Source: a virus
Lineage: Duplodnaviria > Caudoviricetes
Direction: 5' to 3' (one strand)
Virus record (IMG/VR): IMGVR_UViG_3300037400_002094
Coordinates: 29,893 to 93,892 of that record
Length of the DNA stretch: 64,000 nucleotides
Shown: positions 1 to 64,000 of the stretch, in pieces
Layout: every line of letters starts with the position of its first letter
Numbering within the stretch: the stretch's first letter is position 1
The notes under the pieces: generated by a model
Seen by the model: the letters and a program-made list of their open reading frames with translations, nothing else
Told to the model about the DNA's origin: nothing
Databases searched by the model: none
Position numbers and translations under genes: made by a program

Positions 1-1
1 T

Positions 2-397
2 GATTTCTATTACACGAAGATTATTATAAACAGCATCAACATACAGTATGACAACGCACAGTGGGATTTGAACCCAGAGGGTATAGGCGTGATGCCGATG
101 TTCGCAAAGGTAAGCATGTCGTTCACGTTCCTTGGAGGAAGCGACCTGGCAGGGCCTATCTCAAGGCTTCAGAACGCTGTTTCATTCAACTACTATGCTA
201 ATGCCAGTGTATATGACAACCGTGCTGAGAGAGTCATGTATAGTGACAATGGAGACGGTAAGGAGATACTTTATAAGCCGTTCACTTATCCAAATCCTTA
301 TGGAGAGAGGTCTAGAAACCTTATAATAGGTGATGGTGATAATTCAATAAAGAAGGATAACATTGACAGAAGCGGTGTTGGATATGAAGACGCTTAA
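2..397 (+). CDS. 5'-truncated virion (baseplate/tail) protein, C-terminal part
   Basis: Frame is open from base 2 (DFYYTKIIINSINIQYDNAQWDLNPEGIGVMPMFAKV...LQNAVSFNYYAN), so the listed TTG at 68 is not the start; it lies directly upstream of baseplate genes. Confidence 0.6.
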   Translation, partial: DFYYTKIIINSINIQYDNAQWDLNPEGIGVMPMFAKVSMSFTFLGGSDLAGPISRLQNAVSFNYYANASVYDNRAERVMYSDNGDGKEILYKPFTYPNPYGERSRNLIIGDGDNSIKKDNIDRSGVGYEDA

Positions 398-407
398 ACT
401 TTAGATT

Positions 408-725
408 ATGAAATACAGTAGATATAACACATTTATTGTGGACGGTGCTTACAGGGCAATACCGTTCATAAGTATACCTCAGAGGTCTACAGATTGTTTT
501 GTGTTCTATGAGGCTGGTAAGACAAGGCTAGACCTTCTGTCTTACCAGTATTACAATGACCCTAACTATGGATGGCTCATATTGCAGGCTAACCCAGAGG
601 CAGGGTCTTTGGAGTTTATGATAGAAGACAATACGAAGCTTAGAATACCGTACCCACTTGAGACAGCTTTACAGGGTTACGAAGATGAAATAGATAGATA
701 CGATAAATTATACGGTTTAAACTAA
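408..725 (+). CDS. Baseplate wedge protein, LysM-like (T4 gp53 / P2 gpX-like)
   Basis: 105 aa; motif RLDLLSYQYYNDPNYGWLILQAN...LRIP typical of LysM-like tail X/gp53 proteins; next to the hub/lysin gene. Confidence 0.7.
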   Translation: MKYSRYNTFIVDGAYRAIPFISIPQRSTDCFVFYEAGKTRLDLLSYQYYNDPNYGWLILQANPEAGSLEFMIEDNTKLRIPYPLETALQGYEDEIDRYDKLYGLN

Positions 726-735
726 TTGAAAATAT

Positions 736-3700
736 ATGGCAAGGCATCATGCAACTGTCACTTATGTAGAACCAAATGACGTTTTCAGTGGTCTCACAGC
801 CGCTGCTGGGGATGGTAATGTCTATGACAGAGCGCCAAACCTGGAGGACTATTGTATAGCACTCGATATCGAGGTTGAATTGGCTAGTAGGGATGACCCT
901 ATGCACAATAAGGACAAAGAAAACAATGTCATTATTCTATCATACAGGGACACAAAAATTGATAGTAGAGTGAATTTCATGAGTGGTAGTAAGATACCAG
1001 CAAATATCTCTCCAAACGTGTTGACTTCTAAGTATGCCGACATGTTTGTGACAGACCTTGTTGATTATGGAACTACTGAAATGCTTGGCATCAAGTCAGT
1101 TGATGTTGAGTATAACAATGCGTGTGTGCCTATAATAACCATTAAGTTCACCGACGTTAGAGGTATGTCCCTCTTCCAGCCTTCAGAGCTTAATCATACA
1201 ACTTCATACAATAGAATAAGGGGCTTCACAAAAGATAACATAGCCCAGTCATTTTTCCATTCGTTCTTTGCAGTGCCGCTTCCTAAGTATACGATATACT
1301 TGAAAGGATTCTATGGACAGCCTGTTTCATATGAGGTCATGTGTGATAAATTTGATGCAGTGTTCAATTCTTCAACTGGAGATTTCGATGTTACTGCTAA
1401 GTTTATAGGTTATGCTTATTCCTTCATGTCAGATATATCTTTCACGGCACTTCTTTCTGCCCCATACTCTGATTATATCGGACAGAAATACTGGGATGAT
1501 AATGTAGCAAATGGAAAATTCACCTTACCAGATAAGACTGGCGAGGATAAACTACCTATGCCTAAACTTTTTGAGATTAGAAAGTTCATTAAGACGCTTA
1601 TTAATGAGTCAGATACAGACATGCAGGAGACAACCGTTTCTGAGGAGGAGTCAACGCATGCACTTGAGATAAGTGAGCTTAGTAAGCTGAGAAGGAATTT
1701 TAGAAAGTGGTATACTGACTTGTACACGATAGCAAGTAAAAAGTATGGCAGTGATTTCGTATTTGCATTTGGTGGAGATAATGAGGACACTGACTATAGG
1801 AGAATTGTAATACTAACAAACGGTAAGAATATTGAAGGTAATAATTTGTCAGATGAATTCTTACAGTATGATGATTTTAAGAAGACAAACAGTGACCTTT
1901 ATAATCTTATTGACAACTATAACAAGTCTAACAACTCATACAGGAAGATAAATAACATAAGCATTGACTTTAGTAGATACACTAAGGTCAACACTTTCAA
2001 TGAGTTCTGGTACAATAGTAAGAAGAAGGAAATAGAGTTTGGAGGCTTTCATCGTAATAACGTTCTTCCAACTGAAGAAACTACTAGGGTTATGTTTAAT
2101 GACCAAGATAGGGGAAGGCGCTTTAGGAAGATGTATGACGATGGAGTTAATCAGTACTTGGATGCATTCATTATAGAGCAGGATTATAGCGATATCAAGA
2201 ATAGAATAGATATGCTCATAGAGGATGCCAATAGGCCTACCGACGAAAAGGAGCTTTCAGCTAAGAGAAAGAAGCTTAACCATGATATGTTTAAGAAGAT
2301 GAAATGGTATCCTTCTGCTGAGAACTTCACCAAGATTGTAATGGCACATCTTGAGACATTCATGGCTATGATGTATGATGTCATCGGACAGACAAGCGGT
2401 AGAACGGCTCAAGATTTAGGTGTTTCTGTCGGACCTGATGGAAACTGTACCGACGTTGACTCTTCTTCAGAGACAATCCCTCCATTCCCACGTATTACCA
2501 AGTTGGTAACTGGTAGTGACGGTATCGTTAAGAGAGAGGACGTTTGGGCTGGGGATTTCACTTCTGGAATCGGATTCAAGGAGGTTGAAATGGTAAACGG
2601 TCTCCTCAATGGTGTTGCCGCCATGAAGCATGAGGAAGACCAGATAAAAAATTTGCTGGATGAACGAGATAGGGAACTAGAAGATGAGGAAGAAGAGGGA
2701 GAAGAGGGAGAAGAGTGCGCAGTTAATCGTCCTACAACCGCTACAGACTTTTTCACTACTAAAAACCCGTATGGTGATGGCACTGACATTTCGACAGACT
2801 ACAAGGCATTTGCTGGAAAGATAGCATTAAGGATGTATAATGTCCTGGCTTTGAACTCTTTTGGTGGGTCTTATGAAAAATGGGACACGCTTATACCTTC
2901 ACTTGCTAAGACTGAAGCAGAGAACTTCCATGATATGTTCAAGATTTCCAGCATAGAACTTCTTAACGGTATCTATGAGCATGGAAATGTAAGTACTGGA
3001 GAACAAATTTTAAAGATAATAACTGATAAGGCAGAGGGTAACAAGTACCCTTGGAATCCAGAGGGTAAGGCAAACCATGAACTTTTCTATAATGACGGTA
3101 CATTGTCTCTTAAAAAGTGGGAGACAAAGATGTCGTACATGAAAGATACAAAGAATGGAAAGACTGTTGACTCATTTACGACGCTTTATCCAGTACAGGG
3201 TATTTCGTTCCAAAAGCTTGATAGGACAGCAGAGATATTTAATGGTGGACAAATAGACGTTGAAAATAATGACATTACAATAAACGCCCTGCCTAATTAT
3301 GATGACGCTATAAAGAAAGTTATGAATAGTGATATAGACTCTGTGTTCAACATGGCTTATATCGGTAAGTATAATGGAAACATAACGTCAACACTTGAGA
3401 ATGCTTCAGCCAATAGTGATGAAGCATATAAAGACATATACGAAAACTACATAAAGCAGGTTGAGTTGAATAAAGATGAGTATAAATCATTCTTCTCATC
3501 AAAATCTGGTTTTGTATCTTCATTCAATCGTAAGATAGAGAACAACCATAAGATAAATAGTGTTGTAACAATAACAACAGCAGATTTAAGTGGTAATATA
3601 TACGTAGGACCTAATCCAGATAATGAAGATAACAGGTATTCATCTGATAAAGAGAAGCTTAGCGAATATTTCGATACAGACATATTCTATGACACTGTAA

Positions 3701-6700
3701 ACACTGGAACATTGACTGAGGTATTTGGCTTCAAGACTGTGAAGGATGATAAGGGTGAAAAGAGGTATGTCATCGATAAGGACAGCTCATTGATGCTTAA
3801 CTGGGATTATTATACCCTTAAGAGCTGGAGGGGTGCTGGAAACTATGTGTTCACGCCACATACGGTACAGATGGCATTTTTTGTAATGGGTCTTGATTGT
3901 TTCGATAAATTCACCATCGACTACAAGAGGGCTATACTTACGTTGCCAAAGCTTTTGGCGTTACAGATTGGTGCTGTCATAGCCGCACATCTTTCAGCGA
4001 ATGGATTTGGTTCAGCCAATGGAAGTGCAATGCAGTTTACACAGAAGGCATTTAACAATATTAGGAAGTTAATACATGTCTCTGAGGCTTTTGAGAACAG
4101 TATGTCAAGATTCTTGAACTCATTACACCCACTTGTAAGACTGGAGTTCGTTAGGTATTTTGTAAACTGGAGTAATCAGAATTATTCTCTGATAAGCAAG
4201 AACCTTCATATAACTTACAACAGAGATACGAAGAAGTATATGTTCCACAACGTAGGTGCTTATGTTGTTATATACAGGAATGAGGATGACTATGGAAATA
4301 TCAATGTCCATAGGGCACTTATGAACCAAGATGCCCAGTGTGTAAAGGATATTACAAATAGCCTTATGATTCCAGTATCATTCATTAAGGGCACTATGTT
4401 ATCAGAGGTGAAACCAGATAACGGAAGACCATTTTCAAAGGGTAGTTTTGTTGAGCTGGATAAGAGGAAGGCTGAGACTTATTTGGATGCGTTCTTAACT
4501 AGACTCAGAGAGCTGTTGCCTAAGAATGAGGAGACAGACACAAACAATATGACTGCTATTGCTGGAAATCCTAAACAAACCAATGAAGACATAAAGATTG
4601 AGTTGTACAGATACTTGAAACAGGTGTTTGATAAGTGGATACCTTCATCAAAGCAAGCAGACTGGAGTTATAACTCTTTCTTCAACAGGAAGACAGAACA
4701 CCAGTTCCATTTCATCGACTCATATTATAACAAGATTGGTGACAAGCTATTGATTAACCCATTCAAGTTGTCTGAGAAGATAAAGCTTGGAATAACGTAC
4801 AGTGATGTTAACGTTACGATGTTCAACTTCATGGTAGAGGTGTTCAAGGAGCACAGGTGTATGATAAGGTGCATACAGAACTTCATAGACCTGTCAGACA
4901 GGAAAGCTATGGAGGATATGTTCCATACGATACCATACATGGGTATGAACACACCTAAAAAGTTCTCCGATTTTGTTGTTGTGTACACATATGCCCCATC
5001 TAAGAACTTGAATGTGGCAAACAGTGAGTTTAAAGATGACGGATTCATGCTCAATGACGAGTTGGAAACGCCACTGGCTATTAGGTCAAGGGGAAATAGT
5101 GATGACAGCTCTCTAAAGGAGTCTAGTACCTACTACAAGCTTCCAGCATTCGGTGTGTCTTATGGGAGACAGTATCAGAGCTTCTTCAAAAATATAGATG
5201 TCGGTATGACCAACCCTATTATGACACAGCAGGCAATCATCGCAAAGCATGCCATACTTCAGGCAAGTAGAGCAGCAGTCGGTAAAGTAAGTGTCGCCCA
5301 AGATTTGTATGATGTCTATACCAACCAGTCATTCACCTGTAAGGTTGAAATGATGGGTTGTGCATGGGTTCAGCCAATGATGTACTTCGTACTTCTTAAC
5401 ATGCCTATGTTCAGAGGCTCTTATATGATTATGAAGGTTACGCATAGGATAAGACCTGGAGATATGACCACTGAGATAGTTGGTTCTAGGATGTGTAATG
5501 TGTCAACAAAACTTGTGGAAGACATGTTTACAGACGAAAATGCTAGTACTGGAGAAAATATTAATAAGTCAAACGATAAACAATACACCAGTGCAGCACC
5601 TAGCAATGACTGCCCATACAAGACATTCCCAATATCTGAGGACGTTTCATCTGGTACTGAGCTAAAGACTATGACAAAAGCTGAGTTAGAAAGTGGTACT
5701 ACAATAATAATGAAGGGGCTTCTTGAGCTTATACAATCTAAAGAAGGCAATGAATGGTATCAAAGTAATAGTGGTAACGCAATAGCCTTTGCTGCTGGTA
5801 TTGCTGGAAACATGTACCATGAGACTCATAGTAAGCCTACATTCTATCCAGGAACGGTCAACCATAATGACAGAGGATATTTGTCTGGAGGACTTTGCCA
5901 ATGGAGAGGCCTGGAAGGAGAAAACCTTGTATACCTGTTAAGGAATGAGCCACAGAACTACGGTAAACCTCTCAGTGAGAGGCATAAAGGCGATAGTAGT
6001 ATAAAGCCTTATAAGGCAGGAGAAGGTAAGGATGATTATGTAGAGAAGGAACTTAACAGGATTGGTGTTGACGGACAGCTTAGGTTCTTGATTAACACCC
6101 TTACGTATCCAGCTAAGAAGACCAACTATATTACAGGTAATTACACAGTTGAGAAGTTCTGTAGTGCCTGTGGAAATAACCCAGAAAAGGCGGCTAAGGA
6201 GTTCCGTAGAATATACGAGATAAGTAGTCAGTGTGATGCGGCTAGATGGCAGGCAGCTAACTCTTTCTATAATGAGTACATGCGAATTAAAACAGGTGGC
6301 ACTGCGAAAAAAGTAGGAGAGGATGAGCAGCATAACACGAAGAAGTATAACGAGTTGTTCTTCAACGCAGTACAGAAGTCAGCATATTCATCACGTGCAA
6401 CGTCGGTTAAGCTCAAGGCAACTTATAAGGGTGATGATACACTTATGATTCAGCAGGCTTATAAGGGTGAGAACAAGCTTGGATGTGTTTTCGATATAAT
6501 ACTTAATGGATATTATGAACACGTTCAACATCTAAACTGGGTGTATGACAATACGTATAGCACGCCTCCTATTGCCATCACCGCTGTTGTCGGAGAGAAA
6601 ATAAACGTAGCTAATAGGAATATATGTGTGGAAAAGAATAAAGACACAGCGTCTGCAACAAGACCATTCTCTGAAAATGACAAGAAGAAGGGACAGATTA

Positions 6701-7389
6701 ACGAGCAGCTTCTAACCAGTGTGGCTAAGAGGTATAAACCAGACCCAGTTACAAGTAAGGAACTGGTTAAGGAATTCCCTCAGTTCAAGAATATACAGGA
6801 TATATTCAAGGATTATACGCCTAAGAGCTGTGATGAAGTGTACAATAACAGCACCAATTATAACGTTAATAAGAACGGAGGTGCTAAGATAAATGAAGGT
6901 GGAAAGATTGAAAACTGGGACGCTAGAAAGGCAGCATCATGGCTTGTATGTGCTTCCAAGCCGTCTTCATTACATATATGCGCATTCGCAGTTCAACAGG
7001 CGGTTATCGCTGGTGGTATCAACGTCCTAACTGGAGTTGGTAGTGGTTACAGACAGGTTACAGCAATGACTAAGGATGGAACATGGGAATATGTTGCATC
7101 TGGTAAGACCAGTACCTCAGAAGTTGCTGGACTGAAGCCACAGGTTGGCGATATCATGGGAATGACCAGAGGAAATGATTTCGACTATTACGGACACATA
7201 TGTATGTATTGTGGTGAGCATGGCTGGGTAAGTGACTATATACAGAAGGACGGACCTTATGTATATGCTAGGAAAGGACGTAAGCCAGGAACGTACTGGG
7301 TTATTAGATATAAGGGAGGTGGAAAATCTACAACCAAACTCCCGCAAACGTGCTATAATGGTAAATGCTTAAATAGTGGGTGTGCCTAG
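736..7389 (+). CDS. Giant baseplate hub / tail-associated lysin with phage tail lysozyme and C-terminal Cys-His amidase (CHAP/NlpC-P60-like) domains
   Basis: 2217 aa; hub-like segment (CKVEMMGCAWVQPMMYF...GSYMIMKVTHRI); tail-lysozyme motif AGIAGNMYHE...GGLCQW; C-terminal CAFAVQQA...GHICMY...WVSDYIQ. Confidence 0.7.
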   Translation: MARHHATVTYVEPNDVFSGLTAAAGDGNVYDRAPNLEDYCIALDIEVELASRDDPMHNKDKENNVIILSYRDTKIDSRVNFMSGSKIPANISPNVLTSKYADMFVTDLVDYGTTEMLGIKSVDVEYNNACVPIITIKFTDVRGMSLFQPSELNHTTSYNRIRGFTKDNIAQSFFHSFFAVPLPKYTIYLKGFYGQPVSYEVMCDKFDAVFNSSTGDFDVTAKFIGYAYSFMSDISFTALLSAPYSDYIGQKYWDDNVANGKFTLPDKTGEDKLPMPKLFEIRKFIKTLINESDTDMQETTVSEEESTHALEISELSKLRRNFRKWYTDLYTIASKKYGSDFVFAFGGDNEDTDYRRIVILTNGKNIEGNNLSDEFLQYDDFKKTNSDLYNLIDNYNKSNNSYRKINNISIDFSRYTKVNTFNEFWYNSKKKEIEFGGFHRNNVLPTEETTRVMFNDQDRGRRFRKMYDDGVNQYLDAFIIEQDYSDIKNRIDMLIEDANRPTDEKELSAKRKKLNHDMFKKMKWYPSAENFTKIVMAHLETFMAMMYDVIGQTSGRTAQDLGVSVGPDGNCTDVDSSSETIPPFPRITKLVTGSDGIVKREDVWAGDFTSGIGFKEVEMVNGLLNGVAAMKHEEDQIKNLLDERDRELEDEEEEGEEGEECAVNRPTTATDFFTTKNPYGDGTDISTDYKAFAGKIALRMYNVLALNSFGGSYEKWDTLIPSLAKTEAENFHDMFKISSIELLNGIYEHGNVSTGEQILKIITDKAEGNKYPWNPEGKANHELFYNDGTLSLKKWETKMSYMKDTKNGKTVDSFTTLYPVQGISFQKLDRTAEIFNGGQIDVENNDITINALPNYDDAIKKVMNSDIDSVFNMAYIGKYNGNITSTLENASANSDEAYKDIYENYIKQVELNKDEYKSFFSSKSGFVSSFNRKIENNHKINSVVTITTADLSGNIYVGPNPDNEDNRYSSDKEKLSEYFDTDIFYDTVNTGTLTEVFGFKTVKDDKGEKRYVIDKDSSLMLNWDYYTLKSWRGAGNYVFTPHTVQMAFFVMGLDCFDKFTIDYKRAILTLPKLLALQIGAVIAAHLSANGFGSANGSAMQFTQKAFNNIRKLIHVSEAFENSMSRFLNSLHPLVRLEFVRYFVNWSNQNYSLISKNLHITYNRDTKKYMFHNVGAYVVIYRNEDDYGNINVHRALMNQDAQCVKDITNSLMIPVSFIKGTMLSEVKPDNGRPFSKGSFVELDKRKAETYLDAFLTRLRELLPKNEETDTNNMTAIAGNPKQTNEDIKIELYRYLKQVFDKWIPSSKQADWSYNSFFNRKTEHQFHFIDSYYNKIGDKLLINPFKLSEKIKLGITYSDVNVTMFNFMVEVFKEHRCMIRCIQNFIDLSDRKAMEDMFHTIPYMGMNTPKKFSDFVVVYTYAPSKNLNVANSEFKDDGFMLNDELETPLAIRSRGNSDDSSLKESSTYYKLPAFGVSYGRQYQSFFKNIDVGMTNPIMTQQAIIAKHAILQASRAAVGKVSVAQDLYDVYTNQSFTCKVEMMGCAWVQPMMYFVLLNMPMFRGSYMIMKVTHRIRPGDMTTEIVGSRMCNVSTKLVEDMFTDENASTGENINKSNDKQYTSAAPSNDCPYKTFPISEDVSSGTELKTMTKAELESGTTIIMKGLLELIQSKEGNEWYQSNSGNAIAFAAGIAGNMYHETHSKPTFYPGTVNHNDRGYLSGGLCQWRGLEGENLVYLLRNEPQNYGKPLSERHKGDSSIKPYKAGEGKDDYVEKELNRIGVDGQLRFLINTLTYPAKKTNYITGNYTVEKFCSACGNNPEKAAKEFRRIYEISSQCDAARWQAANSFYNEYMRIKTGGTAKKVGEDEQHNTKKYNELFFNAVQKSAYSSRATSVKLKATYKGDDTLMIQQAYKGENKLGCVFDIILNGYYEHVQHLNWVYDNTYSTPPIAITAVVGEKINVANRNICVEKNKDTASATRPFSENDKKKGQINEQLLTSVAKRYKPDPVTSKELVKEFPQFKNIQDIFKDYTPKSCDEVYNNSTNYNVNKNGGAKINEGGKIENWDARKAASWLVCASKPSSLHICAFAVQQAVIAGGINVLTGVGSGYRQVTAMTKDGTWEYVASGKTSTSEVAGLKPQVGDIMGMTRGNDFDYYGHICMYCGEHGWVSDYIQKDGPYVYARKGRKPGTYWVIRYKGGGKSTTKLPQTCYNGKCLNSGCA

Positions 7390-7404
7390 ATAAGTTGAGC
7401 TAAA

Positions 7405-7436
7405 TTTGTTTTTTTAACTTTTTTTATATATCTTTG
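7405..7436 (+). promoter_or_regulatory. Bacteroidota sigma-A-type promoter
   Basis: TTTG (7405-7408), 20-nt spacer, TATCTTTG (7429-7436); identical over 36 nt to 9963-9998. Confidence 0.85.
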
Positions 7437-7451
7437 CATAAAATTAGTGTT

Positions 7452-8042
7452 ATGAAGACGATAGGATATATAGTTACGGACAGAAAGTTAAATGATATTG
7501 AGGGTTTTGTGGAGCAGGTCAACGACTATTCGGAGGCTGACCCCACAAAACCTATTCTTATCATTGGATGGCAGAACGCAAAGACATTCGAGGGCTATAA
7601 CAACATCCTGGATAGGAAGCTTGGTGACAAGTTGTTCTGGACTTTCAAGAAGAGTGAAAGCCGATATGAGTTTGAGCAGGACTTGAAGAAGTTCTATGCC
7701 TTCGTGCGTAATAATATACTAAATAATCTAGAATATTATTATATAGATATATTGAAATTGAAGTATAGTAAATTAAAAAAACTATATAATATATTCAATT
7801 CTGACGATAGAAAAAATATTTATATAAATAATGGCCTTATGTACACTATGTACAACAATAAGGTTCTTGGAGTATCCTTAGAGGTACTTGAGTACTGTGG
7901 AATAAAACGAGACAAGGTGTTATCCTTGTTGGACTCTAACCCAAATAACATGCTGTTCTACAATACCAGCAGGGGATTGAATAAACTCTCCAGGTTCTTG
8001 GGAAATAAGAAGTACGCCATACCGTATTTCATATCAAGTTAA
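7452..8042 (+). CDS. Hypothetical phage protein
   Basis: Start moved to ATG 7452 because the listed TTG 7434 lies inside the promoter -7 box. Confidence 0.7.
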   Translation: MKTIGYIVTDRKLNDIEGFVEQVNDYSEADPTKPILIIGWQNAKTFEGYNNILDRKLGDKLFWTFKKSESRYEFEQDLKKFYAFVRNNILNNLEYYYIDILKLKYSKLKKLYNIFNSDDRKNIYINNGLMYTMYNNKVLGVSLEVLEYCGIKRDKVLSLLDSNPNNMLFYNTSRGLNKLSRFLGNKKYAIPYFISS

Positions 8043-8051
8043 TAAAATAAA

Positions 8052-8456
8052 ATGAGCACAAACGGAATTATAATTGGAACATTTGTAAAGAAAAACAGAA
8101 TCTTATCCTTTCTTGAAATGCTTAGGAGTGAGTACAAGATAAAGCTTGGCAAGGTTTTCATCTATTCCATAGATACTAACCAGGTTGAATATCTTGTTAC
8201 CTTCAAGACTTTTGATAAGGACAAATTTATCAAGAAGATTAACAATGCTACGGTCATGCATGTTAAGAACGGCTGTCTATTCTCTATAAATGCCCTTAAC
8301 AAGCTCATAGAAAAGGAAAAGGAAGACGACAAGCCAAACAACGAGTATCTGATTGATTGGGATTCCTACAAGGATAAGCTAATCATCCTAACAAACGGTG
8401 AGCTTTCAGTCTCAAATCTCACAAAGATAGACGATAAATCGGTATTTTTTGAGTAA
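8052..8456 (+). CDS. Hypothetical phage protein
   Basis: 134-aa ORF, A-rich start context, co-directional and tightly packed. Confidence 0.7.
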   Translation: MSTNGIIIGTFVKKNRILSFLEMLRSEYKIKLGKVFIYSIDTNQVEYLVTFKTFDKDKFIKKINNATVMHVKNGCLFSINALNKLIEKEKEDDKPNNEYLIDWDSYKDKLIILTNGELSVSNLTKIDDKSVFFE

Positions 8457-8461
8457 TCAGA

Positions 8462-8474
8462 TATTTATAGTAAA
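8462..8474 (+). promoter_or_regulatory. Putative phage late promoter (TATTTAT motif)
   Basis: TATTTATAGTAAA ending 11 nt before ATG 8486; the same 13-mer occurs at 23170-23182 before the neck gene. Confidence 0.55.
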
Positions 8475-8485
8475 TTATTATTACT

Positions 8486-8743
8486 ATGGGACGTTTTATA
8501 ATAAAACATATCAACAATTTCACGCCACAGAAACCTGCTAGCGTGAGTGAGGAAAATAACATAAACGAAAACAAGACCGTTATGACAACAGAAGAGAAGA
8601 TTGCAATGGCACAGGAAGTGCTTGGCGGCAAGACTCCAGCCTCTTCATTCAAGAGAGTGAAGAAGGATAAGGGTTTGATAGAGAGAACCGAGAGTTCTAA
8701 GACAATCTTGACAGAGGATAATAAAGAGCTTTTGAACGATTAA
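8486..8743 (+). CDS. Small hypothetical protein, probably late/head-associated
   Basis: 85 aa, follows TATTTAT motif; several I/L-x-E sites. Confidence 0.6.
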   Translation: MGRFIIKHINNFTPQKPASVSEENNINENKTVMTTEEKIAMAQEVLGGKTPASSFKRVKKDKGLIERTESSKTILTEDNKELLND

Positions 8744-8750
8744 TATAAAG

Positions 8751-9650
8751 ATGGCTAACACAAATATTAAGTATCTTAAGGAAAATAACCTATATGAGGC
8801 ACACAAGCACTTCATGCAGCTTGCTGAGGCTTCATACGGTAGACCATTCCCAGAAATGATTCATCATGATGTTGTAATGGACGAGGAAGGAGAAGAAGAC
8901 CCTAATGCAGCAGCTGGTGTAGACCCTAACGCAATGGGTGGTGCTCCTGCTGGCGACCCTAACGCTATGGGAGGTGGTATGCCAGGTTCTGACCCTAATG
9001 CAATGGGTGCAGACCCTAATGCAGCAGCTGGTGGAGACCCTAACGCAATGGGTGGACAGGATATGGGAGCTGACCCAAATGCTATGGGACAGCCAATGCC
9101 AGACGCATCAGCACCGATTGGACCTGATACTGGCGAAGACCCATTTGCAGACCAGCGTGGAAGTGAAGAGTCTGCTGGTGATGATGGTGAAATGGATGGT
9201 GATACAATAGATATAGAGGGGCTTACAACCGCACAGGAGAAGCTTGACGTTAAGCAGAACCAGGTTGGTAGAGACCTTGCTAAGGTAGATGATAGAATTA
9301 TAAAGCTCATAGACACAATCAAGGGATTCCAGGACAGACTAGACCAGAATAACAGTGAGCTTGAGAACTTAAAGGCTGAGTTTGAAAAGAGAAATCCAAC
9401 ACAGACCGAGAAGCTTGATATGCGTGGTGTGTTTGACTCATTCCCGTTTAATGTAACACCAGATGGTTTCTGGAGTCAGAAGATGAAGGAGAGAAACAAC
9501 TACGAGCTTTATGCTGACAATGACAAACCAGTTGAAGACCAGTATACAATTACTGACGAGGATTTGGAAGATACGCCAACCGACATATCAGACTCATTCA
9601 GCATCGCTGATGATGATATTCAGACCCTAGATAAAATGTTTAAACTGTAA
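8751..9650 (+). CDS. Acidic low-complexity plus coiled-coil protein (possible scaffold/head core protein)
   Basis: 299 aa; seven DPNA repeats, an acidic linker, then a heptad-like segment (LTTAQEKLDVKQ...LENLKAEFEKR). Confidence 0.5.
   Translation: MANTNIKYLKENNLYEAHKHFMQLAEASYGRPFPEMIHHDVVMDEEGEEDPNAAAGVDPNAMGGAPAGDPNAMGGGMPGSDPNAMGADPNAAAGGDPNAMGGQDMGADPNAMGQPMPDASAPIGPDTGEDPFADQRGSEESAGDDGEMDGDTIDIEGLTTAQEKLDVKQNQVGRDLAKVDDRIIKLIDTIKGFQDRLDQNNSELENLKAEFEKRNPTQTEKLDMRGVFDSFPFNVTPDGFWSQKMKERNNYELYADNDKPVEDQYTITDEDLEDTPTDISDSFSIADDDIQTLDKMFKL
8898..9086 (+). repeat. Coding repeat, 7 x DPNA(M/A)
   Basis: GACCC(T/A)AA(T/C)GC(A/T) recurs seven times with variable Gly/Ala/Met spacers. Confidence 0.85.
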
Positions 9651-9913
9651 TGAAGAAGATTATTGTTAGAGAAGAGGACTTCAAAGTTCTACAAGAATCT
9701 ATTGATAAGCCTATCGTGGATGAACCTATTGAGGATATTCCACCATCGGAACTTGGTATGGAAGTTATCAATAACTTAATCCATGCCATAGACAGATTCT
9801 ATACCGTTAGAGGCTTGAGAGGTGGAATACCAGGGGCAAACGCTAGACTGTATAAAAAATATAATCTAGACGGTTTGAAGAAGGATTTATTGAGAATAAG
9901 GAATTCTCAATAA
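9650..9913 (+). CDS. Small hypothetical protein with putative head-targeting leader
   Basis: 87 aa, TAATG overlap with the upstream gene; N-terminus MKKIIVREEDFKVLQESI. Confidence 0.65.
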   Translation: MKKIIVREEDFKVLQESIDKPIVDEPIEDIPPSELGMEVINNLIHAIDRFYTVRGLRGGIPGANARLYKKYNLDGLKKDLLRIRNSQ

Positions 9914-9922
9914 TCTATATTA

Positions 9923-9963
9923 TTTCCCCAACAGTTAAAAATGTTAAAAAATTGTTGGGGAAA
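9923..9963. repeat. 11-bp inverted repeat (possible terminator or operator) just upstream of the SSB promoter
   Basis: TTTCCCCAACA (9923-9933) ... TGTTGGGGAAA (9953-9963). Confidence 0.6.
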
Positions 9964-9965
9964 AA

Positions 9966-9997
9966 TTTGTTTTTTTAACTTTTTTTATATATCTTTG
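9966..9997 (+). promoter_or_regulatory. Bacteroidota sigma-A-type promoter for the SSB-tdk-recA operon
   Basis: TTTG-N20-TATCTTTG. Confidence 0.85.
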
Positions 9998-10060
9998 CAT
10001 TAGAAAACTTTAAGCATGTTTTGACATGTATGTAATAATTTTTTTAACAACATTTTTTTT

Positions 10061-11083
10061 ATGGAAACTAAGAAATTTAGCGCAAATATTAGCGCAGAGG
10101 AAGTCGAGAGACAGTATGCTGAGATGCATACGCCACAAACAAAAACTAAGAAGACTCAGTTTGACACAAAGAATTATTTACAAGCAAGATTGGGTGAAAA
10201 GGAGACTTCTAAGACCTTAACAATCAGATTATTGCCTATCACCCCAGATAGCAATACAGCATTCCAAAAGATTCACATGCACACTGTTCGTGTAAATAAG
10301 GAGATTTCGCCTAATGGGTGGAAGGCTTTCGTGTGCCCTACAAAGAACAAGGTAGATGGTAAACTGATGGGTGATAAGTGCCCATTCTGTGAGATTTCTG
10401 CCAAGGCAAAGGAGCTTAAGAACCAGGCACTTGACGAACCAACCAAGAAGAAGTACGGTGATGTGGAGTTTTTGAATAAGGCAAAGGACATGTGGATTGT
10501 CCGTTGTATTGAGCGTGGGCATGAGGAAGACGGTGTTAAATTCTGGCTTTTCCCAGACAACAGGCAGGGAAAAGGAGTATTTGACCAGATTAGAAACCTT
10601 GCAAAGGTAAGGAGTGAGGCAGCAGCAGCTAAGGGAAATAACTACAGTATTTATGATGTTAATAACGGACTTGACCTTATCATCACACTGACTAAGGGTG
10701 CTGATGGTAAGACAACCACACTTATTCTTGACAGTGGAATTCCTTCACCTATCACAGAGGACTATGAACTTGGTGAGAGCTGGATTAACGATGAGAAGAA
10801 GTGGTATGAGGTTTATACCGTTAAGCCATATGACTACATGGCTATAGTGGCAGAGGGCAAAGTACCTGTGTTTAACAAAGAACTTAGCAAGTATGTCAGC
10901 AAGGAAGACATGGAGAAGTTGAAGGCTGAGGCAGAGGAAGAGAAACTTGCTGAGGCTGCAACAGCATCAAAGGACTATGGCGCAATAGCAGACGCTGAGA
11001 AAGCTGCTGATGTTGCTACTGATGGAATTATAGATGGTGCTAAGTTTGACACTGAGGATGAAGTTGAAGACCTGCCATTCTAA
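10061..11083 (+). CDS. Single-stranded DNA-binding protein (T4 gp32-like)
   Basis: IRLLP...H...CP...CPFCE zinc ligands, GVKFWLF, acidic tail ending EDEVEDLPF. Confidence 0.8.
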   Translation: METKKFSANISAEEVERQYAEMHTPQTKTKKTQFDTKNYLQARLGEKETSKTLTIRLLPITPDSNTAFQKIHMHTVRVNKEISPNGWKAFVCPTKNKVDGKLMGDKCPFCEISAKAKELKNQALDEPTKKKYGDVEFLNKAKDMWIVRCIERGHEEDGVKFWLFPDNRQGKGVFDQIRNLAKVRSEAAAAKGNNYSIYDVNNGLDLIITLTKGADGKTTTLILDSGIPSPITEDYELGESWINDEKKWYEVYTVKPYDYMAIVAEGKVPVFNKELSKYVSKEDMEKLKAEAEEEKLAEAATASKDYGAIADAEKAADVATDGIIDGAKFDTEDEVEDLPF

Positions 11084-11109
11084 AATAACTTAGGTAAATA
11101 TTGTTATGA

Positions 11110-11727
11110 ATGAACAAACTTTTCTTCTATTATGGGAGTATGAATAGTGCAAAATCACTACGACTCCTTACAACAGCATACAATTTTGAAGAAAATGGGC
11201 TTGATATTATGTGCCTTAAGCCATCTGCTGACACCAGGGATGGCGAAGGCATTATAAAGTCCCGTGTAGGGCTTGAAAGGAAGTGCGTGATGGTTGACCC
11301 AGACGTTAACCTCTATAAGGCTATAAAGGACTACAGGAACATCTTGGAGGCGCAATTCCACAACCTTAAGTGGGTGCTCATAGATGAGTGTCAGTTCTTG
11401 ACCGAGAAACAGATTGACGAGCTGTCAGATGTTGTTGATTTCTTGGGAATAAATGTCATGTGCTTTGGACTCAGAACTGATTTCCAGAGTAAGTTGTTCC
11501 CAGCATCGAAGAGGCTGTTTGAACTAGCTGACGAAATTGAAGAGATTAAGTCAACTTGTCCATGTGGTGAGAGAAAGACATCAATCAATGCAAGGTTCGA
11601 TGAGAACGGTGAAATTGTCACTGAGGGAGAACAGATTATGGTGGGTGGAAATGATATATACAAGTCTATATGTAGAAAGTGCTGGAAGAATAAAATAAGG
11701 GATAAGAAATTAAAAGAAAGTGAATAG
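11110..11727 (+). CDS. tdk: Thymidine kinase
   Basis: YGSMNSAKS P-loop, IDECQFL, FGLRTDF, zinc motifs CPCG and CRKC. Confidence 0.95.
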   Translation: MNKLFFYYGSMNSAKSLRLLTTAYNFEENGLDIMCLKPSADTRDGEGIIKSRVGLERKCVMVDPDVNLYKAIKDYRNILEAQFHNLKWVLIDECQFLTEKQIDELSDVVDFLGINVMCFGLRTDFQSKLFPASKRLFELADEIEEIKSTCPCGERKTSINARFDENGEIVTEGEQIMVGGNDIYKSICRKCWKNKIRDKKLKESE

Positions 11728-11729
11728 AT

Positions 11730-12914
11730 ATGAAACAACCAGTTAAGAAAAAGGAATTTAAGAGGCCAGACATTCACAGTATAAAGGAGAAACTTGGTTT
11801 GAAGATGAAGTCAGATGCTGACCTTGTTATGTCTGCTGCGGATAAGCCAATGGATTTTATACCGCTTCCAGAGGCATTCTCTGATGCTATTAAGCTTCCA
11901 GGAATACCAAAGGGATACCTAACAATTGTTACTGGATGGTCTAACACTGGTAAGTCAACCATAAAGAACTGCCTTATTGCATCATGTATCAATAACGGTA
12001 TACTACCAGTTATCTACGAGACTGAAAACAACTTTGACTTCAAGTATGCAATCGACTGCGGAATGAAGGCTACACCTATCTATGGCGACGTTGAGGTTGA
12101 GGATGTTGACCCAGAGACTGGAGAGATTACTACCCACATGGAGAATAGAATCATCGACTACGATGGACCGTTTATCTACTACGATAATAAGATTCTTGCT
12201 GAGGTCTATGGAAACAGGGACTATTCAACAGGTAAGGAGTCTAAGACAAAGCGTAAGCAGGCTGTTCTTGAGGACATAGCTTATTCAATAACTGATATCC
12301 TCGATGCACAGGACAGAGGTGATATTCAGCAGCCAATCTGCTTCATTTGGGACTCAATCGGTTCTATACAGTCATTCAAGTCACTTGAGAGCAAGACAGG
12401 AAACAACATGTTTGATGCTGGTGCTATTTCACAGGCATTCCAGGACATTATCAATAATAGGATTCCTTCATCAAAGAAGATTAGTGAACCTTATACAAAC
12501 ACATTCTTCTGTGTGAATAAGATTTGGAATGACTCCATGAACTCAATGGGTGGTGTACCTTCAATTGAGTTAAAGGGTGGCAAGACCATGTTCTATGGTG
12601 CTAGATTGATTATCCACCTTGGAGGTATTGGTAAAGCTGCTACTAAGAAGCTTACGGCTACTGCGAAGGGACAGACCTACAACTACGGTATCACTACCAA
12701 GATTAGAACTACCAAGAACCAGTTGCCAACTCCTTGGAATATCACATATGAGGGTGAAATGTCATGTGTACACAATGGTCTGCTAAGCCCAGAGAAGCTT
12801 GATGAATACAAGAAGGTATATGTGAAGGATATACTTACCAAGCTTGAGGAAAATGGTGCTAGCAACATCAGTGAGGCAGACATCAGATTTGCGGAGGAAG
12901 AAGCAGATGAATAA
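11730..12914 (+). CDS. recA: RecA/UvsX-like recombinase
   Basis: Walker A GWSNTGKST, YETEN, FIWDSIGS, GGKTMFY, TKNQL. Confidence 0.85.
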   Translation: MKQPVKKKEFKRPDIHSIKEKLGLKMKSDADLVMSAADKPMDFIPLPEAFSDAIKLPGIPKGYLTIVTGWSNTGKSTIKNCLIASCINNGILPVIYETENNFDFKYAIDCGMKATPIYGDVEVEDVDPETGEITTHMENRIIDYDGPFIYYDNKILAEVYGNRDYSTGKESKTKRKQAVLEDIAYSITDILDAQDRGDIQQPICFIWDSIGSIQSFKSLESKTGNNMFDAGAISQAFQDIINNRIPSSKKISEPYTNTFFCVNKIWNDSMNSMGGVPSIELKGGKTMFYGARLIIHLGGIGKAATKKLTATAKGQTYNYGITTKIRTTKNQLPTPWNITYEGEMSCVHNGLLSPEKLDEYKKVYVKDILTKLEENGASNISEADIRFAEEEADE

Positions 12915-13308
12915 ATTGAAACATCCTTATGAATTATTCGGTATTGAGTGTGGTAAGGGTTGGAAGAACCTTTACCAACCAATACTCGATAAGGTAGAGG
13001 AGATAAACAAGGATAATCCAGACCCCATAGAAATCCTCCAGGTTAATGAGAAATTCGGTAGGCTTAATATCTACCTATCGAGGTATGAGAACGGGTTTCT
13101 GGAGGACATTATGAAGGCTTCAGAGCAATCCTCGCATGTATGCGAGGAATGTGGAGAGCCAACAGAACCAAAAGAGACTATTGGCTGGGTATACCAGTTA
13201 TGCGATAAGTGTTATGATAAATTCAAAGTAAGAACTAAACAAATTTTAGACAGTTATGAGAGTAAAATTAAATCCAGAGAGGAGAATATCAGTAAAGAAG
13301 CTGACTAA
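12907..13308 (+). CDS. Conserved phage hypothetical protein with zinc ribbon
   Basis: Start at ATG 12907 overlapping the recA stop; FGIECGKGW...QVNEKFGRLNIY...CEECG...LCDKC. Confidence 0.7.
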   Translation: MNKLKHPYELFGIECGKGWKNLYQPILDKVEEINKDNPDPIEILQVNEKFGRLNIYLSRYENGFLEDIMKASEQSSHVCEECGEPTEPKETIGWVYQLCDKCYDKFKVRTKQILDSYESKIKSREENISKEAD

Positions 13309-13771
13309 CTCCGACTTGAGTAAAACAGGAAGAACTCACCAGACACATATAGGTCTGTGTGATAGTAGTTTAATCTTCAGAGACCGTGCCAATTCAAGGG
13401 GAAGGAGAAAGACCAAGTATTCTGCGCTACTTATCTACAATGACAGACTCTACATTGAGCCTTGTGAAATTAGAAAAATCACTAGGAAAAATGGAAATCG
13501 TGAGTGTACAAAGGTATCTATGGGTAACAGGAATGAGGACAACCTTATTAAGAGAATTCGTGACATCGCTTCAAACAGCGAGAGAGACTTCTACATGATG
13601 TGGTTTGCATCTGACAACAATGTTCCAGTATTCATGCTATTGAAGGATGGTACTGAAGAGTTCAGTAAGTTCAACGCAATATGCGACTTCAGTAAGATTC
13701 CTAACAAGAAGACTCTTACATTTGCTGGAAATGACGGCGTATTTGAGGAGATAGAATCAGTAATTGGATAA
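13256..13771 (+). CDS. Hypothetical protein, possible EcoRII-N-like DNA-binding domain
   Basis: 171 aa, basic; KKLTNSDLSKTGRTHQTHIGL resembles the EcoRII N-terminal motif KRLSANDTGATGGHQVGL. Confidence 0.45.
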   Translation: MRVKLNPERRISVKKLTNSDLSKTGRTHQTHIGLCDSSLIFRDRANSRGRRKTKYSALLIYNDRLYIEPCEIRKITRKNGNRECTKVSMGNRNEDNLIKRIRDIASNSERDFYMMWFASDNNVPVFMLLKDGTEEFSKFNAICDFSKIPNKKTLTFAGNDGVFEEIESVIG

Positions 13772-13775
13772 TGTT

Positions 13776-14684
13776 ATGAAGTGTTATGAAAAGGTATTTA
13801 CTCCAGAGGAAGCCATTGATATAGTTGAGAATAGGAATGATAACTATAGGAAACTGAAGAAGGACAAGGCTACGGAGTATGCTAAAATGATGAAAGCTGG
13901 CAAGTGGTGTGAAGATAATGGAGAACCAATCACTTTCTATGAAGATGGCAGACTTGCAAATGGGCAGCACAGACTCTATGCATTGCATAAGAGTGGAGTA
14001 CCGTTAAGGTTCTTAGTTGTTGAAGGTATTTCCAAAGAAGCAACAGAAACAATAGATATGGGTTTCAAGAGAAGTTCTGAGGATGCCATAAGATATAAGC
14101 TTAGAGGTACTGACAAGGAACTTGCAGTTGGTGCATATTCAATCACAAAGCAGGTGATGCTTCTCAGAAAGCATTGTAGAGCTAACGGACAGTCACCATA
14201 TAAGATGAATCTGACAGAAGCTGAAACAAGGGATGAATGTTTAAATGATGTCGAAGGATATAATGAGGCTTCTGAATTTGGAAAGAAGATAAAGAAAGAT
14301 AGTAAGGCTATTAAATCGAATGAGGCTGGGTCTATATTCTATTATCTGGTACATGATTTTGGACTCAATAGAGAATATGTGAAGAACTATTTCGAGAAGC
14401 TTTGTTCAGCAGCAAGAAGCGACAAGAGTATTTTCAACACCACAATCTCTAATTTGGCTAAGCCATTAACAAACAGTGAAAGATATGATGAGCTTATTTG
14501 GGGCTGGAACTCATACGTTCGTGGATGCACTAAGAAAAGATGTCAGTTCTCTGGGTGGTTTGAATTACCAGAAGATAAAGAATGCTACGGTGAAAGCTCG
14601 ATAACGTCAATGCCTGGCTGCATTACGGAAGAGGAAGCGTCAGCACCATCTTTTCAAGTACTTAGAGTAACAAATAATTCTTAA
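13776..14684 (+). CDS. ParB/Srx-like N-terminal domain protein
   Basis: NYRKL...YAKMMKAGKW...GEPITF...LANGQHRLYAL...IDMG; ATG 13776 preferred over TTG 13764. Confidence 0.65.
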   Translation: MKCYEKVFTPEEAIDIVENRNDNYRKLKKDKATEYAKMMKAGKWCEDNGEPITFYEDGRLANGQHRLYALHKSGVPLRFLVVEGISKEATETIDMGFKRSSEDAIRYKLRGTDKELAVGAYSITKQVMLLRKHCRANGQSPYKMNLTEAETRDECLNDVEGYNEASEFGKKIKKDSKAIKSNEAGSIFYYLVHDFGLNREYVKNYFEKLCSAARSDKSIFNTTISNLAKPLTNSERYDELIWGWNSYVRGCTKKRCQFSGWFELPEDKECYGESSITSMPGCITEEEASAPSFQVLRVTNNS

Positions 14685-14692
14685 AATATATT

Positions 14693-14740
14693 AAAAAAGT
14701 GAGATAGATTTGGTTATCTCACTTTTTTTGTATACTTTTG
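14693..14740 (+). promoter_or_regulatory. Terminator hairpin fused to a sigma-A promoter (cassette 1)
   Basis: 14-bp inverted repeat AAAAAAGTGAGATA / TATCTCACTTTTTT with TTTG (14709-14712) in the loop and TACTTTTG at 14733-14740 (spacer 20). Confidence 0.75.
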
Positions 14741-14745
14741 CATCG

Positions 14746-14842
14746 TTGTTTGAGTTGTTTTTTAGATTAACCTTTAAATCTAATCGTTGTTTGATTGTTG
14801 ATAACGTTAAGGGTAGGAAAAACTCTTTTCCTACCCTTTTTT
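14746..14842 (+). ncRNA. Candidate small non-coding RNA
   Basis: Lies between a consensus promoter and a strong intrinsic terminator with no plausible ORF; two ATCGTTGTTTGA copies around a 7-bp stem. Confidence 0.5.
14809..14842 (+). terminator. Intrinsic terminator (may also serve the convergent gene)
   Basis: AAGGGTAGGAAAA-actc-TTTTCCTACCCTT followed by TTTT. Confidence 0.85.
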
Positions 14843-14843
14843 A

Positions 14844-16253
14844 TTATTCTTTTCCAGTTGGTGATTTCGGAGGAGTTCCGTACTTTCCGATTCCAGAAGG
14901 GTTATTCCAACGTCCTCTTGGGTTTTCCTTCGTGTATTCCGCTGTTTCGTCTCCGTTTCTCATTTTATGTGCGTATGATGGATTGAATTTGTTTCCAGTA
15001 GCACCATGAGTTGCCGTAATTATCGCATAATCTCTTACCTGTTCTCCAGTATCTTTTACAACGCCACCCTTTTTGTCATGACATACAGCACAAGAGATAC
15101 CACATGGCGATTTAATCTTGTTAAGTTGTTTTGTCAAGGCAGCTACAATAGGTTGGTCAACCATTTTACCGTTCTTTTCGATTTTTGGATATACTTTCCT
15201 TAAGTGTTTAAGAGTATAAGGAGGCTTATCAAGTATCTTTTCACAATATGGATATTCAATCTGGTCTTTCCTGTCTTTCCAGAAGCTGCAAGGACACACA
15301 TAGTAATATCCAGACTCATCATCACTCATGCCCCACCTACCCCATTGAAGGATTGGCACTGTTATGTCATCGGTAGTTCCGTTTACTTCAAGCTTTTTCT
15401 CAACGCTAAATGGAACTTCCTCAGCTTTTTTACTACTCTTTAGATTATTGGCAATTTTCCATTCCTCGTACTCACTATCATATTTATCACTAATGAAGTC
15501 ATAATCAACAACCTGGTGAGGAGCAGCAAAGAAGTTTCTCTTCATAGAATCTATTCCCATTCTATCCAACACCTTATTAGTTGACGCATTTATAGCCATG
15601 ACCTTAGCTGCATCTTCCAGACTTGCAAGTCTTCCGTTTGCAGTATAAGCCATGCACTTCACGCCATATTCCTGTTCAACTTCCTGTGCAAACTTAACAG
15701 CAGCCCTAACAACGCTGTTGGTTGGGAAGTCACCAGCTTCATTAAATCTAACCCATTTTATAGGTGTCTTTGAATTTTTTAGACCATCGATATACATTTT
15801 AGCGATATCGAATATCTTATCTACCTTGTTGGTGGCTATAGCACGATTAACAAGTGTCTGAACTTTTACATTCTTTGAACGTGTGTCCTTAAGACGATTC
15901 TCACCAGCCACAGCATAACATGCAGCCTGTGTCACTGGGCATTGACCAGCAGACGGACAAGCAAATGCGGATGTGAAGTTTATGATAAGTGTATCTGGGC
16001 TTAACTTTGCATTACCTACTGAGAAAGGACCTCCTGCTATCTTCATGTCATTCTTATAACCAGGTAGTTTATAGAAGTCAGCGAATGCCTTGTTGTCTTT
16101 ATTATAGTCCTTGCCATAAAGTTCACTAGCCAAATCTTCAGTTGCCTGGTTAATTTTGTCTTTCAGCTTTGCTGGTAGGTTTCTAGATTGTTCTCCGATA
16201 ACACTTTCTTTTATAATGCGATGTAGTTGCCTATTAGTTAATTTAAATTTCAT
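14844..16253 (-). CDS. GP88-like (phage gene product 88) Cys-rich protein
   Basis: GNAKL...CPSAGQCPVTQAACYA, VRFNEAGDF, MAYT, C-terminal CPC and CGISCAVC; TATTTAT motif upstream on the minus strand. Confidence 0.6.
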   Translation of the reverse strand: MKFKLTNRQLHRIIKESVIGEQSRNLPAKLKDKINQATEDLASELYGKDYNKDNKAFADFYKLPGYKNDMKIAGGPFSVGNAKLSPDTLIINFTSAFACPSAGQCPVTQAACYAVAGENRLKDTRSKNVKVQTLVNRAIATNKVDKIFDIAKMYIDGLKNSKTPIKWVRFNEAGDFPTNSVVRAAVKFAQEVEQEYGVKCMAYTANGRLASLEDAAKVMAINASTNKVLDRMGIDSMKRNFFAAPHQVVDYDFISDKYDSEYEEWKIANNLKSSKKAEEVPFSVEKKLEVNGTTDDITVPILQWGRWGMSDDESGYYYVCPCSFWKDRKDQIEYPYCEKILDKPPYTLKHLRKVYPKIEKNGKMVDQPIVAALTKQLNKIKSPCGISCAVCHDKKGGVVKDTGEQVRDYAIITATHGATGNKFNPSYAHKMRNGDETAEYTKENPRGRWNNPSGIGKYGTPPKSPTGKE

Positions 16254-16272
16254 GATTTTAAATTATTTAATA

Positions 16273-16279
16273 ATAAATA
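16273..16279 (-). promoter_or_regulatory. Putative late promoter (TATTTAT) for the GP88-like gene
   Basis: ATAAATA on + = TATTTAT on -, about 20 nt from the ATG at 16253; back-to-back with a sigma-A promoter. Confidence 0.5.
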
Positions 16280-16289
16280 TCTTAAAAAT

Positions 16290-16320
16290 TTTGTTTTTTA
16301 ACTTTTTTTATATATCTTTG
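16290..16320 (+). promoter_or_regulatory. Bacteroidota sigma-A-type promoter
   Basis: TTTG-N19-TATCTTTG. Confidence 0.85.
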
Positions 16321-16336
16321 CATAAAATAAAAGATA

Positions 16337-17515
16337 ATGAGACAGCCTATAAAGAAAAGAGTTGCTGAGGCAAATAATATCACAACTAACAAATGGATAT
16401 ATACCTTAATAGTTGATGGTAACAACCTGCTTAAAATCTCCCTGGTTGATAGAAGGATGAACGACAGGGGAGAGGTATATGGGGCAGTATTTACATTCAT
16501 ACGCCTGCTTGGAGAACTGTTGAAAAGGAAGGATTTTAACTACTGTATAGTATGCTGGGACGGAAGGGGTTCTGGTGTCCTCAGATGGAAGTACTACGAG
16601 GACTATAAGGCTAATCGTGGTAAGAACTATGAGAACAACGCCACCGAGAAGACAGACTATGAGAAATATATAGAGATTTTCCAGAAGGCTGTGTATGCCA
16701 GTAAGAAGAAAAAGTCTGAAAAGGAAATAGAAGATGAGCTGTTTGAAAGCCAGAAGTATATAATCCAGACTATGCTTGAGGAATTGTGTGTAAGGCAGTA
16801 TGAGTTCGAGAACGTTGAGGGTGATGACCTCATTGCAAATTATGTGAAGAACAAGAAGGACAATGAGAAGATTGTGATATTCTCCTCAGATAGAGACCTA
16901 ACACAGCTTATATCAGAGAATGTATGTGTGTATATACCGAATAAGAGGGATTTAATCAAGGATACTGATACAATTAAGGTACTTGGTATTACGCATGAGA
17001 ATATTGTCTTGGAGAAAATGCTTTGCGGAGACCCATCTGATAACATAAAGGGGGTAAAGGGAGTTGGTCAGCAGACACTTATTAAGTATTTCCCAGAGAT
17101 TGTTGACAGAAAGATTGATTTGGACTTCATCATAGGGCGTTCGAAGGAGATATTGGAGGAGAGGAAGCAGCACAAGCAAAAGCCTCTCAAAGTGCTCGAA
17201 AACATCATTAACGGGGTCACAGATGGTTGCCAGGGGGATAAGCTATATGAGATTAACAGGAAAATTATAGACCTGTCAGAACCATTGTTAACCAAGGAGG
17301 CTGCTGAGGAGTTGAATGATGTGTTGTATGCACCAATAGACACTAGCAACAGGAATGTAAAGACAGCCTATAAGATTGTGAATGACAACAGGATGTTTGA
17401 TTTATTGGATGAGACAAAGTTCGGTGACGTTTTAGCACCATATGGTCGTATAATTTTAATGGAGAATAAGAGATATGAAAATTTTTTGCAAAAATGCGAC
17501 TTTTCTAGCAACTAA
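16337..17515 (+). CDS. 5'-3' exonuclease / flap endonuclease (T4 RNase H / Pol I N-terminal-like)
   Basis: LIVDGNNL, WDG, YKANR, VEGDDLIA, SSDRDLTQL, GDPSDNIKGVKGVG. Confidence 0.9.
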   Translation: MRQPIKKRVAEANNITTNKWIYTLIVDGNNLLKISLVDRRMNDRGEVYGAVFTFIRLLGELLKRKDFNYCIVCWDGRGSGVLRWKYYEDYKANRGKNYENNATEKTDYEKYIEIFQKAVYASKKKKSEKEIEDELFESQKYIIQTMLEELCVRQYEFENVEGDDLIANYVKNKKDNEKIVIFSSDRDLTQLISENVCVYIPNKRDLIKDTDTIKVLGITHENIVLEKMLCGDPSDNIKGVKGVGQQTLIKYFPEIVDRKIDLDFIIGRSKEILEERKQHKQKPLKVLENIINGVTDGCQGDKLYEINRKIIDLSEPLLTKEAAEELNDVLYAPIDTSNRNVKTAYKIVNDNRMFDLLDETKFGDVLAPYGRIILMENKRYENFLQKCDFSSN

Positions 17516-17535
17516 TAATATTAAAGTAAATAGCA

Positions 17536-17898
17536 ATGAGAACTATAAAAGAAGTTGTGAGTAATATTGACCCCAATAGTAAGATTTTCACTGACTTGGA
17601 GGTTAGGTGTGTTTCTATCAAGCGTTTCTACAAGGAGTTGAAACAGCAGGGTAGGATAAGGGACATAGTGCGCCTTAAGTGCTTGTTTCACTATTACCCA
17701 GAGACTATGCTTGAAAAGATTCCATTGAGTCATATAAAGTCTTGTGTGGATAGACCAGATACAGTCAGAATGATGGTATCGAATGACAGGGATTGGTTCT
17801 TCTCGTTTGAGAAGTATGCAATAGAAAAGATGAATGGTAAGGGTACTACTAGTCGTAATTTCTATCTCAAGGACATGTATGAATATTTTGGAATCTAA
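17536..17898 (+). CDS. Hypothetical protein
   Basis: 120-aa ORF filling the gap, phage-like codon use. Confidence 0.6.
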   Translation: MRTIKEVVSNIDPNSKIFTDLEVRCVSIKRFYKELKQQGRIRDIVRLKCLFHYYPETMLEKIPLSHIKSCVDRPDTVRMMVSNDRDWFFSFEKYAIEKMNGKGTTSRNFYLKDMYEYFGI

Positions 17899-17916
17899 TT
17901 TTTTTTTAGCTAAAAA

Positions 17917-17948
17917 TTTGTTTTTTTAACATTTTTTATATATCTTTG
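17917..17948 (+). promoter_or_regulatory. Bacteroidota sigma-A-type promoter
   Basis: TTTG-N20-TATCTTTG. Confidence 0.85.
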
Positions 17949-18011
17949 CTTCAGAAAACTGAAATTGATTTGTGAAATATTTTTTTATTGTTTAACTTAA
18001 CATTTTAATTT

Positions 18012-18833
18012 ATGGAAGTAATTAAGGAAAAGGATTACAAAGAAGAGAGATTTGAGTTTACACTCTACGTTAATGACAACATTATTTGTAAGAGAAACTT
18101 TAGAATCTTCAACTTCATTGAAAACAGTATGAACACCTTGAATTTCAAGTTAAAGGTCGATGAAATCGTCAAATTGATAGACGATGACTTGAAATCAAAG
18201 AGTAGAGTTTACACATGGTATTACTACAATCCAGCAGACCCAGTGCCAGGAGACGAATTCGATTCCAAGTTGATTGAGCCTTGGGCTTGCACCTTCAAGT
18301 TCGTAGTGTCTGACAACAAGCGTGATGTCATCACGAGAATCTGGGATGGTTACGCATATCCTAAGGCAATCCGTGAAAAGGTAGACCTAAGCAACAAGAG
18401 CGTGAAGGTGACTGGAAAGGACGGGCAGACATTCGTTTACGACAAGGAGTCTTTCTTTAAGGCAAATGAGGGTAGACTATCATTTGAGCATGAGGTATTG
18501 AGAAGTATGATTATCGACAAACCAGACGTGCTTTTACAGATTACCAAAAAGATTTGTGAGGCTTGCTCGCCATCACGTGAGGAAATCAAGGAGAAGGGCT
18601 ACTTTGACCCAAAGGACAACTCCAAGTATCTTAGCCAGTTCACCACTGTGGAAGAGTACTTTCCAGGCTCAACCAAGGAAACGGCAGAGGATGGGACTGT
18701 AGTGTGCAAGAAGATTGGTAAGCCTAAGAAGTATGCTTACAGTCTGTATCTTGCAAATAAGAGGAATGAGAACGCATGGGGACGTGCGGTAGCAGAGAAA
18801 ACTAAAAAGTATCTAAGGTCTTTATATTATTAA
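18012..18833 (+). CDS. Conserved hypothetical protein upstream of the helicase
   Basis: 273-aa ORF, first gene after the promoter. Confidence 0.7.
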   Translation: MEVIKEKDYKEERFEFTLYVNDNIICKRNFRIFNFIENSMNTLNFKLKVDEIVKLIDDDLKSKSRVYTWYYYNPADPVPGDEFDSKLIEPWACTFKFVVSDNKRDVITRIWDGYAYPKAIREKVDLSNKSVKVTGKDGQTFVYDKESFFKANEGRLSFEHEVLRSMIIDKPDVLLQITKKICEACSPSREEIKEKGYFDPKDNSKYLSQFTTVEEYFPGSTKETAEDGTVVCKKIGKPKKYAYSLYLANKRNENAWGRAVAEKTKKYLRSLYY

Positions 18834-18848
18834 TAGGAGGTTTATACG

Positions 18849-20249
18849 ATGGCTCAACAGAGAAAGGATAATTTAGGGTATCTTGGTGAAGCATACCAGT
18901 ACAAATTAGCCCATGAGTTCATGGAAAATCACACTTTCTTTGAGGACTTAAGCCCTATTATAGACCAGAATATGTTCACAGACCCCAATCTTAAGACGTT
19001 TGTGGGTGTGATGAAGAACTATTATGAGCGAGAGGGTAGTGTTCCTAAGTACGACTATATGGAGATTGAGCTTAGGAACATATCTCACTCAGAGAAGGAA
19101 ACCGAGACATATCTGGCTGTACTGGAGAAAGTTAAGGAAGCACCATCAAACGGTGTTGAGAGGACGAGAGACCTTGCTGAGAAGTTCTTCAGACAACAGA
19201 ATATAATCAAGACCGCAAACGAAATTCTTAAGGTGGCTGGTGACGGTGATTCGGATAAGTATGATGCATGTGTCAACCTGTTGAATGATGCGATGACAAA
19301 GGGAATACACAATGACTTTGGTGAGTGCCTGTTCGACAACTTAAGCGAAACGCTGTCTGATGACTACAGAACCCCGATTCCAACAGGTATTGGAAAAATT
19401 GATGAGATTCTTGAAGGTGGACTTGGAAAGGGAGAGTTAGGCGTTATAATCGGTCCTACTTCCTTCGGTAAGACCAGTCTCACCACAGCTATGGCTTCAC
19501 ATGCTGCATTGAGTGGATTCAAGGTGTTGCAGATTGTCTTCGAGGATAGAATCAAGCAGATTCAGAGAAAGCACATCGGTAGAATTACTGGAATTGAAGC
19601 AAAGGACTTGTCAAAACCAGGGGTCATAGAACAGGTGAAGCAGACCCTTGAACAGTTCCCAGATAAAGAGAAACTACAGGAGAACCTTAGAATTGTCAAG
19701 TTCCCAAGTGGTGAGAAGACAGCAAGACAGATTGAGAGGTTCATCAAGAAACTCATAAACACTGGATTCAAGCCAGACCTTACCATTGTGGACTACTTCG
19801 AGTGTCTTGAACATGAGGCTGATAAGTCAGTTACCAACGAGTTTGAGAAAGAGGGTAGAACGATGCGTAGGTTTGAGGCAATGGCTGGAGAGCTTGATAT
19901 GGCAATCTGGATTCCGTCACAGGGTACAAAGGACTCTATAAACCTTGAACTCGTAACGATGGATAAAATAGGCGGTTCTGTCAAGAAAGCCCAAATAGCA
20001 CATGTCATAATGTCAATAGCCAGGACTGTGGAGGATATAAGCAATAACAAGGCCACAATAGCCATCCTAAAGAACAGAGCTGGTAAGAGTGGAAAGGTGC
20101 TTAACAACGTGGAATTCAATAATGGTACATGTAGAATCAGCACCGATAACGTTGATGAATATGACAGTATGTACGAGGTCAAAAAGAAGGAACAGGAGGA
20201 TAGGTTGGCACTTGGAAGAGAGGTATTCAAGCTTGCCAAAAATACCTAA
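18849..20249 (+). CDS. dnaB: Replicative DNA helicase (DnaB / T4 gp41-like)
   Basis: GGLGKGELGVIIGPTSFGKTS, IVDYFECL, IWIPSQ, ILKNRAG. Confidence 0.92.
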   Translation: MAQQRKDNLGYLGEAYQYKLAHEFMENHTFFEDLSPIIDQNMFTDPNLKTFVGVMKNYYEREGSVPKYDYMEIELRNISHSEKETETYLAVLEKVKEAPSNGVERTRDLAEKFFRQQNIIKTANEILKVAGDGDSDKYDACVNLLNDAMTKGIHNDFGECLFDNLSETLSDDYRTPIPTGIGKIDEILEGGLGKGELGVIIGPTSFGKTSLTTAMASHAALSGFKVLQIVFEDRIKQIQRKHIGRITGIEAKDLSKPGVIEQVKQTLEQFPDKEKLQENLRIVKFPSGEKTARQIERFIKKLINTGFKPDLTIVDYFECLEHEADKSVTNEFEKEGRTMRRFEAMAGELDMAIWIPSQGTKDSINLELVTMDKIGGSVKKAQIAHVIMSIARTVEDISNNKATIAILKNRAGKSGKVLNNVEFNNGTCRISTDNVDEYDSMYEVKKKEQEDRLALGREVFKLAKNT

Positions 20250-20286
20250 AATTTTCTTTAGATTTTTTTTTTAGACCACACCAATT

Positions 20287-20322
20287 TGGCTATCAATGAG
20301 TTATAAAATTGGTAGCCATTTT
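20287..20322 (+). terminator. Putative terminator after the helicase
   Basis: TGGCTATCAAT / ATTGGTAGCCA stem (one G-U) followed by TTTT. Confidence 0.5.
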
Positions 20323-20446
20323 CTTTTCAAATCGACTTCATTTTTACCACACGAGGGTATATTTATTTTAACATTGCAATGGTAAAAAAAAAAAGGTTGA
20401 CCGAAAAGAGAAGAAAATAATTTAATTAAAAAAAGAACTTTTGTTT

Positions 20447-22657
20447 ATGCAAGTAATCAAGCGTGACAAAACAGAAGAATTGTTCCAAATTCAGAAAATT
20501 GAAAGTGCTATTGAAAGGGCGTTTGCATCATGCGGGAAAGAGCCAGATTACAAGGTAATCGACTGTATTAAAAGGATTTACAACATTCAGTCAAACGATA
20601 CAGTACATGTGGAGGACATACAGGATAACGTCGAGAAGTGTCTGATGGAGATTGATAAAGAGGTAGCGAAAGCATACATCATCTACAGATACAATCACAA
20701 GCTGATTCGTGAGAACAAGGACAAGCTGTACAAGGACATTACAAAGAAGCTCTTAGCCACAAATGTGACAAACCAGAACGCCAATGTTGATGAGCATTCC
20801 TTTGGCGGTAGAATGGGCGAAGTAAACAGACTGGTTCTCAAGGACTATGCATTGAAATATTGCATGTCCAGGAAGTCCAGAAACAATCACCTTAATAATG
20901 AGGTCTATATTCATGACCTGGATTCGTATGCTGCTGGAATGCATAACTGTCTCTCAATTCCATTTGATGACCTTCTTGCTAAGGGCTTCAATACGAGACA
21001 GACGGACGTTAGACCAGCAAATAGTATCAATACAGCAATGCAGCTTGTTGCAGTGATTTTCCAGTTACAGAGTTTACAGCAGTTTGGTGGCGTGTCGGCA
21101 ACGCACCTTGACTGGACGATGGTCCCATATGTACGTAAATCATTCTACAAGCATTTCAAGAACGGAGCAAGATATATAGAAGGAGTAAGGGATTTAAGTG
21201 AATTTAATGACTCAATGTCCATAGAGGACGAGAAGTACAAGGAGAGTGGTAACGTATACACATACGCTATTGAACAGACGCAGAAGGAACTGATACAGGC
21301 TGTTGAAGGTATGTATCATAACCTCAATACATTACAGAGCAGAAGCGGAAACCAGCTCCCATTTACATCTATCAACTATGGAACTTGTACACTTCCAGAG
21401 GGAAGAATGGTAATCAAGGCACTTCTTGATGGTTCTATAGATGGAGTTGGAAAACATCATAAGACACCTATTTTCCCATGCGGTATCTTCCAGATGATGC
21501 ATGGTGTAAACAAGGCAGAAGGAGACCCTAACTATGACTTATTCAAGCTTGCCCTCAAGTCTACATCACAGAGATTGTATCCAAACTACGCTAACTGTGA
21601 CTGGACTGGTAACGCAGGCTACGACCCTAACGACCCAAGGACTTATTTCAGCACTATGGGCTGTAGAACCGCCAATGGCTTTGACGTAAACGGTCTTGGT
21701 CAGTTGAAGGACGGTAGAGGTAACATATGCCCTGTTACAGTCATCATGCCTACACTTGCTATGGAGGCTAAGGAAAAGGTTGAGGAGAAGACTATCAAGG
21801 AAGAAAGAAAGTATACCGACGAAGAGGTATTAACCGAGTTCATGAAAATTCTTAACAAAAAGATTGACGAGGCTAAGGACATGCTCATCGAGAGATTCGA
21901 GTGGATATGCAGTCAGTCACCAGCTTCAGCAAGATTCATGTGGGAGAACAGGACTATGGCTGGATATGTACCAGAAGAGGGAATACGTTCAGCATTGAAG
22001 CATGGTACTCTTGCACTTGGACAACTTGGATTAGCTGAGACTCTACAGATTCTCGTACACACAGACCATACCACAGATAAGGGTATGGAAGTTGCAAAGG
22101 AGATTGAGACAATGTTTAGTGAGAAGATTAAGGGTTTCAAAGAGACATATAAGCTCAACTTCGGTGTGTACTTTACACCAGCAGAGAATCTTTGCTACAC
22201 TGCCATGAAGAAGTTCAAGGACAGGTTCGGTGTTATACCTAACGTATCAGACAGGGAGTACTTTACTAACTCAATGCACGTTCCAGTATGGCATGATATG
22301 TCACCGTTCCAGAAGATTGATATCGAAGCACAGCTTACAAGCTTCTCAACAGCAGGATGTATTACTTATGTGGAGCTTCCTAGCACCACTAAGCACAACC
22401 TGGATGCACTGGAGGCAATTGTACTCTATGCTATGGATAAGAACATACCTTATTTTGCAATAAATGTCCCTAACGACACCTGTGAGGACTGCGGATATAC
22501 CGATGAAATGGGCGATACTTGCCCAATGTGCGGAAGTAAGAATATCAGCAGGCTACGTAGAGTTACTGGTTACTTGACTGGAGACTACAAGACGGCCTTC
22601 AACTTCGGTAAGCAAGAAGAGGTCAAGGACAGAGTAAAACATATAAAGGAGTTTTAA
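20447..22657 (+). CDS. nrdD: Anaerobic (class III) ribonucleotide reductase with ATP cone
   Basis: VIKRD ATP cone, YIHDLD...HNC, MGCRT, TPAENL, YFTNS, CEDC...CPMC, glycyl-radical motif RRVTGYL. Confidence 0.97.
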   Translation: MQVIKRDKTEELFQIQKIESAIERAFASCGKEPDYKVIDCIKRIYNIQSNDTVHVEDIQDNVEKCLMEIDKEVAKAYIIYRYNHKLIRENKDKLYKDITKKLLATNVTNQNANVDEHSFGGRMGEVNRLVLKDYALKYCMSRKSRNNHLNNEVYIHDLDSYAAGMHNCLSIPFDDLLAKGFNTRQTDVRPANSINTAMQLVAVIFQLQSLQQFGGVSATHLDWTMVPYVRKSFYKHFKNGARYIEGVRDLSEFNDSMSIEDEKYKESGNVYTYAIEQTQKELIQAVEGMYHNLNTLQSRSGNQLPFTSINYGTCTLPEGRMVIKALLDGSIDGVGKHHKTPIFPCGIFQMMHGVNKAEGDPNYDLFKLALKSTSQRLYPNYANCDWTGNAGYDPNDPRTYFSTMGCRTANGFDVNGLGQLKDGRGNICPVTVIMPTLAMEAKEKVEEKTIKEERKYTDEEVLTEFMKILNKKIDEAKDMLIERFEWICSQSPASARFMWENRTMAGYVPEEGIRSALKHGTLALGQLGLAETLQILVHTDHTTDKGMEVAKEIETMFSEKIKGFKETYKLNFGVYFTPAENLCYTAMKKFKDRFGVIPNVSDREYFTNSMHVPVWHDMSPFQKIDIEAQLTSFSTAGCITYVELPSTTKHNLDALEAIVLYAMDKNIPYFAINVPNDTCEDCGYTDEMGDTCPMCGSKNISRLRRVTGYLTGDYKTAFNFGKQEEVKDRVKHIKEF

Positions 22658-22660
22658 GTT

Positions 22661-23152
22661 ATGAGAGTAAATAAGATAACGTACCCAGAGCTTAGCAACG
22701 GAATTGGATTCAGAATCACCGTGTGGGTTTCTGGGTGCGTCCATCACTGTAAAGGATGCCACAACCCAGAGACCTGGGACTTTAACGGTGGAAGGGAGTT
22801 CACCGATGACGACAAGAAGGAGATATTCAAGCTCCTTACTATACCTTATTTAAAAGGTGTTACTTTTTCTGGGGGAGACCCGCTATGTTCATATGAAGAT
22901 GTTTTATCCTTTGCGAAGGAATTAAAAGAGAAGTTCCCAGATAAGGACATCTGGGTTTATACAGGTTTTAAGTTTGAATATGTAGCAGAACACATGAGTG
23001 AGATTTTGGATTATGTAGATTACATAGTCGATGGTAAGTTTGAAGAAGACAAGAAGAATCTTAGTTTAGCCTTTAGAGGTTCAGAGAACCAAAGGATTTG
23101 GAAAAAGGAAGAGGGAGAGTTCAAAGTAATTAATTTAGATGAAGGTGGTTAG
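22661..23152 (+). CDS. nrdG: Anaerobic RNR activating radical SAM enzyme
   Basis: SGCVHHCKGCHN, SGGDPL, VDGKF, FRGSENQRI; adjacent to nrdD. Confidence 0.96.
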   Translation: MRVNKITYPELSNGIGFRITVWVSGCVHHCKGCHNPETWDFNGGREFTDDDKKEIFKLLTIPYLKGVTFSGGDPLCSYEDVLSFAKELKEKFPDKDIWVYTGFKFEYVAEHMSEILDYVDYIVDGKFEEDKKNLSLAFRGSENQRIWKKEEGEFKVINLDEGG

Positions 23153-23168
23153 AAATAGCCGCCTTTTT
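23142..23168 (+). terminator. Intrinsic terminator after nrdG
   Basis: AAGGTGGTTA-GAAA-TAGCCGCCTT plus TTT; GAAA tetraloop. Confidence 0.75.
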
Positions 23169-23169
23169 A

Positions 23170-23182
23170 TATTTATAGTAAA
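23170..23182 (+). promoter_or_regulatory. Putative late promoter
   Basis: TATTTATAGTAAA right after a terminator and before a structural gene. Confidence 0.55.
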
Positions 23183-23196
23183 TAATTAGGTTTACT

Positions 23197-24345
23197 ATGA
23201 TATTGACAGAAGATATAAAGGGCCTATTCCGTACCGTGAGGACGATGCTTGGTGCTCCAATACGTATTGTACAGCTTGAGGACGAGCAGTTGTGTGACCT
23301 CCTGGACGTAGCAATAGGCGACTACTCTGAGAAGGTTCAGAACTGGGTAATAGAGACGCAGTGGCTCAACATGCAGACGAAGGGACAGATACAGTTCCAG
23401 AATGCAAGTGAGCTGGCATACGCCATGACTGTACGTACAATGGACTGGTCTAGGGACTATTCATATTGGTTCTCACGTGAGGTAGGACTACAGCAGAGAG
23501 GACACTACGAACTCAAGAAAGACTTCTTCCAGGTTGAGAGAGGAAAGCAGGTATACGTAATTCCAGCGGGACGTGAGATAAATAAGGTGATGTATGTTAC
23601 CCCATCAACAACTAAAGCAGCCCTCTACGGCAACTTAGGAACGCTTGATACTGGTATTGCTGGAGGCTTCGGACAATACGGTAACATGGGTAATGGTATG
23701 GGTCTTACAGGATTCTATGTAGGCTCAGCCTATGACACAGCTCTTATGGCTGCTGACTTAAAATACAAGAACTCATTGCTTAGAGGTGACTTGGCTTATA
23801 AGGTAACGGCAGGACCTGATGGAACACACCTTGTACACCTTCTTTCCACTCCAGGTTCTCCAAATATGGTCGGTGGTGTTGCTGCTGACGATACTTGGGG
23901 ATGGAACAGGTATGCAAGCTGCTACGTATGGTACACATATTATGATGTGAGTGGCGCTGATGATGCTACAGAGTGTATGCTGGAGAATAAGGATGATGTT
24001 ATCATCACCCCAGACCAAGTGCCATTGGATAAAATGAGGTACGAGCTTATGAATAACCCTACACAGCAGATTATAAGACGCTTACTTGTTGCAGAGGCTA
24101 AGATATTGCTTGGTATCATTAGGGGTACGTACAGCGGTGCTGTGAAGATTCCAGAGGCAGAAATGCAGATGGATTACAATATGCTACTTGAGCAGGGCAA
24201 GTCAGAGAAGGAAACGGTGCTTAATGAGTTGAAGGAGAGGCTGGAGAGGATGCTTCCTTGGAACTTGATTAAGAACCAGGTTGAAATGAGTGATAACCTT
24301 ATAAAGGTACTTAAGAACAAACCACTTGGACTGTTTGTGAGATAA
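23197..24345 (+). CDS. Probable neck / head-tail adaptor protein (T4 gp13-like)
   Basis: LGAPIRIVQLEDEQL...AKILLGIIRGTYSG...LLEQGKSEKE...L pattern of gp13-like neck proteins. Confidence 0.65.
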   Translation: MILTEDIKGLFRTVRTMLGAPIRIVQLEDEQLCDLLDVAIGDYSEKVQNWVIETQWLNMQTKGQIQFQNASELAYAMTVRTMDWSRDYSYWFSREVGLQQRGHYELKKDFFQVERGKQVYVIPAGREINKVMYVTPSTTKAALYGNLGTLDTGIAGGFGQYGNMGNGMGLTGFYVGSAYDTALMAADLKYKNSLLRGDLAYKVTAGPDGTHLVHLLSTPGSPNMVGGVAADDTWGWNRYASCYVWYTYYDVSGADDATECMLENKDDVIITPDQVPLDKMRYELMNNPTQQIIRRLLVAEAKILLGIIRGTYSGAVKIPEAEMQMDYNMLLEQGKSEKETVLNELKERLERMLPWNLIKNQVEMSDNLIKVLKNKPLGLFVR

Positions 24346-24368
24346 AATTTTAAAAAAATATTAAAAAT

Positions 24369-24413
24369 AATCGGGATAAAATTTGTTTATCTCGATTTTT
24401 TTATATATCTTTG
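24369..24413 (+). promoter_or_regulatory. Terminator hairpin fused to a sigma-A promoter (cassette 2)
   Basis: AATCGGGATAAA-ATTTG-TTTATCTCGATT, T-tract, TATCTTTG at 24406-24413 (spacer 20). Confidence 0.8.
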
Positions 24414-24436
24414 CGTATATAAACGTTTTTTAACAT

Positions 24437-26152
24437 ATGCAAAATAAAACAACAGAAGAATTTATAAAAGAAGTTGAAGAAAGATTTCCAGGTGAAGTTT
24501 CTTTTGAGAAAACTGTCTATACTGGCGCATATTCACCGTTAATAATGACTTGTTCTAAACATGGTGATATAACAGTCGTCCCGCATAACGTCTTGAAAAA
24601 TAATGCTGTTTGCGCTTGTCCTAAATGTGGAAGGGAAAAAGGTAACAATAATTCTAAACTAACAAGAGGTGGCACTAAAGTAAAATTTTTAGAGCGTTTA
24701 TATAAACGTTTTCCTAACATTAAATATGATTTTTCAGAAGCTAAATATATTAATAGTAAAACTCACATGAAAGTTATATGTCATGAAAAGGATTGTAATG
24801 GTGTTGAACACGGTGCTTGGTTCATAAAACCAAGTAATTTATATACTGGCTACGGTTGTCCTAAATGTGGAAATGAAAAAAGCACCCAAGAACGTAGAAT
24901 GTCTTATGAAGATTACTGTAAATTGGTATCAGAAAAATATGGCGATATATATGAGGTTGATGAAAATTCGTATCACGATAAAAGTAGTTCAATAAAAATT
25001 CGTTGTAAAAAACACAATACTTATTTTATAGCAAACAGTAGGGAGTTTCCAAAATGTAATTCACACAAATGTCCAGAGTGTATAAAGGAGGAAATAGAAG
25101 AATATTCTAGTGCTACTAGAGATACAAATATTATAGAAGATAACGGTGTGTGGAAAAACGATTCTATTAATTTTAATGAAGAGGTGTGGGTTGATGTTTT
25201 GGGATTTGAAGGGCAATATCAATGCAGTAGTGAAGGTAGATTTAAGAATATAAGTGTTAAAAATAAGAATGGAGAAAAAGCTAGAGACAGACTAATACGT
25301 GTTAGTTTTGCAAACCGTTTAGGTACAGTGTGTTTAGGGGGAAAACTTTATTCTGCTAGCAGAAAGATATATGAAAGTTTTCATAAGATTAAACTACCTT
25401 CTGGATATACTCATACAATAGACCATATAGATAATAATGTTAGAAACAACAGAATATCTAATCTGAGATTAGGTGGCTCAATACGTGAGAATATGCTTAA
25501 CAATCATAAAACTCGTGCGAAATTATCTGCAAGATGTGGTGCTATTGGTGTAACACCTATCTTTGATTTTGATGACTTACCAGGAGAAAAATGGGTTGAT
25601 GCAATTGGGTATGAGAATTTGTACTCTGTATCTAATCTTGGAAGGGTTATGGCTAAAGAACGAACGCTAATTGAAAAAAATAGAAACGTAAAGAGAGTTA
25701 AAAGAAAGCATCTTATGAGACAATGTATCAAATATGGACAATATTACACATTGGGACTTATAGATAGTAACGGAAATCACAAAACACATTACACTCATAA
25801 GTTGGTATATGAAAGTTTTAATGGCAGAGTAAAGGATGGTAATCAAATTGACCATATTGATTCTAACCCCTTGAATAATAAATTAGAGAATCTTAGAGAA
25901 GTAACGCCACTAGAAAACGTTAATAACTCAAACACTAGGAAAAAAAGGAAGTCTCCAGATACACATGCTGGAGTATTAGTAAAAAAGTTGGATTTACATA
26001 ATAATGTTATAGTCACATATATGTCTATCAGAGAGGCTGCTAGACAAAATAATGTTGCTGTTACATCTATGTATAAATGGATTAGTGGCAAGATTGACCA
26101 AAAGAGAAATCGCCTTAAGGGATATTATTTCAAGGTTGAGGAGAATATTTAA
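24437..26152 (+). mobile_element. Free-standing HNH homing endonuclease gene: zinc-ribbon repeats, 2 x NUMOD4-HNH, NUMOD1-like tail
   Basis: CSKH...CPKC-type modules; EVWVDVLGFEGQYQCSSEGR...IDHIDNNVRNNRISNL and EKWVDAIGYENLYSVSNLGRV...IDHIDSNPLNNKLENL; YMSIREAAR; visibly more AT-rich than its neighbours. Confidence 0.85.
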
Positions 26153-26160
26153 AAAACGTT

Positions 26161-26208
26161 AAAAATCGGGATTATATTTGGTAGTCTCGATTTTTTTAGC
26201 TATCTTTG
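26161..26208 (+). promoter_or_regulatory. Terminator hairpin fused to a sigma-A promoter (cassette 3)
   Basis: AAAAATCGGGATTAT-ATTTG-GTAGTCTCGATTTTT, TATCTTTG at 26201-26208 (spacer 20). Confidence 0.8.
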
Positions 26209-26230
26209 CACACAAAAAAGGAGAAATAAT

Positions 26231-26407
26231 ATGTGTAAGTTTTGTGAAGGCAAGAAAACCATTGGTAGAGAAGGCCGTAAGATTTTTATGAATGAATCTG
26301 GACAACTTGTATACCTTGGAGAGCACACCATATTTGGTGATGTCATTGGTAAGGTTAAGTTCTGTCCAGAGTGCGGTAAAACAATAAAAGAAAATAAGGA
26401 AGGATAA
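26231..26407 (+). CDS. Small zinc-ribbon protein (not in the ORF track)
   Basis: 58 aa, MCKFCEG...KFCPECGK; first gene after cassette 3. Confidence 0.75.
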   Translation: MCKFCEGKKTIGREGRKIFMNESGQLVYLGEHTIFGDVIGKVKFCPECGKTIKENKEG

Positions 26408-26411
26408 TAAT

Positions 26412-26738
26412 ATGACTGGTATTGAAATTGTATTGTGGATTGTATTATGGATTATTGGTATTATAGGTACACTAGTCGTTTTATATTATGTCAATAATAA
26501 GGTGACATTGGCTAATGCGGTTTGTGCAATATTATTCTGGTGGATTATATTACCAATATTTTTCATAGCAGGCGTAGCATTTGTAATTTCCTGGCTTTTC
26601 ACAACGGCTAATGATATTGTCCTGGTGGAGAGAGGCGACTGGTGGCTTTCCAAGGAAGAGAGGAAGATATTAAGGGAGGAAAAGAAAAAGGAGAAGAAAG
26701 GAAAAGGTTTAACATTAAATAACATTTTAAGAAAATGA
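26412..26738 (+). CDS. Small membrane protein
   Basis: Two hydrophobic segments and a Lys-rich C-terminus; ATGA overlap with the TBDR gene. Confidence 0.7.
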   Translation: MTGIEIVLWIVLWIIGIIGTLVVLYYVNNKVTLANAVCAILFWWIILPIFFIAGVAFVISWLFTTANDIVLVERGDWWLSKEERKILREEKKKEKKGKGLTLNNILRK

Positions 26739-28777
26739 AAAAGTTTATCGGTTTATTTATGTGTCTGGTAATGACAACAATGACCTATGCTGACACAATC
26801 GAGAGTACAGATTCTGTAATTAACCAGACGTTGGACGAGTTCACCGTCACCTCCTTCTATCGGAGTGCTACCCCCATGTTGGGCAGTTCTGTGGACTCTA
26901 AGAACCTTGTTGCCAACAACTACGGTCAAGAGCCTTCTTGGTTGTTTGCCAAGATGCCTTCCATCTTCGCATTCAGCGACAACGGCACTGACTTTGGTTA
27001 CGGCTATTTCCGCATTCGTGGTCTTGACCAGACCCGCATTAATGTAACGCTGGACGGTATGCCTTGGAATGAGGCTGAGGATTTTGGCTGTTACTTCGCT
27101 AATAGTCCCGACATTATGGCAGACGCAGGTACAATTGACGTTGGGCGTGGTACAAGCACCTATAATCCAGGAACTGCATCCTACGGTGGAAGTATCAACA
27201 TCAGCTCTGTAGACCTGTTGAAGAACACCACATCATATGCTGAGTTCGGTGCAGGTAGCTTCGCATCAGCCAAGACATCTGTAAACATCAACACAGGACT
27301 CATGGGTAAGTGGGCATTACATGTGCGTGGTACATTGTCGCATACTGATGGTTATCGTGAGCACAGCCAGAACAACTCACAATCACTTGGTTTCAAGCTG
27401 GGTTACTTCATCAATGAAAAGAGTTGGGTTGACCTCTTATCTATTACAGGCTACCATACCAATGGACAGGGTTATATCGGCGTTTCTATGGAAGACCTTG
27501 AGAAGAACCGACACCTCAATGGCTGTAGCAAGGACGAAGATGACAATTTCTTCCAGACCGTCAATAAGCTGACGTATAACAGTTGGCTTGGCGAGAAGAT
27601 TCTGTTTACCTCTTCACTCTACTGGAACATGCTGATGGGTGAGTATCGCTTTGACCTTGATAACTATATGATTCGCCTCTGTGACGAGCCTATGGAGACT
27701 GGTATGCTATACAACTACGGTCTTAAGCAGCACATGTACGGTGGCAATGCAGCAGCACGTTACTACATCAATGATGGCTCTATTACCATTGGTACTAATA
27801 TCTACAAGTTCGAGCGTGAGCACTACCTTGATGACCGTAACATCGACAAGGCACGTAACATCGACCCTGCTGAGTACTATGGCAATCGTGGTCACAAGAT
27901 GGACTATGAGGTGTTCTTGAATGCTAAAAAGTCATTCGGAAACTTTACATTGTCAGCCAATGCACAGTATCGTGGCGTTAACTTCTGGTATCGTGACCTT
28001 ATGAACCCGCTGGTTGAGTTTGACGAGGACACCAAGTGGAATTTCCTTAACTTCGGTGCTGATGTGAGCTACAAGATTGGTCGTCACAATGAGGTTTACT
28101 TGAAGTACGCACGAGCCAACCGTGAACCGACACGAACCGATATGTTCGGTGGTAATGAGTGGTATCCTGGTGCGCTTACAACGACTGATGCTGAGGTTTC
28201 CAATGACGTTGAAATTGGCTGGAACATTGCTACGAAGCGTCTTAACGCCAACTTGAACCTGTTTGGCATGTTCTTCGAGAATGAGCGTTCATTGACTGGT
28301 ACAATCGGTCTGAACGGTCTCCCAGAGCACGAGAAGGCAGACAATAGTCATCGTATGGGTATCGAGTTGTATGTCGATTATAATCCGTTTGCAAAATTGC
28401 ATCTTATCAACAATTCTTCATATTCAAATAATAAGGTTAAGACTGACACCTATGGCACTAAGACTCATGTTCTTACTCCAGGATGTACGTTTAACCAGGA
28501 TATTGAATGGAGAGATAAGATATGGACATTTGGTATAGGATATAAGTATCGTAGCCATATGTACCTTGATATGGCTAATACTGAACGAATTCCAGACCTG
28601 TGGCAGCTTAATCTCTATGGTAGTGTTACCCTTGGTAAGTTCATCGTCAGTGGGCATGTTAATAACATTACCAATCGTGACAATATGCAGACAGGTGTGC
28701 TAACCAATACCAACAAGGCTCGTTTCATGCCTGATGCACCAACGAATGTGTTTACTTCAATTAAATATATGTTCTAA
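26735..28777 (+). CDS. TonB-dependent outer-membrane receptor (Bacteroidota vitamin-uptake type)
   Basis: Signal peptide MKKFIGLFMCLVMTTMTYA; TonB-box-like LDEFTVT; plug RIRGLDQTRINVTLDGMP...GRG...YGGSIN; REPT; VNNITN; C-terminal IKYMF beta-signal. Confidence 0.9.
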   Translation: MKKFIGLFMCLVMTTMTYADTIESTDSVINQTLDEFTVTSFYRSATPMLGSSVDSKNLVANNYGQEPSWLFAKMPSIFAFSDNGTDFGYGYFRIRGLDQTRINVTLDGMPWNEAEDFGCYFANSPDIMADAGTIDVGRGTSTYNPGTASYGGSINISSVDLLKNTTSYAEFGAGSFASAKTSVNINTGLMGKWALHVRGTLSHTDGYREHSQNNSQSLGFKLGYFINEKSWVDLLSITGYHTNGQGYIGVSMEDLEKNRHLNGCSKDEDDNFFQTVNKLTYNSWLGEKILFTSSLYWNMLMGEYRFDLDNYMIRLCDEPMETGMLYNYGLKQHMYGGNAAARYYINDGSITIGTNIYKFEREHYLDDRNIDKARNIDPAEYYGNRGHKMDYEVFLNAKKSFGNFTLSANAQYRGVNFWYRDLMNPLVEFDEDTKWNFLNFGADVSYKIGRHNEVYLKYARANREPTRTDMFGGNEWYPGALTTTDAEVSNDVEIGWNIATKRLNANLNLFGMFFENERSLTGTIGLNGLPEHEKADNSHRMGIELYVDYNPFAKLHLINNSSYSNNKVKTDTYGTKTHVLTPGCTFNQDIEWRDKIWTFGIGYKYRSHMYLDMANTERIPDLWQLNLYGSVTLGKFIVSGHVNNITNRDNMQTGVLTNTNKARFMPDAPTNVFTSIKYMF

Positions 28778-28779
28778 TT

Positions 28780-29178
28780 ATGGATAAGTTATATATAGAT
28801 GATACACATCCTGGGTTTCTTAGAATGAAAAAAGATGATGGAACTGTTGTAAGTCATTTGGATTATAAATGTTATATCAAAAGTGAAACAAAAGAAGTAT
28901 ATTCAGTATCTATCGATTTACTAGAAACCAAAGAAGGGTATAGAAATAATGGATATGCCACAAAATTGGTTAACCATTTAATCGAAAAGTACAGAGGGGT
29001 AGACATAGAACTATATTGTATACCTCTTGTTCAAAAAGATGGTTTTGACCAGGCGCAAATAGAATTATTATTGTTTTATAAACACCTTGGATTCAAAGAA
29101 TTTAAAGAATATGAAGGACGTGTATTTGGTGGAATCACCAAAAAATATTTTAAAATGGTAAGAAAAGCAGTTAATTAG
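28780..29178 (+). CDS. GNAT-family acetyltransferase
   Basis: IDLLETKEGYRNNGYATKLV (motif A) and FYKHLGF. Confidence 0.8.
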   Translation: MDKLYIDDTHPGFLRMKKDDGTVVSHLDYKCYIKSETKEVYSVSIDLLETKEGYRNNGYATKLVNHLIEKYRGVDIELYCIPLVQKDGFDQAQIELLLFYKHLGFKEFKEYEGRVFGGITKKYFKMVRKAVN

Positions 29179-29182
29179 TATT

Positions 29183-29231
29183 AAAAAATGAGGTAATCGT
29201 TTGGTTATCTCATTTTTTTTATGTAAATTTG
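29183..29231 (+). promoter_or_regulatory. Terminator hairpin fused to a sigma-A promoter (cassette 4)
   Basis: AAAAAATGAGGTAAT...GTTATCTCATTTTTT with TTTG at 29200-29203 and TAAATTTG at 29224-29231 (spacer 20). Confidence 0.75.
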
Positions 29232-29256
29232 CAGGTGAAATAAAATTTAATTAATT

Positions 29257-29754
29257 ATGTTAGTTTGGGCTTTTAATAAAAATAATAAATCATTTAAATT
29301 GTGCGGAACTTATGAAACAATGTTTCATACAGATAGAAAAGGTGATGAGAAAAGTCGTGTTTATATAAATGAATGCGATTATGAAATACCTAAGGATGTT
29401 GTGGAGAGTCATTTTTCTGATTTACAGTTTAATCCTTTTACAGAGTACAAATTCATTGTTAATAAAGAGAAATACGATGAATATAATTTCTGGGGAAGCT
29501 TTCCATATGGTGGTTTTTTTGTAAGTGCTTGTGTTGTTAATAATGATAACGAAATAATCAAGGACGGATTTTACCCCCAATCAAATAGTTGTGAAATACG
29601 GATTTTAGAGGAATTTTTTAATTGTATCGGATATGATAGCGTTATTGGTAGGTTTAATTGGCGAGAAGTAAAAGAATATGAGGAAAATGGTTATAAACTA
29701 GTTTTATGGTATGGGGCAGCTAAAAATAATGCAATGTTTGTAAAAGAAAGGTAA
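29257..29754 (+). CDS. Hypothetical protein (AT-rich)
   Basis: 165-aa ORF, first after cassette 4. Confidence 0.65.
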   Translation: MLVWAFNKNNKSFKLCGTYETMFHTDRKGDEKSRVYINECDYEIPKDVVESHFSDLQFNPFTEYKFIVNKEKYDEYNFWGSFPYGGFFVSACVVNNDNEIIKDGFYPQSNSCEIRILEEFFNCIGYDSVIGRFNWREVKEYEENGYKLVLWYGAAKNNAMFVKER

Positions 29755-29756
29755 AA

Positions 29757-30842
29757 ATGAAAATAGGAATTTGTTTCGGTGGGTATTGCCCAATGCATCG
29801 TGGACACCTCGATGCCATCATGAGGGCTAAGAAGGAGAATGACAAGGCATTTGTCATCGTCTGCGGGTACGACAATGAGGAACGTGCTGGCAACATCAAC
29901 ATGACGTTGAAGGAGCGCACGGCAATTGTACGTAAAATATTCGAGAAGGACGAGCTTATTACTGTATTGTCCATTAACGACACAGAGCTTGGTATTGACG
30001 AGAGTATGTGTGATAACAACTGGATTGTATGGCAAGAGAAGGTTAAAGAACTAGTTGGTTTTGACAAATACGATTTGTATACTAAATATACTTGGTATGT
30101 TGCAGAGCCTTATTACAAGGAAATGCTGGAGAAACATAACCTTCTTAATGCTCAAACCACACTGATTGATAAGGTTGTGCCTGTAAGTGGTACTGCCATC
30201 CGTGAGAATCCATTGAAGTACTGGAAGTACATTGTTAGGGAGTACCGAAACAACCTGTGTCATAACATCCTTATTACTGGCACTGCTTCTGAGGGTAAGA
30301 CAACCCTAGTGCGTGACATTTCCACGTACTTTGGTATTGACCACTCTGAGGAGTATGGAAGGGATGATTTGCTTGCCAAGTGTAAGACCGACACAGACCT
30401 TACGGCAGATGATTTCATAGACTTCCTTATTGGTCAGAGTGTGGACGTATGTAAGCGTGTAAGGAACAACGACCAGGGTGTGTTTATCTCTGATACTGAC
30501 AACCTTGTTACGCTGATGTATGCACTGGCTTATACAGAAGACCCAAACGTGCCTATCACTAAGGAAGAGTACGATACAAAGGTGCTTCCAGCAGCTAAGT
30601 CACTTGCAGGTCGTGTGAAGTGGGATAAGATTTTCCTGCTGCCTCCAAAGAATAAGTTTGTGGACGATGGCAGTCGCTACATGAAGCAGTCGTCTATCGA
30701 CGAGCGTATTGCCAACTTCAACAAGCTGGTTGAGCTGCTTAAGGAGTTTGGTCTCTGGGAGAAGGTGAAGATTCTTGACGGCGATTTCCTGTCAAATTTC
30801 AACAAGTTAAAGGATTACATTAACAGTTTGTATAATGAGTAA
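29757..30842 (+). CDS. nadR: Bifunctional NMN adenylyltransferase / ribosylnicotinamide kinase (NadR without HTH)
   Basis: FGGYCPMHRGH (HxGH nucleotidyltransferase), VSGTAIRENP, P-loop GTASEGKTT, EEYGR, DTD, FVDDGSR. Confidence 0.9.
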   Translation: MKIGICFGGYCPMHRGHLDAIMRAKKENDKAFVIVCGYDNEERAGNINMTLKERTAIVRKIFEKDELITVLSINDTELGIDESMCDNNWIVWQEKVKELVGFDKYDLYTKYTWYVAEPYYKEMLEKHNLLNAQTTLIDKVVPVSGTAIRENPLKYWKYIVREYRNNLCHNILITGTASEGKTTLVRDISTYFGIDHSEEYGRDDLLAKCKTDTDLTADDFIDFLIGQSVDVCKRVRNNDQGVFISDTDNLVTLMYALAYTEDPNVPITKEEYDTKVLPAAKSLAGRVKWDKIFLLPPKNKFVDDGSRYMKQSSIDERIANFNKLVELLKEFGLWEKVKILDGDFLSNFNKLKDYINSLYNE

Positions 30843-31500
30843 GAGTTTTTCGGACATAGTGAGGCTTGAGGGTACTCATGCTGGCGTGAATTTCAGCGTG
30901 TTCTTCATCCTTCTTGGCGTGTTGACACAGGGACTTGCATTCAAATTCAGTGGCGGTAGTGAGTTGTCATTGATTAGCGGATGCCTTGGTATCATATCCG
31001 TTGTATTGTGCAGTCAGAGAAAGATTTCATTCTATATCTTTGGTTTTGCACAGCTTATCACATATGTCATATTATGTGTGAATGAGAAACTGTATGGAGA
31101 AATAGCCGAGAATGCTTTTTATTTCGTCACAATGCTCTTCGGATTGTTCCATTGGATAAAGCACTACAATGAGAATGAAATAGCCGTAAAGACGAGAAAA
31201 ATGACTCACTTGCAGAATGTGTGGGTATTCATAGCTACTGTGTTCGGAACGCTTATGTTGTACACTGGATTAATGAGAACTGATGACAGCCAGCCACTAA
31301 TGGATGCAATTACCACTCTTCCAGCGTTTGTAGCCCAAATCCTTATGATATTCAGATTCAAGGAGAGTTGGTTCTACTGGTTTATAATTGATGTTGGTAG
31401 TATTATAATGTGGAGTATTGCTGGTGACTGGTGTATGGTATTGCAGTTTGTATTCTGGACTATCAATTGTATCTATGGCTATTATAAGTGGAGTGATTGA
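30835..31500 (+). CDS. pnuC: Nicotinamide riboside transporter, PnuC family
   Basis: Multiple TM segments; LYGE...YF...GLFHW, PLMDAITT, AQILM...ESWFYWFIID, NCIYGYYKW; overlaps the nadR stop. Confidence 0.9.
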   Translation: MSKSFSDIVRLEGTHAGVNFSVFFILLGVLTQGLAFKFSGGSELSLISGCLGIISVVLCSQRKISFYIFGFAQLITYVILCVNEKLYGEIAENAFYFVTMLFGLFHWIKHYNENEIAVKTRKMTHLQNVWVFIATVFGTLMLYTGLMRTDDSQPLMDAITTLPAFVAQILMIFRFKESWFYWFIIDVGSIIMWSIAGDWCMVLQFVFWTINCIYGYYKWSD

Positions 31501-31502
31501 CT

Positions 31503-32366
31503 ATGATTAAGTATAATGTAAACACATGTGACCAGATTGAGAATGAATTGCAGATTCATTTTACAAAGCTGTGTCCTAATAAATGCCCATTCTGTGTAGA
31601 TGCGTTGAATAAGGGACTCCATAATGCGATTAAGAGACCAGATGTGAATGCCATCTATCAGAGGGTATATGAGAACAGGGGTAAGATTAACTCTATCTGT
31701 ATTAGTGGTGGAGAGCCTATGCTTTTCATAGATGATGTGTTGGATTTAATTCGTAAGGTTAAGTCCAGCACCAACCTTAAGGTATATGTCATTACATCAG
31801 TGCCAGAACAGTGTTACCAGTACAAGTATGCGTTCTACAATATCCTTGATGAGTGTGATGGCATGGCAATATCGCCTCAGCACTATAATGAGGAGATTGG
31901 AGACCAGATACGTGGTCATAAGTCAACATTCGACAGACAGGGATTCTATCGCAGCATCGAGGACAAGAGCAAGATTACCATGAACATCAATATGGTGAAG
32001 CCATACTTGTGTGACAAGGACGAAATCTGCAAGTGTATCGAGCATTATAACCAGATGGGTTTCAAGAACATCAAGCTGGTTGAGCTGTTCGACAGACCAG
32101 ATATGTTTGTTTCGTTTGAGAAGACGTTTGGTGTGAAACTAAAGTCACCGTTTGCACACGGTTGTAAGACCGAGTTTGATATTACGCCATATATACCTTC
32201 GTATGATGGCAAGTTCATCCTAAAGAGAACGTGTTTCCTTGTGAACAAGTGTGTTCACGCTACCTTGGCTGATACACTGAAGGCTGCTACCAGGAACATC
32301 TTTGGGAAGGAATACTACTTTGGTGTCGTCTATGAGGATGGAAGTCTTCATCCTTATTGGATTTGA
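31503..32366 (+). CDS. Radical SAM enzyme of unknown function
   Basis: CPNKCPFC (CxxxCxxC), ISGGEP; a few further C-terminal Cys; starts 2 nt after the pnuC stop. Confidence 0.88.
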   Translation: MIKYNVNTCDQIENELQIHFTKLCPNKCPFCVDALNKGLHNAIKRPDVNAIYQRVYENRGKINSICISGGEPMLFIDDVLDLIRKVKSSTNLKVYVITSVPEQCYQYKYAFYNILDECDGMAISPQHYNEEIGDQIRGHKSTFDRQGFYRSIEDKSKITMNINMVKPYLCDKDEICKCIEHYNQMGFKNIKLVELFDRPDMFVSFEKTFGVKLKSPFAHGCKTEFDITPYIPSYDGKFILKRTCFLVNKCVHATLADTLKAATRNIFGKEYYFGVVYEDGSLHPYWI

Positions 32367-32370
32367 CGGA

Positions 32371-32380
32371 TATTTATAAA
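32371..32380 (+). promoter_or_regulatory. Putative late promoter
   Basis: TATTTATAAA between the rSAM stop and the peptide ATG. Confidence 0.5.
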
Positions 32381-32398
32381 CATAAAACATATAAGGTT

Positions 32399-32734
32399 AT
32401 GGGAAAACTTATTCTAATTGAGGAAGGCGAGCTTAAGAAAATGATAAGCGAAGCTGTCACCAATGCGGTTGATGGTATCACTAAGAAGATTACGACTCGT
32501 GCAGCAAGGGCAAACAGAAACATGCTGTTTGTGCCTCCTGTTGTTAATCCTTTTGACGATGATGACGATGATGACTGTGGTTACAGTTGTGGTAGTAGTC
32601 GTTCTGTAGGAGGATGCGGTTCTGATAGCCATTATGACTACAGCTATGGTGGTTGTGGGTCTGGCGGTGGGGGTTGTGGCTCTTCATCACCTTCATACGG
32701 TGGTTGTGGTTATAATGATAGTGGCCGTTGTTAA
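32399..32734 (+). CDS. Gly/Cys/Ser/Tyr-repeat peptide; candidate RiPP precursor or metal-binding peptide
   Basis: 111 aa from ATG 32399: helical leader, D7 tract, core CGYSCG...VGGCGS...YGGCGSGGGGCGS...YGGCGY...GRC (7 Cys). Confidence 0.7.
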   Translation: MGKLILIEEGELKKMISEAVTNAVDGITKKITTRAARANRNMLFVPPVVNPFDDDDDDDCGYSCGSSRSVGGCGSDSHYDYSYGGCGSGGGGCGSSSPSYGGCGYNDSGRC

Positions 32735-32752
32735 GAAATTATTTTACTCTAT

Positions 32753-32782
32753 AAAATGCAGTCAGAAATGGCTGCATTTTTT
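32753..32782 (+). terminator. Intrinsic terminator closing the accessory island
   Basis: AAAATGCAGTCA-GAAA-TGGCTGCATTTT plus TT. Confidence 0.85.
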
Positions 32783-32843
32783 GTTTATATTACATCGAAA
32801 AAAGTTAAATTTTATATACTTATAGGTAATAATTTATGATATA

Positions 32844-33233
32844 ATGGCTAAGAAACAGTTTTTTGGTGTTAAGTTCCCATTTTTGACAGATAATGGGAGA
32901 CATTTTTACGTTGCTGCGAACGAAACCATCGCAGACAAGGTAAAGAGTCAGCTCATGCATATTGTGTTTACACCTAAGGGTCAGAGAATTAGGAATCCAG
33001 AGTTTGGAACAGACCTCATCAAGTTCATATTCGACCAGAATGATGGTACTACTTGGGAGGCTGTTAAGACTGAGGTTAGTGAATCAGTTGCAAGATGGTC
33101 TAATAACCTGTCTTTGAAGGAGATAAAAGTAGTGAAGAGTGAGGAAGACGAATCACAGGTATTCGTTAGGATTGACTATAGCGTTACAGAAGGTAACAAG
33201 GTGACTAATGACAGTATAGTAGTAGAGATATAA
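32844..33233 (+). CDS. Baseplate wedge subunit (T4 gp25 / GPW-like)
   Basis: FTPKGQRIRNPEFGTDL motif; preceded by the variant late motif TACTTATAG. Confidence 0.85.
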   Translation: MAKKQFFGVKFPFLTDNGRHFYVAANETIADKVKSQLMHIVFTPKGQRIRNPEFGTDLIKFIFDQNDGTTWEAVKTEVSESVARWSNNLSLKEIKVVKSEEDESQVFVRIDYSVTEGNKVTNDSIVVEI

Positions 33234-33234
33234 A

Positions 33235-35259
33235 ATGGAAAAGAAGATTAATTATCTGAGCAGGGATTTTGCCAGTATAAAGGAAGAACTTATAAAATTC
33301 AGTAATCAGTACTACCCAGAGGTGGCTGATGACTTTGCTGATTCCAGCGTTGGTGCGTGGTTTATAGACCTAGTATCAGCAGTTGGTGATGACCTTAGTT
33401 ACCATACCGACAGGATGTTCCAGGAGACGAACATCAACAGCGCAAGCTTGAAGAGTACACTTCTCAACCTTGCTAGGGCTAATGGCGTGAAAGTACCAGG
33501 TCCTAAGGCATCCATGTGCGAGGTTGAACTCAGTTGTGTCCTTCCTGTTAATACAAATCCTAGCATAGCCGAGCCAGACTGGAACTATGCCCCTATATTA
33601 CAGAGGACCAGTATTGTTTCTGCTGGTGACATAAATTTTGAACTCAGTGAGGATGTAAATTTCTTTAACCAGTTCAATGAGGATGGCATATCTAACAGAA
33701 AAATCATGCCTGTAAGGGATACGAATGGAAATGTTACTGGATATAACGTTACAAAATCTACCATAGTAGTGAACGGAAATACAAAGGTGTACAAGAAGGT
33801 AATATATTCATCTGACCTCAAGCCTTTTATGGAAATCGTACTACCAGAAGTAAACGTAATGAACATTGAATCAATTATATTCAAAGAGACCAGTGATGTT
33901 TCAACCTCACCTAGAATATATGAGTATTATATTGATGCTGAGGAGTTTAGACTTTCAAAGGATGCTGTAATGACATACAGGTACTTCGAGGTTGACTCAC
34001 TTGCAGACCAGTATAGGTTTGGTATGATATCATCATTCCAGGTTGAGGGTAACAGGGTAATAAACAACATATACAGTCCGCATATCTATGACGATTACAC
34101 TGAAAAACAGTATGATTCTAGTGGTAACGTAATAAGCGAGAGTACAAGTAGGTATTATCGTGGAAAGTGGAAGCCACTGACCCAGAAGTTCATAACAGAG
34201 TTCACCGATAATGGATATCTTAAGATTATATTCGGTGCTGGAAATGGGTACGGTGTAGTACCAGAGAAAGAGGACCCTTATGCTGACTATGTTGCATCCA
34301 ATATTATAAACAACGATATGCTTGGCGTACTTCCAAAGGAAGGTTGGACGATGTATGTTCTTTATCGTGTCGGAGGAGGTGCTTCATCAAACATAGGACC
34401 TGGTGCAATCAACACCATAGCACTTGCAAACGTTGACTGGGGTGGAAATACTGGAAACACCAATGGTAGTAAGAGAGGTGACGTGATTTCTTCACTCGCT
34501 GTAACTAACATTTCAACAGCATTGGCTGGTAAGGATGCCCCATCAAATGAGGAGATTAAGTATCTTATAAAATATAATACCACAGCACAGAACAGAGCGG
34601 TAACGGTTAAGGATTACAAGGTTAAGCTAATGCAGATGCCACCTAAGTTCGGTGCCCCATTCAGAAACACAGTAATTGAGGCCAATAATAAGATTGAGAT
34701 GAGTTTCCTTGGTGTTAACTCAATCGGAAAGCTTGATTCTTATCTCCCTCAGACGCTTGTTGAGAACATCCTGGAGTATATGTCCAACTACAAGCAGATA
34801 AACGATTACATCGAAGTTAAAAGCGGTAGAATCTACAATATCGGTGTTGAACTTGAGCTGTTCATTGACAAGAACTATAATGTCGGTGATGTAATACAGA
34901 ATGTAATCAACACTGTGTATGCTTATTTCAACATAGATGACCATGATATGGGTGATGACATATTCGTTGGAGACCTTGAGAAGACTATAACACTCACAGA
35001 CGGTGTTATAAGCCTCATAGACCTTCGAATACACAAGATATGGAATGGCAGCTACAGTGCGGATAAATGCCCTCTCCCAGAGCTTGTAAGGAACAGTTCG
35101 TGTGACGGCATAAAGGAGAGCAGCTTCAAGATTGAGGACGCTGATGTGGCAGAGATTGACCTTGAGAAGATTGACAGGGTGCTGTACGGAGATTATAATT
35201 CAATGTACGAGATTAAGAACCCTACCATTGACATACAGGTTAAGTGTAAAATTAGATAA
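33235..35259 (+). CDS. Baseplate wedge protein (T4 gp6 / baseplate J-like)
   Basis: INYLSRDFASIK...DLVSAVGDDLSYHTD; IIFGAG; YRVGGG; AQNRAVTVKDY. Confidence 0.85.
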   Translation: MEKKINYLSRDFASIKEELIKFSNQYYPEVADDFADSSVGAWFIDLVSAVGDDLSYHTDRMFQETNINSASLKSTLLNLARANGVKVPGPKASMCEVELSCVLPVNTNPSIAEPDWNYAPILQRTSIVSAGDINFELSEDVNFFNQFNEDGISNRKIMPVRDTNGNVTGYNVTKSTIVVNGNTKVYKKVIYSSDLKPFMEIVLPEVNVMNIESIIFKETSDVSTSPRIYEYYIDAEEFRLSKDAVMTYRYFEVDSLADQYRFGMISSFQVEGNRVINNIYSPHIYDDYTEKQYDSSGNVISESTSRYYRGKWKPLTQKFITEFTDNGYLKIIFGAGNGYGVVPEKEDPYADYVASNIINNDMLGVLPKEGWTMYVLYRVGGGASSNIGPGAINTIALANVDWGGNTGNTNGSKRGDVISSLAVTNISTALAGKDAPSNEEIKYLIKYNTTAQNRAVTVKDYKVKLMQMPPKFGAPFRNTVIEANNKIEMSFLGVNSIGKLDSYLPQTLVENILEYMSNYKQINDYIEVKSGRIYNIGVELELFIDKNYNVGDVIQNVINTVYAYFNIDDHDMGDDIFVGDLEKTITLTDGVISLIDLRIHKIWNGSYSADKCPLPELVRNSSCDGIKESSFKIEDADVAEIDLEKIDRVLYGDYNSMYEIKNPTIDIQVKCKIR

Positions 35260-35276
35260 TAAAAGAATATAGTGTT

Positions 35277-35513
35277 ATGGCATGTAATTGCAAACGTGGT
35301 CTTGAAATACAGGATAAGTATGGAGTCAAGGAAGAAGAGAGTTTCGTTGAAAAGTCTTATAGACTTCTATGGAAAGTAGTAATATTTTTTATCATAATAG
35401 CACTTGGCGTGGTTGTTACACCAATAGTTATCATCGTTGTGATATACAACTTTTTCTTCGGAAAGAACAAGGGAATAGTGTTCCCAACGCAATTAGCTAA
35501 ATATCTCAAGTAA
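35277..35513 (+). CDS. Small single-TM protein with N-terminal CxC
   Basis: MACNCKR... followed by a long hydrophobic segment. Confidence 0.65.
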   Translation: MACNCKRGLEIQDKYGVKEEESFVEKSYRLLWKVVIFFIIIALGVVVTPIVIIVVIYNFFFGKNKGIVFPTQLAKYLK

Positions 35514-35516
35514 TTT

Positions 35517-38500
35517 ATGGAAAAAAGTTATAGAATACATACAAACATAAGTACTGATACCATTCTTAATGTCAACATGAAACAGGATTTCGACTTTATG
35601 GAAATCCTTTCCCTTAAGTTGACCCAGAATGATTCGTACAGACTACACTCTTCCAATTATGGCGTTATAATTGGAAGGGTTCTTGCTAATGATGCGTTTG
35701 GTATTCCAAATGCAAAGGTATCCATTTTCATCGAGAGGGACATGAATGACCCAGTTGACATGGAGAACATATATCCATACAGCGAGGTCACTTCAACCGA
35801 TGATGAAGGAAGGAGATACAACCTGCTTCCAGACTATAGCGACGACGATTGCTATAGGGTGGTAGGTACGTTCCCAGACAAGAGATATTTGCTTGATGAC
35901 GACATACAGCTTGAGGTTTACGACAAATATTACAAATACACCACCGTTACAAATAACGCTGGTGACTATATGATATTTGGCGTTCCTTCTGGAAACCAGA
36001 CGCTTCACGTTGACATTGACCTGTCTGATATTGGTATATTGTCACAGAAGCCAAGAGACTTCACATACAGAGGCTATGACCTGTCAGAATTTGACAGTCC
36101 AAGCCAGTTTAAGGAAAGCACCAATCTGGATAGCCTAACGCAAATTTTTTCACAAGATAAGAGTGTATATGTATATCCGTTCTGGGGTGATGCAACGAAC
36201 GGTATTGCAGCGATAACAAGATGTGATATACAGATAGCATATAAGTTCGAGCCAACATGTGTATTCATGGGTTCGATAATTTCTGACAATGAAGGTAACT
36301 CCATTGGTCATAGGTGTGCCCCTAATGTAAACAATGGTATGAATGAACAGCTTGTTGCAGGACAGGGTACAATTGAAATGATTCGTAAGACCACAGACGG
36401 TCTTGTTGAGGAGTATCCAATACAAGGTAATGCTCTTATTGACAGTGACGGCGTATGGTGCTACCAGATACCAATGAACCTTGATTATGTCGGAACTGAT
36501 GAGTATGGTAACATTGTACCTACCGATAACCCTAAGAAGGGTATACCAACCAGGACACAGGTAAGGTTCAGATTCAGCAAGACTGAGACTGGTGACGAGG
36601 GGTTCTCAAGGCATACTGCAAAGTATCTTGTGCCTATGAATCCAGTGACTTATGAAGGAAGTGATAAAGCTGGTCAAGTAGTTCCAATGACGCAGGAACA
36701 GACTGGTGTTGAGATAGAGAAGATGTATAATTTCGGTTCTGCAACCCCTCAGAGCTGTTTCCGTGACCTTTATTGGAACAATGTATATAGTGTAAAGAAT
36801 TTTATACCTAAAATACAGGTTGCATACAGACCTTATGCGCCTAACTATTCGGCGTTAAAAGGTTCTAACCTTGTAGAAGACCAGAACCCTGTTCCATTCA
36901 ATAAGTTGAGAATTGATATACCATTTACATATATGATTGTGTGTATTCTTTTCACAATCGTAATGATTATAATACATTTTATTAACACACTTATCTGGAT
37001 TATACAGAGAATTAGAGGTCTTTGTCTTGGATTTAAAATTTTTGGTAAAAGAATTGAAATATGCCCGTTTAAGGTGATTATCCCTAAGTTCGGATGTATA
37101 CCTTTGTCAGCAGGTCTTACAGAGGGTAACGTGGCATATTATCCTGGATGTCATTGTCCAGACAGTGATGCATGTAGAAACGCAAGCTGTCCAGAGGATA
37201 TGGAGGGTGATTGTGTAAAGAGTTCTGATAACAGTGAACTTAAAGACAAGATACAGCAGAACCTTGCAAAGGATTACAAGATTATTAAGCTGGACTTCTA
37301 CCAGGACTGGCTTAACGGTTCATTGTATATGCCATTGTGGTACTGGAGAAAGAGGAAGAAGAAGAAGTTCCTTTTCTTCACCATAAGCGGTGCAAAGAAC
37401 GAGTTCTGTGACTGTGATAAGACATATTCAAAGCTTAAGACGTTTGTTACCTGTAACATGGTGTATAAGACAAACGGTCTTGGTACGGATAATAAGACAA
37501 TCGACCTTGATGAGGATAGGTGGCACAAGAGAAGAGCACAGCGTGTGTGGTTCAAGAACGGTGTCATAAAAGGAGTTGAGAACAGGGACGGTCTTACAGC
37601 TTATTACTACACGGCATACCAGGCTAACAGAGAGGATAAAGCTGATAAGGAAATCCTTCAGAGAACAAACAGATTCCTGTATGTAAGACTGTATGCTACT
37701 GACATTATATTGCTTGGTAATCTGAATGAAAATAATCTTTACGGAATACCACAGCTTTACACGGCGTTGCCATCAACAACGGCGAACATACCTCCTATTG
37801 CATCAGTTGAGGAGTCTTTGACTGATAATGAAAAGGAAAAGTCAGAAGTACCAAGAAACGATACTGCTGGTGATTCGGAGGACAGTGGAACAACCATAAC
37901 TACTGGAATGGACTGGGGGCACGAGGGAGGCTCACAAGTGCCAAGATACAGGAAGGGACTATTCATGGACTTGGCGTGTGCATATGCTGCAACCAGGTCT
38001 AAGTCTTGTATCAACGTTGAGCGTCTAAGTGAATTAGGCGTTAACCCAGACATGAAGTTCAAGATGTCATATTCTGAAAATGGAAATGAGGTTAAGACTG
38101 GTGCTATTGATGCTGACGGATTCATAAACAAGTATGAGCTTGATGATATGGATAACAGGGCTGCTTTCGCAACGCTTAACCACATCGGATTCATACCGCA
38201 AGACTACCAGGATAGTATAGACAGTTATACAACACAGATACAGGATGAGAATACTGGATATTTAGTGCCTAAGTTCAAGTATATCTACCCTGTTGATTTC
38301 GACGGCAGGCTTGAGCTTATAATGAAGACGTATAAGCGTGGATTTGAACAGGCAACGTATGATATGGCAGACGATTCCTATGTGACTTTCAGACTTGGTG
38401 CTGAGGGTGGTGACAAACCTAATGAAAACTCTGAGAAGAGAATACGTCACTATTATTTCACTGATAATGGATTTGACATGCCTTTATACAATAATTCCTT

Positions 38501-41500
38501 CTATTTCTACTTTGGTATAAATAAGGGAAGTACGGCAATAGACAAATTCAATAAGATGTTCTATGCTCCTTGTTTCCAGCGTAACAAGAAGCCGTTCACA
38601 TTGGACTTCTCGTTTATCGGAAGGTCTTATTGCCCTTCAGTATATACTAATTCGCCAAACTATAAGGGCTATGCTTATATAAGAGTGACATTGGATGATA
38701 TACAGATTCCATATACATATAAACTCTATGATTCAACTGGTTTGCTTATCATTGAGGAGAATGAAATGAAGATAAGGGATTTCGTTATTGGAGGCACTAT
38801 AGACGAAAACGGAGAGGTTGTATCAAATGAGAACGGTGAGATAAAGTATCAGAAGGACGGTAGTTCTCTACCAAGCGTTGGTGGCATAAATTATCTTACA
38901 AACCAGGAATATACACTTGTAGTTACTGACGCTAATGGTAGGTCACTAGGTGAGAGAATCAAGATTAGCATGCCTAAGATAAATGTGAACTATGAAACAC
39001 AAAGTCTTGGCACGAAATTCTACAACACTGGAACTACCAGGATAGACTATATCTGTACTGATGATACAGAATTCTATGGACGGCTCAGAATACTTAGTTT
39101 CAATGTTGATTCAAATGAATTCACGATAAACAATGCTGAGGTTATTGGATATGCTGATGATAAATATATCATAAGGGTAACTGGTACTAATATTGATAAT
39201 AGTGACGAGGAACACCCAGTGACACTTACCACAGTAGCTATTATTAGGCTTAGTATTATTGATGTTTCAGATGGTAGGGTTACAAAGGATTGCTTGTGTG
39301 ACACATCTAATAGTCCAACGGCATTACAACAGGCTGTTTACAGCATACGTAATACTGAGAGGCCTCATTGGATAATATTCGAGAAAGTTCCAGATAGTGA
39401 CGAGGTACATCCAACGTTCCTTGTTTATCAGCCTAACAGATTCATCATCACGATATCACAGTTCTGTGATGGTAAGGAACTTGAGGACAATGTTACTTCT
39501 GATATCGTTAATGTAAACAACGGTGAGAAGTTTAACACCTTCGTAGGTTCTGCTGGTGACACTTCTATGGATATGCCTGTTAAGTTCATGCTTGGAAGCG
39601 TGAACGATAGTCAAGACCCATCACGTATGATAGCACCCAAAAGCTATTTCTATAGCTTGGAAGGTGTAGACTTGTGTTCTAGTCCAACAGCAAAAGCTAT
39701 CAAGGGTTGGTATGGTCTCCACCAGGAAGACACATATCAGTTCCATAGAACAGAAAACCAGGTTTTGTTGAAGAATTCTGACACCTGGACGGATTTTGTA
39801 ACATTGAATGAGGACATAAATACACATTCATCTAAGGCAACGATACTTGCGTATAAGTTCAATGCAATGTTCTCACTTGCGGCAGCTGCATATGTTGTGA
39901 CGGATACTGCTACAATATACCATACTGCAAGGGGTGGAATACACCCAACACTTTACAGAAGTGTTGTACCTATGTACACGGATGAACAGAAGTTCTTGAG
40001 ACAATATGTCTTGAACGACAGTAATTCATCAACTGTAATAGGGGAATATCCTATGATAGTTGGCAGGAATTATTTCAGACTTGACGGTCCTAACGGAGAT
40101 AACTATGGACCTATGGTCAACCCATATTATCAAGAACCAGACCCTTATACCGATTGTGGCGGTGATAGGGCTTATCTTGGAAACTATTTTGCAGCATTCA
40201 CACAGAACGGTGGCTATTCAAGCAAGACTAAGGTTGATTATTCAATCAAGGTAATGAAGATACCTAACTATACCAAGGTAACTCCAATGACCACATCAAC
40301 TGAGAAACAGATTGGTAAGGACATTAAGGGACAATTGACGGCTAATTTTTTACCTGCCTATAATCAATATCAAATTGGTTCAACAAAGTATTATCCATAC
40401 TTGAGGACATTGTTTGTTGACAGGAGATTTGATTATAGATTCATCCTGTTTGCGCCTTCTATGTCAAACAGTTTAAGCCTGTATGAGGCAGAAATACAAC
40501 ATGATGAACATGATAATGCATATGCAAAGGCTGACCCAATGGAAAGGGTATGGAAATCCGCACGTATAAGTGGTGAGACATTCAATGGTGTGGAGATGTC
40601 ATATGACACAGAATATAATATAATTTCAGCGGACACTAGTGTTATTACTGATGAAGAAGACCCAAATTATGGGGCAATAACAGCTGCAACTCCTAACAGG
40701 AGACTTGAGTATTCTTACAATTTCTCAGATACTGATGAGGATGCTAAGACACAGTATAACATACCAAACCCAGCCGAAGTGATTTGGGACACTGATGTTG
40801 ATGAGAATGGTAATATTGTACCTGGTCAAATTGTAAAGAGATTCTATGAGGCAACGTATTCTGGATTTGACATCAGAAACTATTTTTGGTCTTCATTTAA
40901 TAGGAATAGATTATCTGCTTACACTTATAGTGATGTTAATGATATAAAAGGAAGGGAAGTACCTTATGTGTACAAATACCCAGCAGACAATCCTACATTA
41001 TATAATGGCGATTTCAACAGGGAAAGTGTAAATGTTAATTACCCTACTCACAGGTTTATTGACGTTGGTAACATACCTCCAGCAGAGGTACATGACTTCT
41101 CAGTGCTTCCATGTTCATACGAAATCAATGCGTATAAGGATACTGACGGCAGTGTGAAGGCCGAGGCTGACTATACCGATGGTGTGTCTTTCTATGACAC
41201 ATATAAGCCACCAGTTGTTTTCATGCCGCCAAATGCAGACAGCAATGACTATGGAAATGTGTGTTATAATAAAAAATCTGAAGGGGCTTTTGTTAGGTTT
41301 GAATCAGTAGAGTTAAACTTATATTTTAAGTATGCTGAGAAGTCTGCTGACGGGTTTAAAATATATACTGCACTGCCTAGGCTTTTGCAGGTTCTTGATT
41401 ATGTAGGAAATCCAGCGATAGACGGAATATCATACATTAAAACTGCCACAAAGAGTAGTCAAGACATGATAAGTAACAATCAGTTTGGCAGTCTTAAGGA

Positions 41501-42620
41501 CTTATTATCAATGAGGAGCAATCCAGCAATATTCTATGAGTTTGGCAAATCTACTTTCACTATGTTCTCTGGAATGGAAAGGGATACCATATTACCTAAC
41601 AACACAAAAATATACGGTAGTGAGGAAGATGGATTATATCATCATGATGGTACTCATGATTTTGATAAATACGTTCATAGAACCGACACTGATAATGATG
41701 ATGAAGAAGGTAAACCAAATGCATATTTGACATCAGACAGCAATGATTTCCTTAACGTTAAATTTAAACTCAGTTTAAGTTTGAAAGGTGACCTTGCTGG
41801 TAGAAACATACAGGTGTTTACAATCTTAGTTCACAGGGAATATTTCTGTGATGAAGACAATAAACTAAAACACCAGTTATCAGTCATTGAACATGGAGAC
41901 CTGTATGATATAAGATATTTGGAGGCAAGAGTTAATCAAGAGGATGGAGCAGATGTTAAAACGTATGTTGAGAAAATAAAACTGTCTCCTGGAACAATAG
42001 ACGGTGATGCGTATAATGTTGAAGGAACTACAACTGGAAGTGAAATCGGTAGTGGAACTATTGATGGTAAAATTGACGGAGAAGATGTAACTATTGAGGT
42101 TGATGATACTAATATGACTGTATCTAATGGACACATGAGTGGTGGAAAAGGTAAAGTTAGCGGTGATTCCCAGTCATATGCACTTATACAGACGATAACA
42201 TTTGACTTCAAATTCAACCCATTAAATCCTCCTACTAGTAGGCAGTGCGAAGCGTTTGGAAATTATAGTATGATGGCATACACCTTTAGATTTGAAAATA
42301 GCAAGGGTGACGTATATGATATCGATAAGGTAGATGTTACAACAACACCGCCTGTGGTTAATGAAACCACCGACCCTGTTATAATTCACTTTAAGATGAA
42401 GTGGACACAAGATATGGGTATACTTGGTGATAAAGAATGGAACGGAAATAATACACAGGTTACAATATTTGCAAAGACACAAGAGAATTTTGTTTACAAG
42501 TTAAACAAATTCAGACTTGTTGGTGTCGAGCAGCCTGGTTATAACTCAAGTACTAAAAAGGCTGATTTCGATGAAAATATAAAAAAGAAAACAACAGCTA
42601 AAATTGATGGTCAACAATAA
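35517..42620 (+). CDS. Giant baseplate/tail structural protein
   Basis: 2367 aa after the gp6-like gene; N-terminal prealbumin-like motif (GRVLANDAFGIPNAKVSIF...TNNAGDYMIFGVP); internal hydrophobic and Cys-rich region. Confidence 0.65.
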   Translation: MEKSYRIHTNISTDTILNVNMKQDFDFMEILSLKLTQNDSYRLHSSNYGVIIGRVLANDAFGIPNAKVSIFIERDMNDPVDMENIYPYSEVTSTDDEGRRYNLLPDYSDDDCYRVVGTFPDKRYLLDDDIQLEVYDKYYKYTTVTNNAGDYMIFGVPSGNQTLHVDIDLSDIGILSQKPRDFTYRGYDLSEFDSPSQFKESTNLDSLTQIFSQDKSVYVYPFWGDATNGIAAITRCDIQIAYKFEPTCVFMGSIISDNEGNSIGHRCAPNVNNGMNEQLVAGQGTIEMIRKTTDGLVEEYPIQGNALIDSDGVWCYQIPMNLDYVGTDEYGNIVPTDNPKKGIPTRTQVRFRFSKTETGDEGFSRHTAKYLVPMNPVTYEGSDKAGQVVPMTQEQTGVEIEKMYNFGSATPQSCFRDLYWNNVYSVKNFIPKIQVAYRPYAPNYSALKGSNLVEDQNPVPFNKLRIDIPFTYMIVCILFTIVMIIIHFINTLIWIIQRIRGLCLGFKIFGKRIEICPFKVIIPKFGCIPLSAGLTEGNVAYYPGCHCPDSDACRNASCPEDMEGDCVKSSDNSELKDKIQQNLAKDYKIIKLDFYQDWLNGSLYMPLWYWRKRKKKKFLFFTISGAKNEFCDCDKTYSKLKTFVTCNMVYKTNGLGTDNKTIDLDEDRWHKRRAQRVWFKNGVIKGVENRDGLTAYYYTAYQANREDKADKEILQRTNRFLYVRLYATDIILLGNLNENNLYGIPQLYTALPSTTANIPPIASVEESLTDNEKEKSEVPRNDTAGDSEDSGTTITTGMDWGHEGGSQVPRYRKGLFMDLACAYAATRSKSCINVERLSELGVNPDMKFKMSYSENGNEVKTGAIDADGFINKYELDDMDNRAAFATLNHIGFIPQDYQDSIDSYTTQIQDENTGYLVPKFKYIYPVDFDGRLELIMKTYKRGFEQATYDMADDSYVTFRLGAEGGDKPNENSEKRIRHYYFTDNGFDMPLYNNSFYFYFGINKGSTAIDKFNKMFYAPCFQRNKKPFTLDFSFIGRSYCPSVYTNSPNYKGYAYIRVTLDDIQIPYTYKLYDSTGLLIIEENEMKIRDFVIGGTIDENGEVVSNENGEIKYQKDGSSLPSVGGINYLTNQEYTLVVTDANGRSLGERIKISMPKINVNYETQSLGTKFYNTGTTRIDYICTDDTEFYGRLRILSFNVDSNEFTINNAEVIGYADDKYIIRVTGTNIDNSDEEHPVTLTTVAIIRLSIIDVSDGRVTKDCLCDTSNSPTALQQAVYSIRNTERPHWIIFEKVPDSDEVHPTFLVYQPNRFIITISQFCDGKELEDNVTSDIVNVNNGEKFNTFVGSAGDTSMDMPVKFMLGSVNDSQDPSRMIAPKSYFYSLEGVDLCSSPTAKAIKGWYGLHQEDTYQFHRTENQVLLKNSDTWTDFVTLNEDINTHSSKATILAYKFNAMFSLAAAAYVVTDTATIYHTARGGIHPTLYRSVVPMYTDEQKFLRQYVLNDSNSSTVIGEYPMIVGRNYFRLDGPNGDNYGPMVNPYYQEPDPYTDCGGDRAYLGNYFAAFTQNGGYSSKTKVDYSIKVMKIPNYTKVTPMTTSTEKQIGKDIKGQLTANFLPAYNQYQIGSTKYYPYLRTLFVDRRFDYRFILFAPSMSNSLSLYEAEIQHDEHDNAYAKADPMERVWKSARISGETFNGVEMSYDTEYNIISADTSVITDEEDPNYGAITAATPNRRLEYSYNFSDTDEDAKTQYNIPNPAEVIWDTDVDENGNIVPGQIVKRFYEATYSGFDIRNYFWSSFNRNRLSAYTYSDVNDIKGREVPYVYKYPADNPTLYNGDFNRESVNVNYPTHRFIDVGNIPPAEVHDFSVLPCSYEINAYKDTDGSVKAEADYTDGVSFYDTYKPPVVFMPPNADSNDYGNVCYNKKSEGAFVRFESVELNLYFKYAEKSADGFKIYTALPRLLQVLDYVGNPAIDGISYIKTATKSSQDMISNNQFGSLKDLLSMRSNPAIFYEFGKSTFTMFSGMERDTILPNNTKIYGSEEDGLYHHDGTHDFDKYVHRTDTDNDDEEGKPNAYLTSDSNDFLNVKFKLSLSLKGDLAGRNIQVFTILVHREYFCDEDNKLKHQLSVIEHGDLYDIRYLEARVNQEDGADVKTYVEKIKLSPGTIDGDAYNVEGTTTGSEIGSGTIDGKIDGEDVTIEVDDTNMTVSNGHMSGGKGKVSGDSQSYALIQTITFDFKFNPLNPPTSRQCEAFGNYSMMAYTFRFENSKGDVYDIDKVDVTTTPPVVNETTDPVIIHFKMKWTQDMGILGDKEWNGNNTQVTIFAKTQENFVYKLNKFRLVGVEQPGYNSSTKKADFDENIKKKTTAKIDGQQ

Positions 42621-42623
42621 ACA

Positions 42624-45600
42624 ATGGATGTAAAAACATTTCTTGAAGGATTTGACAGTAAGAATTCTGTCAATACCAGTGGAGGACTTAACGTACCGTT
42701 GAGGGGTAACAGGAAGCTGTTACCCTTGAATGGTGTGGAGGATGTCATCAGTGAACTTGGGGTTTACAATGACGAGAGAAGGGCGTGTAACAAGATAAGA
42801 CTTACATGCCAGGTTAATCCTGTGTGTTCTAACGTCCTTTTCAACAGGGTGACAGAAATTGTTAGGGACGAAGGTAGCAGTGCTGTTACATTCCTAAACT
42901 ATGGAATAAGCGGAAATACCAACATCTTTGATGATGTCGTTTATAAGCCAAAAAGCCTTGATTATTGGACTGGAAGCACCATGCGTTATCAGTATGAAGA
43001 TGCTAGGCTTAAATCAAAAGACCCAGAATCAGAAATCAATGAACAAGAAAGAAGAAAAATCGAAACAACAGACCTTAAAGAAACACAACACGGGCATATA
43101 GGACATCCTACTAATGCTATTAGGGACACACAGCTTTCTAGGGTGAGAACTACAGACGGTACTCATTTCGTGTATCATTGTGGGCTTGACATACTTAATA
43201 ACCATCTTATAAGAAGTAACACTTTCAAGGCTGTATGTAGGTTATCAGAACAAACGCAATATTCTGATGCAAAAAATGATTATACGGCATTCAATACTAT
43301 TGCCGACCTAATGCGTGACGTAAAGGGTTATAAGGTTATAGAGAAGCTGTGCTTCCCTACCAGCTCTGGAATACCTGGCTATACCAAGTTTATACCATTG
43401 CATCTATACCTATATGAGAACCTTCTTACATTCGACCAGGCTGTACAACAGAGGCTTATAAAAAAATACAACGGATGGGTTGGGTTCAACAACAGGTCAA
43501 AAATTAAGACATATGATAATTTCCAGGATGACGAAGACCTAAAGATTGAGAGACCACTTATGTACATGCAGGGTGGTGACTTTGTTGACATGTACCCAGG
43601 AAGAGACCTGTATTCATTTGTGCCTAAGTTCAATCATTTCAGACAGAGAATCGAGAAGAACTGGAACTATTGTATAACATATCCATCTTCATCTACAACC
43701 GAAGGATTTGATGACATCATAGAGACAAATAATGATGTTAACTCATTGAAAACCATATACTTTGACGAGACAAGACGTAGCGATAACGGCACTAAGATGC
43801 TTGTTATGTATGGTAAGTCAAGACATGGACTCGCACAGGGCGATTATGTCAACATATATAAGACATATGACACAACACTCTACTGGGTTGAAAAAGGTGG
43901 GGTTCGTGTGTCTGACGAATACGAGACAGAAGCAGAGGCAGATGACGCAAGGACAATGCTTAATGCGGAAGACCCTGGTACATACACCATAAATCATTCA
44001 GATAAGCCAGTAACTGTAACACATAAGATACTTGACAACGCCGAGGTGGAAAACGTGGTTGATGATTACATATTTACAGTGTTCAACCAGGGAGTTGAGA
44101 TTAGTGGACAGTGGGTTCTTACAACTGAAATGGATGTTAGGACAGAAGATAATCCAGATGGTAAGTTCACCATTGATGCCACAACAAGGAGATTCTTCAT
44201 GAGTACGGATAAAACTGATTTTAACAAGTATTACATTGTAAACTATGAGGTTGACGGGGGTTATGTGAACATTGACCCTAAGGCGCAGAATATATCTTAC
44301 AAAAAGGTTGTTAATGATATAGAGTGTGAGTATTATGTGAGGATTTTCTCAAGACTTCCTAACTTCAAGTATTCAAGTGGTGATACATCCAACGAATACG
44401 AGATATACAGGGAAAGAGAGGATAGTGACGGTAGAAACCTCGTACAGATATACCAGCAACCAGACTATGATTTTGAGAGTCATGTAAGCAGGCTGGCATT
44501 TGCTAAGAACATATATACTGATGAGGTTGGACAGATAGTATTCACTGATGATATAGACCTTTCATATCTGAAGGATAATCTTGGCAGGCCTCTGTCCGAG
44601 GTGTTCCTTACCATCGTGAAGAATAATAAGGGATATAAGGAATGGTACGGTTTTGATGGCGTTAATGTCAACATTAATTCATCAAACGTTGAATATTCCC
44701 ATTGCTTCGGAAAAATTACCTGTGGCTTTAAGATGTCTGACGAGTCAATATATGACAAGGATACAAAAAATATTAAGAAGATAACCAACATAGAATGTAT
44801 ATCACCTGGATATAACATAGACTTAATTAATCCAGAAAGGAATACTGATAATATCACTAGTGAGGAAATAGTGTTTGATAGGGATATTAATTATTATGGT
44901 GACTTGTGTTATTATGACAACTACAATGCTATCGAGAGGGTCATACAACCTATAAAGCACAGATTCAACACAGCACAGAGGGAATCAGTCAATTCATCAA
45001 AAAAAGAGACATTTTCAGGCTTCTCATACGACGAGATAAGATATGATGATTATGACACTAATGATTTCTTAATCAATACCAATAATCATTCTAACTGTAA
45101 CAACAAGAAGGAAGGGTATTATTATATTCCTCATTACCAGATACCTATAAGGACATATGATGTGGTTCGGACGGTTCTTCCAGATTTCTTAACGATAAGG
45201 ACGCTGGTTAATAATCCAGGTGGTTCAACAACAATAGGAACTCTTCAGAACCATTATCTGTCACCAGGTGATAAATCAGTGATATATGACATGGAAACTG
45301 ACAAGTATTATTACTGTACAACAACAATAGGAAGTATTGACAATCCTAAGTCATATACATGTACGATATGTACTGAAAATGGAGAGCCTACGACTGACAT
45401 AGATGGTAATAAAATTTCACAGTACAAGCTATTTAAGATTGACAACCTTGACGTTCCATCATATGCTAAGATACTGAAGGACGGTACTTGCAGGATAGTA
45501 TGGAGAGACCTGGTGAACAATGGCTTTAACTCAGCAGACGACACTATTGAGGAATATCCGTTTACAAATGGTGCGTTCTACATAAACAAGAGGGTAGACT

Positions 45601-45725
45601 TGTATCTGAGGAGACAAGACCCAGAGAATAGGTACGGACTATATGCCGACGATGATATTGAAGGAGTATTGCCACCTATAGAGGACGAAAATAATTATGC
45701 TAAAGAAGAGGATATAGAATGTTAA
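42624..45725 (+). CDS. Large virion (tail/baseplate) protein
   Basis: 1033 aa within the structural operon, beta-rich composition. Confidence 0.6.
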   Translation: MDVKTFLEGFDSKNSVNTSGGLNVPLRGNRKLLPLNGVEDVISELGVYNDERRACNKIRLTCQVNPVCSNVLFNRVTEIVRDEGSSAVTFLNYGISGNTNIFDDVVYKPKSLDYWTGSTMRYQYEDARLKSKDPESEINEQERRKIETTDLKETQHGHIGHPTNAIRDTQLSRVRTTDGTHFVYHCGLDILNNHLIRSNTFKAVCRLSEQTQYSDAKNDYTAFNTIADLMRDVKGYKVIEKLCFPTSSGIPGYTKFIPLHLYLYENLLTFDQAVQQRLIKKYNGWVGFNNRSKIKTYDNFQDDEDLKIERPLMYMQGGDFVDMYPGRDLYSFVPKFNHFRQRIEKNWNYCITYPSSSTTEGFDDIIETNNDVNSLKTIYFDETRRSDNGTKMLVMYGKSRHGLAQGDYVNIYKTYDTTLYWVEKGGVRVSDEYETEAEADDARTMLNAEDPGTYTINHSDKPVTVTHKILDNAEVENVVDDYIFTVFNQGVEISGQWVLTTEMDVRTEDNPDGKFTIDATTRRFFMSTDKTDFNKYYIVNYEVDGGYVNIDPKAQNISYKKVVNDIECEYYVRIFSRLPNFKYSSGDTSNEYEIYREREDSDGRNLVQIYQQPDYDFESHVSRLAFAKNIYTDEVGQIVFTDDIDLSYLKDNLGRPLSEVFLTIVKNNKGYKEWYGFDGVNVNINSSNVEYSHCFGKITCGFKMSDESIYDKDTKNIKKITNIECISPGYNIDLINPERNTDNITSEEIVFDRDINYYGDLCYYDNYNAIERVIQPIKHRFNTAQRESVNSSKKETFSGFSYDEIRYDDYDTNDFLINTNNHSNCNNKKEGYYYIPHYQIPIRTYDVVRTVLPDFLTIRTLVNNPGGSTTIGTLQNHYLSPGDKSVIYDMETDKYYYCTTTIGSIDNPKSYTCTICTENGEPTTDIDGNKISQYKLFKIDNLDVPSYAKILKDGTCRIVWRDLVNNGFNSADDTIEEYPFTNGAFYINKRVDLYLRRQDPENRYGLYADDDIEGVLPPIEDENNYAKEEDIEC

Positions 45726-48700
45726 CCTATAGCATTAAACTTGACGATAAGAGCATACGTAGAGATGAATTGGTTTGGAGTGAGAAGTATCTTGCTCCAG
45801 ACCGTTCATTCGTTTCTGGGGTTACAAGCCAGGACTATCATTTGGAGAAGAAGGATTACATAGCCTTCTCCATCGGTGATGAAACGAATACAAGCTCACT
45901 CCAGTTATCATGTGATAATGTGACAAGGAACGGTTACATTAACATCAAGGCTAAGGCGTATGACATCCAGTCTGGAGTAACGAAGGATTATATGACTGGT
46001 GAGGAGTATACATACGATTATGTGGAGATAAACGGTGTCATATATTATATTAGTGCTGATACAGAGTCAATTACAGTTAATAACTGGTTAAAAGAGGATT
46101 GGCATCTTGACGACGATGGGGAATATCGTGTAAACATAATAGAAGGCGATGTTACTGGTGTTGTTAGTGCAAGCACGAAGTCCGTATATCTTGATACAAT
46201 CGTATGGATTGAAGATGAAACTGTTACCATAGATGGCGAGAAATACATCTTCGATAGATACGAGTCATCTTCTGACGCATTATCCCCTGGCTGTATAAAG
46301 TATTTTAATGATGGGGAGTGCCTTTCACCATCAGCAATAACAAAGACGGATAAGAATGAGATATACTACTATCATTTCCCAAGGGAAACTGATTATCTGT
46401 ATGTTACAAAGTTCATACTAAGACAGAAAGAACAACAGCTACTTGATTTTGATAGGATAAGTTTCTGTAATTATTTTTACTATGTTAAGTATAAGGACAA
46501 CTACTGCCCTATAAGGGTTAGTGGTGGAACTGATACAGAGCCAGGGCTTTATGTGTGCGACGTTCCTACTAGGCTGTATACGGAGATTGAGAAGATTAAC
46601 GAGGAGAACTATTATAACATTAGTTCATTTACAGTGTATTATGACGATGGTGAAACTCCTGGGCAGGCAGTTACCACTTCCTTAATAAGGAGAATGAACC
46701 AGTTGAAAACTATTGACTGTTATATTGTCTTGGAGGATGCGAAGTTACAGGTTGATAAGCTGCTTCAGAACGCCAATCATGGCGATGAAATCGCAATATA
46801 CCTATCTAACAGTACGGTAAACGTTACAACTGATGACATTATAACGCTTGAGAATGTTGGTAACGAGTCATATATAAGCCAGTTGTATGAAATGGGCGAT
46901 GAGCTGTTTGCGTTGTATAACAACAAGAAATACAAGGTCATTGACAGACTCTGTGATAAGGTAATGATTAACAATCATGAATATCCGATAGAGTATATAA
47001 ACGGTATAAACGCCAACGTAGACTGCCTTGTTGATATCATGGGTGAGAAAGTCCCCATGAAGATAAAAAGTACAAGTGGTGGAAAATACGGTGCTGGCAT
47101 TCTTGAAAGATATGGTGAGACTATATCTGCTACATCAAACACATCAGTGGTAGTTACCTATGACATAGTGCCTCATAACGGTATTACTGTAAAAAATATT
47201 AACTATGAGATTGTCAGTGGTGAAAATGGTAATAACATTACCGTTGAAATAAGCGATAGAGTACCGTTTGAGTTCGTAATAGAGGATATAGAAGGTAGTT
47301 CACTCCTCATATGTGAGCCTAATTTCCCTTTGCGTGAATTCGACGATGAATTCAGAGACAAGGTTAACGAGAACATATGTGATTATTTCGTTACAAACCA
47401 GGATACCACTTCGTTGTATATCAAGGATAGTTCATTTGGTTTCCGTGACATTACAAGTGACGTTGGGTATGTTAACGGTGATTCAGAACCATTGTCATCA
47501 AACAATAACTACGACCTATTCGAACATCTTATACTGTATGTTGACACAGCTCACATACATATACCAGTTAAGTTCGACATGAACGTTGCCAATAACATGA
47601 TACAGGAAGAGGTTGTTGAGGAAGATTTCTACGCTGTTGAGAAGAAAAGGGCTATAAACCCTATTGTTGACATGGAGAAGGACACATATATACCAAAATA
47701 TATAACAAGCAATAATGGTTTATACAATGGTAGCAATACAGATTTCCTTCCTATAAGTGAAATGGAGATTAACCTTCACTTCAGAACCAGAAACCTTGAC
47801 AACTGGAGGGTGAATGACGGTAATGCTGACGTAAGTATGTCTGGACATTCTGACAACTGGTTCGTGACTGACTTCTACCCTTATAGTGGCATGATAGCTA
47901 CTCATGGAGAAATATTGCAGAATACATCAGACCTTATGGGTTTATTGTATTTTACCAACGATGACATATACTACCAGAAGAATAAGGTTGGAAAATCATT
48001 CCTTAGGTTCTCCTATTATGATTCACCAGACCCTAACACACAGTCATTATTAGCCACTTCCACAGTCTTTATGGACGAACACAGGATGTTCAAGAAATAT
48101 ATTGACAACTCAAGGAAGAACATATATGACTATGGAATCGTTGAGGACAACCCATATCCAGATGAGGAGTTAAAGAGGAGTGTAAACAACAAGATTTCTG
48201 TAATGACAGAGCTTATTGGAAAGCACAGGCACAAGCCTAAGAGAACGACGTATGAAGCAAGTGAGATATCAGCAACATCACTAAGTGGCGATACCAGGAG
48301 AATAAGCTCAAGGATGATTATAAACAACAAGTATGAGACGGATACATCTTCTGAAGGATTTTATCTATATATCTTCAAAGAATACTCTGAAAATTTACAC
48401 CCAAAACCTATTTATATGAAAGTCGAATTCAACCATGCTGGGGTAGGTAGGACGATACCGTTCATAGTGCCTATGCATTGGGTAGATGCAGCTGCTGAGA
48501 CATACAAGAATAACGTCGTTAACATCAAGAATCCAGACAGGAGACTGAGGCTTAGTGCGGCGACAGATGTAACTGAAATGAAGACTGGATATCCGCTTTC
48601 TTATGTCTACGCACAGACCTACATTCCACTGTATGCTGTGTATGACTTCAAGAAGAAGGAATATGGATACGTATTCGACGAAAGATACATAGGCAAACCA

Positions 48701-48865
48701 GCAGATAATAATGGAAGAATCATACTTAACCTGTTCGAGCTTAAGATAGCTGACGAAAGTGCTTCAGCAAGTGAACAAGAAAGGGCTAACGTAACGAAGG
48801 GAAGGGCTACCAAGGCACTTATCAATATAAACACAAAACAATTCGAGGAAAAAGATTTTAATTAA
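45719..48865 (+). CDS. Large virion (tail/baseplate) protein
   Basis: 1048 aa, overlaps the upstream stop. Confidence 0.6.
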   Translation: MLTYSIKLDDKSIRRDELVWSEKYLAPDRSFVSGVTSQDYHLEKKDYIAFSIGDETNTSSLQLSCDNVTRNGYINIKAKAYDIQSGVTKDYMTGEEYTYDYVEINGVIYYISADTESITVNNWLKEDWHLDDDGEYRVNIIEGDVTGVVSASTKSVYLDTIVWIEDETVTIDGEKYIFDRYESSSDALSPGCIKYFNDGECLSPSAITKTDKNEIYYYHFPRETDYLYVTKFILRQKEQQLLDFDRISFCNYFYYVKYKDNYCPIRVSGGTDTEPGLYVCDVPTRLYTEIEKINEENYYNISSFTVYYDDGETPGQAVTTSLIRRMNQLKTIDCYIVLEDAKLQVDKLLQNANHGDEIAIYLSNSTVNVTTDDIITLENVGNESYISQLYEMGDELFALYNNKKYKVIDRLCDKVMINNHEYPIEYINGINANVDCLVDIMGEKVPMKIKSTSGGKYGAGILERYGETISATSNTSVVVTYDIVPHNGITVKNINYEIVSGENGNNITVEISDRVPFEFVIEDIEGSSLLICEPNFPLREFDDEFRDKVNENICDYFVTNQDTTSLYIKDSSFGFRDITSDVGYVNGDSEPLSSNNNYDLFEHLILYVDTAHIHIPVKFDMNVANNMIQEEVVEEDFYAVEKKRAINPIVDMEKDTYIPKYITSNNGLYNGSNTDFLPISEMEINLHFRTRNLDNWRVNDGNADVSMSGHSDNWFVTDFYPYSGMIATHGEILQNTSDLMGLLYFTNDDIYYQKNKVGKSFLRFSYYDSPDPNTQSLLATSTVFMDEHRMFKKYIDNSRKNIYDYGIVEDNPYPDEELKRSVNNKISVMTELIGKHRHKPKRTTYEASEISATSLSGDTRRISSRMIINNKYETDTSSEGFYLYIFKEYSENLHPKPIYMKVEFNHAGVGRTIPFIVPMHWVDAAAETYKNNVVNIKNPDRRLRLSAATDVTEMKTGYPLSYVYAQTYIPLYAVYDFKKKEYGYVFDERYIGKPADNNGRIILNLFELKIADESASASEQERANVTKGRATKALININTKQFEEKDFN

Positions 48866-48867
48866 AA

Positions 48868-51800
48868 ATGAGAACCATACAAAGTAAGATTTCACTAGAG
48901 CCTATGACATCAAGGCTTCCTGGTATGTTCCCAGCATACCAGGACAATGTGCTTTATTTCTTCGATGAGAAGTCATTGGAGGAAAGGGAGTATGAGTTTA
49001 CCAGTAACTACGGTATGATACCAGTAAACGTCATGGTTGAGTATGACGAAAATGGCAATACGTGGAATCTGGTGTATGACTCTCATTGCTATGGAACGAC
49101 CCTTGGTACTGATGAATTGTGTTATGATGGTGAGGAGTACGATGTTTTCGATGGAAACCGCTATGATAAACATGATATATTCAATCATTTGACATTATCA
49201 TGGGATACTCTTAGCGATTGGTATAATTTTTTTACAGATTATTACCACTTGCTTAATGACTGGGGACATTGTGGTACGGCATATTCCAGTGCAACACATT
49301 ATTATGCTGGAGAATCTAGTAACGGATATCTCGAACAGCTAAAATATGGCTCTGATAGAGATACTTATGCTGAGCTTGACACGCTGTTCGAGGAAAGGGG
49401 AGGCATTGTTTCCTCATATACCTGTTCGGCAACAGCGACAACCAAAGTTGGTAATGTGGTTAACTATAAGTGTAACTTTGACAAGTGCAGTGCCCATACA
49501 ATCATAACGGAAAGCTTTGATATTGGGTTCTACAAGTGGATTTGCGACAATATAATTCCTTCCTTCGTGATTCCAGTTCAGTATAAGGACTACTGGAGGC
49601 GTGACAGGCTTTATTACCCAGACGTAATAAAGTGGTACAGTTGGATGAACGACAGGAAGAGCTATAGCGGTACTACTGAAGAGCAATTGGAGATTTACAA
49701 CTGCTCTGCCTCTACAGATTGCTGTGAGTGTGAGGATTGGTTCAATAGAGGTGGTGGCGACATGCTTAACCAGATGAAAACGTGGCATGAGTCAGTGAGT
49801 GGGAAAATAGAGTCAAACAACGACATAGTAAGACAGCACATAGAATGTGCGATACCTACCATTATAACACCACTTTCACTACAGGTTTCTATTGATGATT
49901 TAGGTGAATTCAGTATATTTTCTAAAGAGTATGAGCTTGGCATAGACTACAGGACTGTGAAGACAGAAACTGGAGAAACTGGCACAATAATACATTACGA
50001 GGAGAACAACTCCAATACTGGTACTGTGGTGACGATGAACGGTGAGTCAAAGATACTTACTGGAGGAACTGGTTTCGCCTATGACGAAAGGTACATGGAG
50101 AAATATGTCTGCAAGTGTAATAGCCAAAACTGCGGATATGAAGGATATTTTACAGATAAGTGCCCTAAATGTGGGGGTAGCGACATTAGCATCATAGGCT
50201 GGAGTGCATACACCCCAAGCTGTACCACTGTGGCATGCTCTTTTGAGGAGTATGACGATGCATACAGAATGTCTAACTCTGGATATACAACTGCTGATAC
50301 CCCTACTCGCACGGCTTATACGCAAGGTGATTTGTATTATTATACCTTTAACAAGGATAATGTACGAATAGTAGCTGATACCGAGGACGAATTAAGAAGC
50401 AAGTTGGCGGTAAAATACCCTATAGAGAGACGTGACGCTATATTCATAAACGGTACGCTATACGACATACAAAGAGAGGAATTCGGTGTGTATGACCAAA
50501 ACTCTTCTTTCTTGAGTGGTAAGACATTCTTTGTGTACAGGGAGGAATATACCGACACACCATATACGATAATAAACGGCAAGAAGATATATGCAGATTT
50601 CTATCCGTTCAGTGGCACATGCAGTCAGTTCTTCTATTTCCCATTCTTCAAGCAGGCTAAGAAGGATAATGACAGCACCTGTAGTGCTAGTACCTTCAAT
50701 CCTGGGAACTATAAGCCATTCCCAAGAACCAGGACTACGTTGAAGGATAAGGATTACATCGAATTCATCACTTATGCTGGTACGCAGCATATCGTAAGTG
50801 AAAGCGGGGTGACAATAAATGACATAGAACATCCTAGGATATGCAGTGGAACTTGTGATACTCCAGACGGTGAGTTATTAATAACCAATGTAACACTGAA
50901 TGCCAACTACGATTATGAGGTGTCCCAAACAGGTAATATAATCTATCACTTGAATGGAAGCAACATTGACATATATGACCAGAACGTTGAGGAATACACT
51001 GTAATACCTGCTGAGTTTGTCGTACAGAAAAAAGTTGACGATAACATAGATGTGTATGTCGGCGGTATATTGTCTGGTACTTCTGGGTCAAAGATATATA
51101 ACCTTCGTTCAAACTCATTGCTGAATGACGACATAGCAAATGTCATTGAGGGTTTGTATGATATAGGTAACAAGTATAATCACCAGCCACCAGAAGGAGA
51201 GAGACTAGAGCCAATCTACCAGGTTGGAAACGTGGCTAACATACAGAGGTTCAGTTTGACGATAGAAGACCAGAAAGACCTTCCTAAGTCAACTACAGCT
51301 GTAAACTATTTTATAGGCGACATCATAACCAAGATGAGGTTCTACTACAGGGACGTTGACGGGGAGGAAGTTGCTGGTACAAGCTTTGAAGCCGCCACTC
51401 CAGTAAACGGCGAATACACCTCGTTGGCAGCGATAAACCTTGCTAGAGCTGAGAAAGCTAGAATCGAACAATTACCAATAGGTGAGGATGACCATAAAAT
51501 ATTATTCGATGATGACATCTATTGTGATATAACATACTACATAGGTGCTACGTTGCAGAGAAGTGGAGACACAACAACTCTTGCTGGAGAGACAAGTCCA
51601 TACCAGATGGCTGTTGACACTGGAAACAAGAAATTTAGTAGTGGCGTATGCTACAATGAAACCGTTAAATTTGTTGAGACGGAGGTACAGTATTATCTTA
51701 GGACTGAGGATACAAAACAAATCCCAACCAACAAGAATAAGGCATCAGCGCATACCATAAGCTATCCAGTTGTATGCTATACACTTGTACAGGTAACAGA

Positions 51801-52089
51801 GAAGATAAAGTCTCATTATGACAACTACTATTATGATGCAATGGCAACATTCACAATGCCAATGAAGGCTGATACTGTTGATTTTATGAGATATAACGGG
51901 AAACAGACGATTCCAGTGTTCAGAGAAGAATATAAAATGGGTACAGCATGCCCACAAAACACGGATATTAATATTTATATAGACAGAAAGGTTAATGCAG
52001 CCTTCGAAAAACACCTCAAACTTGGAGAGGTAACGAGCTTGGAGGCACTTGAGCAGTATACCAATGGATATTTTAAGATACAAAACTAA
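48868..52089 (+). CDS. Large Cys-rich virion protein
   Basis: 1073 aa; DCCECED and CKC...C...CPKC motifs. Confidence 0.6.
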   Translation: MRTIQSKISLEPMTSRLPGMFPAYQDNVLYFFDEKSLEEREYEFTSNYGMIPVNVMVEYDENGNTWNLVYDSHCYGTTLGTDELCYDGEEYDVFDGNRYDKHDIFNHLTLSWDTLSDWYNFFTDYYHLLNDWGHCGTAYSSATHYYAGESSNGYLEQLKYGSDRDTYAELDTLFEERGGIVSSYTCSATATTKVGNVVNYKCNFDKCSAHTIITESFDIGFYKWICDNIIPSFVIPVQYKDYWRRDRLYYPDVIKWYSWMNDRKSYSGTTEEQLEIYNCSASTDCCECEDWFNRGGGDMLNQMKTWHESVSGKIESNNDIVRQHIECAIPTIITPLSLQVSIDDLGEFSIFSKEYELGIDYRTVKTETGETGTIIHYEENNSNTGTVVTMNGESKILTGGTGFAYDERYMEKYVCKCNSQNCGYEGYFTDKCPKCGGSDISIIGWSAYTPSCTTVACSFEEYDDAYRMSNSGYTTADTPTRTAYTQGDLYYYTFNKDNVRIVADTEDELRSKLAVKYPIERRDAIFINGTLYDIQREEFGVYDQNSSFLSGKTFFVYREEYTDTPYTIINGKKIYADFYPFSGTCSQFFYFPFFKQAKKDNDSTCSASTFNPGNYKPFPRTRTTLKDKDYIEFITYAGTQHIVSESGVTINDIEHPRICSGTCDTPDGELLITNVTLNANYDYEVSQTGNIIYHLNGSNIDIYDQNVEEYTVIPAEFVVQKKVDDNIDVYVGGILSGTSGSKIYNLRSNSLLNDDIANVIEGLYDIGNKYNHQPPEGERLEPIYQVGNVANIQRFSLTIEDQKDLPKSTTAVNYFIGDIITKMRFYYRDVDGEEVAGTSFEAATPVNGEYTSLAAINLARAEKARIEQLPIGEDDHKILFDDDIYCDITYYIGATLQRSGDTTTLAGETSPYQMAVDTGNKKFSSGVCYNETVKFVETEVQYYLRTEDTKQIPTNKNKASAHTISYPVVCYTLVQVTEKIKSHYDNYYYDAMATFTMPMKADTVDFMRYNGKQTIPVFREEYKMGTACPQNTDINIYIDRKVNAAFEKHLKLGEVTSLEALEQYTNGYFKIQN

Positions 52090-52112
52090 TATACTAAAAA
52101 TTTTTATGTAAA

Positions 52113-52148
52113 ATGGCTATTGGAGCTTACGGTTTTTTTACAATGTGA
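52113..52148 (+). pseudogene. Stranded duplicate of the downstream gene's 5' end
   Basis: Encodes MAIGAYGFFTM*, versus MSVGCYG at 52218. Confidence 0.45.
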
Positions 52149-52217
52149 AACTCATGGGGTAAAAATAATCTACTTTAATTATAATGATAAAATAATTAAT
52201 TTAAAAAATAAAATATT

Positions 52218-53138
52218 ATGAGCGTTGGATGCTACGGTACTACGATACCTATCAATATCGCTAATGTTGATATACCAAATTTGGTTGACATATCATACTG
52301 TTATCATGAGAAGAGGTCTTATGATTCATTGAGTAATGCTAATTTCCACAGGCTTGACTCAGCCATTCTTACGCAGGCTAGGAGAGAAAAGGCTACTGGT
52401 GATGCTGACGAGTTCGTTGAAGGTATGTACAACCTTCAGCTTCCACTCAGTGAGTTCAATAAGAAGGGTTTCTACACCGTCTACATCAAGCCTAGGGAGA
52501 TTGAGGCTGTGATTGCTGATGTCAGTACCCTAACAGCTTTCTCTGGTGTGACTGGTATTGTCATCGATACTACACAAATTAGAAATTCAAGTATAAGAAC
52601 CAAGGCACAGAAGAACAATGAGCTTGTGGGATATAGGATTATATACCTTGATGATAACGGCGCAAGACAGGACTACTACAGGATTATCACCAGTAACAAC
52701 AGGTGTGAACCAGTCGTACAAGCACCTACCTCATCAAGTGATAAGTCATATACGTACAGGTTTGAGGATTCATCGACCCTTACGTTCATAACGGTATCCC
52801 CATCTTCTGCACCTAGTTTCAGAAGCAATGCCCTTCCATACATAGGAAAGCCTACGCAGAAGATATTGCTTGTCAATACGTTCTTCGAGCCAATAATGCT
52901 TGACATTGAAATGACCACACATAATGCTGACACCATAAGCTACATGCTTGAGAATAGTCAGCTCAGAGACCTTGACAACGGTCTTGTGACGACGTTCAAT
53001 GACAAGAACGAGATTTACTCACAGTCAGAGCACTTCACGCTCAAAGACCAGTACACAGGAAAGCCTGTATACGAAGTTAAACACAATAAGAATAATTCAA
53101 TTGACTTTAGCCAGACAATTGATGATAAGATAAGCTAA
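52218..53138 (+). CDS. Conserved virion structural protein
   Basis: 306 aa in the structural operon (GMYNLQLP...GFYTVYIKP, NTFFEP). Confidence 0.6.
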   Translation: MSVGCYGTTIPINIANVDIPNLVDISYCYHEKRSYDSLSNANFHRLDSAILTQARREKATGDADEFVEGMYNLQLPLSEFNKKGFYTVYIKPREIEAVIADVSTLTAFSGVTGIVIDTTQIRNSSIRTKAQKNNELVGYRIIYLDDNGARQDYYRIITSNNRCEPVVQAPTSSSDKSYTYRFEDSSTLTFITVSPSSAPSFRSNALPYIGKPTQKILLVNTFFEPIMLDIEMTTHNADTISYMLENSQLRDLDNGLVTTFNDKNEIYSQSEHFTLKDQYTGKPVYEVKHNKNNSIDFSQTIDDKIS

Positions 53139-53142
53139 GAAA

Positions 53143-56100
53143 ATGCCACTTATAAAGAGTCATTCAAACTATGTGCTTAAATCAAAGCACCAGACCATTA
53201 ACGACGGTACAATCTGGGAGAGGGATATTACTACTATCGGTGGACTCAACCAGTTTGCACCTGGACAGACACCTATATACAAGAGCAGCAACTTCATCAT
53301 CACCGTGAGGGATGATAATAGGCTGACGAACCAGTATGCCACCAAGAAATGGGAAAAGACTCAGAGTGGTGACGTGTGGACTCTTGAGACATTGAGTAGC
53401 ATGACCTCAGACTATGATGAGGAGAACGACACCAAGATTGTCTTAAAACGTGACTATTACGATTTCAGAGACTTCGCTTATTATGGCTCTCTTACAGAAC
53501 TATTTAGGTCTTCTTTAACTGATATAATGGATAGATTCCCAGGGGAAATGTTTTTCTCTGGTGAGGAGGCTTATTACAAATACTCCCACGTTGTAGACGG
53601 TGAACTAATAGAGGAGACATTCCAGGTTGGTAAGAAGGTTGTTGCAGAAGAAATTGACGACAAATGTGTTCTTAAGGAGGTAGACTACGAAGATGAAAGA
53701 TTCAAGGGCTACTATTATGAGCTTAAGAACCCATTCGGCATTAACATTTACTCAACGAAGCGTCCTGTTGGTGCTAACCCATTAAGGTATTTCGCTGAGG
53801 GTGGTTATCTTAACTTCAAGCTGGTTAACATCTGTGAAGACCAGGAATGTAATTTCACTTGGCCAGGAACTCTTGTTAAGAGAATCTGTGTGCCTAAGTG
53901 TGGCGATGATACTTGTGACTGTGAAGCAATAGAAAACATAACGCCTCCAGTTCCATCATGTAACTGTGACGCAATAGATAATATTACAGACCCAGTTCCA
54001 TCATGTAACTGTGACGCAATAGATAATATCACAGACCCAGTTCCATCATGTAACTGTGACGCAATAGATAATATCACAGACCCAGAGCCAGAAGTTTCAA
54101 GGCGTTCATTGAGGGCTGCTGCTAAGTCTGGAGGAAAGAGTAATAGCGAGAGCACTGGTGAGGAAATAACCGATAACTGCCCAGCAACTCCTACTGTTAT
54201 TGATGTAAAAGTTTTTATAGACCCTTCTGGTAAGATTCATTACATGTATAAGGATACAAGTTTGAATGGATATCATCTTAGGCCAGACAGTAAGTTCATT
54301 GTCGAGTTCTATAATGATTCAAATGCGTTCGAGAAGCTTATACTTAATTATGAAGCAGCACCTAGATATAGTTCAACGTTCTCAGTGATACGTGAGAATG
54401 AGTTCGGATATTTCAGAAGGTTTGAAGACTTTACATTTCCAACATCAGAAGGTGGATATAACCCTACAGTTGACGATGACTTCATAAAAGACTTGCTTGA
54501 GATTGGTGAGTTCTATGATGAGAGGTTTACGGATAACCTTTGGCGTTCAATGACACACGAGGCTATTAAGAACTTCGACTGGACTTTCACACGTGAATAT
54601 GAGGACGGTGAGGAGATAGAGTTTGTCGCTGGAGGCAAGAAGATACAGAAGGCACTTAGAATCTTCGCAAGAGAGTTCGATGAAATCAAGTCATTCATTG
54701 ATAACATAAGGTTCATGAATAGGATAACCTATGATGAGAGAAGTAATATGCCAGACTACTTCCTGTCAGATTCGTGTGAACAGGACGGATGGGATATCAA
54801 GTATATTATGCCTTATGAACTTGAGGAGAAATATATTGACAATAAAGGAAATATTGTGGTAAATAAGGACTACACAAATACTGAAAACCAGTTAAAGAAC
54901 ATTGTTAGTGATAATGTATACTTCACACGTGAATATTCACAAAAGTCAAAGAATACAGTAAAACCATATACAGAGAAGAACATAAAGGATGGAAGTGCGC
55001 ACGGTTACTTCTATGACTGTTCAACCAAGGCTGGAAAATGTAATTTCACTTGCTGGTTGAATGAGGCATACAGCAGCGATACTGGCTGTAATCTAAGAGT
55101 GGCTAGTGCCCTCACTCAGAACCCAGACACTTCTCCTGCCGACCTTTGTACGCCAAAATACGAAAGTGTTGCAGTACTTACACGTAAGGATGGCACGGAC
55201 AGACTTACTGACAGAATCAAGTCATATACCGATGAAACCGAGTATTCTTACATGGGTGTCAACAACGAGTTCCTAAGAAGATTATCCCTTAATTCCAAGT
55301 ATATATGGAGGCATAAGGGTACTATAGATGGTATCGAGATGATTCTTGGTATGTTCGGACTCAAGAGTAAGAGGTGGCTTGATAGGATGAACTGTAACGA
55401 CATGATATATACAGATGAGGGTTATGTCTGTCAACCAAGCCTAAGATATAAAAGTAAAGATGCGTGTTGTACACCAGAACAAGAAGAACCAGATAAGTGT
55501 AGTAGTTGTAAAACAGTTCCAGACTATGAGATTAGGGAGTACACTTCATTTGCTAAGAGAATTGAGGAAGAGTGGGACGTGGAGCACCAGATGTACAGGA
55601 TTGACTGGGTTAATACGACCAAGACCCTTGTATATGACTACAGGTTTCAGTCCAATTATACACTTCCAGGAAGTATCGGATACACTGGCATACCTTACCA
55701 GGGAATACCAGTATCCTATAGGGAGGAATATAGTGGATATACAGATGATAAAAAATATTTGACATATGGCGCTGATAATAGCAAGGAATACTATGTAGAT
55801 GCATACGGTAATAAGATACCTAAGAGATACCTTTATCCTAACTTCAATAAGTATGAACAACTAGACGGAAACCCATACTTCCAGATGGACGGTGGATGGT
55901 TGGCAAAGAAAATAACTGGTATATCTACAGCTACAGAAGGTGAAGAGCCTACAGAGGAGGAAACCGCATACAACTTCCAGTTTGATGTGGATGATAATAT
56001 TGTATACAACAAGTATGTTCCTTCTGGCTATGTGACCACGAACGGCTTCATAAATGATAACCATGCGTTGTATAAGGAGACCATAAGAACCATAAGAAAG

Positions 56101-57435
56101 GTTGACAGACTCAGTGAGCTTGTTACAGTACCTCAGATTGAGCTACATGACGGCTCTATATATTATGTTGACAAGGTTGGAAACGACGTTGCCATAATAA
56201 ACGGAGAAGTATACGACGTAAATCACCAGGGTAATCTCAGATATGTTACATATAGGAAGATTGATGGATTCATTGGAGTTGGTGACAAGTTCTTTGACGA
56301 AACAATCGTAGTGTATGACAAGGAAGGAAGAATTACGACCTACAGTCTTTATGACAAGGAAAATGGATATGAGCTAAGGGCTTATTTCAAAGACACAATA
56401 GAGAATGGTGTTGTAACAAATACCGATTTCAAGACTTATAACGGAGATAACCCAGCATATACCATCGACTCTTTCCAGATAATATCAGATGCAGTCGAAG
56501 ACAATGAATTGCTCACCAATTACTATATCATCGACGATGTGTCATTCTCAGATACGATTGCCTCTTCAGACCTCAAATACGGATGGAGAAGGTTGAAGAC
56601 AACTGACCACGAGTACATGAGGATAAACACCATAACCAACTACTACAACGGTAACAACGGGCACAATGGTAATATGGTATATGACAGTGGCCACGAGTAT
56701 TTCACATACTTCAACAGAATATTCAAGTATGCTTATGATACTGATAACTTTGATACCAGGTGTTATACGGATGGATTTGACTGGCTTGGAGGTGAGGTAT
56801 TCAGCTATGGATTCTCTGGACTTATAGACAGTAATGAGGAAATCAAACAGTATGACAAGTTCATACTTGACGACGAGAAGATTCACTACTTCGGAAACTT
56901 CAAGGACAACCCAGACCCAGACGGTGCTCAGCTCAAGAAGCCAGTACGTGAAAGAGACTACTCAATTAAAACCCTTTATACCTATGGAGATAAACATAAA
57001 TATGCTGTTTCAACAGGTGCTGAGGGTGAGACAGATGCTCAGATAATAGAATCAGCTAACACAGCAATATCCAGGTCTCTTGGATTGGCAAAGAAGGATA
57101 ATACTGGTAAGTGGGAAACTGTAAGCGGTATTACTGTTAGTGGCTATACGATTACTGACATGCCTACATACAGTGGAAGCGTTCTTGCTGAAAAGGGCAT
57201 CATAGATAGCCCTACCAATCTGGACGGTATAGACGACGTTACTAACCAGATTCTTAACAACAAGAGAATTAAGATAATATTCAACATGAAATATGACTTC
57301 AACAGCAAGGAGGGACAGTGTGAGCTTAAGTATATAGACGATATTGTTATGAACTATCTTACACAGCTAGTTCCTTCTACTGCAATCTTTGATGTAGAGT
57401 ATAACTATTGTAACTTCAATTACAACAAGTGTTAA
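53143..57435 (+). CDS. Large baseplate/tail protein with Cys-rich tandem repeat
   Basis: 1430 aa; WRHKGTIDGIEMILGMFG resembles the P2 gpI / T4 gp7 wedge motif; ends YLTQLVPSTAI. Confidence 0.65.
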   Translation: MPLIKSHSNYVLKSKHQTINDGTIWERDITTIGGLNQFAPGQTPIYKSSNFIITVRDDNRLTNQYATKKWEKTQSGDVWTLETLSSMTSDYDEENDTKIVLKRDYYDFRDFAYYGSLTELFRSSLTDIMDRFPGEMFFSGEEAYYKYSHVVDGELIEETFQVGKKVVAEEIDDKCVLKEVDYEDERFKGYYYELKNPFGINIYSTKRPVGANPLRYFAEGGYLNFKLVNICEDQECNFTWPGTLVKRICVPKCGDDTCDCEAIENITPPVPSCNCDAIDNITDPVPSCNCDAIDNITDPVPSCNCDAIDNITDPEPEVSRRSLRAAAKSGGKSNSESTGEEITDNCPATPTVIDVKVFIDPSGKIHYMYKDTSLNGYHLRPDSKFIVEFYNDSNAFEKLILNYEAAPRYSSTFSVIRENEFGYFRRFEDFTFPTSEGGYNPTVDDDFIKDLLEIGEFYDERFTDNLWRSMTHEAIKNFDWTFTREYEDGEEIEFVAGGKKIQKALRIFAREFDEIKSFIDNIRFMNRITYDERSNMPDYFLSDSCEQDGWDIKYIMPYELEEKYIDNKGNIVVNKDYTNTENQLKNIVSDNVYFTREYSQKSKNTVKPYTEKNIKDGSAHGYFYDCSTKAGKCNFTCWLNEAYSSDTGCNLRVASALTQNPDTSPADLCTPKYESVAVLTRKDGTDRLTDRIKSYTDETEYSYMGVNNEFLRRLSLNSKYIWRHKGTIDGIEMILGMFGLKSKRWLDRMNCNDMIYTDEGYVCQPSLRYKSKDACCTPEQEEPDKCSSCKTVPDYEIREYTSFAKRIEEEWDVEHQMYRIDWVNTTKTLVYDYRFQSNYTLPGSIGYTGIPYQGIPVSYREEYSGYTDDKKYLTYGADNSKEYYVDAYGNKIPKRYLYPNFNKYEQLDGNPYFQMDGGWLAKKITGISTATEGEEPTEEETAYNFQFDVDDNIVYNKYVPSGYVTTNGFINDNHALYKETIRTIRKVDRLSELVTVPQIELHDGSIYYVDKVGNDVAIINGEVYDVNHQGNLRYVTYRKIDGFIGVGDKFFDETIVVYDKEGRITTYSLYDKENGYELRAYFKDTIENGVVTNTDFKTYNGDNPAYTIDSFQIISDAVEDNELLTNYYIIDDVSFSDTIASSDLKYGWRRLKTTDHEYMRINTITNYYNGNNGHNGNMVYDSGHEYFTYFNRIFKYAYDTDNFDTRCYTDGFDWLGGEVFSYGFSGLIDSNEEIKQYDKFILDDEKIHYFGNFKDNPDPDGAQLKKPVRERDYSIKTLYTYGDKHKYAVSTGAEGETDAQIIESANTAISRSLGLAKKDNTGKWETVSGITVSGYTITDMPTYSGSVLAEKGIIDSPTNLDGIDDVTNQILNNKRIKIIFNMKYDFNSKEGQCELKYIDDIVMNYLTQLVPSTAIFDVEYNYCNFNYNKC
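53914..54085 (+). repeat. 45-bp in-frame tandem repeat (PVPSCNCDAIDNITD), three near-perfect copies plus one degenerate
   Basis: Units at 53947, 53992 and 54037 differ at one position; diverged partial copy at 53914-53946. Confidence 0.95.
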
Positions 57436-57437
57436 GT

Positions 57438-58847
57438 ATGAATACTGAATACAAAATAATAGGTCCTGGTGATAAAAAGACTAATCCAATAATAGTGGAA
57501 GTGGACGGAAGAGAAACGTCTGCTTCCATAACTTATACTGTCAGAACTTCAGAATCGGCTGATTGTAATACATTTTCAACCGATAACACCTATTATCACA
57601 TAATACCGTTAGAACCATTGAAGTGCGACGATGCCGATAAGCCTAATGACGTAACGTCGGTAACGGTCAATCTTGGTGTTGACCCACAAGACCCAGATAA
57701 ACAAATAACAGCACCATTGTGGTATAAAGTAACACAGAAGAAATATGACTGTGAAAAAGGCTGTGCTGGCAATGGCGTGTGTGATGTCATAAGGGCATGG
57801 ACTGTACCTTATTTCATAGGTGATGACCTGGCTGCTGACAGTGACGTAACAATCTACTATGAGTACTTCTACACCAAGACAGACCCCAACACCCATCAAA
57901 TATGTGGAAGGGAACAGAAGATAGGTACTAAGGTATATAAGAAGAGTGAGCTTCCAGCAAACCCAATCGAGTTCACAACAGATGAAGGTTGTCCTATAAA
58001 AGTTACAACTGCTGATACAATAGACGGCTGTGCATCAGAGCCTAGCGTAGACCTAACGGTTTCATTCACTACAGTACCAGGGGAAATTCCTGCAACTGGA
58101 GGAAATGTAACCATAGTATGCAGCTATAAGAGGGTAGAGATTGATGAGAAGTGTAATAGGAAGGTAAGAAGTGGTTCGTTCACAATAGAAGAGGAAATTA
58201 CCGAATGTCCTAACACCTCACTTGAATGCTGCTTTGACCATGACGTTTTTGTTACAATAACAGTTGCTGATATAATACAATACTCACATACAACAGGTGA
58301 AAATATCAATGTATATTACAACAATAATAAAGTTACAGATATCATTAAAGTACCAGTAAGGATGCTTGCAAGGCATGACGGCGTTTGTAGCGACGCATGT
58401 ATGGAGAGTGTGACGTGCTGTGTTACAAGCCCTGTTAGAATATACTATGAGAAAAAGTTTAATAGCGATATCTGGGGTGAAGAGGGAGTTGGCAGCGTAC
58501 CTTGCACTGGTGGAAGAATAAAGGTAGAATGGGATTACATAGCTTATTCAAAATGCACAAAGCCTGTTAATCTGACATATAACGAGATATGGATGATAGG
58601 TGGTTGTGACGAGAGCACAAGACCAGACATATATGAGGTTCTGTTTAAGAAATGGGATGAGGAGCATTGTCGTGACTACCCTCATGAGAAAGTTGGAGAA
58701 GATTACTTTAACAAAGTTACCGTACAGCCAACACAAGACCCATGTCCGTGCGGAGGACAGCCAGTTACCTGTGACTGTGGTGCAATTGATGATATTACTG
58801 TAGAACCAATACAGCCAACAGAGGTGGAGAAGTTACATTTAGATTAA
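57438..58847 (+). CDS. Cys-rich Ig-like / tail fibre-associated protein
   Basis: ATG 57438 just after the upstream stop; many Cys; ends with CDCGAIDDIT. Confidence 0.6.
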   Translation: MNTEYKIIGPGDKKTNPIIVEVDGRETSASITYTVRTSESADCNTFSTDNTYYHIIPLEPLKCDDADKPNDVTSVTVNLGVDPQDPDKQITAPLWYKVTQKKYDCEKGCAGNGVCDVIRAWTVPYFIGDDLAADSDVTIYYEYFYTKTDPNTHQICGREQKIGTKVYKKSELPANPIEFTTDEGCPIKVTTADTIDGCASEPSVDLTVSFTTVPGEIPATGGNVTIVCSYKRVEIDEKCNRKVRSGSFTIEEEITECPNTSLECCFDHDVFVTITVADIIQYSHTTGENINVYYNNNKVTDIIKVPVRMLARHDGVCSDACMESVTCCVTSPVRIYYEKKFNSDIWGEEGVGSVPCTGGRIKVEWDYIAYSKCTKPVNLTYNEIWMIGGCDESTRPDIYEVLFKKWDEEHCRDYPHEKVGEDYFNKVTVQPTQDPCPCGGQPVTCDCGAIDDITVEPIQPTEVEKLHLD

Positions 58848-58866
58848 AAGAATAAAACAATAGAAT

Positions 58867-59460
58867 ATGTTACAAATAGACAATAAGAAAAATAATTATT
58901 TGCTGGATTTGAACGAAGTACCGTATGATTCACATACCATAAACATCAAGTCGGTTGATGATAAGGGTAATAGGCTATCATGGGGTATAGAGTTCATATC
59001 ATCAGACAAAATCCAGGCGCATGCCAACGGTATTGATGAATTAATCGTAGAAACGCCCCTGGATAGCATAAAAACTGATGAGTATATACTTCTTAGGAAC
59101 TACGCCAAGGAACGCCTCAGAGTGGATTTAAAACCTAATCTGGAGGCAATAAGACCCAAATCATATAAGTTCAAGATAAGTAGTAAGAAAACAGACGGAA
59201 GGAATGTTAAGATAAAGATACTGTCGAAGGATGGTAACAATGAAGTACCTTGGGAATGCTCCTATGATGGCAAGCCATTGACATATACAATAACTCCATT
59301 CTCCAGTGAGATTGGTGAGCATGTCAAAATAGAGCCAAGGGGCGACATATTCGGAGAGATAGAAACCGTAATTAGGTTTACACAGAGTAAAAGTGGTAAT
59401 GAGATTGAACTAAAGTTGAAACAGAGTAACGACTCAGTGGAAATAATAAAAGCTGATTAG
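58867..59460 (+). CDS. Hypothetical protein, possibly Ig-like
   Basis: 197 aa; FTQSKSGNEIELKLKQ ending resembles a BACON-type last strand. Confidence 0.55.
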   Translation: MLQIDNKKNNYLLDLNEVPYDSHTINIKSVDDKGNRLSWGIEFISSDKIQAHANGIDELIVETPLDSIKTDEYILLRNYAKERLRVDLKPNLEAIRPKSYKFKISSKKTDGRNVKIKILSKDGNNEVPWECSYDGKPLTYTITPFSSEIGEHVKIEPRGDIFGEIETVIRFTQSKSGNEIELKLKQSNDSVEIIKAD

Positions 59461-59476
59461 AAATTAATCAGCTTTT
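59448..59476. terminator. Bidirectional terminator-like hairpin across two overlapping convergent stops
   Basis: Perfect 12-bp inverted repeat AAAAGCTGATTA-gaaat-TAATCAGCTTTT. Confidence 0.7.
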
Positions 59477-60281
59477 CTTTGTCTTCATCAATATCTTCCA
59501 TTTTCTCTATTTCCATATCATACAGATTGTAGTCCGATTCAATATCTACGAACTCGTAAGCACCGTGTTCTATATCCCATACAGCGAAGCCATGCTGTGA
59601 TACCGTTTCTCCGAATGTCTGTTGTATGAGTGACCCAGGATATACAATTTCCACATTGCCACGTTTCAGTGACTGCCTCTTATGTATGTGTCCTGCCATG
59701 ACGTAGTTACACCCCTCGAACGTATCACCTTCGACACCTTCATCAACGACGCTACCGTTATTTAGTGTAGCACCAACCACCATGCCATGATAAAGACCTA
59801 TAACAGTGGCATCTGGATTCTTCGTTTTTGCATCATCTATATCTGGCCTCATGAAGTCATCATAGATGGAATATAACGCCCATATGACGTTATCATCATT
59901 GATGCAGTTGCTGTTGTAACCTGTAATCATATCCAGGAAGGTACAGTTCTCGAATTTAGCCGTATTGAACAGTGCGGTAAGAGTGTCTGTCCTTGATGTG
60001 TTGTTTACAACCAGGTCGTGATTACCAGCGTACACTACGACTGGGGCTATCTCTTCCAGTTTCCTTAGGAACAGGCTGGAGAATACGATAAGCTCATTGC
60101 TTATGTTGTTCTTCTGGTTTACGAGGTCTCCAGCTATAAGGATTCTTACCTCTCCTTCCTCGTATCTCTGTGCTATCTCCCTACACTTCTCTACGAATTT
60201 CTCAAGCTGTTCGGCGTATTCCTCATGGCGTTGGAAATTATGTATGTGTATGTCAGCACAATGGATTATACATTTTATCAT
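59457..60281 (-). CDS. Metallophosphoesterase nuclease (SbcD/Mre11/T4 gp47-like)
   Basis: ADIH, AGDL, AGNHD, YHG, GHIHKRQ, YPGSLIQQTFGE. Confidence 0.88.
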   Translation of the reverse strand: MIKCIIHCADIHIHNFQRHEEYAEQLEKFVEKCREIAQRYEEGEVRILIAGDLVNQKNNISNELIVFSSLFLRKLEEIAPVVVYAGNHDLVVNNTSRTDTLTALFNTAKFENCTFLDMITGYNSNCINDDNVIWALYSIYDDFMRPDIDDAKTKNPDATVIGLYHGMVVGATLNNGSVVDEGVEGDTFEGCNYVMAGHIHKRQSLKRGNVEIVYPGSLIQQTFGETVSQHGFAVWDIEHGAYEFVDIESDYNLYDMEIEKMEDIDEDKEKLINF

Positions 60282-60661
60282 TGTTCAATTAATTTGCATA
60301 GTTTATTTAATTTTTCATAAGTTCCATACTTCATCATTAGCTCCATTGCTATACGCTCCCAATACGAATGTCCTTGTTCAGTGGAACACCAATCAAAGAG
60401 ATATGTCTTATAATAATGGAACAGGTCGTTTATGGTCTCGCACTCTCGTATTTTTTCAAGACGACCTTGTAAATATGTGTTATACCAGAAATCTTTACAT
60501 ACTCCATATTCAGACAATAATTTACTGAGTGGTATAATCCACTTGCAATTCATTGTCTTGTTGTAAAGTCCTTGTTCACATAGCAGTTTCTTTAGATAGT
60601 AAACTCCATCCTTAAAATCTTTCTCGTGCATGCTTCTTTTCCTTTTACCTAGTCTAGCCAT
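60278..60661 (-). CDS. Hypothetical protein
   Basis: Start moved to ATG 60661 (MARLGKRK) because the listed TTG lies in the promoter; FDWCSTEQGHSYW motif. Confidence 0.65.
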   Translation of the reverse strand: MARLGKRKRSMHEKDFKDGVYYLKKLLCEQGLYNKTMNCKWIIPLSKLLSEYGVCKDFWYNTYLQGRLEKIRECETINDLFHYYKTYLFDWCSTEQGHSYWERIAMELMMKYGTYEKLNKLCKLIEQ

Positions 60662-60670
60662 AATATAGTG

Positions 60671-60702
60671 CAAAGATATATATTTTTTTCGTAAAAAACA
60701 AA
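60671..60702 (-). promoter_or_regulatory. Bacteroidota sigma-A-type promoter, minus strand
   Basis: Reverse complement reads TTTG-N20-TATCTTTG. Confidence 0.8.
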
Positions 60703-60730
60703 TTTTTGGTAAAAATAGTTACATACAAAA

Positions 60731-60742
60731 TATTTATGTAAA
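60731..60742 (+). promoter_or_regulatory. Putative late promoter
   Basis: TATTTATGTAAA ending 20 nt before ATG 60763. Confidence 0.5.
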
Positions 60743-60762
60743 GATTAAATGTTTATAGAAAT

Positions 60763-63700
60763 ATGGCAAGTACAATAGACAAACCAGGAAAATATAAAAT
60801 AACTGTAACAATGTCTACTGGATATGATGGATGCGAGGTAGCATTCAATCCACCAGATAAAGTTACAGTAACTCCTTTGGGCAACAATGTATACGAAATT
60901 GATGTTAAAGAAGGGGCAAAAGGAACTATACAAGTGTTGGTAAATGACGACCATTGCAGTGATAATGATATAATCATCAATGGAGAAACACCTTGTAACT
61001 GTGGTGATTTGACAATTCCAGAGACTTCATACACATGGTCAGCAACTGATGATAGCAGTAAGAAACATTCATTTACTATTTCATCTGCATCTTGTATAAC
61101 AAACATTACCAAGAGTTTACTTACCCATTTCGATGCGGTATTTGAAAGTGGCAAGGTTACAATAAATCCAAAAGGACCTAATACTGGACAGCAGCCTTAT
61201 AACGATATACTTACTATTTCATATAAAGCTGATTCAAATACTTGTAGTAGTGCAATAACACTCACACAGAATGCAGCTACTTGTCAAGCAAGTACTTGTT
61301 ATACTGTAAATGGTGATGCAGTAAACACATCTACAGTCGCATACGATGCACAAAACGCAACTGTTGAATGGGATTATGTCGAAACAGTTATAACACCTCC
61401 AGATTGCGTACCAGTTACGACAACTAAACACGCTAGTACAAGTGTGACTTTAACCGAAGTTGCAACTTGTAATGATGTTGAAGAGACTGGACAATTCACG
61501 TGGGCTGGGCATAAGGCTTGTAATGGCGGTACTAGTGATATGACGGTTAACTGGAAGGTAACTAAGCAGAAACCAGCAGGATGTGATTGTGGCTGTGGCG
61601 ACTTAACTGTTGAAGCGCCTTCTAATATTCAAGCCGAGGGTGGTAGTGGGGTTAGTTTAGGAAGAATAACCCCAGGTTGTGTTGAGAACGTTAAGATTAC
61701 TAGTATTACCTATAATGGTTCAGAGAGTGGATGGATTACTGCTACAACCAGCGCAGATTCAATAACTAGTGCTTTCGAACTAACTGGAAATGTTGCAGAC
61801 TGGAGTAGTGAGACAGGCTCTCAACCAAGAACTGCTACTGTGACGGTTACTGGAAAAACCATAAATAATCCTAACTGTTCAACATCATACACGATAACAC
61901 AGGAGGCTGCTGGCTGTACCTGTCAGAATGGATTTGGTGGTGCTACTGCTCAAACATTACCAACAAAGATAGTTGGTGGCGATGAAATAACTGTATGGAA
62001 AGTTGATAAAACTTGTGGACAGTTATATGCTATAACAGAAGGTAACTGCATTGCTAGTAGCGGAGTTTCTGAAAGTGGCGGCTATTATTATATAACAGCA
62101 AAGACATCAGATGTTTCGTCTAGCTGCAATTTTAAGGTTGGCTATCAGTTAAAGGTTAATGGCGAAATTTGTACGAATGCTACAGGAATGTCAGATAGTA
62201 TTACAGTAGAACCAGCAATTGAATGCGATTGTAGAGATTTGACGGTAGTAACAAGCGAAGGCGAAGTAATTGATTGGGGAGAACCGATAATTCTCGCATC
62301 AGCTGATAAAGAATATACATTTACTTATAAATTCAAAGAAAATAAGGATACATGTTTTGAAGGAACTGACGTAACCTTCTCTTATGACTCTACAGATGCA
62401 GAATATTTCATAATCAGTACTGGAACAACAGGAGGTAAAAGCTACATCAGTATAAAGCCAAATCCAAATGAAGACCCTAATCAGATAAACATATACTTCA
62501 ATTACACGCTATCAGATGGTACAAATTGTTCAACTCAAGGTGGAAACTATATAACCATAATTTATAAACCAGCTTGTAAATGTGAAGAATTGCTGCCTGA
62601 CGATGCTTGTATACAAAGGCAAGTTCCAACAGCAGCAGGAACTTATCCATTGGGAACATTCGGAGTTGTTGGATGTGGTGAATTTAGTGGAAAATCAACA
62701 TCAAGTCAAGTTGATAAGGTAATAATAACTGAAAGTGATGATGGTTATGACGTTAGTGTTAAACTTTACAAGTTCACGCCAACAACAAGTCAGCCAGATG
62801 CACCAATTGATATTGATATATATTCGCTTGAAAGCGGTCAAGCATTAGCAGATTGCCACCATATATATACAATATGGCAGAAGGAAGACTATGTTAATTG
62901 CGATAGGGTACGTAAGATGAATTTTGTAGATGACAACCCAGCACATACATCAAATGTTAATGCATACTTGGCAAAACTAAACGATGACGATGGAGTTATT
63001 GCTTTCAATGCGCTAAGTGGAAGTAATATAATCACATCATTTAGTACAGAGCATGATTGGATAGACGCATCAACAATTTATGTTTTCAACATTACAAAAA
63101 ATACTATATATCTCAGAGGTAAAATCGAGGCTAACCCATCTGCTCAGACTAGAACAAATACAATTACGATAAATTATGATAAAGATAAGTTAAGGAAAAT
63201 ATACGGAATTTGTGAAGACTGTATAAACCAGCCTTTCACTGTTACTGTAACACAGCAGGGAGACGAATCACTTAATTGCAACTGTCTAGAGCTTAAAGAG
63301 ATTGAAATTAGATATTTTGGCGCTGAATCATCATTCAATAGTGACAATCTTAGAAACGATTGCTTCGTCACTGGTCTCAAGTTTACCCCAACAGGAACTA
63401 TTGTACCAGGTTATGAGAGTGCATTTAGTGACCCAAGTGCTTTCTTTACTGAGGATAACTATGTTGCAGTAAATAGCTGGTTGTCAATTAACTTAGATAT
63501 TAGGTCATATACTACTTCGCCAGAGAAATGCTATCTACATGTAGCATATAAAGCTTTAGCAAATACTGGAAGTGAAAGAGACTATACCTTTAAGATAAAG
63601 CTTAACTACGACTCTGCTAAGCAGTCAGAAGAGTGTATATGGGAGATTAAGTTTACACAAGAAGCTGTGGCTGACGTAACTTGTCAGCAGTTGTTAGACT

Positions 63701-64000
63701 CTATCAAAACATATAGTATAGATGTACAAGCAACTAAGACCAGGGATGGCGTTGCTTTTATGCGCCCAGTACTAAGGGATGACGTTAGACTTAGTGGCGT
63801 GACTGTTCAAAGCCAGGACTGTGGTGATACATCATGGATAACCAAGATTGAACCTGGAAGCGGTAATAATACTGATACTTTGTATATTGAAAACACTGTA
63901 AACAAATCAACAGAGCGTGACCACTCAACAACTTCTAGGTGCGCTAAGATTAGTGTATTCTTCATAGATTCAGAAGGAAACAGACTTAAAATCAATGGAG
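60763..64000 (+). CDS. 3'-truncated Cys-rich tandem BACON/Ig-like repeat protein (fibre/adhesin); not in the ORF track
   Basis: Hand translation from ATG 60763 (MASTIDKPGKYKITV...) has no stop to the window end (>1,079 aa); recurring W...N-x-G-x-x-R...ITQ pattern and CxC linkers. Confidence 0.8.
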   Translation, partial: MASTIDKPGKYKITVTMSTGYDGCEVAFNPPDKVTVTPLGNNVYEIDVKEGAKGTIQVLVNDDHCSDNDIIINGETPCNCGDLTIPETSYTWSATDDSSKKHSFTISSASCITNITKSLLTHFDAVFESGKVTINPKGPNTGQQPYNDILTISYKADSNTCSSAITLTQNAATCQASTCYTVNGDAVNTSTVAYDAQNATVEWDYVETVITPPDCVPVTTTKHASTSVTLTEVATCNDVEETGQFTWAGHKACNGGTSDMTVNWKVTKQKPAGCDCGCGDLTVEAPSNIQAEGGSGVSLGRITPGCVENVKITSITYNGSESGWITATTSADSITSAFELTGNVADWSSETGSQPRTATVTVTGKTINNPNCSTSYTITQEAAGCTCQNGFGGATAQTLPTKIVGGDEITVWKVDKTCGQLYAITEGNCIASSGVSESGGYYYITAKTSDVSSSCNFKVGYQLKVNGEICTNATGMSDSITVEPAIECDCRDLTVVTSEGEVIDWGEPIILASADKEYTFTYKFKENKDTCFEGTDVTFSYDSTDAEYFIISTGTTGGKSYISIKPNPNEDPNQINIYFNYTLSDGTNCSTQGGNYITIIYKPACKCEELLPDDACIQRQVPTAAGTYPLGTFGVVGCGEFSGKSTSSQVDKVIITESDDGYDVSVKLYKFTPTTSQPDAPIDIDIYSLESGQALADCHHIYTIWQKEDYVNCDRVRKMNFVDDNPAHTSNVNAYLAKLNDDDGVIAFNALSGSNIITSFSTEHDWIDASTIYVFNITKNTIYLRGKIEANPSAQTRTNTITINYDKDKLRKIYGICEDCINQPFTVTVTQQGDESLNCNCLELKEIEIRYFGAESSFNSDNLRNDCFVTGLKFTPTGTIVPGYESAFSDPSAFFTEDNYVAVNSWLSINLDIRSYTTSPEKCYLHVAYKALANTGSERDYTFKIKLNYDSAKQSEECIWEIKFTQEAVADVTCQQLLDSIKTYSIDVQATKTRDGVAFMRPVLRDDVRLSGVTVQSQDCGDTSWITKIEPGSGNNTDTLYIENTVNKSTERDHSTTSRCAKISVFFIDSEGNRLKING

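Follow-up and report, generated by a model that had tools for sequence, protein, structure and literature searches.

A 64,000-nucleotide stretch of a virus genome fragment (hereafter the window; positions 29,893 to 93,892 of IMG/VR record IMGVR_UViG_3300037400_002094) encodes a TonB-dependent transporter (TBDT) close to nadR and pnuC, raising the question of whether a phage may furnish its host with both membrane steps and the trapping enzyme of a single salvage route. We consider it probable that the three genes together salvage an NAD+ precursor across the whole envelope. Judged by gene neighborhoods, what is new here is that this TBDT family is nearly always found beside PnuC/NadR genes and that dozens of huge phages carry the set of three.

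Gene content and integrity of the locus

ORF calls and domain matches verified that the TBDT, nadR, and pnuC genes are intact at 26735-31500 with pnuC overlapping nadR, as the original prediction had described, but its gene list overlooked the GNAT gene, the 165-aa ORF, and the radical SAM gene (Table 1).

Table 1. Positions in the window of the module genes, neighboring ORFs, and predicted regulatory elements
Feature	Position	Strand	Description
Two Bacteroidetes-type -7 promoter motifs	26173..26208	+	TAnnTTTG at 26173 and 26201, 3' of a T-rich stretch; motif match
58-aa ORF	26231..26407	+	Two CxxC pairs, zinc-ribbon-like
108-aa predicted membrane protein	26412..26738	+	Stop overlaps TBDT start by 4 nt
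TBDT	26735..28777	+	680 aa; signal peptide, TonB box, plug, 22-strand TBDT-type beta-barrel, terminal Phe
GNAT-family acetyltransferase	28780..29178	+	132 aa; between TBDT and nadR
Hairpin and T-run, then directly a promoter motif	29188..29231	+	ATGAGGTAA / TTATCTCAT, then TAAATTTG; intergenic; read from sequence
165-aa ORF	29257..29754	+	Between TBDT and nadR; no assigned function
nadR	29757..30842	+	361 aa; HTH-less, bifunctional NadR-type; NMN adenylyltransferase and ribosylnicotinamide kinase domains
pnuC	30835..31500	+	221 aa; nicotinamide riboside transporter family; 8-nt overlap with nadR
Radical SAM enzyme	31497..32366	+	Cx3Cx2C, GGEP; 4-nt overlap with pnuC end
125-aa protein	32357..32734	+	Asp-rich stretch, Gly/Cys-rich tail
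Strong intrinsic-terminator-like hairpin	32753..32780	+	12-bp stem and T-run; closes nadR-pnuC-rSAM unit

The source record is a 93.9-kb metagenomic fragment of a Lak-like rumen megaphage, with Prevotella Lak megaphages as the best tblastn matches, and the window also encodes a UvsX-like recombinase, DnaB, NrdD/NrdG, and baseplate wedge proteins. The same gene order recurred in other samples, on independent IMG/VR contigs, and both complete Lak genomes and several independent viral contigs showed it flanked by NrdD/NrdG and baseplate genes. Contigs from other rumen or gut runs covered the TBDT and the nadR-to-rSAM block, bridging the junctions, and one X7 contig linked the TBDT to nadR with a different spacer. 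GC content and strand bias were uniform over the region. Thus, the locus is not chimeric, and an assembly or binning error that put a bacterial operon into phage DNA is extremely improbable, even for a metagenomic fragment with some related contigs mis-binned into bacterial MAGs (e.g., L023, labelled Clostridia). Evidence for phage expression was weak, consisting of contigs from one RNA library that possibly contained DNA.

The TBDT has a signal-peptide-like N-terminus (MKKFIGLFMCLVMTTMTYA/DT), a Pfam Plug domain (E=8e-8), a C-terminal end of ...YMF, and a TonB-box-like L33-D-E-F-T-V that is kept across the TBDT family. Its AlphaFold2 model (pLDDT 87, pTM 0.86) matched PqqU and FecA in Foldseek (TM 0.79, prob 1.0). 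A SusC-like identity was rejected, as the NCBIfam matches did not include the SusC/RagA family and the N-terminal extension was absent; Pfam scans of flanking ORFs detected no SusD-family match. NadR contains CTP_transf_like and AAA_28 domains (Pfam), with H-R-G-H and SGTAIR motifs for NMN adenylyltransferase and a GTASEGKTT P-loop for the kinase, and aligned to Lactococcus lactis NadR (6gye; E=8e-45), while scoring below the curated NCBIfam cut-off (195 versus 341 bits). PnuC matched PF04973 (E=9e-42) and 4qtn (E=4e-24). Purifying selection acts on all three genes: in comparisons of the window with phage contigs related to it, dN/dS was 0.07-0.14 (TBDT), 0.04-0.36 (NadR), and 0.08 (PnuC).

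The upstream -7 motifs likely mark the start of the TBDT transcription unit. The intergenic hairpin, T-run, and motif following the GNAT gene read as a terminator-promoter junction dividing the TBDT unit from the nadR unit, in agreement with the separate promoter cassettes proposed previously. Because the TBDT lies 3-17 nt from nadR in relatives, this junction is a lineage-specific insertion. Together with two unrelated ORFs it splits nadR from the TBDT in the window, an arrangement that counts against the proposed salvage line. The GNAT gene is likewise a lineage-specific insert, missing from every related locus examined, and the 165-aa ORF was variably present among relatives and located 5' of the TBDT in one of them (L008). 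The 108-aa membrane protein, which had no match in family searches including Pfam and NCBIfam, is kept 5' of the TBDT only in close relatives (L008, L009, L014, and L020). Of the 61 phage loci, 20 have the radical SAM gene 3' of the module, whereas the 78 bacterial loci all lack it there. An identity of this gene as the NrdD activase was rejected, with that activase encoded at 22661-23152.

Linkage of the transporter family to NadR and PnuC

To analyze co-occurrence, which the original prediction had proposed, we compared 61 huge-phage loci, one of them truncated (Lak-A/B, LR756501, LR756502, LR745206, and IMG/VR contigs of 13-554 kb), with the 78 best bacterial relatives of the TBDT, of which 75 were informative and 3 truncated. 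The co-occurrence held in both sets, which decisively contradicts the refuting outcome that the original prediction had named for it. The TBDT adjoined NadR and/or PnuC in 57 of the 60 untruncated phage loci (19 TBDT-NadR-PnuC, 23 TBDT-PnuC-NadR, 14 TBDT-NadR, and 1 TBDT-PnuC), and NadR accompanied it in 73 of the 75 informative bacterial loci (54 TBDT-PnuC-NadR and 19 TBDT-NadR, with 2 containing neither). Gaps were 20 nt or less in 51 of the 54 bacterial three-gene loci, and NAMPT, Nudix, and PRPP synthetase (Prs) genes flanked the cluster in Mucilaginibacter, Niastella, and Paraflavitalea. We also observed that huge phages carry the same TBDT-PnuC-NadR operon form as Bacteroidota.

The TBDT family has a clear boundary, with orthologues at E values of 1e-99 to 1e-104 and the next paralogue at 8e-44. 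Window TBDT scores had a median of 330 bits to TBDTs of bacterial operons and 150 bits to the next paralogue. By these scores, the window TBDT is an orthologue within a sparse, uncharacterized Bacteroidota family, for which we found no publication and no characterized member. The phage-clade TBDT has two closest relatives in bacteria, and neither fits this pattern cleanly. One (G336/L170) is not adjoined by PnuC or NadR. In the other (L024), the TBDT frame is split, PnuC is missing, and only the kinase domain was detected in the NadR-like gene.

The NadR and PnuC partners belong to different subfamilies. The window NadR scored 157 bits to L. lactis NadR and a median of 51 bits to bacterial-operon NadRs, and the Zobellia operon NadR showed the opposite pattern. 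All phage loci split cleanly into two classes by NadR/PnuC subfamily. Long branches set these classes apart in the trees of NadR and PnuC, whereas the TBDT tree shows no such separation. Because the window/Lak lineage combines the same TBDT family with another NadR-PnuC pair in reversed order, linkage held across partner subfamilies, supporting a functional tie of the TBDT to nadR-pnuC.

It is quite unlikely that the TBDT chiefly remodels the cell surface, whether to exclude superinfecting phages, to mask a receptor, or to serve as a decoy, with nadR-pnuC adjacent by inherited, uncoupled synteny. The linkage persists down to 28% TBDT identity and through two gene orders and two NadR/PnuC subfamilies, bacterial orthologues lie in NAD-salvage operons, and the TBDT retains its plug, its TonB box, and the residues invariant in the family at a dN/dS of about 0.1. 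In favor of surface remodeling, phage receptors are often TBDTs, a promoter-like motif and a terminator of its own accompany the TBDT here, and passages of a preprint raise the idea for transcribed Lak OMPs (10.64898/2026.10.24.761521).

Candidate cargo and proposed route

The likeliest function from gene context is TonB-powered uptake of nicotinamide riboside (NR) or its precursor, feeding PnuC and NadR. The phage TBDT would be exported and then inserted into the host outer membrane, and because Lak genomes encode neither TonB nor ExbB, it would have to use host TonB-ExbBD to bring NR, or another pyridine nucleoside or nucleotide related to it, into the periplasm. PnuC would then move NR across the inner membrane, and NadR would phosphorylate it to NMN and adenylylate NMN to NAD+. 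We assumed that NR, although small (255 Da), needs an active outer-membrane transporter, as thiamine and B12 do in Bacteroidota.

TBDTs usually carry cargo too large or scarce for porins, the cofactor importer PqqU was the best structural match, and NR is, to our knowledge, the sole substrate accepted by PnuC, which makes a periplasmic step conceivable. The TBDT may therefore import NMN or NAD+ (334-663 Da), with host periplasmic nucleotidases or phosphatases trimming these to NR before PnuC; NadN and e(P4) of Haemophilus are precedents for such trimming. No conserved nucleotidase or phosphatase was found next to the operon in the 78 bacterial loci or in the phage loci, and we regard this variant as unlikely.

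The thiamine cargo once considered possible has fared worse. NadR rather than thiamine pyrophosphokinase (TPK) is the constant partner, NAMPT, Prs, and Nudix genes adjoin some bacterial clusters, PnuC passes the NR-transporter equivalog model TIGR01528 (119 bits; cut-off, 42), and a riboswitch search detected no TPP or FMN riboswitch. A mis-assigned PnuC in a thiamine-type (OMthi-PnuT analogue) or riboflavin-type route is thus very improbable, although PF04973 is common to thiamine and riboflavin Pnu transporters and, in one Bacteroidales genome, the nearest TBDT paralogue itself precedes a Pnu-family gene but has no NadR.

Returning to NR salvage, the TBDT belongs to the sparse Bacteroidota family that forms the TBDT-PnuC-NadR operon, and the operon form that huge phages share with Bacteroidota may have moved in either direction. 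In the gut/rumen (Lak-like) lineage, the NadR-PnuC pair next to this TBDT family comes from another subfamily. Among 401 sampled genomes of Bacteroidales, the likely host order, 5 contained a TBDT orthologue and 5 a full-length NadR, with 4 genomes common to both. Since these genomes rarely have the route, the phage would install a capability rather than top one up. The purpose may be to supply a very large replication program with NAD+ or to recover, as with NARP3, from an NAD+-depleting defense.

Comparison with known systems

In NARP3, the phage PnuC-like Bas30_87 and HTH-less NadR-like Bas30_86 take up NR, restore NAD+ from it, and overcome Sir2-HerA (Sci Adv 2026, PMC13464706). Refilling of NAD+ from outside the cell by phage PnuC and NadR, which had been put forward as a distinct strategy, has therefore already been demonstrated. 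The window similarly contains an adjacent, co-oriented cassette of HTH-less bifunctional NadR and PnuC, but NARP3 consists of two genes without an outer-membrane component, to which the window adds the TBDT as a conserved third member. The window NadR is distantly related (63 bits) to PDB entry 9x6f, which we take to be Bas30_86. NARP3 carriers are Enterobacteriaceae phages, whereas those here are huge phages of Bacteroidota-type hosts, and counter-defense was shown experimentally for NARP3 but is a candidate purpose for the window module.

OMthi and PnuT provide a thiamine analogue of the proposed route that works in Bacteroides (PMC5613172, PMC6977713). The OMthi-PnuT-TPK operon of Bacteroides thetaiotaomicron handles vitamin B1, with TPK as the trapping enzyme and OMthi under TPP riboswitch control, whereas the window module would handle vitamin B3 with NadR in the trapping role and no riboswitch found.

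Contrary to the original prediction, the presence of a TBDT in this kind of phage is not unusual in itself. According to passages of PMC9723777, the TonB-dependent receptors of megaphages Mar_Mega_1 and LR745206 were reported as 'SusC', and passages of an October 2026 preprint (10.64898/2026.10.24.761521) report the Lak TBDT HP2985, transcription of a Lak TBDT in gut metatranscriptomes, and, in a one-sentence remark, NMN-transport genes near 22-strand OMPs. Both sources, in these passages, propose carbohydrate uptake or superinfection exclusion for megaphage TBDTs, and neither names NadR or PnuC, an NAD route, or the bacterial operon there. We found the LR745206 copy, a homologue of the window TBDT, beside PnuC and NadR. 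Among NAD-jumbo phages, pnuC occurs in 68 of 174, and nadR-nadM-pnuC clusters were read as NR salvage (Microbiome 2024, PMC11662467); that study considered no outer-membrane step and did not mention TonB, whereas the window module includes a TBDT.

The bacterial TBDT-PnuC-NadR operon, which we define here from 78 loci and for which we found no publication, shares the three-part logic of the window. The window differs in its NadR and PnuC of another subfamily (35-51 bits to the operon proteins), in its NadR-PnuC rather than PnuC-NadR order, and in its extra ORFs and predicted terminator-promoter junction after the TBDT. Thus, phage PnuC-NadR counter-defense and Lak TBDTs were already known, and the linkage of this TBDT family to PnuC/NadR is new.

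Gene organization and phage context of the module

The genes for the TonB-dependent transporter (TBDT), NadR, and PnuC lie in a single plus-strand run in which genes overlap or are separated by tiny gaps (see table). Because a Bacteroidetes-type -7 motif directly follows the hairpin and T-run between the TBDT gene and nadR, the TBDT gene and nadR-pnuC look like two adjacent transcription units. These motif matches are in line with the original prediction, which had placed the two in separate promoter cassettes. Across the window, the motif TAnnTTTG was seen 55 times against 62 expected, so that with no window-wide enrichment it is only the intergenic placement of the motifs that is suggestive. 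A sigma-70 consensus scan was uninformative, given a Bacteroidota host, and an Rfam search of positions 24000 to 34000 (E ≤ 1) detected neither a riboswitch nor another RNA family. Contigs from an RNA library (run X24) span portions of the TBDT, nadR, pnuC, and radical SAM (rSAM) genes, which is not proof of transcription.

Features of the module region and its upstream flank (window coordinates)
Feature	Position (nt)	Strand	Remark
Anaerobic ribonucleotide reductase NrdD (738 aa), activase NrdG (163 aa) directly after	20441-23152		NrdG: Fer4_12, 166 bits
HNH/NUMOD4 homing-endonuclease-like gene, 571 aa	24437-26152		just upstream of TBDT unit
Bacteroidetes-type -7 motifs TAnnTTTG	26173, 26201		motif match only
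CxxC...CxxC ORF, 58 aa	26231-26407	+	
Membrane protein, 108 aa	26412-26738	+	
TBDT, 680 aa	26735-28777	+	
GNAT acetyltransferase	28780-29178	+	
Hairpin and T-run	29188-29221		then TAnnTTTG at 29224; motif match only
ORF, 165 aa	29257-29754	+	
NadR	29757-30842	+	
PnuC	30835-31500	+	8-nt overlap with nadR
rSAM enzyme	31497-32366	+	overlaps pnuC
Gly/Cys-tailed small protein	32357-32734	+	3' of rSAM gene
Strong terminator hairpin	32753-32780	+	

The HNH/NUMOD4 gene was found in some close relatives of the window (loci L008 and L014) and is missing from others (L009 and L010), and we therefore regard it as a mobile insertion. Window genes identified with PHROGs and Pfam encode a UvsX-like recombinase, a DnaB helicase, an exonuclease, NrdD with its activase NrdG, and baseplate wedge proteins, gp25-like ones among them, with window ORFs reaching 2,367 aa. 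The source record is a 93.9-kb viral contig in IMG/VR, and 13 studies of bovine and sheep gut metagenomes yielded closely related contigs. The top matches to the TBDT in the phage database were Prevotella Lak megaphages (39 to 40% identity), followed by the "uncultured phage" genomes LR745206, LR756501, and LR756502 (635 to 735 kb; 29 to 31% identity). We found no LigA, NAMPT, Nudix, or TonB gene in the 93.9-kb record, but since CheckV estimates this record to be about one-third complete, the absence of further NAD genes means little.

Predicted properties of the TBDT, NadR, and PnuC

The original prediction of an intact TBDT with a signal peptide, a plug, and a terminal Phe was borne out. The N terminus is signal-peptide-like, the Plug domain (PF07715, E = 8e-8) spans residues 52 to 152, the C-terminal residue is Phe, and a TonB box beginning at L33 (LDEFTV) fits the family consensus L-x-E-[VI]-x-[IV]. 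Among 40 family members, the pattern of this box is kept in 29 to 38 and the terminal Phe in 23. An AlphaFold2 model of the TBDT was confident (pLDDT 87, pTM 0.86), and its full-length Foldseek comparison gave TM scores of 0.73 to 0.79 to the 22-strand proteins PqqU, FecA, YncD, and FhuA, with PqqU and FecA at 0.79. From this model, the protein is predicted to be a beta-barrel of the 22-strand type enclosing a plug. The barrel profile PF00593 scored below threshold on the window TBDT and above it on homologues about 48% identical. PHROGs, NCBIfam, and PADLOC returned nothing specific for the TBDT, whose family is not curated.

Although megaphage TBDTs were noted in 2021 as "SusC" proteins for carbohydrate uptake (PMC9723777), the window TBDT differs from SusC/RagA-type transporters. 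Pfam and NCBIfam detected neither a SusC/RagA signature nor an N-terminal carboxypeptidase-regulatory-like domain, and the protein is 680 aa long with a plug that begins near residue 50. No SusD-family match was found among the Pfam-scanned ORFs flanking the TBDT gene.

The window TBDT presumably depends on host TonB. A TonB_C domain was not found in the 93.9-kb record, in Lak-A1 or Lak-B4, or in LR756502 or LR745206, and ExbB was found in none of the five genomes searched (these four and LR756501). The 735-kb record LR756501.1, which contains locus L004, does encode a TonB C-terminal-domain protein (470226-470459, E = 5e-23, in a 268-aa ORF) about 42 kb away from its TBDT-PnuC-NadR module.

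The window NadR starts directly with its NMNAT domain (PF01467), in which HRGH (HxGH) and SGTAIR (ISxxxxR-type) motifs align with Lactococcus lactis NadR (6gye), and continues into a kinase domain (PF13521, E = 2e-19) with the Walker A motif GTASEGKTT. Its scores fall under the curated NCBIfam cut-offs (195 versus 341 bits for TIGR01526 and 138 versus 201 for NF005988), marking it as a divergent member. We thus predict a divergent, HTH-less, bifunctional NMNAT/ribosylnicotinamide kinase. PnuC scored above the cut-off of the nicotinamide riboside (NR) transporter equivalog TIGR01528 (119 versus 42 bits), matched PF04973 (E = 9e-42), and aligned over residues 19 to 220 with the solved Neisseria mucosa PnuC (4qtn, E = 4e-24). 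Comparison of the window with related phage contigs gave dN/dS values of 0.07 to 0.14 for the TBDT, 0.04 to 0.36 for NadR, and 0.08 for PnuC.

Gene neighborhoods in bacteria and phages

We searched 185,579 species genomes with a profile built from 40 diverse TBDT homologues and analyzed the 80 best loci. Two were set aside, L023 (phage-like, labeled as a Clostridia MAG) and L024 (on an ambiguous Bacteroidales contig), leaving 78 bacterial loci from Chitinophaga, Hymenobacter, Mucilaginibacter, Zobellia, Flavobacterium, Dysgonomonas, Porphyromonas, Capnocytophaga, Saprospiraceae, and others. The 61 phage loci comprised GenBank Lak-A1, Lak-B4, LR756501, LR756502, and LR745206, two Logan contigs, L023, and 53 IMG/VR loci on contigs of 13 to 554 kb.

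Gene order at TBDT loci, in numbers of loci
Gene order	Bacterial (n = 78)	Phage (n = 61)	Remark
TBDT-PnuC-NadR	54	23	bacterial gap ≤20 nt in 51, usually stop/start overlap
TBDT-NadR-PnuC		19	
TBDT-NadR (phage: NadR only)	19	14	some phage loci short of flank
TBDT-PnuC only		1	
Neither NadR nor PnuC	2	3	
Truncated	3	1	bacterial: truncated contig

No other neighbor of the TBDT gene was broadly conserved among the 78 bacterial loci, and a periplasmic nucleotidase conserved beside the bacterial operon was sought and not found. In Mucilaginibacter, Niastella, and Paraflavitalea, NAMPT (NadV), a Nudix protein, and PRPP synthetase flank the cluster, forming an NAD-salvage island. Three Flavihumibacter loci (L071, L072, and L076; ~10018-11604) carry a 528-aa NadR directly after the TBDT and no separate PnuC; this NadR has about 200 additional C-terminal residues lacking a Pfam match.

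The TBDT family is sharply bounded, with orthologues at E values of about 1e-100 and the next TBDT paralogue of the same genome at 8e-44. The window TBDT scored a median of 330 bits against 53 operon TBDTs. The nearest paralogue in a Bacteroidales genome (L169, 3938-6806; G001:C75; 740 aa, 26% identity) is followed by a Pnu-family transporter and no NadR. By similarity of design, this pair may be of the thiamine-type OMthi-PnuT kind, in which case vitamin TBDT-Pnu pairs are perhaps sister systems. Among bacteria, the loci whose TBDTs come nearest to that of the phage clade (41% identity) are L170 (G336:C11, 5989-7983) and L024 (7881-9908), and both lack PnuC. The L170 TBDT sits between dnaA and tgt with NadR also absent; L024 has a TBDT frame broken into two parts (521 and 146 aa), and its adjoining NadR-like gene shows a kinase domain only. 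Near-identical TBDTs appeared in the tree under different family labels (Dysgonomonas L029 and "Prevotella" MAG L033, or Porphyromonas MAG and Ferruginibacter for L038 and L057), suggesting that MAG contigs were mis-binned or that transfer was very recent, and MAG taxon labels therefore need caution.

The likely host order, which we take to be Bacteroidales from a genome labeled Prevotella sp., rarely encodes this route. A TBDT orthologue (E ≤ 1e-70) was present in 5 of 401 sampled genomes of this order, as was a full-length NadR, with 4 of the NadR-positive genomes also having the TBDT. Phylum-wide, 2 of 201 sampled genomes had the orthologue, one being the anchor genome, an already known carrier. 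A further 214 of the 401 genomes (of the order of G001) gave only weaker matches to the NadR model, and all of the matches listed contained the kinase (AAA_28) half and no adenylyltransferase half, in ORFs of about 150 to 360 aa, most about 180 aa. These kinase-only ORFs may represent a separate, common Bacteroidales protein family. Given this rarity in cellular genomes, the phage module does not simply duplicate an operon common among hosts; it would bring in a route usually missing from the likely host order.

Among the phage loci, the two gene orders correspond to two classes of NadR and PnuC proteins without intermediates, and Lak-B contigs scored as having NadR only reveal pnuC once the flank is extended to 8 kb. 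In the class containing the window, Lak, and gut and rumen phages, NadR and PnuC score at least 330 and at least 169 bits, respectively, to the window proteins and no more than 62 bits to their Zobellia operon counterparts; in environmental huge phages the pattern is reversed. The window NadR scored higher against L. lactis NadR (157 bits) than against every operon NadR (median 51), whereas Zobellia NadR scored 96 to 116 bits against 9x6f and the Escherichia coli and Haemophilus influenzae NadRs versus 52 against that of L. lactis. In quick trees with SH-aLRT support and long-branch warnings on L004 and L024, the phage TBDT clade is sister to the bacterial operon TBDTs. The branch setting the gut-phage clade apart measures about 2.5 (NadR), 3 (PnuC), and 0.6 to 0.8 (TBDT) substitutions per site.

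Relative to the bacterial operon, in which the TBDT is translationally coupled, the window thus has an orthologous TBDT, a NadR and PnuC from another subfamily in reversed order, and 980 nt with two ORFs between the TBDT gene and nadR. We read this as the Lak-like lineage having paired the same TBDT family with non-orthologous NadR-PnuC genes. The original partners could have been displaced or the combination assembled independently, and on either account selection has held the three functions together. As to the origin of the window NadR-PnuC, the nearest solved structure, L. lactis NadR, is the sole pointer away from Bacteroidota. The TBDT-nadR spacer varies from 3 nt (L111 and L112) and 17 nt (L013) to about 5 to 6 kb in Lak; in the window it is filled by the GNAT gene and the 165-aa ORF, and in an independent rumen assembly it is 743 nt of different sequence. 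Immediately upstream of TBDT-NadR-PnuC in phage locus L001 (5656-7830) is an NAD+-dependent DNA ligase gene with LigA domains, placing an NAD+ consumer beside NAD+ supply genes.

In 20 of the 61 phage loci, from both classes (including L125, L129-L131, L134, L144, L149, L153, L002, L005, L006, and L023), and in 0 of the 78 bacterial loci, a homologue of the rSAM protein (19 to 91% identity) is encoded downstream of the module. The gene may represent a fourth, phage-specific module component, or its position may reflect just conserved synteny. A role as NrdD activase was rejected since NrdG is already encoded directly behind NrdD. The rSAM protein matched no PDB sequence, the protein atlas returned solely clusters of viral radical SAM proteins with no assigned function, and fold searches gave generic radical SAM proteins (viperin, PFL activase, and MoaA; TM 0.5 to 0.65). 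A radical SAM gene beside the L170 TBDT is unrelated (E = 0.2).

Proposed NAD-precursor import route and comparison with known systems

In the best-supported of the proposed mechanisms, the TonB-energized TBDT would concentrate NR or an NR precursor in the periplasm, PnuC would carry NR over the inner membrane, and NadR would trap NR as NMN and then make NAD+. The latter two steps have been demonstrated for the phage PnuC/NadR pair NARP3 (PMC13464706). For the first step, uptake by the TBDT is proposed from gene context and the OMthi-PnuT precedent. The route could serve NAD+ supply, as the LigA-type gene of L001 brings to mind, or counter-defense as in NARP3.

Taken as a whole, we consider it an even call whether this TBDT family is the Bacteroidota outer-membrane gate for vitamin B3 (NR), carried by huge phages as the third part of a trans-envelope NARP3-type pathway that lets Bacteroidales hosts, normally without such a route, draw on gut-lumen NAD+ precursors during infection for megaphage replication, override of NAD+-depleting immunity, or both. 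The concrete NR prediction gives an uncharacterized TBDT family a testable substrate. Outer-membrane uptake systems of Bacteroidota are known for vitamins B1 and B12, to which an NR-transporting family would add B3. Because the route is all but absent from the sampled genomes of the likely host order, infection by the phage may alter what rumen and gut Bacteroidales draw from a shared NAD-precursor pool. The occurrence of one TBDT family beside two NadR-PnuC subfamilies also amounts to a clear natural experiment for selection on the three-part combination.

Our literature search found no TBDT for NR and none linked to PnuC-NadR; in the literature searched, we likewise found no link of the TBDT to NadR or to the bacterial operon and no description of two architectures. 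A 2024 study (PMC11662467) catalogued PnuC and NadR of jumbo phages, and the anti-defense function of these proteins was shown in 2026 (PMC13464706). In an October 2026 preprint (10.64898/2026.10.24.761521), a Lak TBDT is shown to be transcribed, a receptor-masking role is favored, and a one-sentence remark places NMN-transport genes near 22-strand outer membrane proteins. NAD-precursor import would be an alternative to the superinfection-exclusion idea recently put forward for the transcribed Lak receptor.

The OMthi-PnuT system combines a thiamine TBDT with a Pnu transporter (PMC5613172, PMC6977713). In contrast to OMthi-PnuT-TPK, the window lacks a TPP riboswitch in the Rfam search, and the partner enzyme is NadR rather than thiamine pyrophosphokinase. 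NAD+ restoration and rescue of phage from NAD+-depleting defense have been shown solely for the NARP3 proteins Bas30_86 and Bas30_87 (PMC13464706). Like NARP3, the window carries adjacent phage genes for a PnuC-like protein and an HTH-less NadR-like protein, and the TBDT would enlarge the newly described NARP3, a cassette of two genes acting at the inner membrane, into a pathway of three genes across both Gram-negative membranes.

What the first reader, a model, noticed from the sequence alone, without database searches (positions are those of the whole stretch)
31503..32782. Candidate phage-encoded RiPP system: radical SAM enzyme plus a (Y/V/G)GGCG-repeat precursor with a packaging-like leader
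Seen: a CxxxCxxC rSAM gene followed 32 nt later by a 111-aa ORF built as helical leader, D7 acidic spacer and a 52-aa core with six CG dipeptides (four as GGCG) and a terminal Cys, then a strong terminator. Known: rSAM maturases cross-link Cys-rich cores (sactipeptides, ranthipeptides) and their precursors have leader/core organisation. Inference: a modified peptide made by a phage. Because the leader resembles the I-x-E tag and the gene has a late-type motif, the prohead protease could remove the leader and the product could be delivered in the virion. Caveats: the rSAM is short (287 aa) with no clear RRE or full SPASM domain, and Gly/Cys tails could simply bind metal or Fe-S.
Basis: partly seen in the sequence, partly recalled or inferred. 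Interest (0 to 1): 0.8.

Follow-up and report, generated by a model that had tools for sequence, protein, structure and literature searches.

The report
Phage radical-SAM enzyme and Cys-tail partner
A large gut or rumen phage carries a small radical SAM enzyme next to a small protein with a floppy glycine/cysteine tail ending in cysteine; the pairing recurs, split or fused, in many distantly related phages, so it is a real, uncharacterised enzyme-partner system of unknown chemistry and purpose.

Summary

- **Linkage.** In a tree of 51 distinct homologues of the radical SAM enzyme (rSAM), 34 of the 35 assessable members of the main clade have a neighbouring gene for a Gly/Cys-rich tail ending in Cys. 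These include Lak megaphages at 42-45% identity.
- **Sister clade.** It carries 31-45 aa peptides ending HCG.
- **Fusions.** Six or seven remote relatives have a helical linker plus a Cys-His tail fused to the enzyme's C-terminus.
- **Uniqueness.** The tail pattern occurs once per genome, at this gene.
- **The enzyme.** It is a phage-restricted family of about 287 aa. It has no SPASM or RRE domain. Three Cys outside the SAM-cluster motif are invariant. Its closest sequence relatives are viperins, far below family cut-offs.

Best reading (about 0.45): the enzyme acts directly on the tail cysteines, as a RiPP-like or protein modification, possibly thioether cross-links. Main rival (about 0.3): the tail is a redox or metal arm serving a viperin-like enzyme with another substrate. 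Virion delivery is unproven, with some supporting hints. First readers of this scan noted the same pair in other genomes.

The parts
29201..29231 (+). Promoter-like site (TTGG...TAnnTTTG type) that probably starts the transcription unit orf165-nadR-pnuC-rSAM-small ORF
   Evidence: pattern match with 1 mismatch. One search shows the same long motif upstream of several other genes in the window. No strong terminator lies between here and 32753.
31503..32366 (+). Radical SAM enzyme, 287 aa, belonging to a phage-restricted family
   Evidence: Pfam, PHROGs and NCBIfam scans. 130 homologues. AlphaFold2 model with pLDDT 89. Fold matches to rSAM cores at Z 14-17.
31572..31595 (+). CxxxCxxC motif (Cys24, Cys28, Cys31) that binds the SAM-cleaving [4Fe-4S] cluster
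   Evidence: Invariant in alignments A1 and A3. The GGEP motif at residues 69-72 is also invariant.
32399..32734 (+). Partner protein, 111 aa. Residues 1-8 are extended, 9-39 form a helix, 40-52 are a linker, 53-59 are seven Asp, and 60-111 are the Gly/Cys/Ser/Tyr tail.
32555..32575 (+). Seven-Asp spacer (D53-D59)
   Evidence: a 9-nt DNA repeat at 32554-32575. Its length varies among close relatives.
32576..32731 (+). Cys/Gly tail (C60-C111) with 7 Cys. The last two motifs, GGCG and the terminal G-R-C, are the best-conserved part.
   Evidence: Nearly invariant G101, G102, C103 and invariant G109, C111. Motif statistics over 70 tail proteins.
32753..32780 (+). Intrinsic terminator that closes the unit before the baseplate genes (gp25-like gene at 32844)
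   Evidence: 12-bp stem, 4-nt loop, T run.

Best explanation
The two genes form a dedicated enzyme-target pair. The rSAM enzyme binds the helical N-terminal part of the small protein, or is covalently joined to it in the fused forms. It then acts on the cysteines of the flexible C-terminal tail.

The most likely chemistry is Cys-centred. The 5'-deoxyadenosyl radical abstracts a hydrogen from the tail. Meanwhile a tail thiolate sits on the open iron of an auxiliary Fe-S cluster held by the three invariant extra cysteines (C9, C221, C244). The result would be thioether-type cross-links, or another covalent change at the last two Cys.

The product would be a small modified protein that stays in the infected cell or in the particle. 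It would not be an exported antibiotic.

Shown: the pairing, the fusions and the anatomy. Inferred: the auxiliary cluster, direct modification, the type of bond and the biological role.
For: 1. **Linkage.** 34 of 35 assessable members of the main rSAM clade have a tail gene next to or near them. The sister clade has short HCG-ending peptides in 4 of 8.
2. **Linkage survives rearrangement.** There is a convergent arrangement in L061, inserted genes in L010, L017 and L064, and two tail genes in L017, L064 and L061.
3. **Fusions.** Six or seven remote homologues carry a 39-75 aa extension of helical linker plus two Cys-His motifs at the extreme C-terminus. Three of them were confirmed in the DNA.
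4. **Uniqueness.** The tail pattern occurs exactly once in each of three genomes of 170-544 kb, at the linked gene.
5. **Leader conserved, core variable.** The N-terminal helix is conserved while the tail varies in repeat number, as in RiPP precursors.
6. **Extra cysteines.** C9, C221 and C244 are invariant down to 23% identity. C221 and C244 flank a predicted beta-hairpin, as in twitch/SPASM auxiliary-cluster sites.
7. **Fold.** Top fold matches include the peptide maturases SuiB, CteB, SkfB, ChlB and PqqE at Z 14-17.
8. **No other modifying enzyme.** No YcaO or flavoprotein decarboxylase was found in five related phage genomes.
9. **Precedents.** CrpC cross-links the Cys-rich protein CrpA (PMC13692751). 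HxsC, a small rSAM without SPASM, matures the repeat protein HxsA (PMC13128918).
Against: - No modification has been observed.
- The enzyme lacks the SPASM and RRE domains of all characterised thioether synthases.
- Fold matches to viperin, MoaA and PFL activase tie with those to the peptide maturases.
- By sequence the nearest solved and curated relatives are viperins, which act on nucleotides.
- No acceptor residue is conserved between the cysteines. Even the flanking Gly is replaced by His or Ser in remote forms.
- Fusing a substrate to its enzyme means one turnover per enzyme, unless the fusion acts in trans.
- Some family members have no tail gene within 2.5-3 kb: L060, L032, L023, L025, L026 and L027.
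- I had no model coordinates, so I could not check whether the auxiliary cysteines cluster in space.
Confidence: 0.45

Rival explanations
1. The tail is a working arm, not a substrate. It would be a flexible C-terminal dithiol, or Cys/His metal or cluster ligand, that is fused or docked through the helix. It would deliver electrons, a hydrogen atom, sulfur or a fourth cluster ligand to a viperin-like rSAM whose true substrate is something else, plausibly a nucleotide or nucleoside.
For: - Only the Cys pair, 6-15 residues apart at the extreme C-terminus, is universal. In remote and fused forms the motifs are Cys-His, which suits metal or cluster ligation.
- Fusion to the enzyme's own C-terminus through a long helical linker is typical of an intramolecular arm.
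- The nearest relatives in three libraries are viperins or pVips: NCBIfam 35 bits, PDB profile E about 1e-11, PADLOC E 1e-10 to 1e-12.
- In several lineages the pair sits among a TonB-dependent receptor gene, pnuC and nadR, in different gene orders.
- From general knowledge, mobile C-terminal Cys tails act as redox shuttles in class I ribonucleotide reductase, thioredoxin reductase and PAPS reductase.
Against: - All viperin scores lie far below the family cut-offs and cover only the N-terminal ~190 residues.
- Expansion to 5-9 GGCG units, with rapid gain and loss of individual Cys, is odd for a precise catalytic arm.
- The pair persists in a 97%-complete 410 kb phage with no pnuC, and lies 21-22 kb from pnuC in Lak phages.
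- In mid-sized phages it lies in the head module.
Confidence: 0.3
2. Virion cargo version of the modification model. The N-terminus would be a capsid-targeting tag cut by the prohead protease after [I/L]-x-E. The modified tail protein would be packaged and delivered with the DNA.
For: - The ~20-residue N-terminal motif recurs on unrelated ORFs in this genome and its relatives.
- [I/L]-x-[E/D] at residues 6-8 is kept in most of the 28 aligned relatives.
- Peptidase_S77 (T4 gp21-type) domains exceed the cut-off in two related genomes and match weakly in the 95%-identical relative.
- The order in L022 and L028 is minor head protein, three ORFs, rSAM, peptide, scaffold, major head protein. In L025 the rSAM lies just before the scaffold gene.
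Against: - In the window the pair belongs to an early-promoter unit with nadR and pnuC, and a terminator separates it from the baseplate genes.
- The tag is absent from the Lak, L018 and L065 partners, which have a different N-terminus.
- There is no proteomic evidence.
- No S77 match was found in the window's own record, which is only 32% complete.
Confidence: 0.12
3. The adjacency has no direct biochemical meaning. The rSAM would belong functionally to the NAD salvage operon (nadR-pnuC), or be a stand-alone auxiliary gene, and the small protein would be an unrelated metal- or Fe-S-binding protein.
For: - The pair is co-transcribed with nadR and pnuC in the window.
- pnuC, nadR or the TonB-dependent receptor gene lies near the rSAM in at least five lineages.
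- Gly/Cys tails can bind metals.
Against: - Enzyme-tail fusions exist.
- The tail gene accompanies the rSAM where nadR and pnuC are absent or distant.
- The tail occurs only once per genome, always at the rSAM.
- In L059 and L067 the rSAM-tail pair moves as a unit.
Confidence: 0.05

Closest known systems
Sactipeptide and ranthipeptide systems (CteB with SCIFF, SkfB, PapB with freyrasin), from general knowledge; structures 5WGG, 5WHY and 6EFN appear among the fold matches
   Same: An rSAM enzyme lies next to a precursor that has a conserved leader and a Cys-rich core, sometimes with repeated Cys motifs. These enzymes use an auxiliary cluster with an open iron that binds the substrate Cys. Fold similarity is Z 15-16.
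   Different: The phage enzyme has no SPASM or twitch Pfam match and no RRE, and is 287 aa against about 400-450. The precursor is 90-125 aa with GGCG units and an obligatory C-terminal Cys. No protease or exporter accompanies it. It is found only in phages. Fused enzyme-tail forms exist.
CrpC/CrpA of Methanococcus voltae (PMC13692751)
   Same: An rSAM enzyme installs thioether (ranthionine) links on a neighbouring Cys-rich protein rather than on a short peptide. Substrate engagement uses N-terminal protein domains.
   Different: CrpC has a SPASM domain with three [4Fe-4S] clusters and an RRE. It is archaeal and is not related at family level.
HXS antiphage system, HxsB/C/D with HxsA (PMC13128918)
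   Same: HxsC is a small rSAM of about 290 aa without SPASM that matures a protein carrying short tandem repeats, and the setting is phage-host conflict. The NCBIfam HxsC profile matches the window enzyme weakly (30.8 bits).
   Different: The score is far below the 267.9-bit cut-off. There is no HxsB or HxsD partner, the repeats are GGCG rather than HxS, the partner has no signal peptide or peptidoglycan-binding domain, and the system is encoded by the phage rather than the host.
Viperin and prokaryotic viperins (pVip)
   Same: These are the closest relatives by sequence in three libraries. They share an HFT...CxxxCxxC...GGEP core and a similar size of about 280-300 aa. pVip genes often sit beside nucleotide kinase genes (general knowledge), and here nadR is nearby.
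   Different: Scores are 35-44 bits against a 180-bit cut-off. Only the first ~190 residues align. The C-terminal third differs and carries invariant Cys221 and Cys244. Viperins have no Cys-tail partner.
Borosin RiPPs (fused OphMA type and split type), from general knowledge
   Same: The same family occurs with the core peptide fused to the C-terminus of its modifying enzyme and as separate enzyme and precursor genes.
   Different: Borosins use SAM-dependent N-methyltransferases, not rSAM enzymes, and there is no sequence relationship.
MftC/MftA (mycofactocin) and PqqE/PqqA, from general knowledge
   Same: An rSAM enzyme acts on the extreme C-terminus of a small peptide. MftA ends in a Cys-Gly-Val-Tyr motif, and two phage tails end in GGCY.
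   Different: Both are SPASM enzymes that need a PqqD-type chaperone. The PqqE profile scores only 32 bits against a cut-off of 381.

Membership tests
Radical SAM superfamily | CxxxCxxC cluster motif, a GGE-type SAM-binding motif and a partial TIM barrel | tested here: met
   PF04055 scores 37.1 bits against 29.5. C24, C28, C31 and G69-G70-E71-P72 are invariant. The AlphaFold2 model (pLDDT 89) matches rSAM cores at Z 14-17.
SPASM/twitch peptide maturases (sacti- and ranthipeptide synthases) | C-terminal SPASM or twitch domain with its Cys-rich motif that binds auxiliary cluster(s) | tested here: not met
   No SPASM match in Pfam at E<=0.1. Only three extra Cys are invariant: C9, C221 and C244. 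The hairpin flanked by C221 and C244 looks twitch-like, but this is inference only.
SPASM/twitch peptide maturases | N-terminal RRE (PqqD-like) leader-binding domain | tested here: not met
   No PqqD match. The rSAM core starts at about residue 12.
SCIFF-type or other named RiPP precursors | Match of the small protein to a curated precursor model | tested here: not met
   No Pfam, PHROG or PADLOC match. In NCBIfam the only match is a noise-level one at E 0.24.
RiPP system in general | Precursor with a recognition (leader) part and a modified core, encoded beside its modifying enzyme | tested here: met
   A conserved helix at residues 9-39 plus a disordered variable tail. The linkage census and the tree.
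RiPP system in general | Covalent modification of the core, then leader removal and release | not testable with these tools
   This needs mass spectrometry. No protease or exporter gene lies in the unit.
Viperin / pVip | Score above the curated family cut-off over the whole length, including the nucleotide-binding C-terminal part | tested here: not met
   NF038283 scores 35.3 bits against 180 and TIGR04278 scores 18.5 against 450. PDB viperins align only to profile positions 11-192. PADLOC pVip gives 39 bits.
Glycyl-radical enzyme activases / NrdG | Score above the cut-off and pairing with a glycyl-radical enzyme | tested here: not met
   TIGR02495 scores 38.8 against 131, and PFLA scores 23.5 against 231.75. 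A separate NrdD-like gene (20447-22657) and a second, NrdG-type rSAM gene (22661-23152) lie elsewhere in the window. These two names rest on their sequences and gene order, not on a family scan.
HxsC (HXS system) | Score above the cut-off, with HxsA, HxsB and HxsD neighbours | tested here: not met
   TIGR03977 scores 30.8 against 267.9. The neighbours are pnuC, the tail gene and baseplate genes.

The most novel reading that the evidence does not exclude
This may not be a RiPP at all but a new two-part rSAM machine of large phages. A viperin-like enzyme would carry a detachable or fused C-terminal Cys arm as its built-in reductant or cluster ligand. It would chemically alter a nucleotide or an NAD-related compound during infection, for host takeover or to counter NAD- or nucleotide-based defences. 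This would explain the repeated association with a TonB-dependent receptor, PnuC and NadR.
Probability: 0.2. Interest if true: 0.85.

Novelty: new variant of a known kind. Interest (0 to 1): 0.68.

Why it matters
Radical SAM maturases with Cys-rich partners are known from bacteria and archaea.

This family is widespread in the largest gut and rumen phages, including Lak megaphages. It lacks the domains thought necessary for peptide recognition and thioether formation. It also occurs both split and fused.

If the tail is modified, this defines a minimal rSAM peptide-modifying scaffold and a first phage-made product of that type. If the tail is an arm, it defines a new way of supplying electrons or ligands to an rSAM enzyme. 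In either case it gives a concrete, cheap experiment on a gene pair conserved in megaphages that cannot yet be cultured.

Tried and rejected
- **Tail-only protein search.** It returned only close relatives and no other tail-bearing families.
- **ESM Atlas.** It gave only virus-only rSAM clusters without a function.
- **Family scans of the small protein.** Pfam, PHROGs, NCBIfam and PADLOC gave nothing.
- **Microcin B17-type azole formation.** The Gly/Cys/Ser composition suggested it. No YcaO was found in five related genomes.
- **LanD-type decarboxylation of the C-terminal Cys.** No HFCD flavoprotein was found.
- **RNR activase.** Rejected, because a separate NrdD-like gene and a second, NrdG-type rSAM gene lie at 20447-23152.
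- **Glycyl-radical site.** The CG-aromatic motif resembles the NrdD site, but there is no catalytic partner and the motif is not conserved.
- **'Late-type motif'.** TATTTATA is not enriched.
- **Megablast of the locus against phage records.** No match.
- **Neighbours of the fused forms.** They lie on short contigs and have no informative PHROG matches.
- **Spatial clustering of the auxiliary cysteines.** Model coordinates are not exposed, so I could not check it.
- **Literature.** Four searches for a described phage system of this kind found none.
Full report
**What is there**

The window is part of a 93.9 kb fragment, about 32% complete, of a large phage genome. On the + strand at 31503-32366 lies a 287-aa radical SAM (rSAM) enzyme. 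It has the CxxxCxxC motif at Cys24/28/31 and matches Pfam Radical_SAM and Fer4_12. It has no SPASM and no PqqD/RRE match.

Thirty-two nucleotides later, a 111-aa ORF runs 32399-32734. It has seven Asp at residues 53-59. Its 52-aa tail holds seven Cys and six CG dipeptides, four of them as GGCG, and ends in Cys. A 12-bp-stem terminator follows at 32753-32780.

AlphaFold2 on 28 relatives gives one confident helix at residues 9-39 and a disordered tail from residue 50. I could not identify the 'late-type motif'.

**Transcription context**

Upstream lie a TonB-dependent receptor, two small ORFs, NadR and PnuC. Downstream lie gp25-like and gp6-like baseplate genes. An early-type promoter-like site at 29201-29231 resembles the sites in front of several other genes in the window. 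Together with the terminator at 32753, it brackets orf165-nadR-pnuC-rSAM-small ORF as one unit. A separate NrdD-like gene and a second, NrdG-type rSAM gene lie at 20447-23152, named from their sequences and gene order, so this enzyme is not the RNR activase.

**Is the pairing real?**

The enzyme has at least 130 homologous clusters. Nearly all are 284-300 aa and sit on contigs of up to 427 kb. They include 15 Lak megaphage records at 42-45% identity.

In one genome for each of 185,579 species, the only true match is a 410 kb contig that is also held as a viral genome. The family is therefore essentially phage-only, and the Atlas agrees. A profile search of 1.84 billion representatives finds 90 clusters at E<=1e-30.

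I fetched about 100 loci and asked which ORFs end in Cys with at least 2 Cys and 6 Gly in the last 30 residues. The answer was 52 of 6640 ORFs, essentially all beside the rSAM gene. Some loci are the same contig held in two collections.

On a maximum-likelihood tree of 51 distinct enzymes, the main clade has 43 members:
- 34 have such a neighbour;
- 8 have too little flanking sequence to judge;
- 1 (L060) lacks it.

The linkage survives several kinds of change:
- inserted genes (L010, L017, L064);
- a convergent orientation (L061);
- duplication of the tail gene (L017, L064, L061);
- endings in GGCY instead of GGC (L065, L066).

In Lak-A2 the tail is still readable in the +1 frame after an A8 run. 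This points to a homopolymer sequencing error or a frameshift.

The sister clade has lower identity (37-40%) and GC up to 58%. It carries conserved ORFs, 31-45 aa in L021/L022/L028 and L071, ending in HCG-type motifs right after the enzyme gene.

The DNA pattern for a GGCG unit followed by a G-C-stop ending occurs exactly once in each of three genomes of 170, 410 and 544 kb. In each case it is at the linked gene.

**Fusions**

Among remote relatives found by the profile search, six have a 39-75 aa C-terminal extension. It consists of a charged helical linker and two Cys-His motifs 7-12 residues apart at the very end. A seventh has a single such motif. Three of these ORFs were confirmed in the DNA. 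This is Rosetta-stone evidence that enzyme and tail work together physically.

**What is conserved**

In the partner, the N-terminal helix is well conserved within the window's lineage. The tail changes in length through in-frame gain and loss of GGCG units, from 2 to 8 Cys. Individual Cys come and go even among relatives at 93-98% identity.

The last two motifs and the terminal Cys are kept. The C-terminal tripeptide is GGC in 64% and GRC in 16% of 70 tail proteins, and Cys spacing is mostly 6-15 residues. Lak and the 410 kb phage have only these two Cys. The N-terminal parts of distant partners are not homologous to each other.

The common denominator is therefore a pair of Cys on a flexible extreme C-terminus.

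In the enzyme, the SAM-cluster Cys and the GGEP motif are invariant. So are C9, C221 and C244, down to 23% identity. C104 is invariant only in the closer set. C221 and C244 flank a predicted beta-hairpin. That is the arrangement seen around auxiliary clusters in twitch/SPASM enzymes.

Three ligands would leave one iron open. I could not measure distances in the model, so the auxiliary cluster remains an inference.

**Which rSAM is it?**

No curated family is reached:

| Family | Score (bits) | Cut-off (bits) |
|---|---|---|
| NrdG2 | 38.8 | 131 |
| pVip | 35.3 | 180 |
| PqqE | 32 | 381 |
| HxsC | 30.8 | 268 |

The profile's best solved relatives are viperins at E about 1e-11, over positions 11-192 only. 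PADLOC also gives weak pVip matches, for the fused forms too.

By fold, SuiB, GDGT-MAS, viperin, MoaA, CteB and PFL activase tie at Z 16-17, and SkfB, BlsE, ChlB, PqqE and anSME follow at 14-15. The enzyme is thus a new, compact rSAM subfamily. Its core is nearest to viperins and its C-terminal third is its own.

**Mechanism**

Two readings fit.

(a) *The tail is the substrate.* The anatomy is that of a RiPP or protein-modification pair. A three-Cys auxiliary cluster with an open iron is what thioether-forming rSAMs use to hold the donor Cys. No other modifying enzyme (YcaO, LanD type) is present in five related genomes. There are precedents for rSAM cross-linking of Cys-rich proteins (CrpC/CrpA) and for a small SPASM-less rSAM maturing a repeat protein in phage-host conflict (HxsC/HxsA). 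Fused and split forms coexist in borosins (general knowledge).

(b) *The tail is an arm.* Only the Cys pair is universal. Cys-His versions suit metal or cluster ligation. Fusion through a long linker is what intramolecular redox arms look like. The enzyme core is viperin-like.

I give (a) about 0.45 and (b) about 0.3. The chemistry cannot be decided by computation.

**Biological role**

Two contexts recur.

*Nucleoside-uptake genes.* In several lineages the pair sits among a TonB-dependent receptor, pnuC and nadR, in different orders:
- receptor-rSAM-tail-pnuC-nadR in L059;
- receptor-rSAM-tail-nadR-pnuC in L067;
- pnuC-tail-rSAM in L061.

However, a 97%-complete 410 kb phage has the pair and no pnuC, and in Lak phages pnuC is 21-22 kb away.

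*Head genes.* In mid-sized phages of the sister clade the enzyme lies inside the head module. The order there is minor head protein, three ORFs, rSAM, peptide, scaffold, major head protein. In L025 it lies just before the scaffold gene.

The first ~20 residues of the window's partner recur at the N-termini of unrelated ORFs of these phages. T4-type prohead protease domains occur in related genomes.

**Verdict**

This is a real, conserved, phage-restricted two-component system, sometimes fused: a new variant of the rSAM-plus-Cys-rich-partner theme. Its product and role are unknown. First readers of this scan flagged the same pair in other genomes, and those notes are unchecked.

Noticed in passing
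window 26735-31500; also L059:509-5320 and L067:1-3630: A TonB-dependent receptor, NadR and PnuC travel with the rSAM-tail pair in at least three different gene orders. In two of them the pair is inserted between the receptor and the pnuC/nadR genes.
   Followed up: partly
window 14844-16253 (-); own genome G000:8262-8459 (-) and G000:14948-15607 (+), both before the window start; L057:423-902; L006:1835-2143: A ~20-residue N-terminal motif (hydrophobic, then L-T-E-S-D-L, then basic, then I-x-E-x-V) is shared by unrelated ORFs and by the partner protein. It could be a common targeting or docking tag.
   Followed up: partly
L001 (Lak-A2, MK250019.1) about 5205-5400: The partner gene of Lak-A2 is interrupted at an A8 run. 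The conserved Cys tail continues in the +1 frame. This is either a homopolymer sequencing error or a frameshift.
   Followed up: partly
L130 (G001:82997-83326), L131 (G003:145884-146219), L132 (G002:189817-190236): T4-type prohead protease (Peptidase_S77) domains lie inside unusually long ORFs of 565-930 aa in related large phages.
   Followed up: no
L017:4518-5320, L064:3918-4611, L061:2156-2500 and 3858-4250 (-): Some lineages carry two tail-bearing genes near one rSAM gene. The two have different N-terminal parts, and one has a less Gly-rich tail.
   Followed up: no
window 7400-7450, 16290-16320, 24390-24435, 29201-29231: A long, nearly identical promoter-like element (TTTG, a T-rich spacer, TAnnTTTGCA) precedes several genes.
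   Followed up: no
window 20447-23152: An NrdD-like gene and a second, NrdG-type rSAM gene (anaerobic ribonucleotide reductase and its activase, named from sequence and gene order). This fits a strictly anaerobic host.
   Followed up: no
window 32554-32575 and relatives (proteins P0121-P0126): The poly-Asp spacer (4-8 Asp) and the number of GGCG units differ between relatives at 93-98% identity, through in-frame slippage-like changes.
   Followed up: partly
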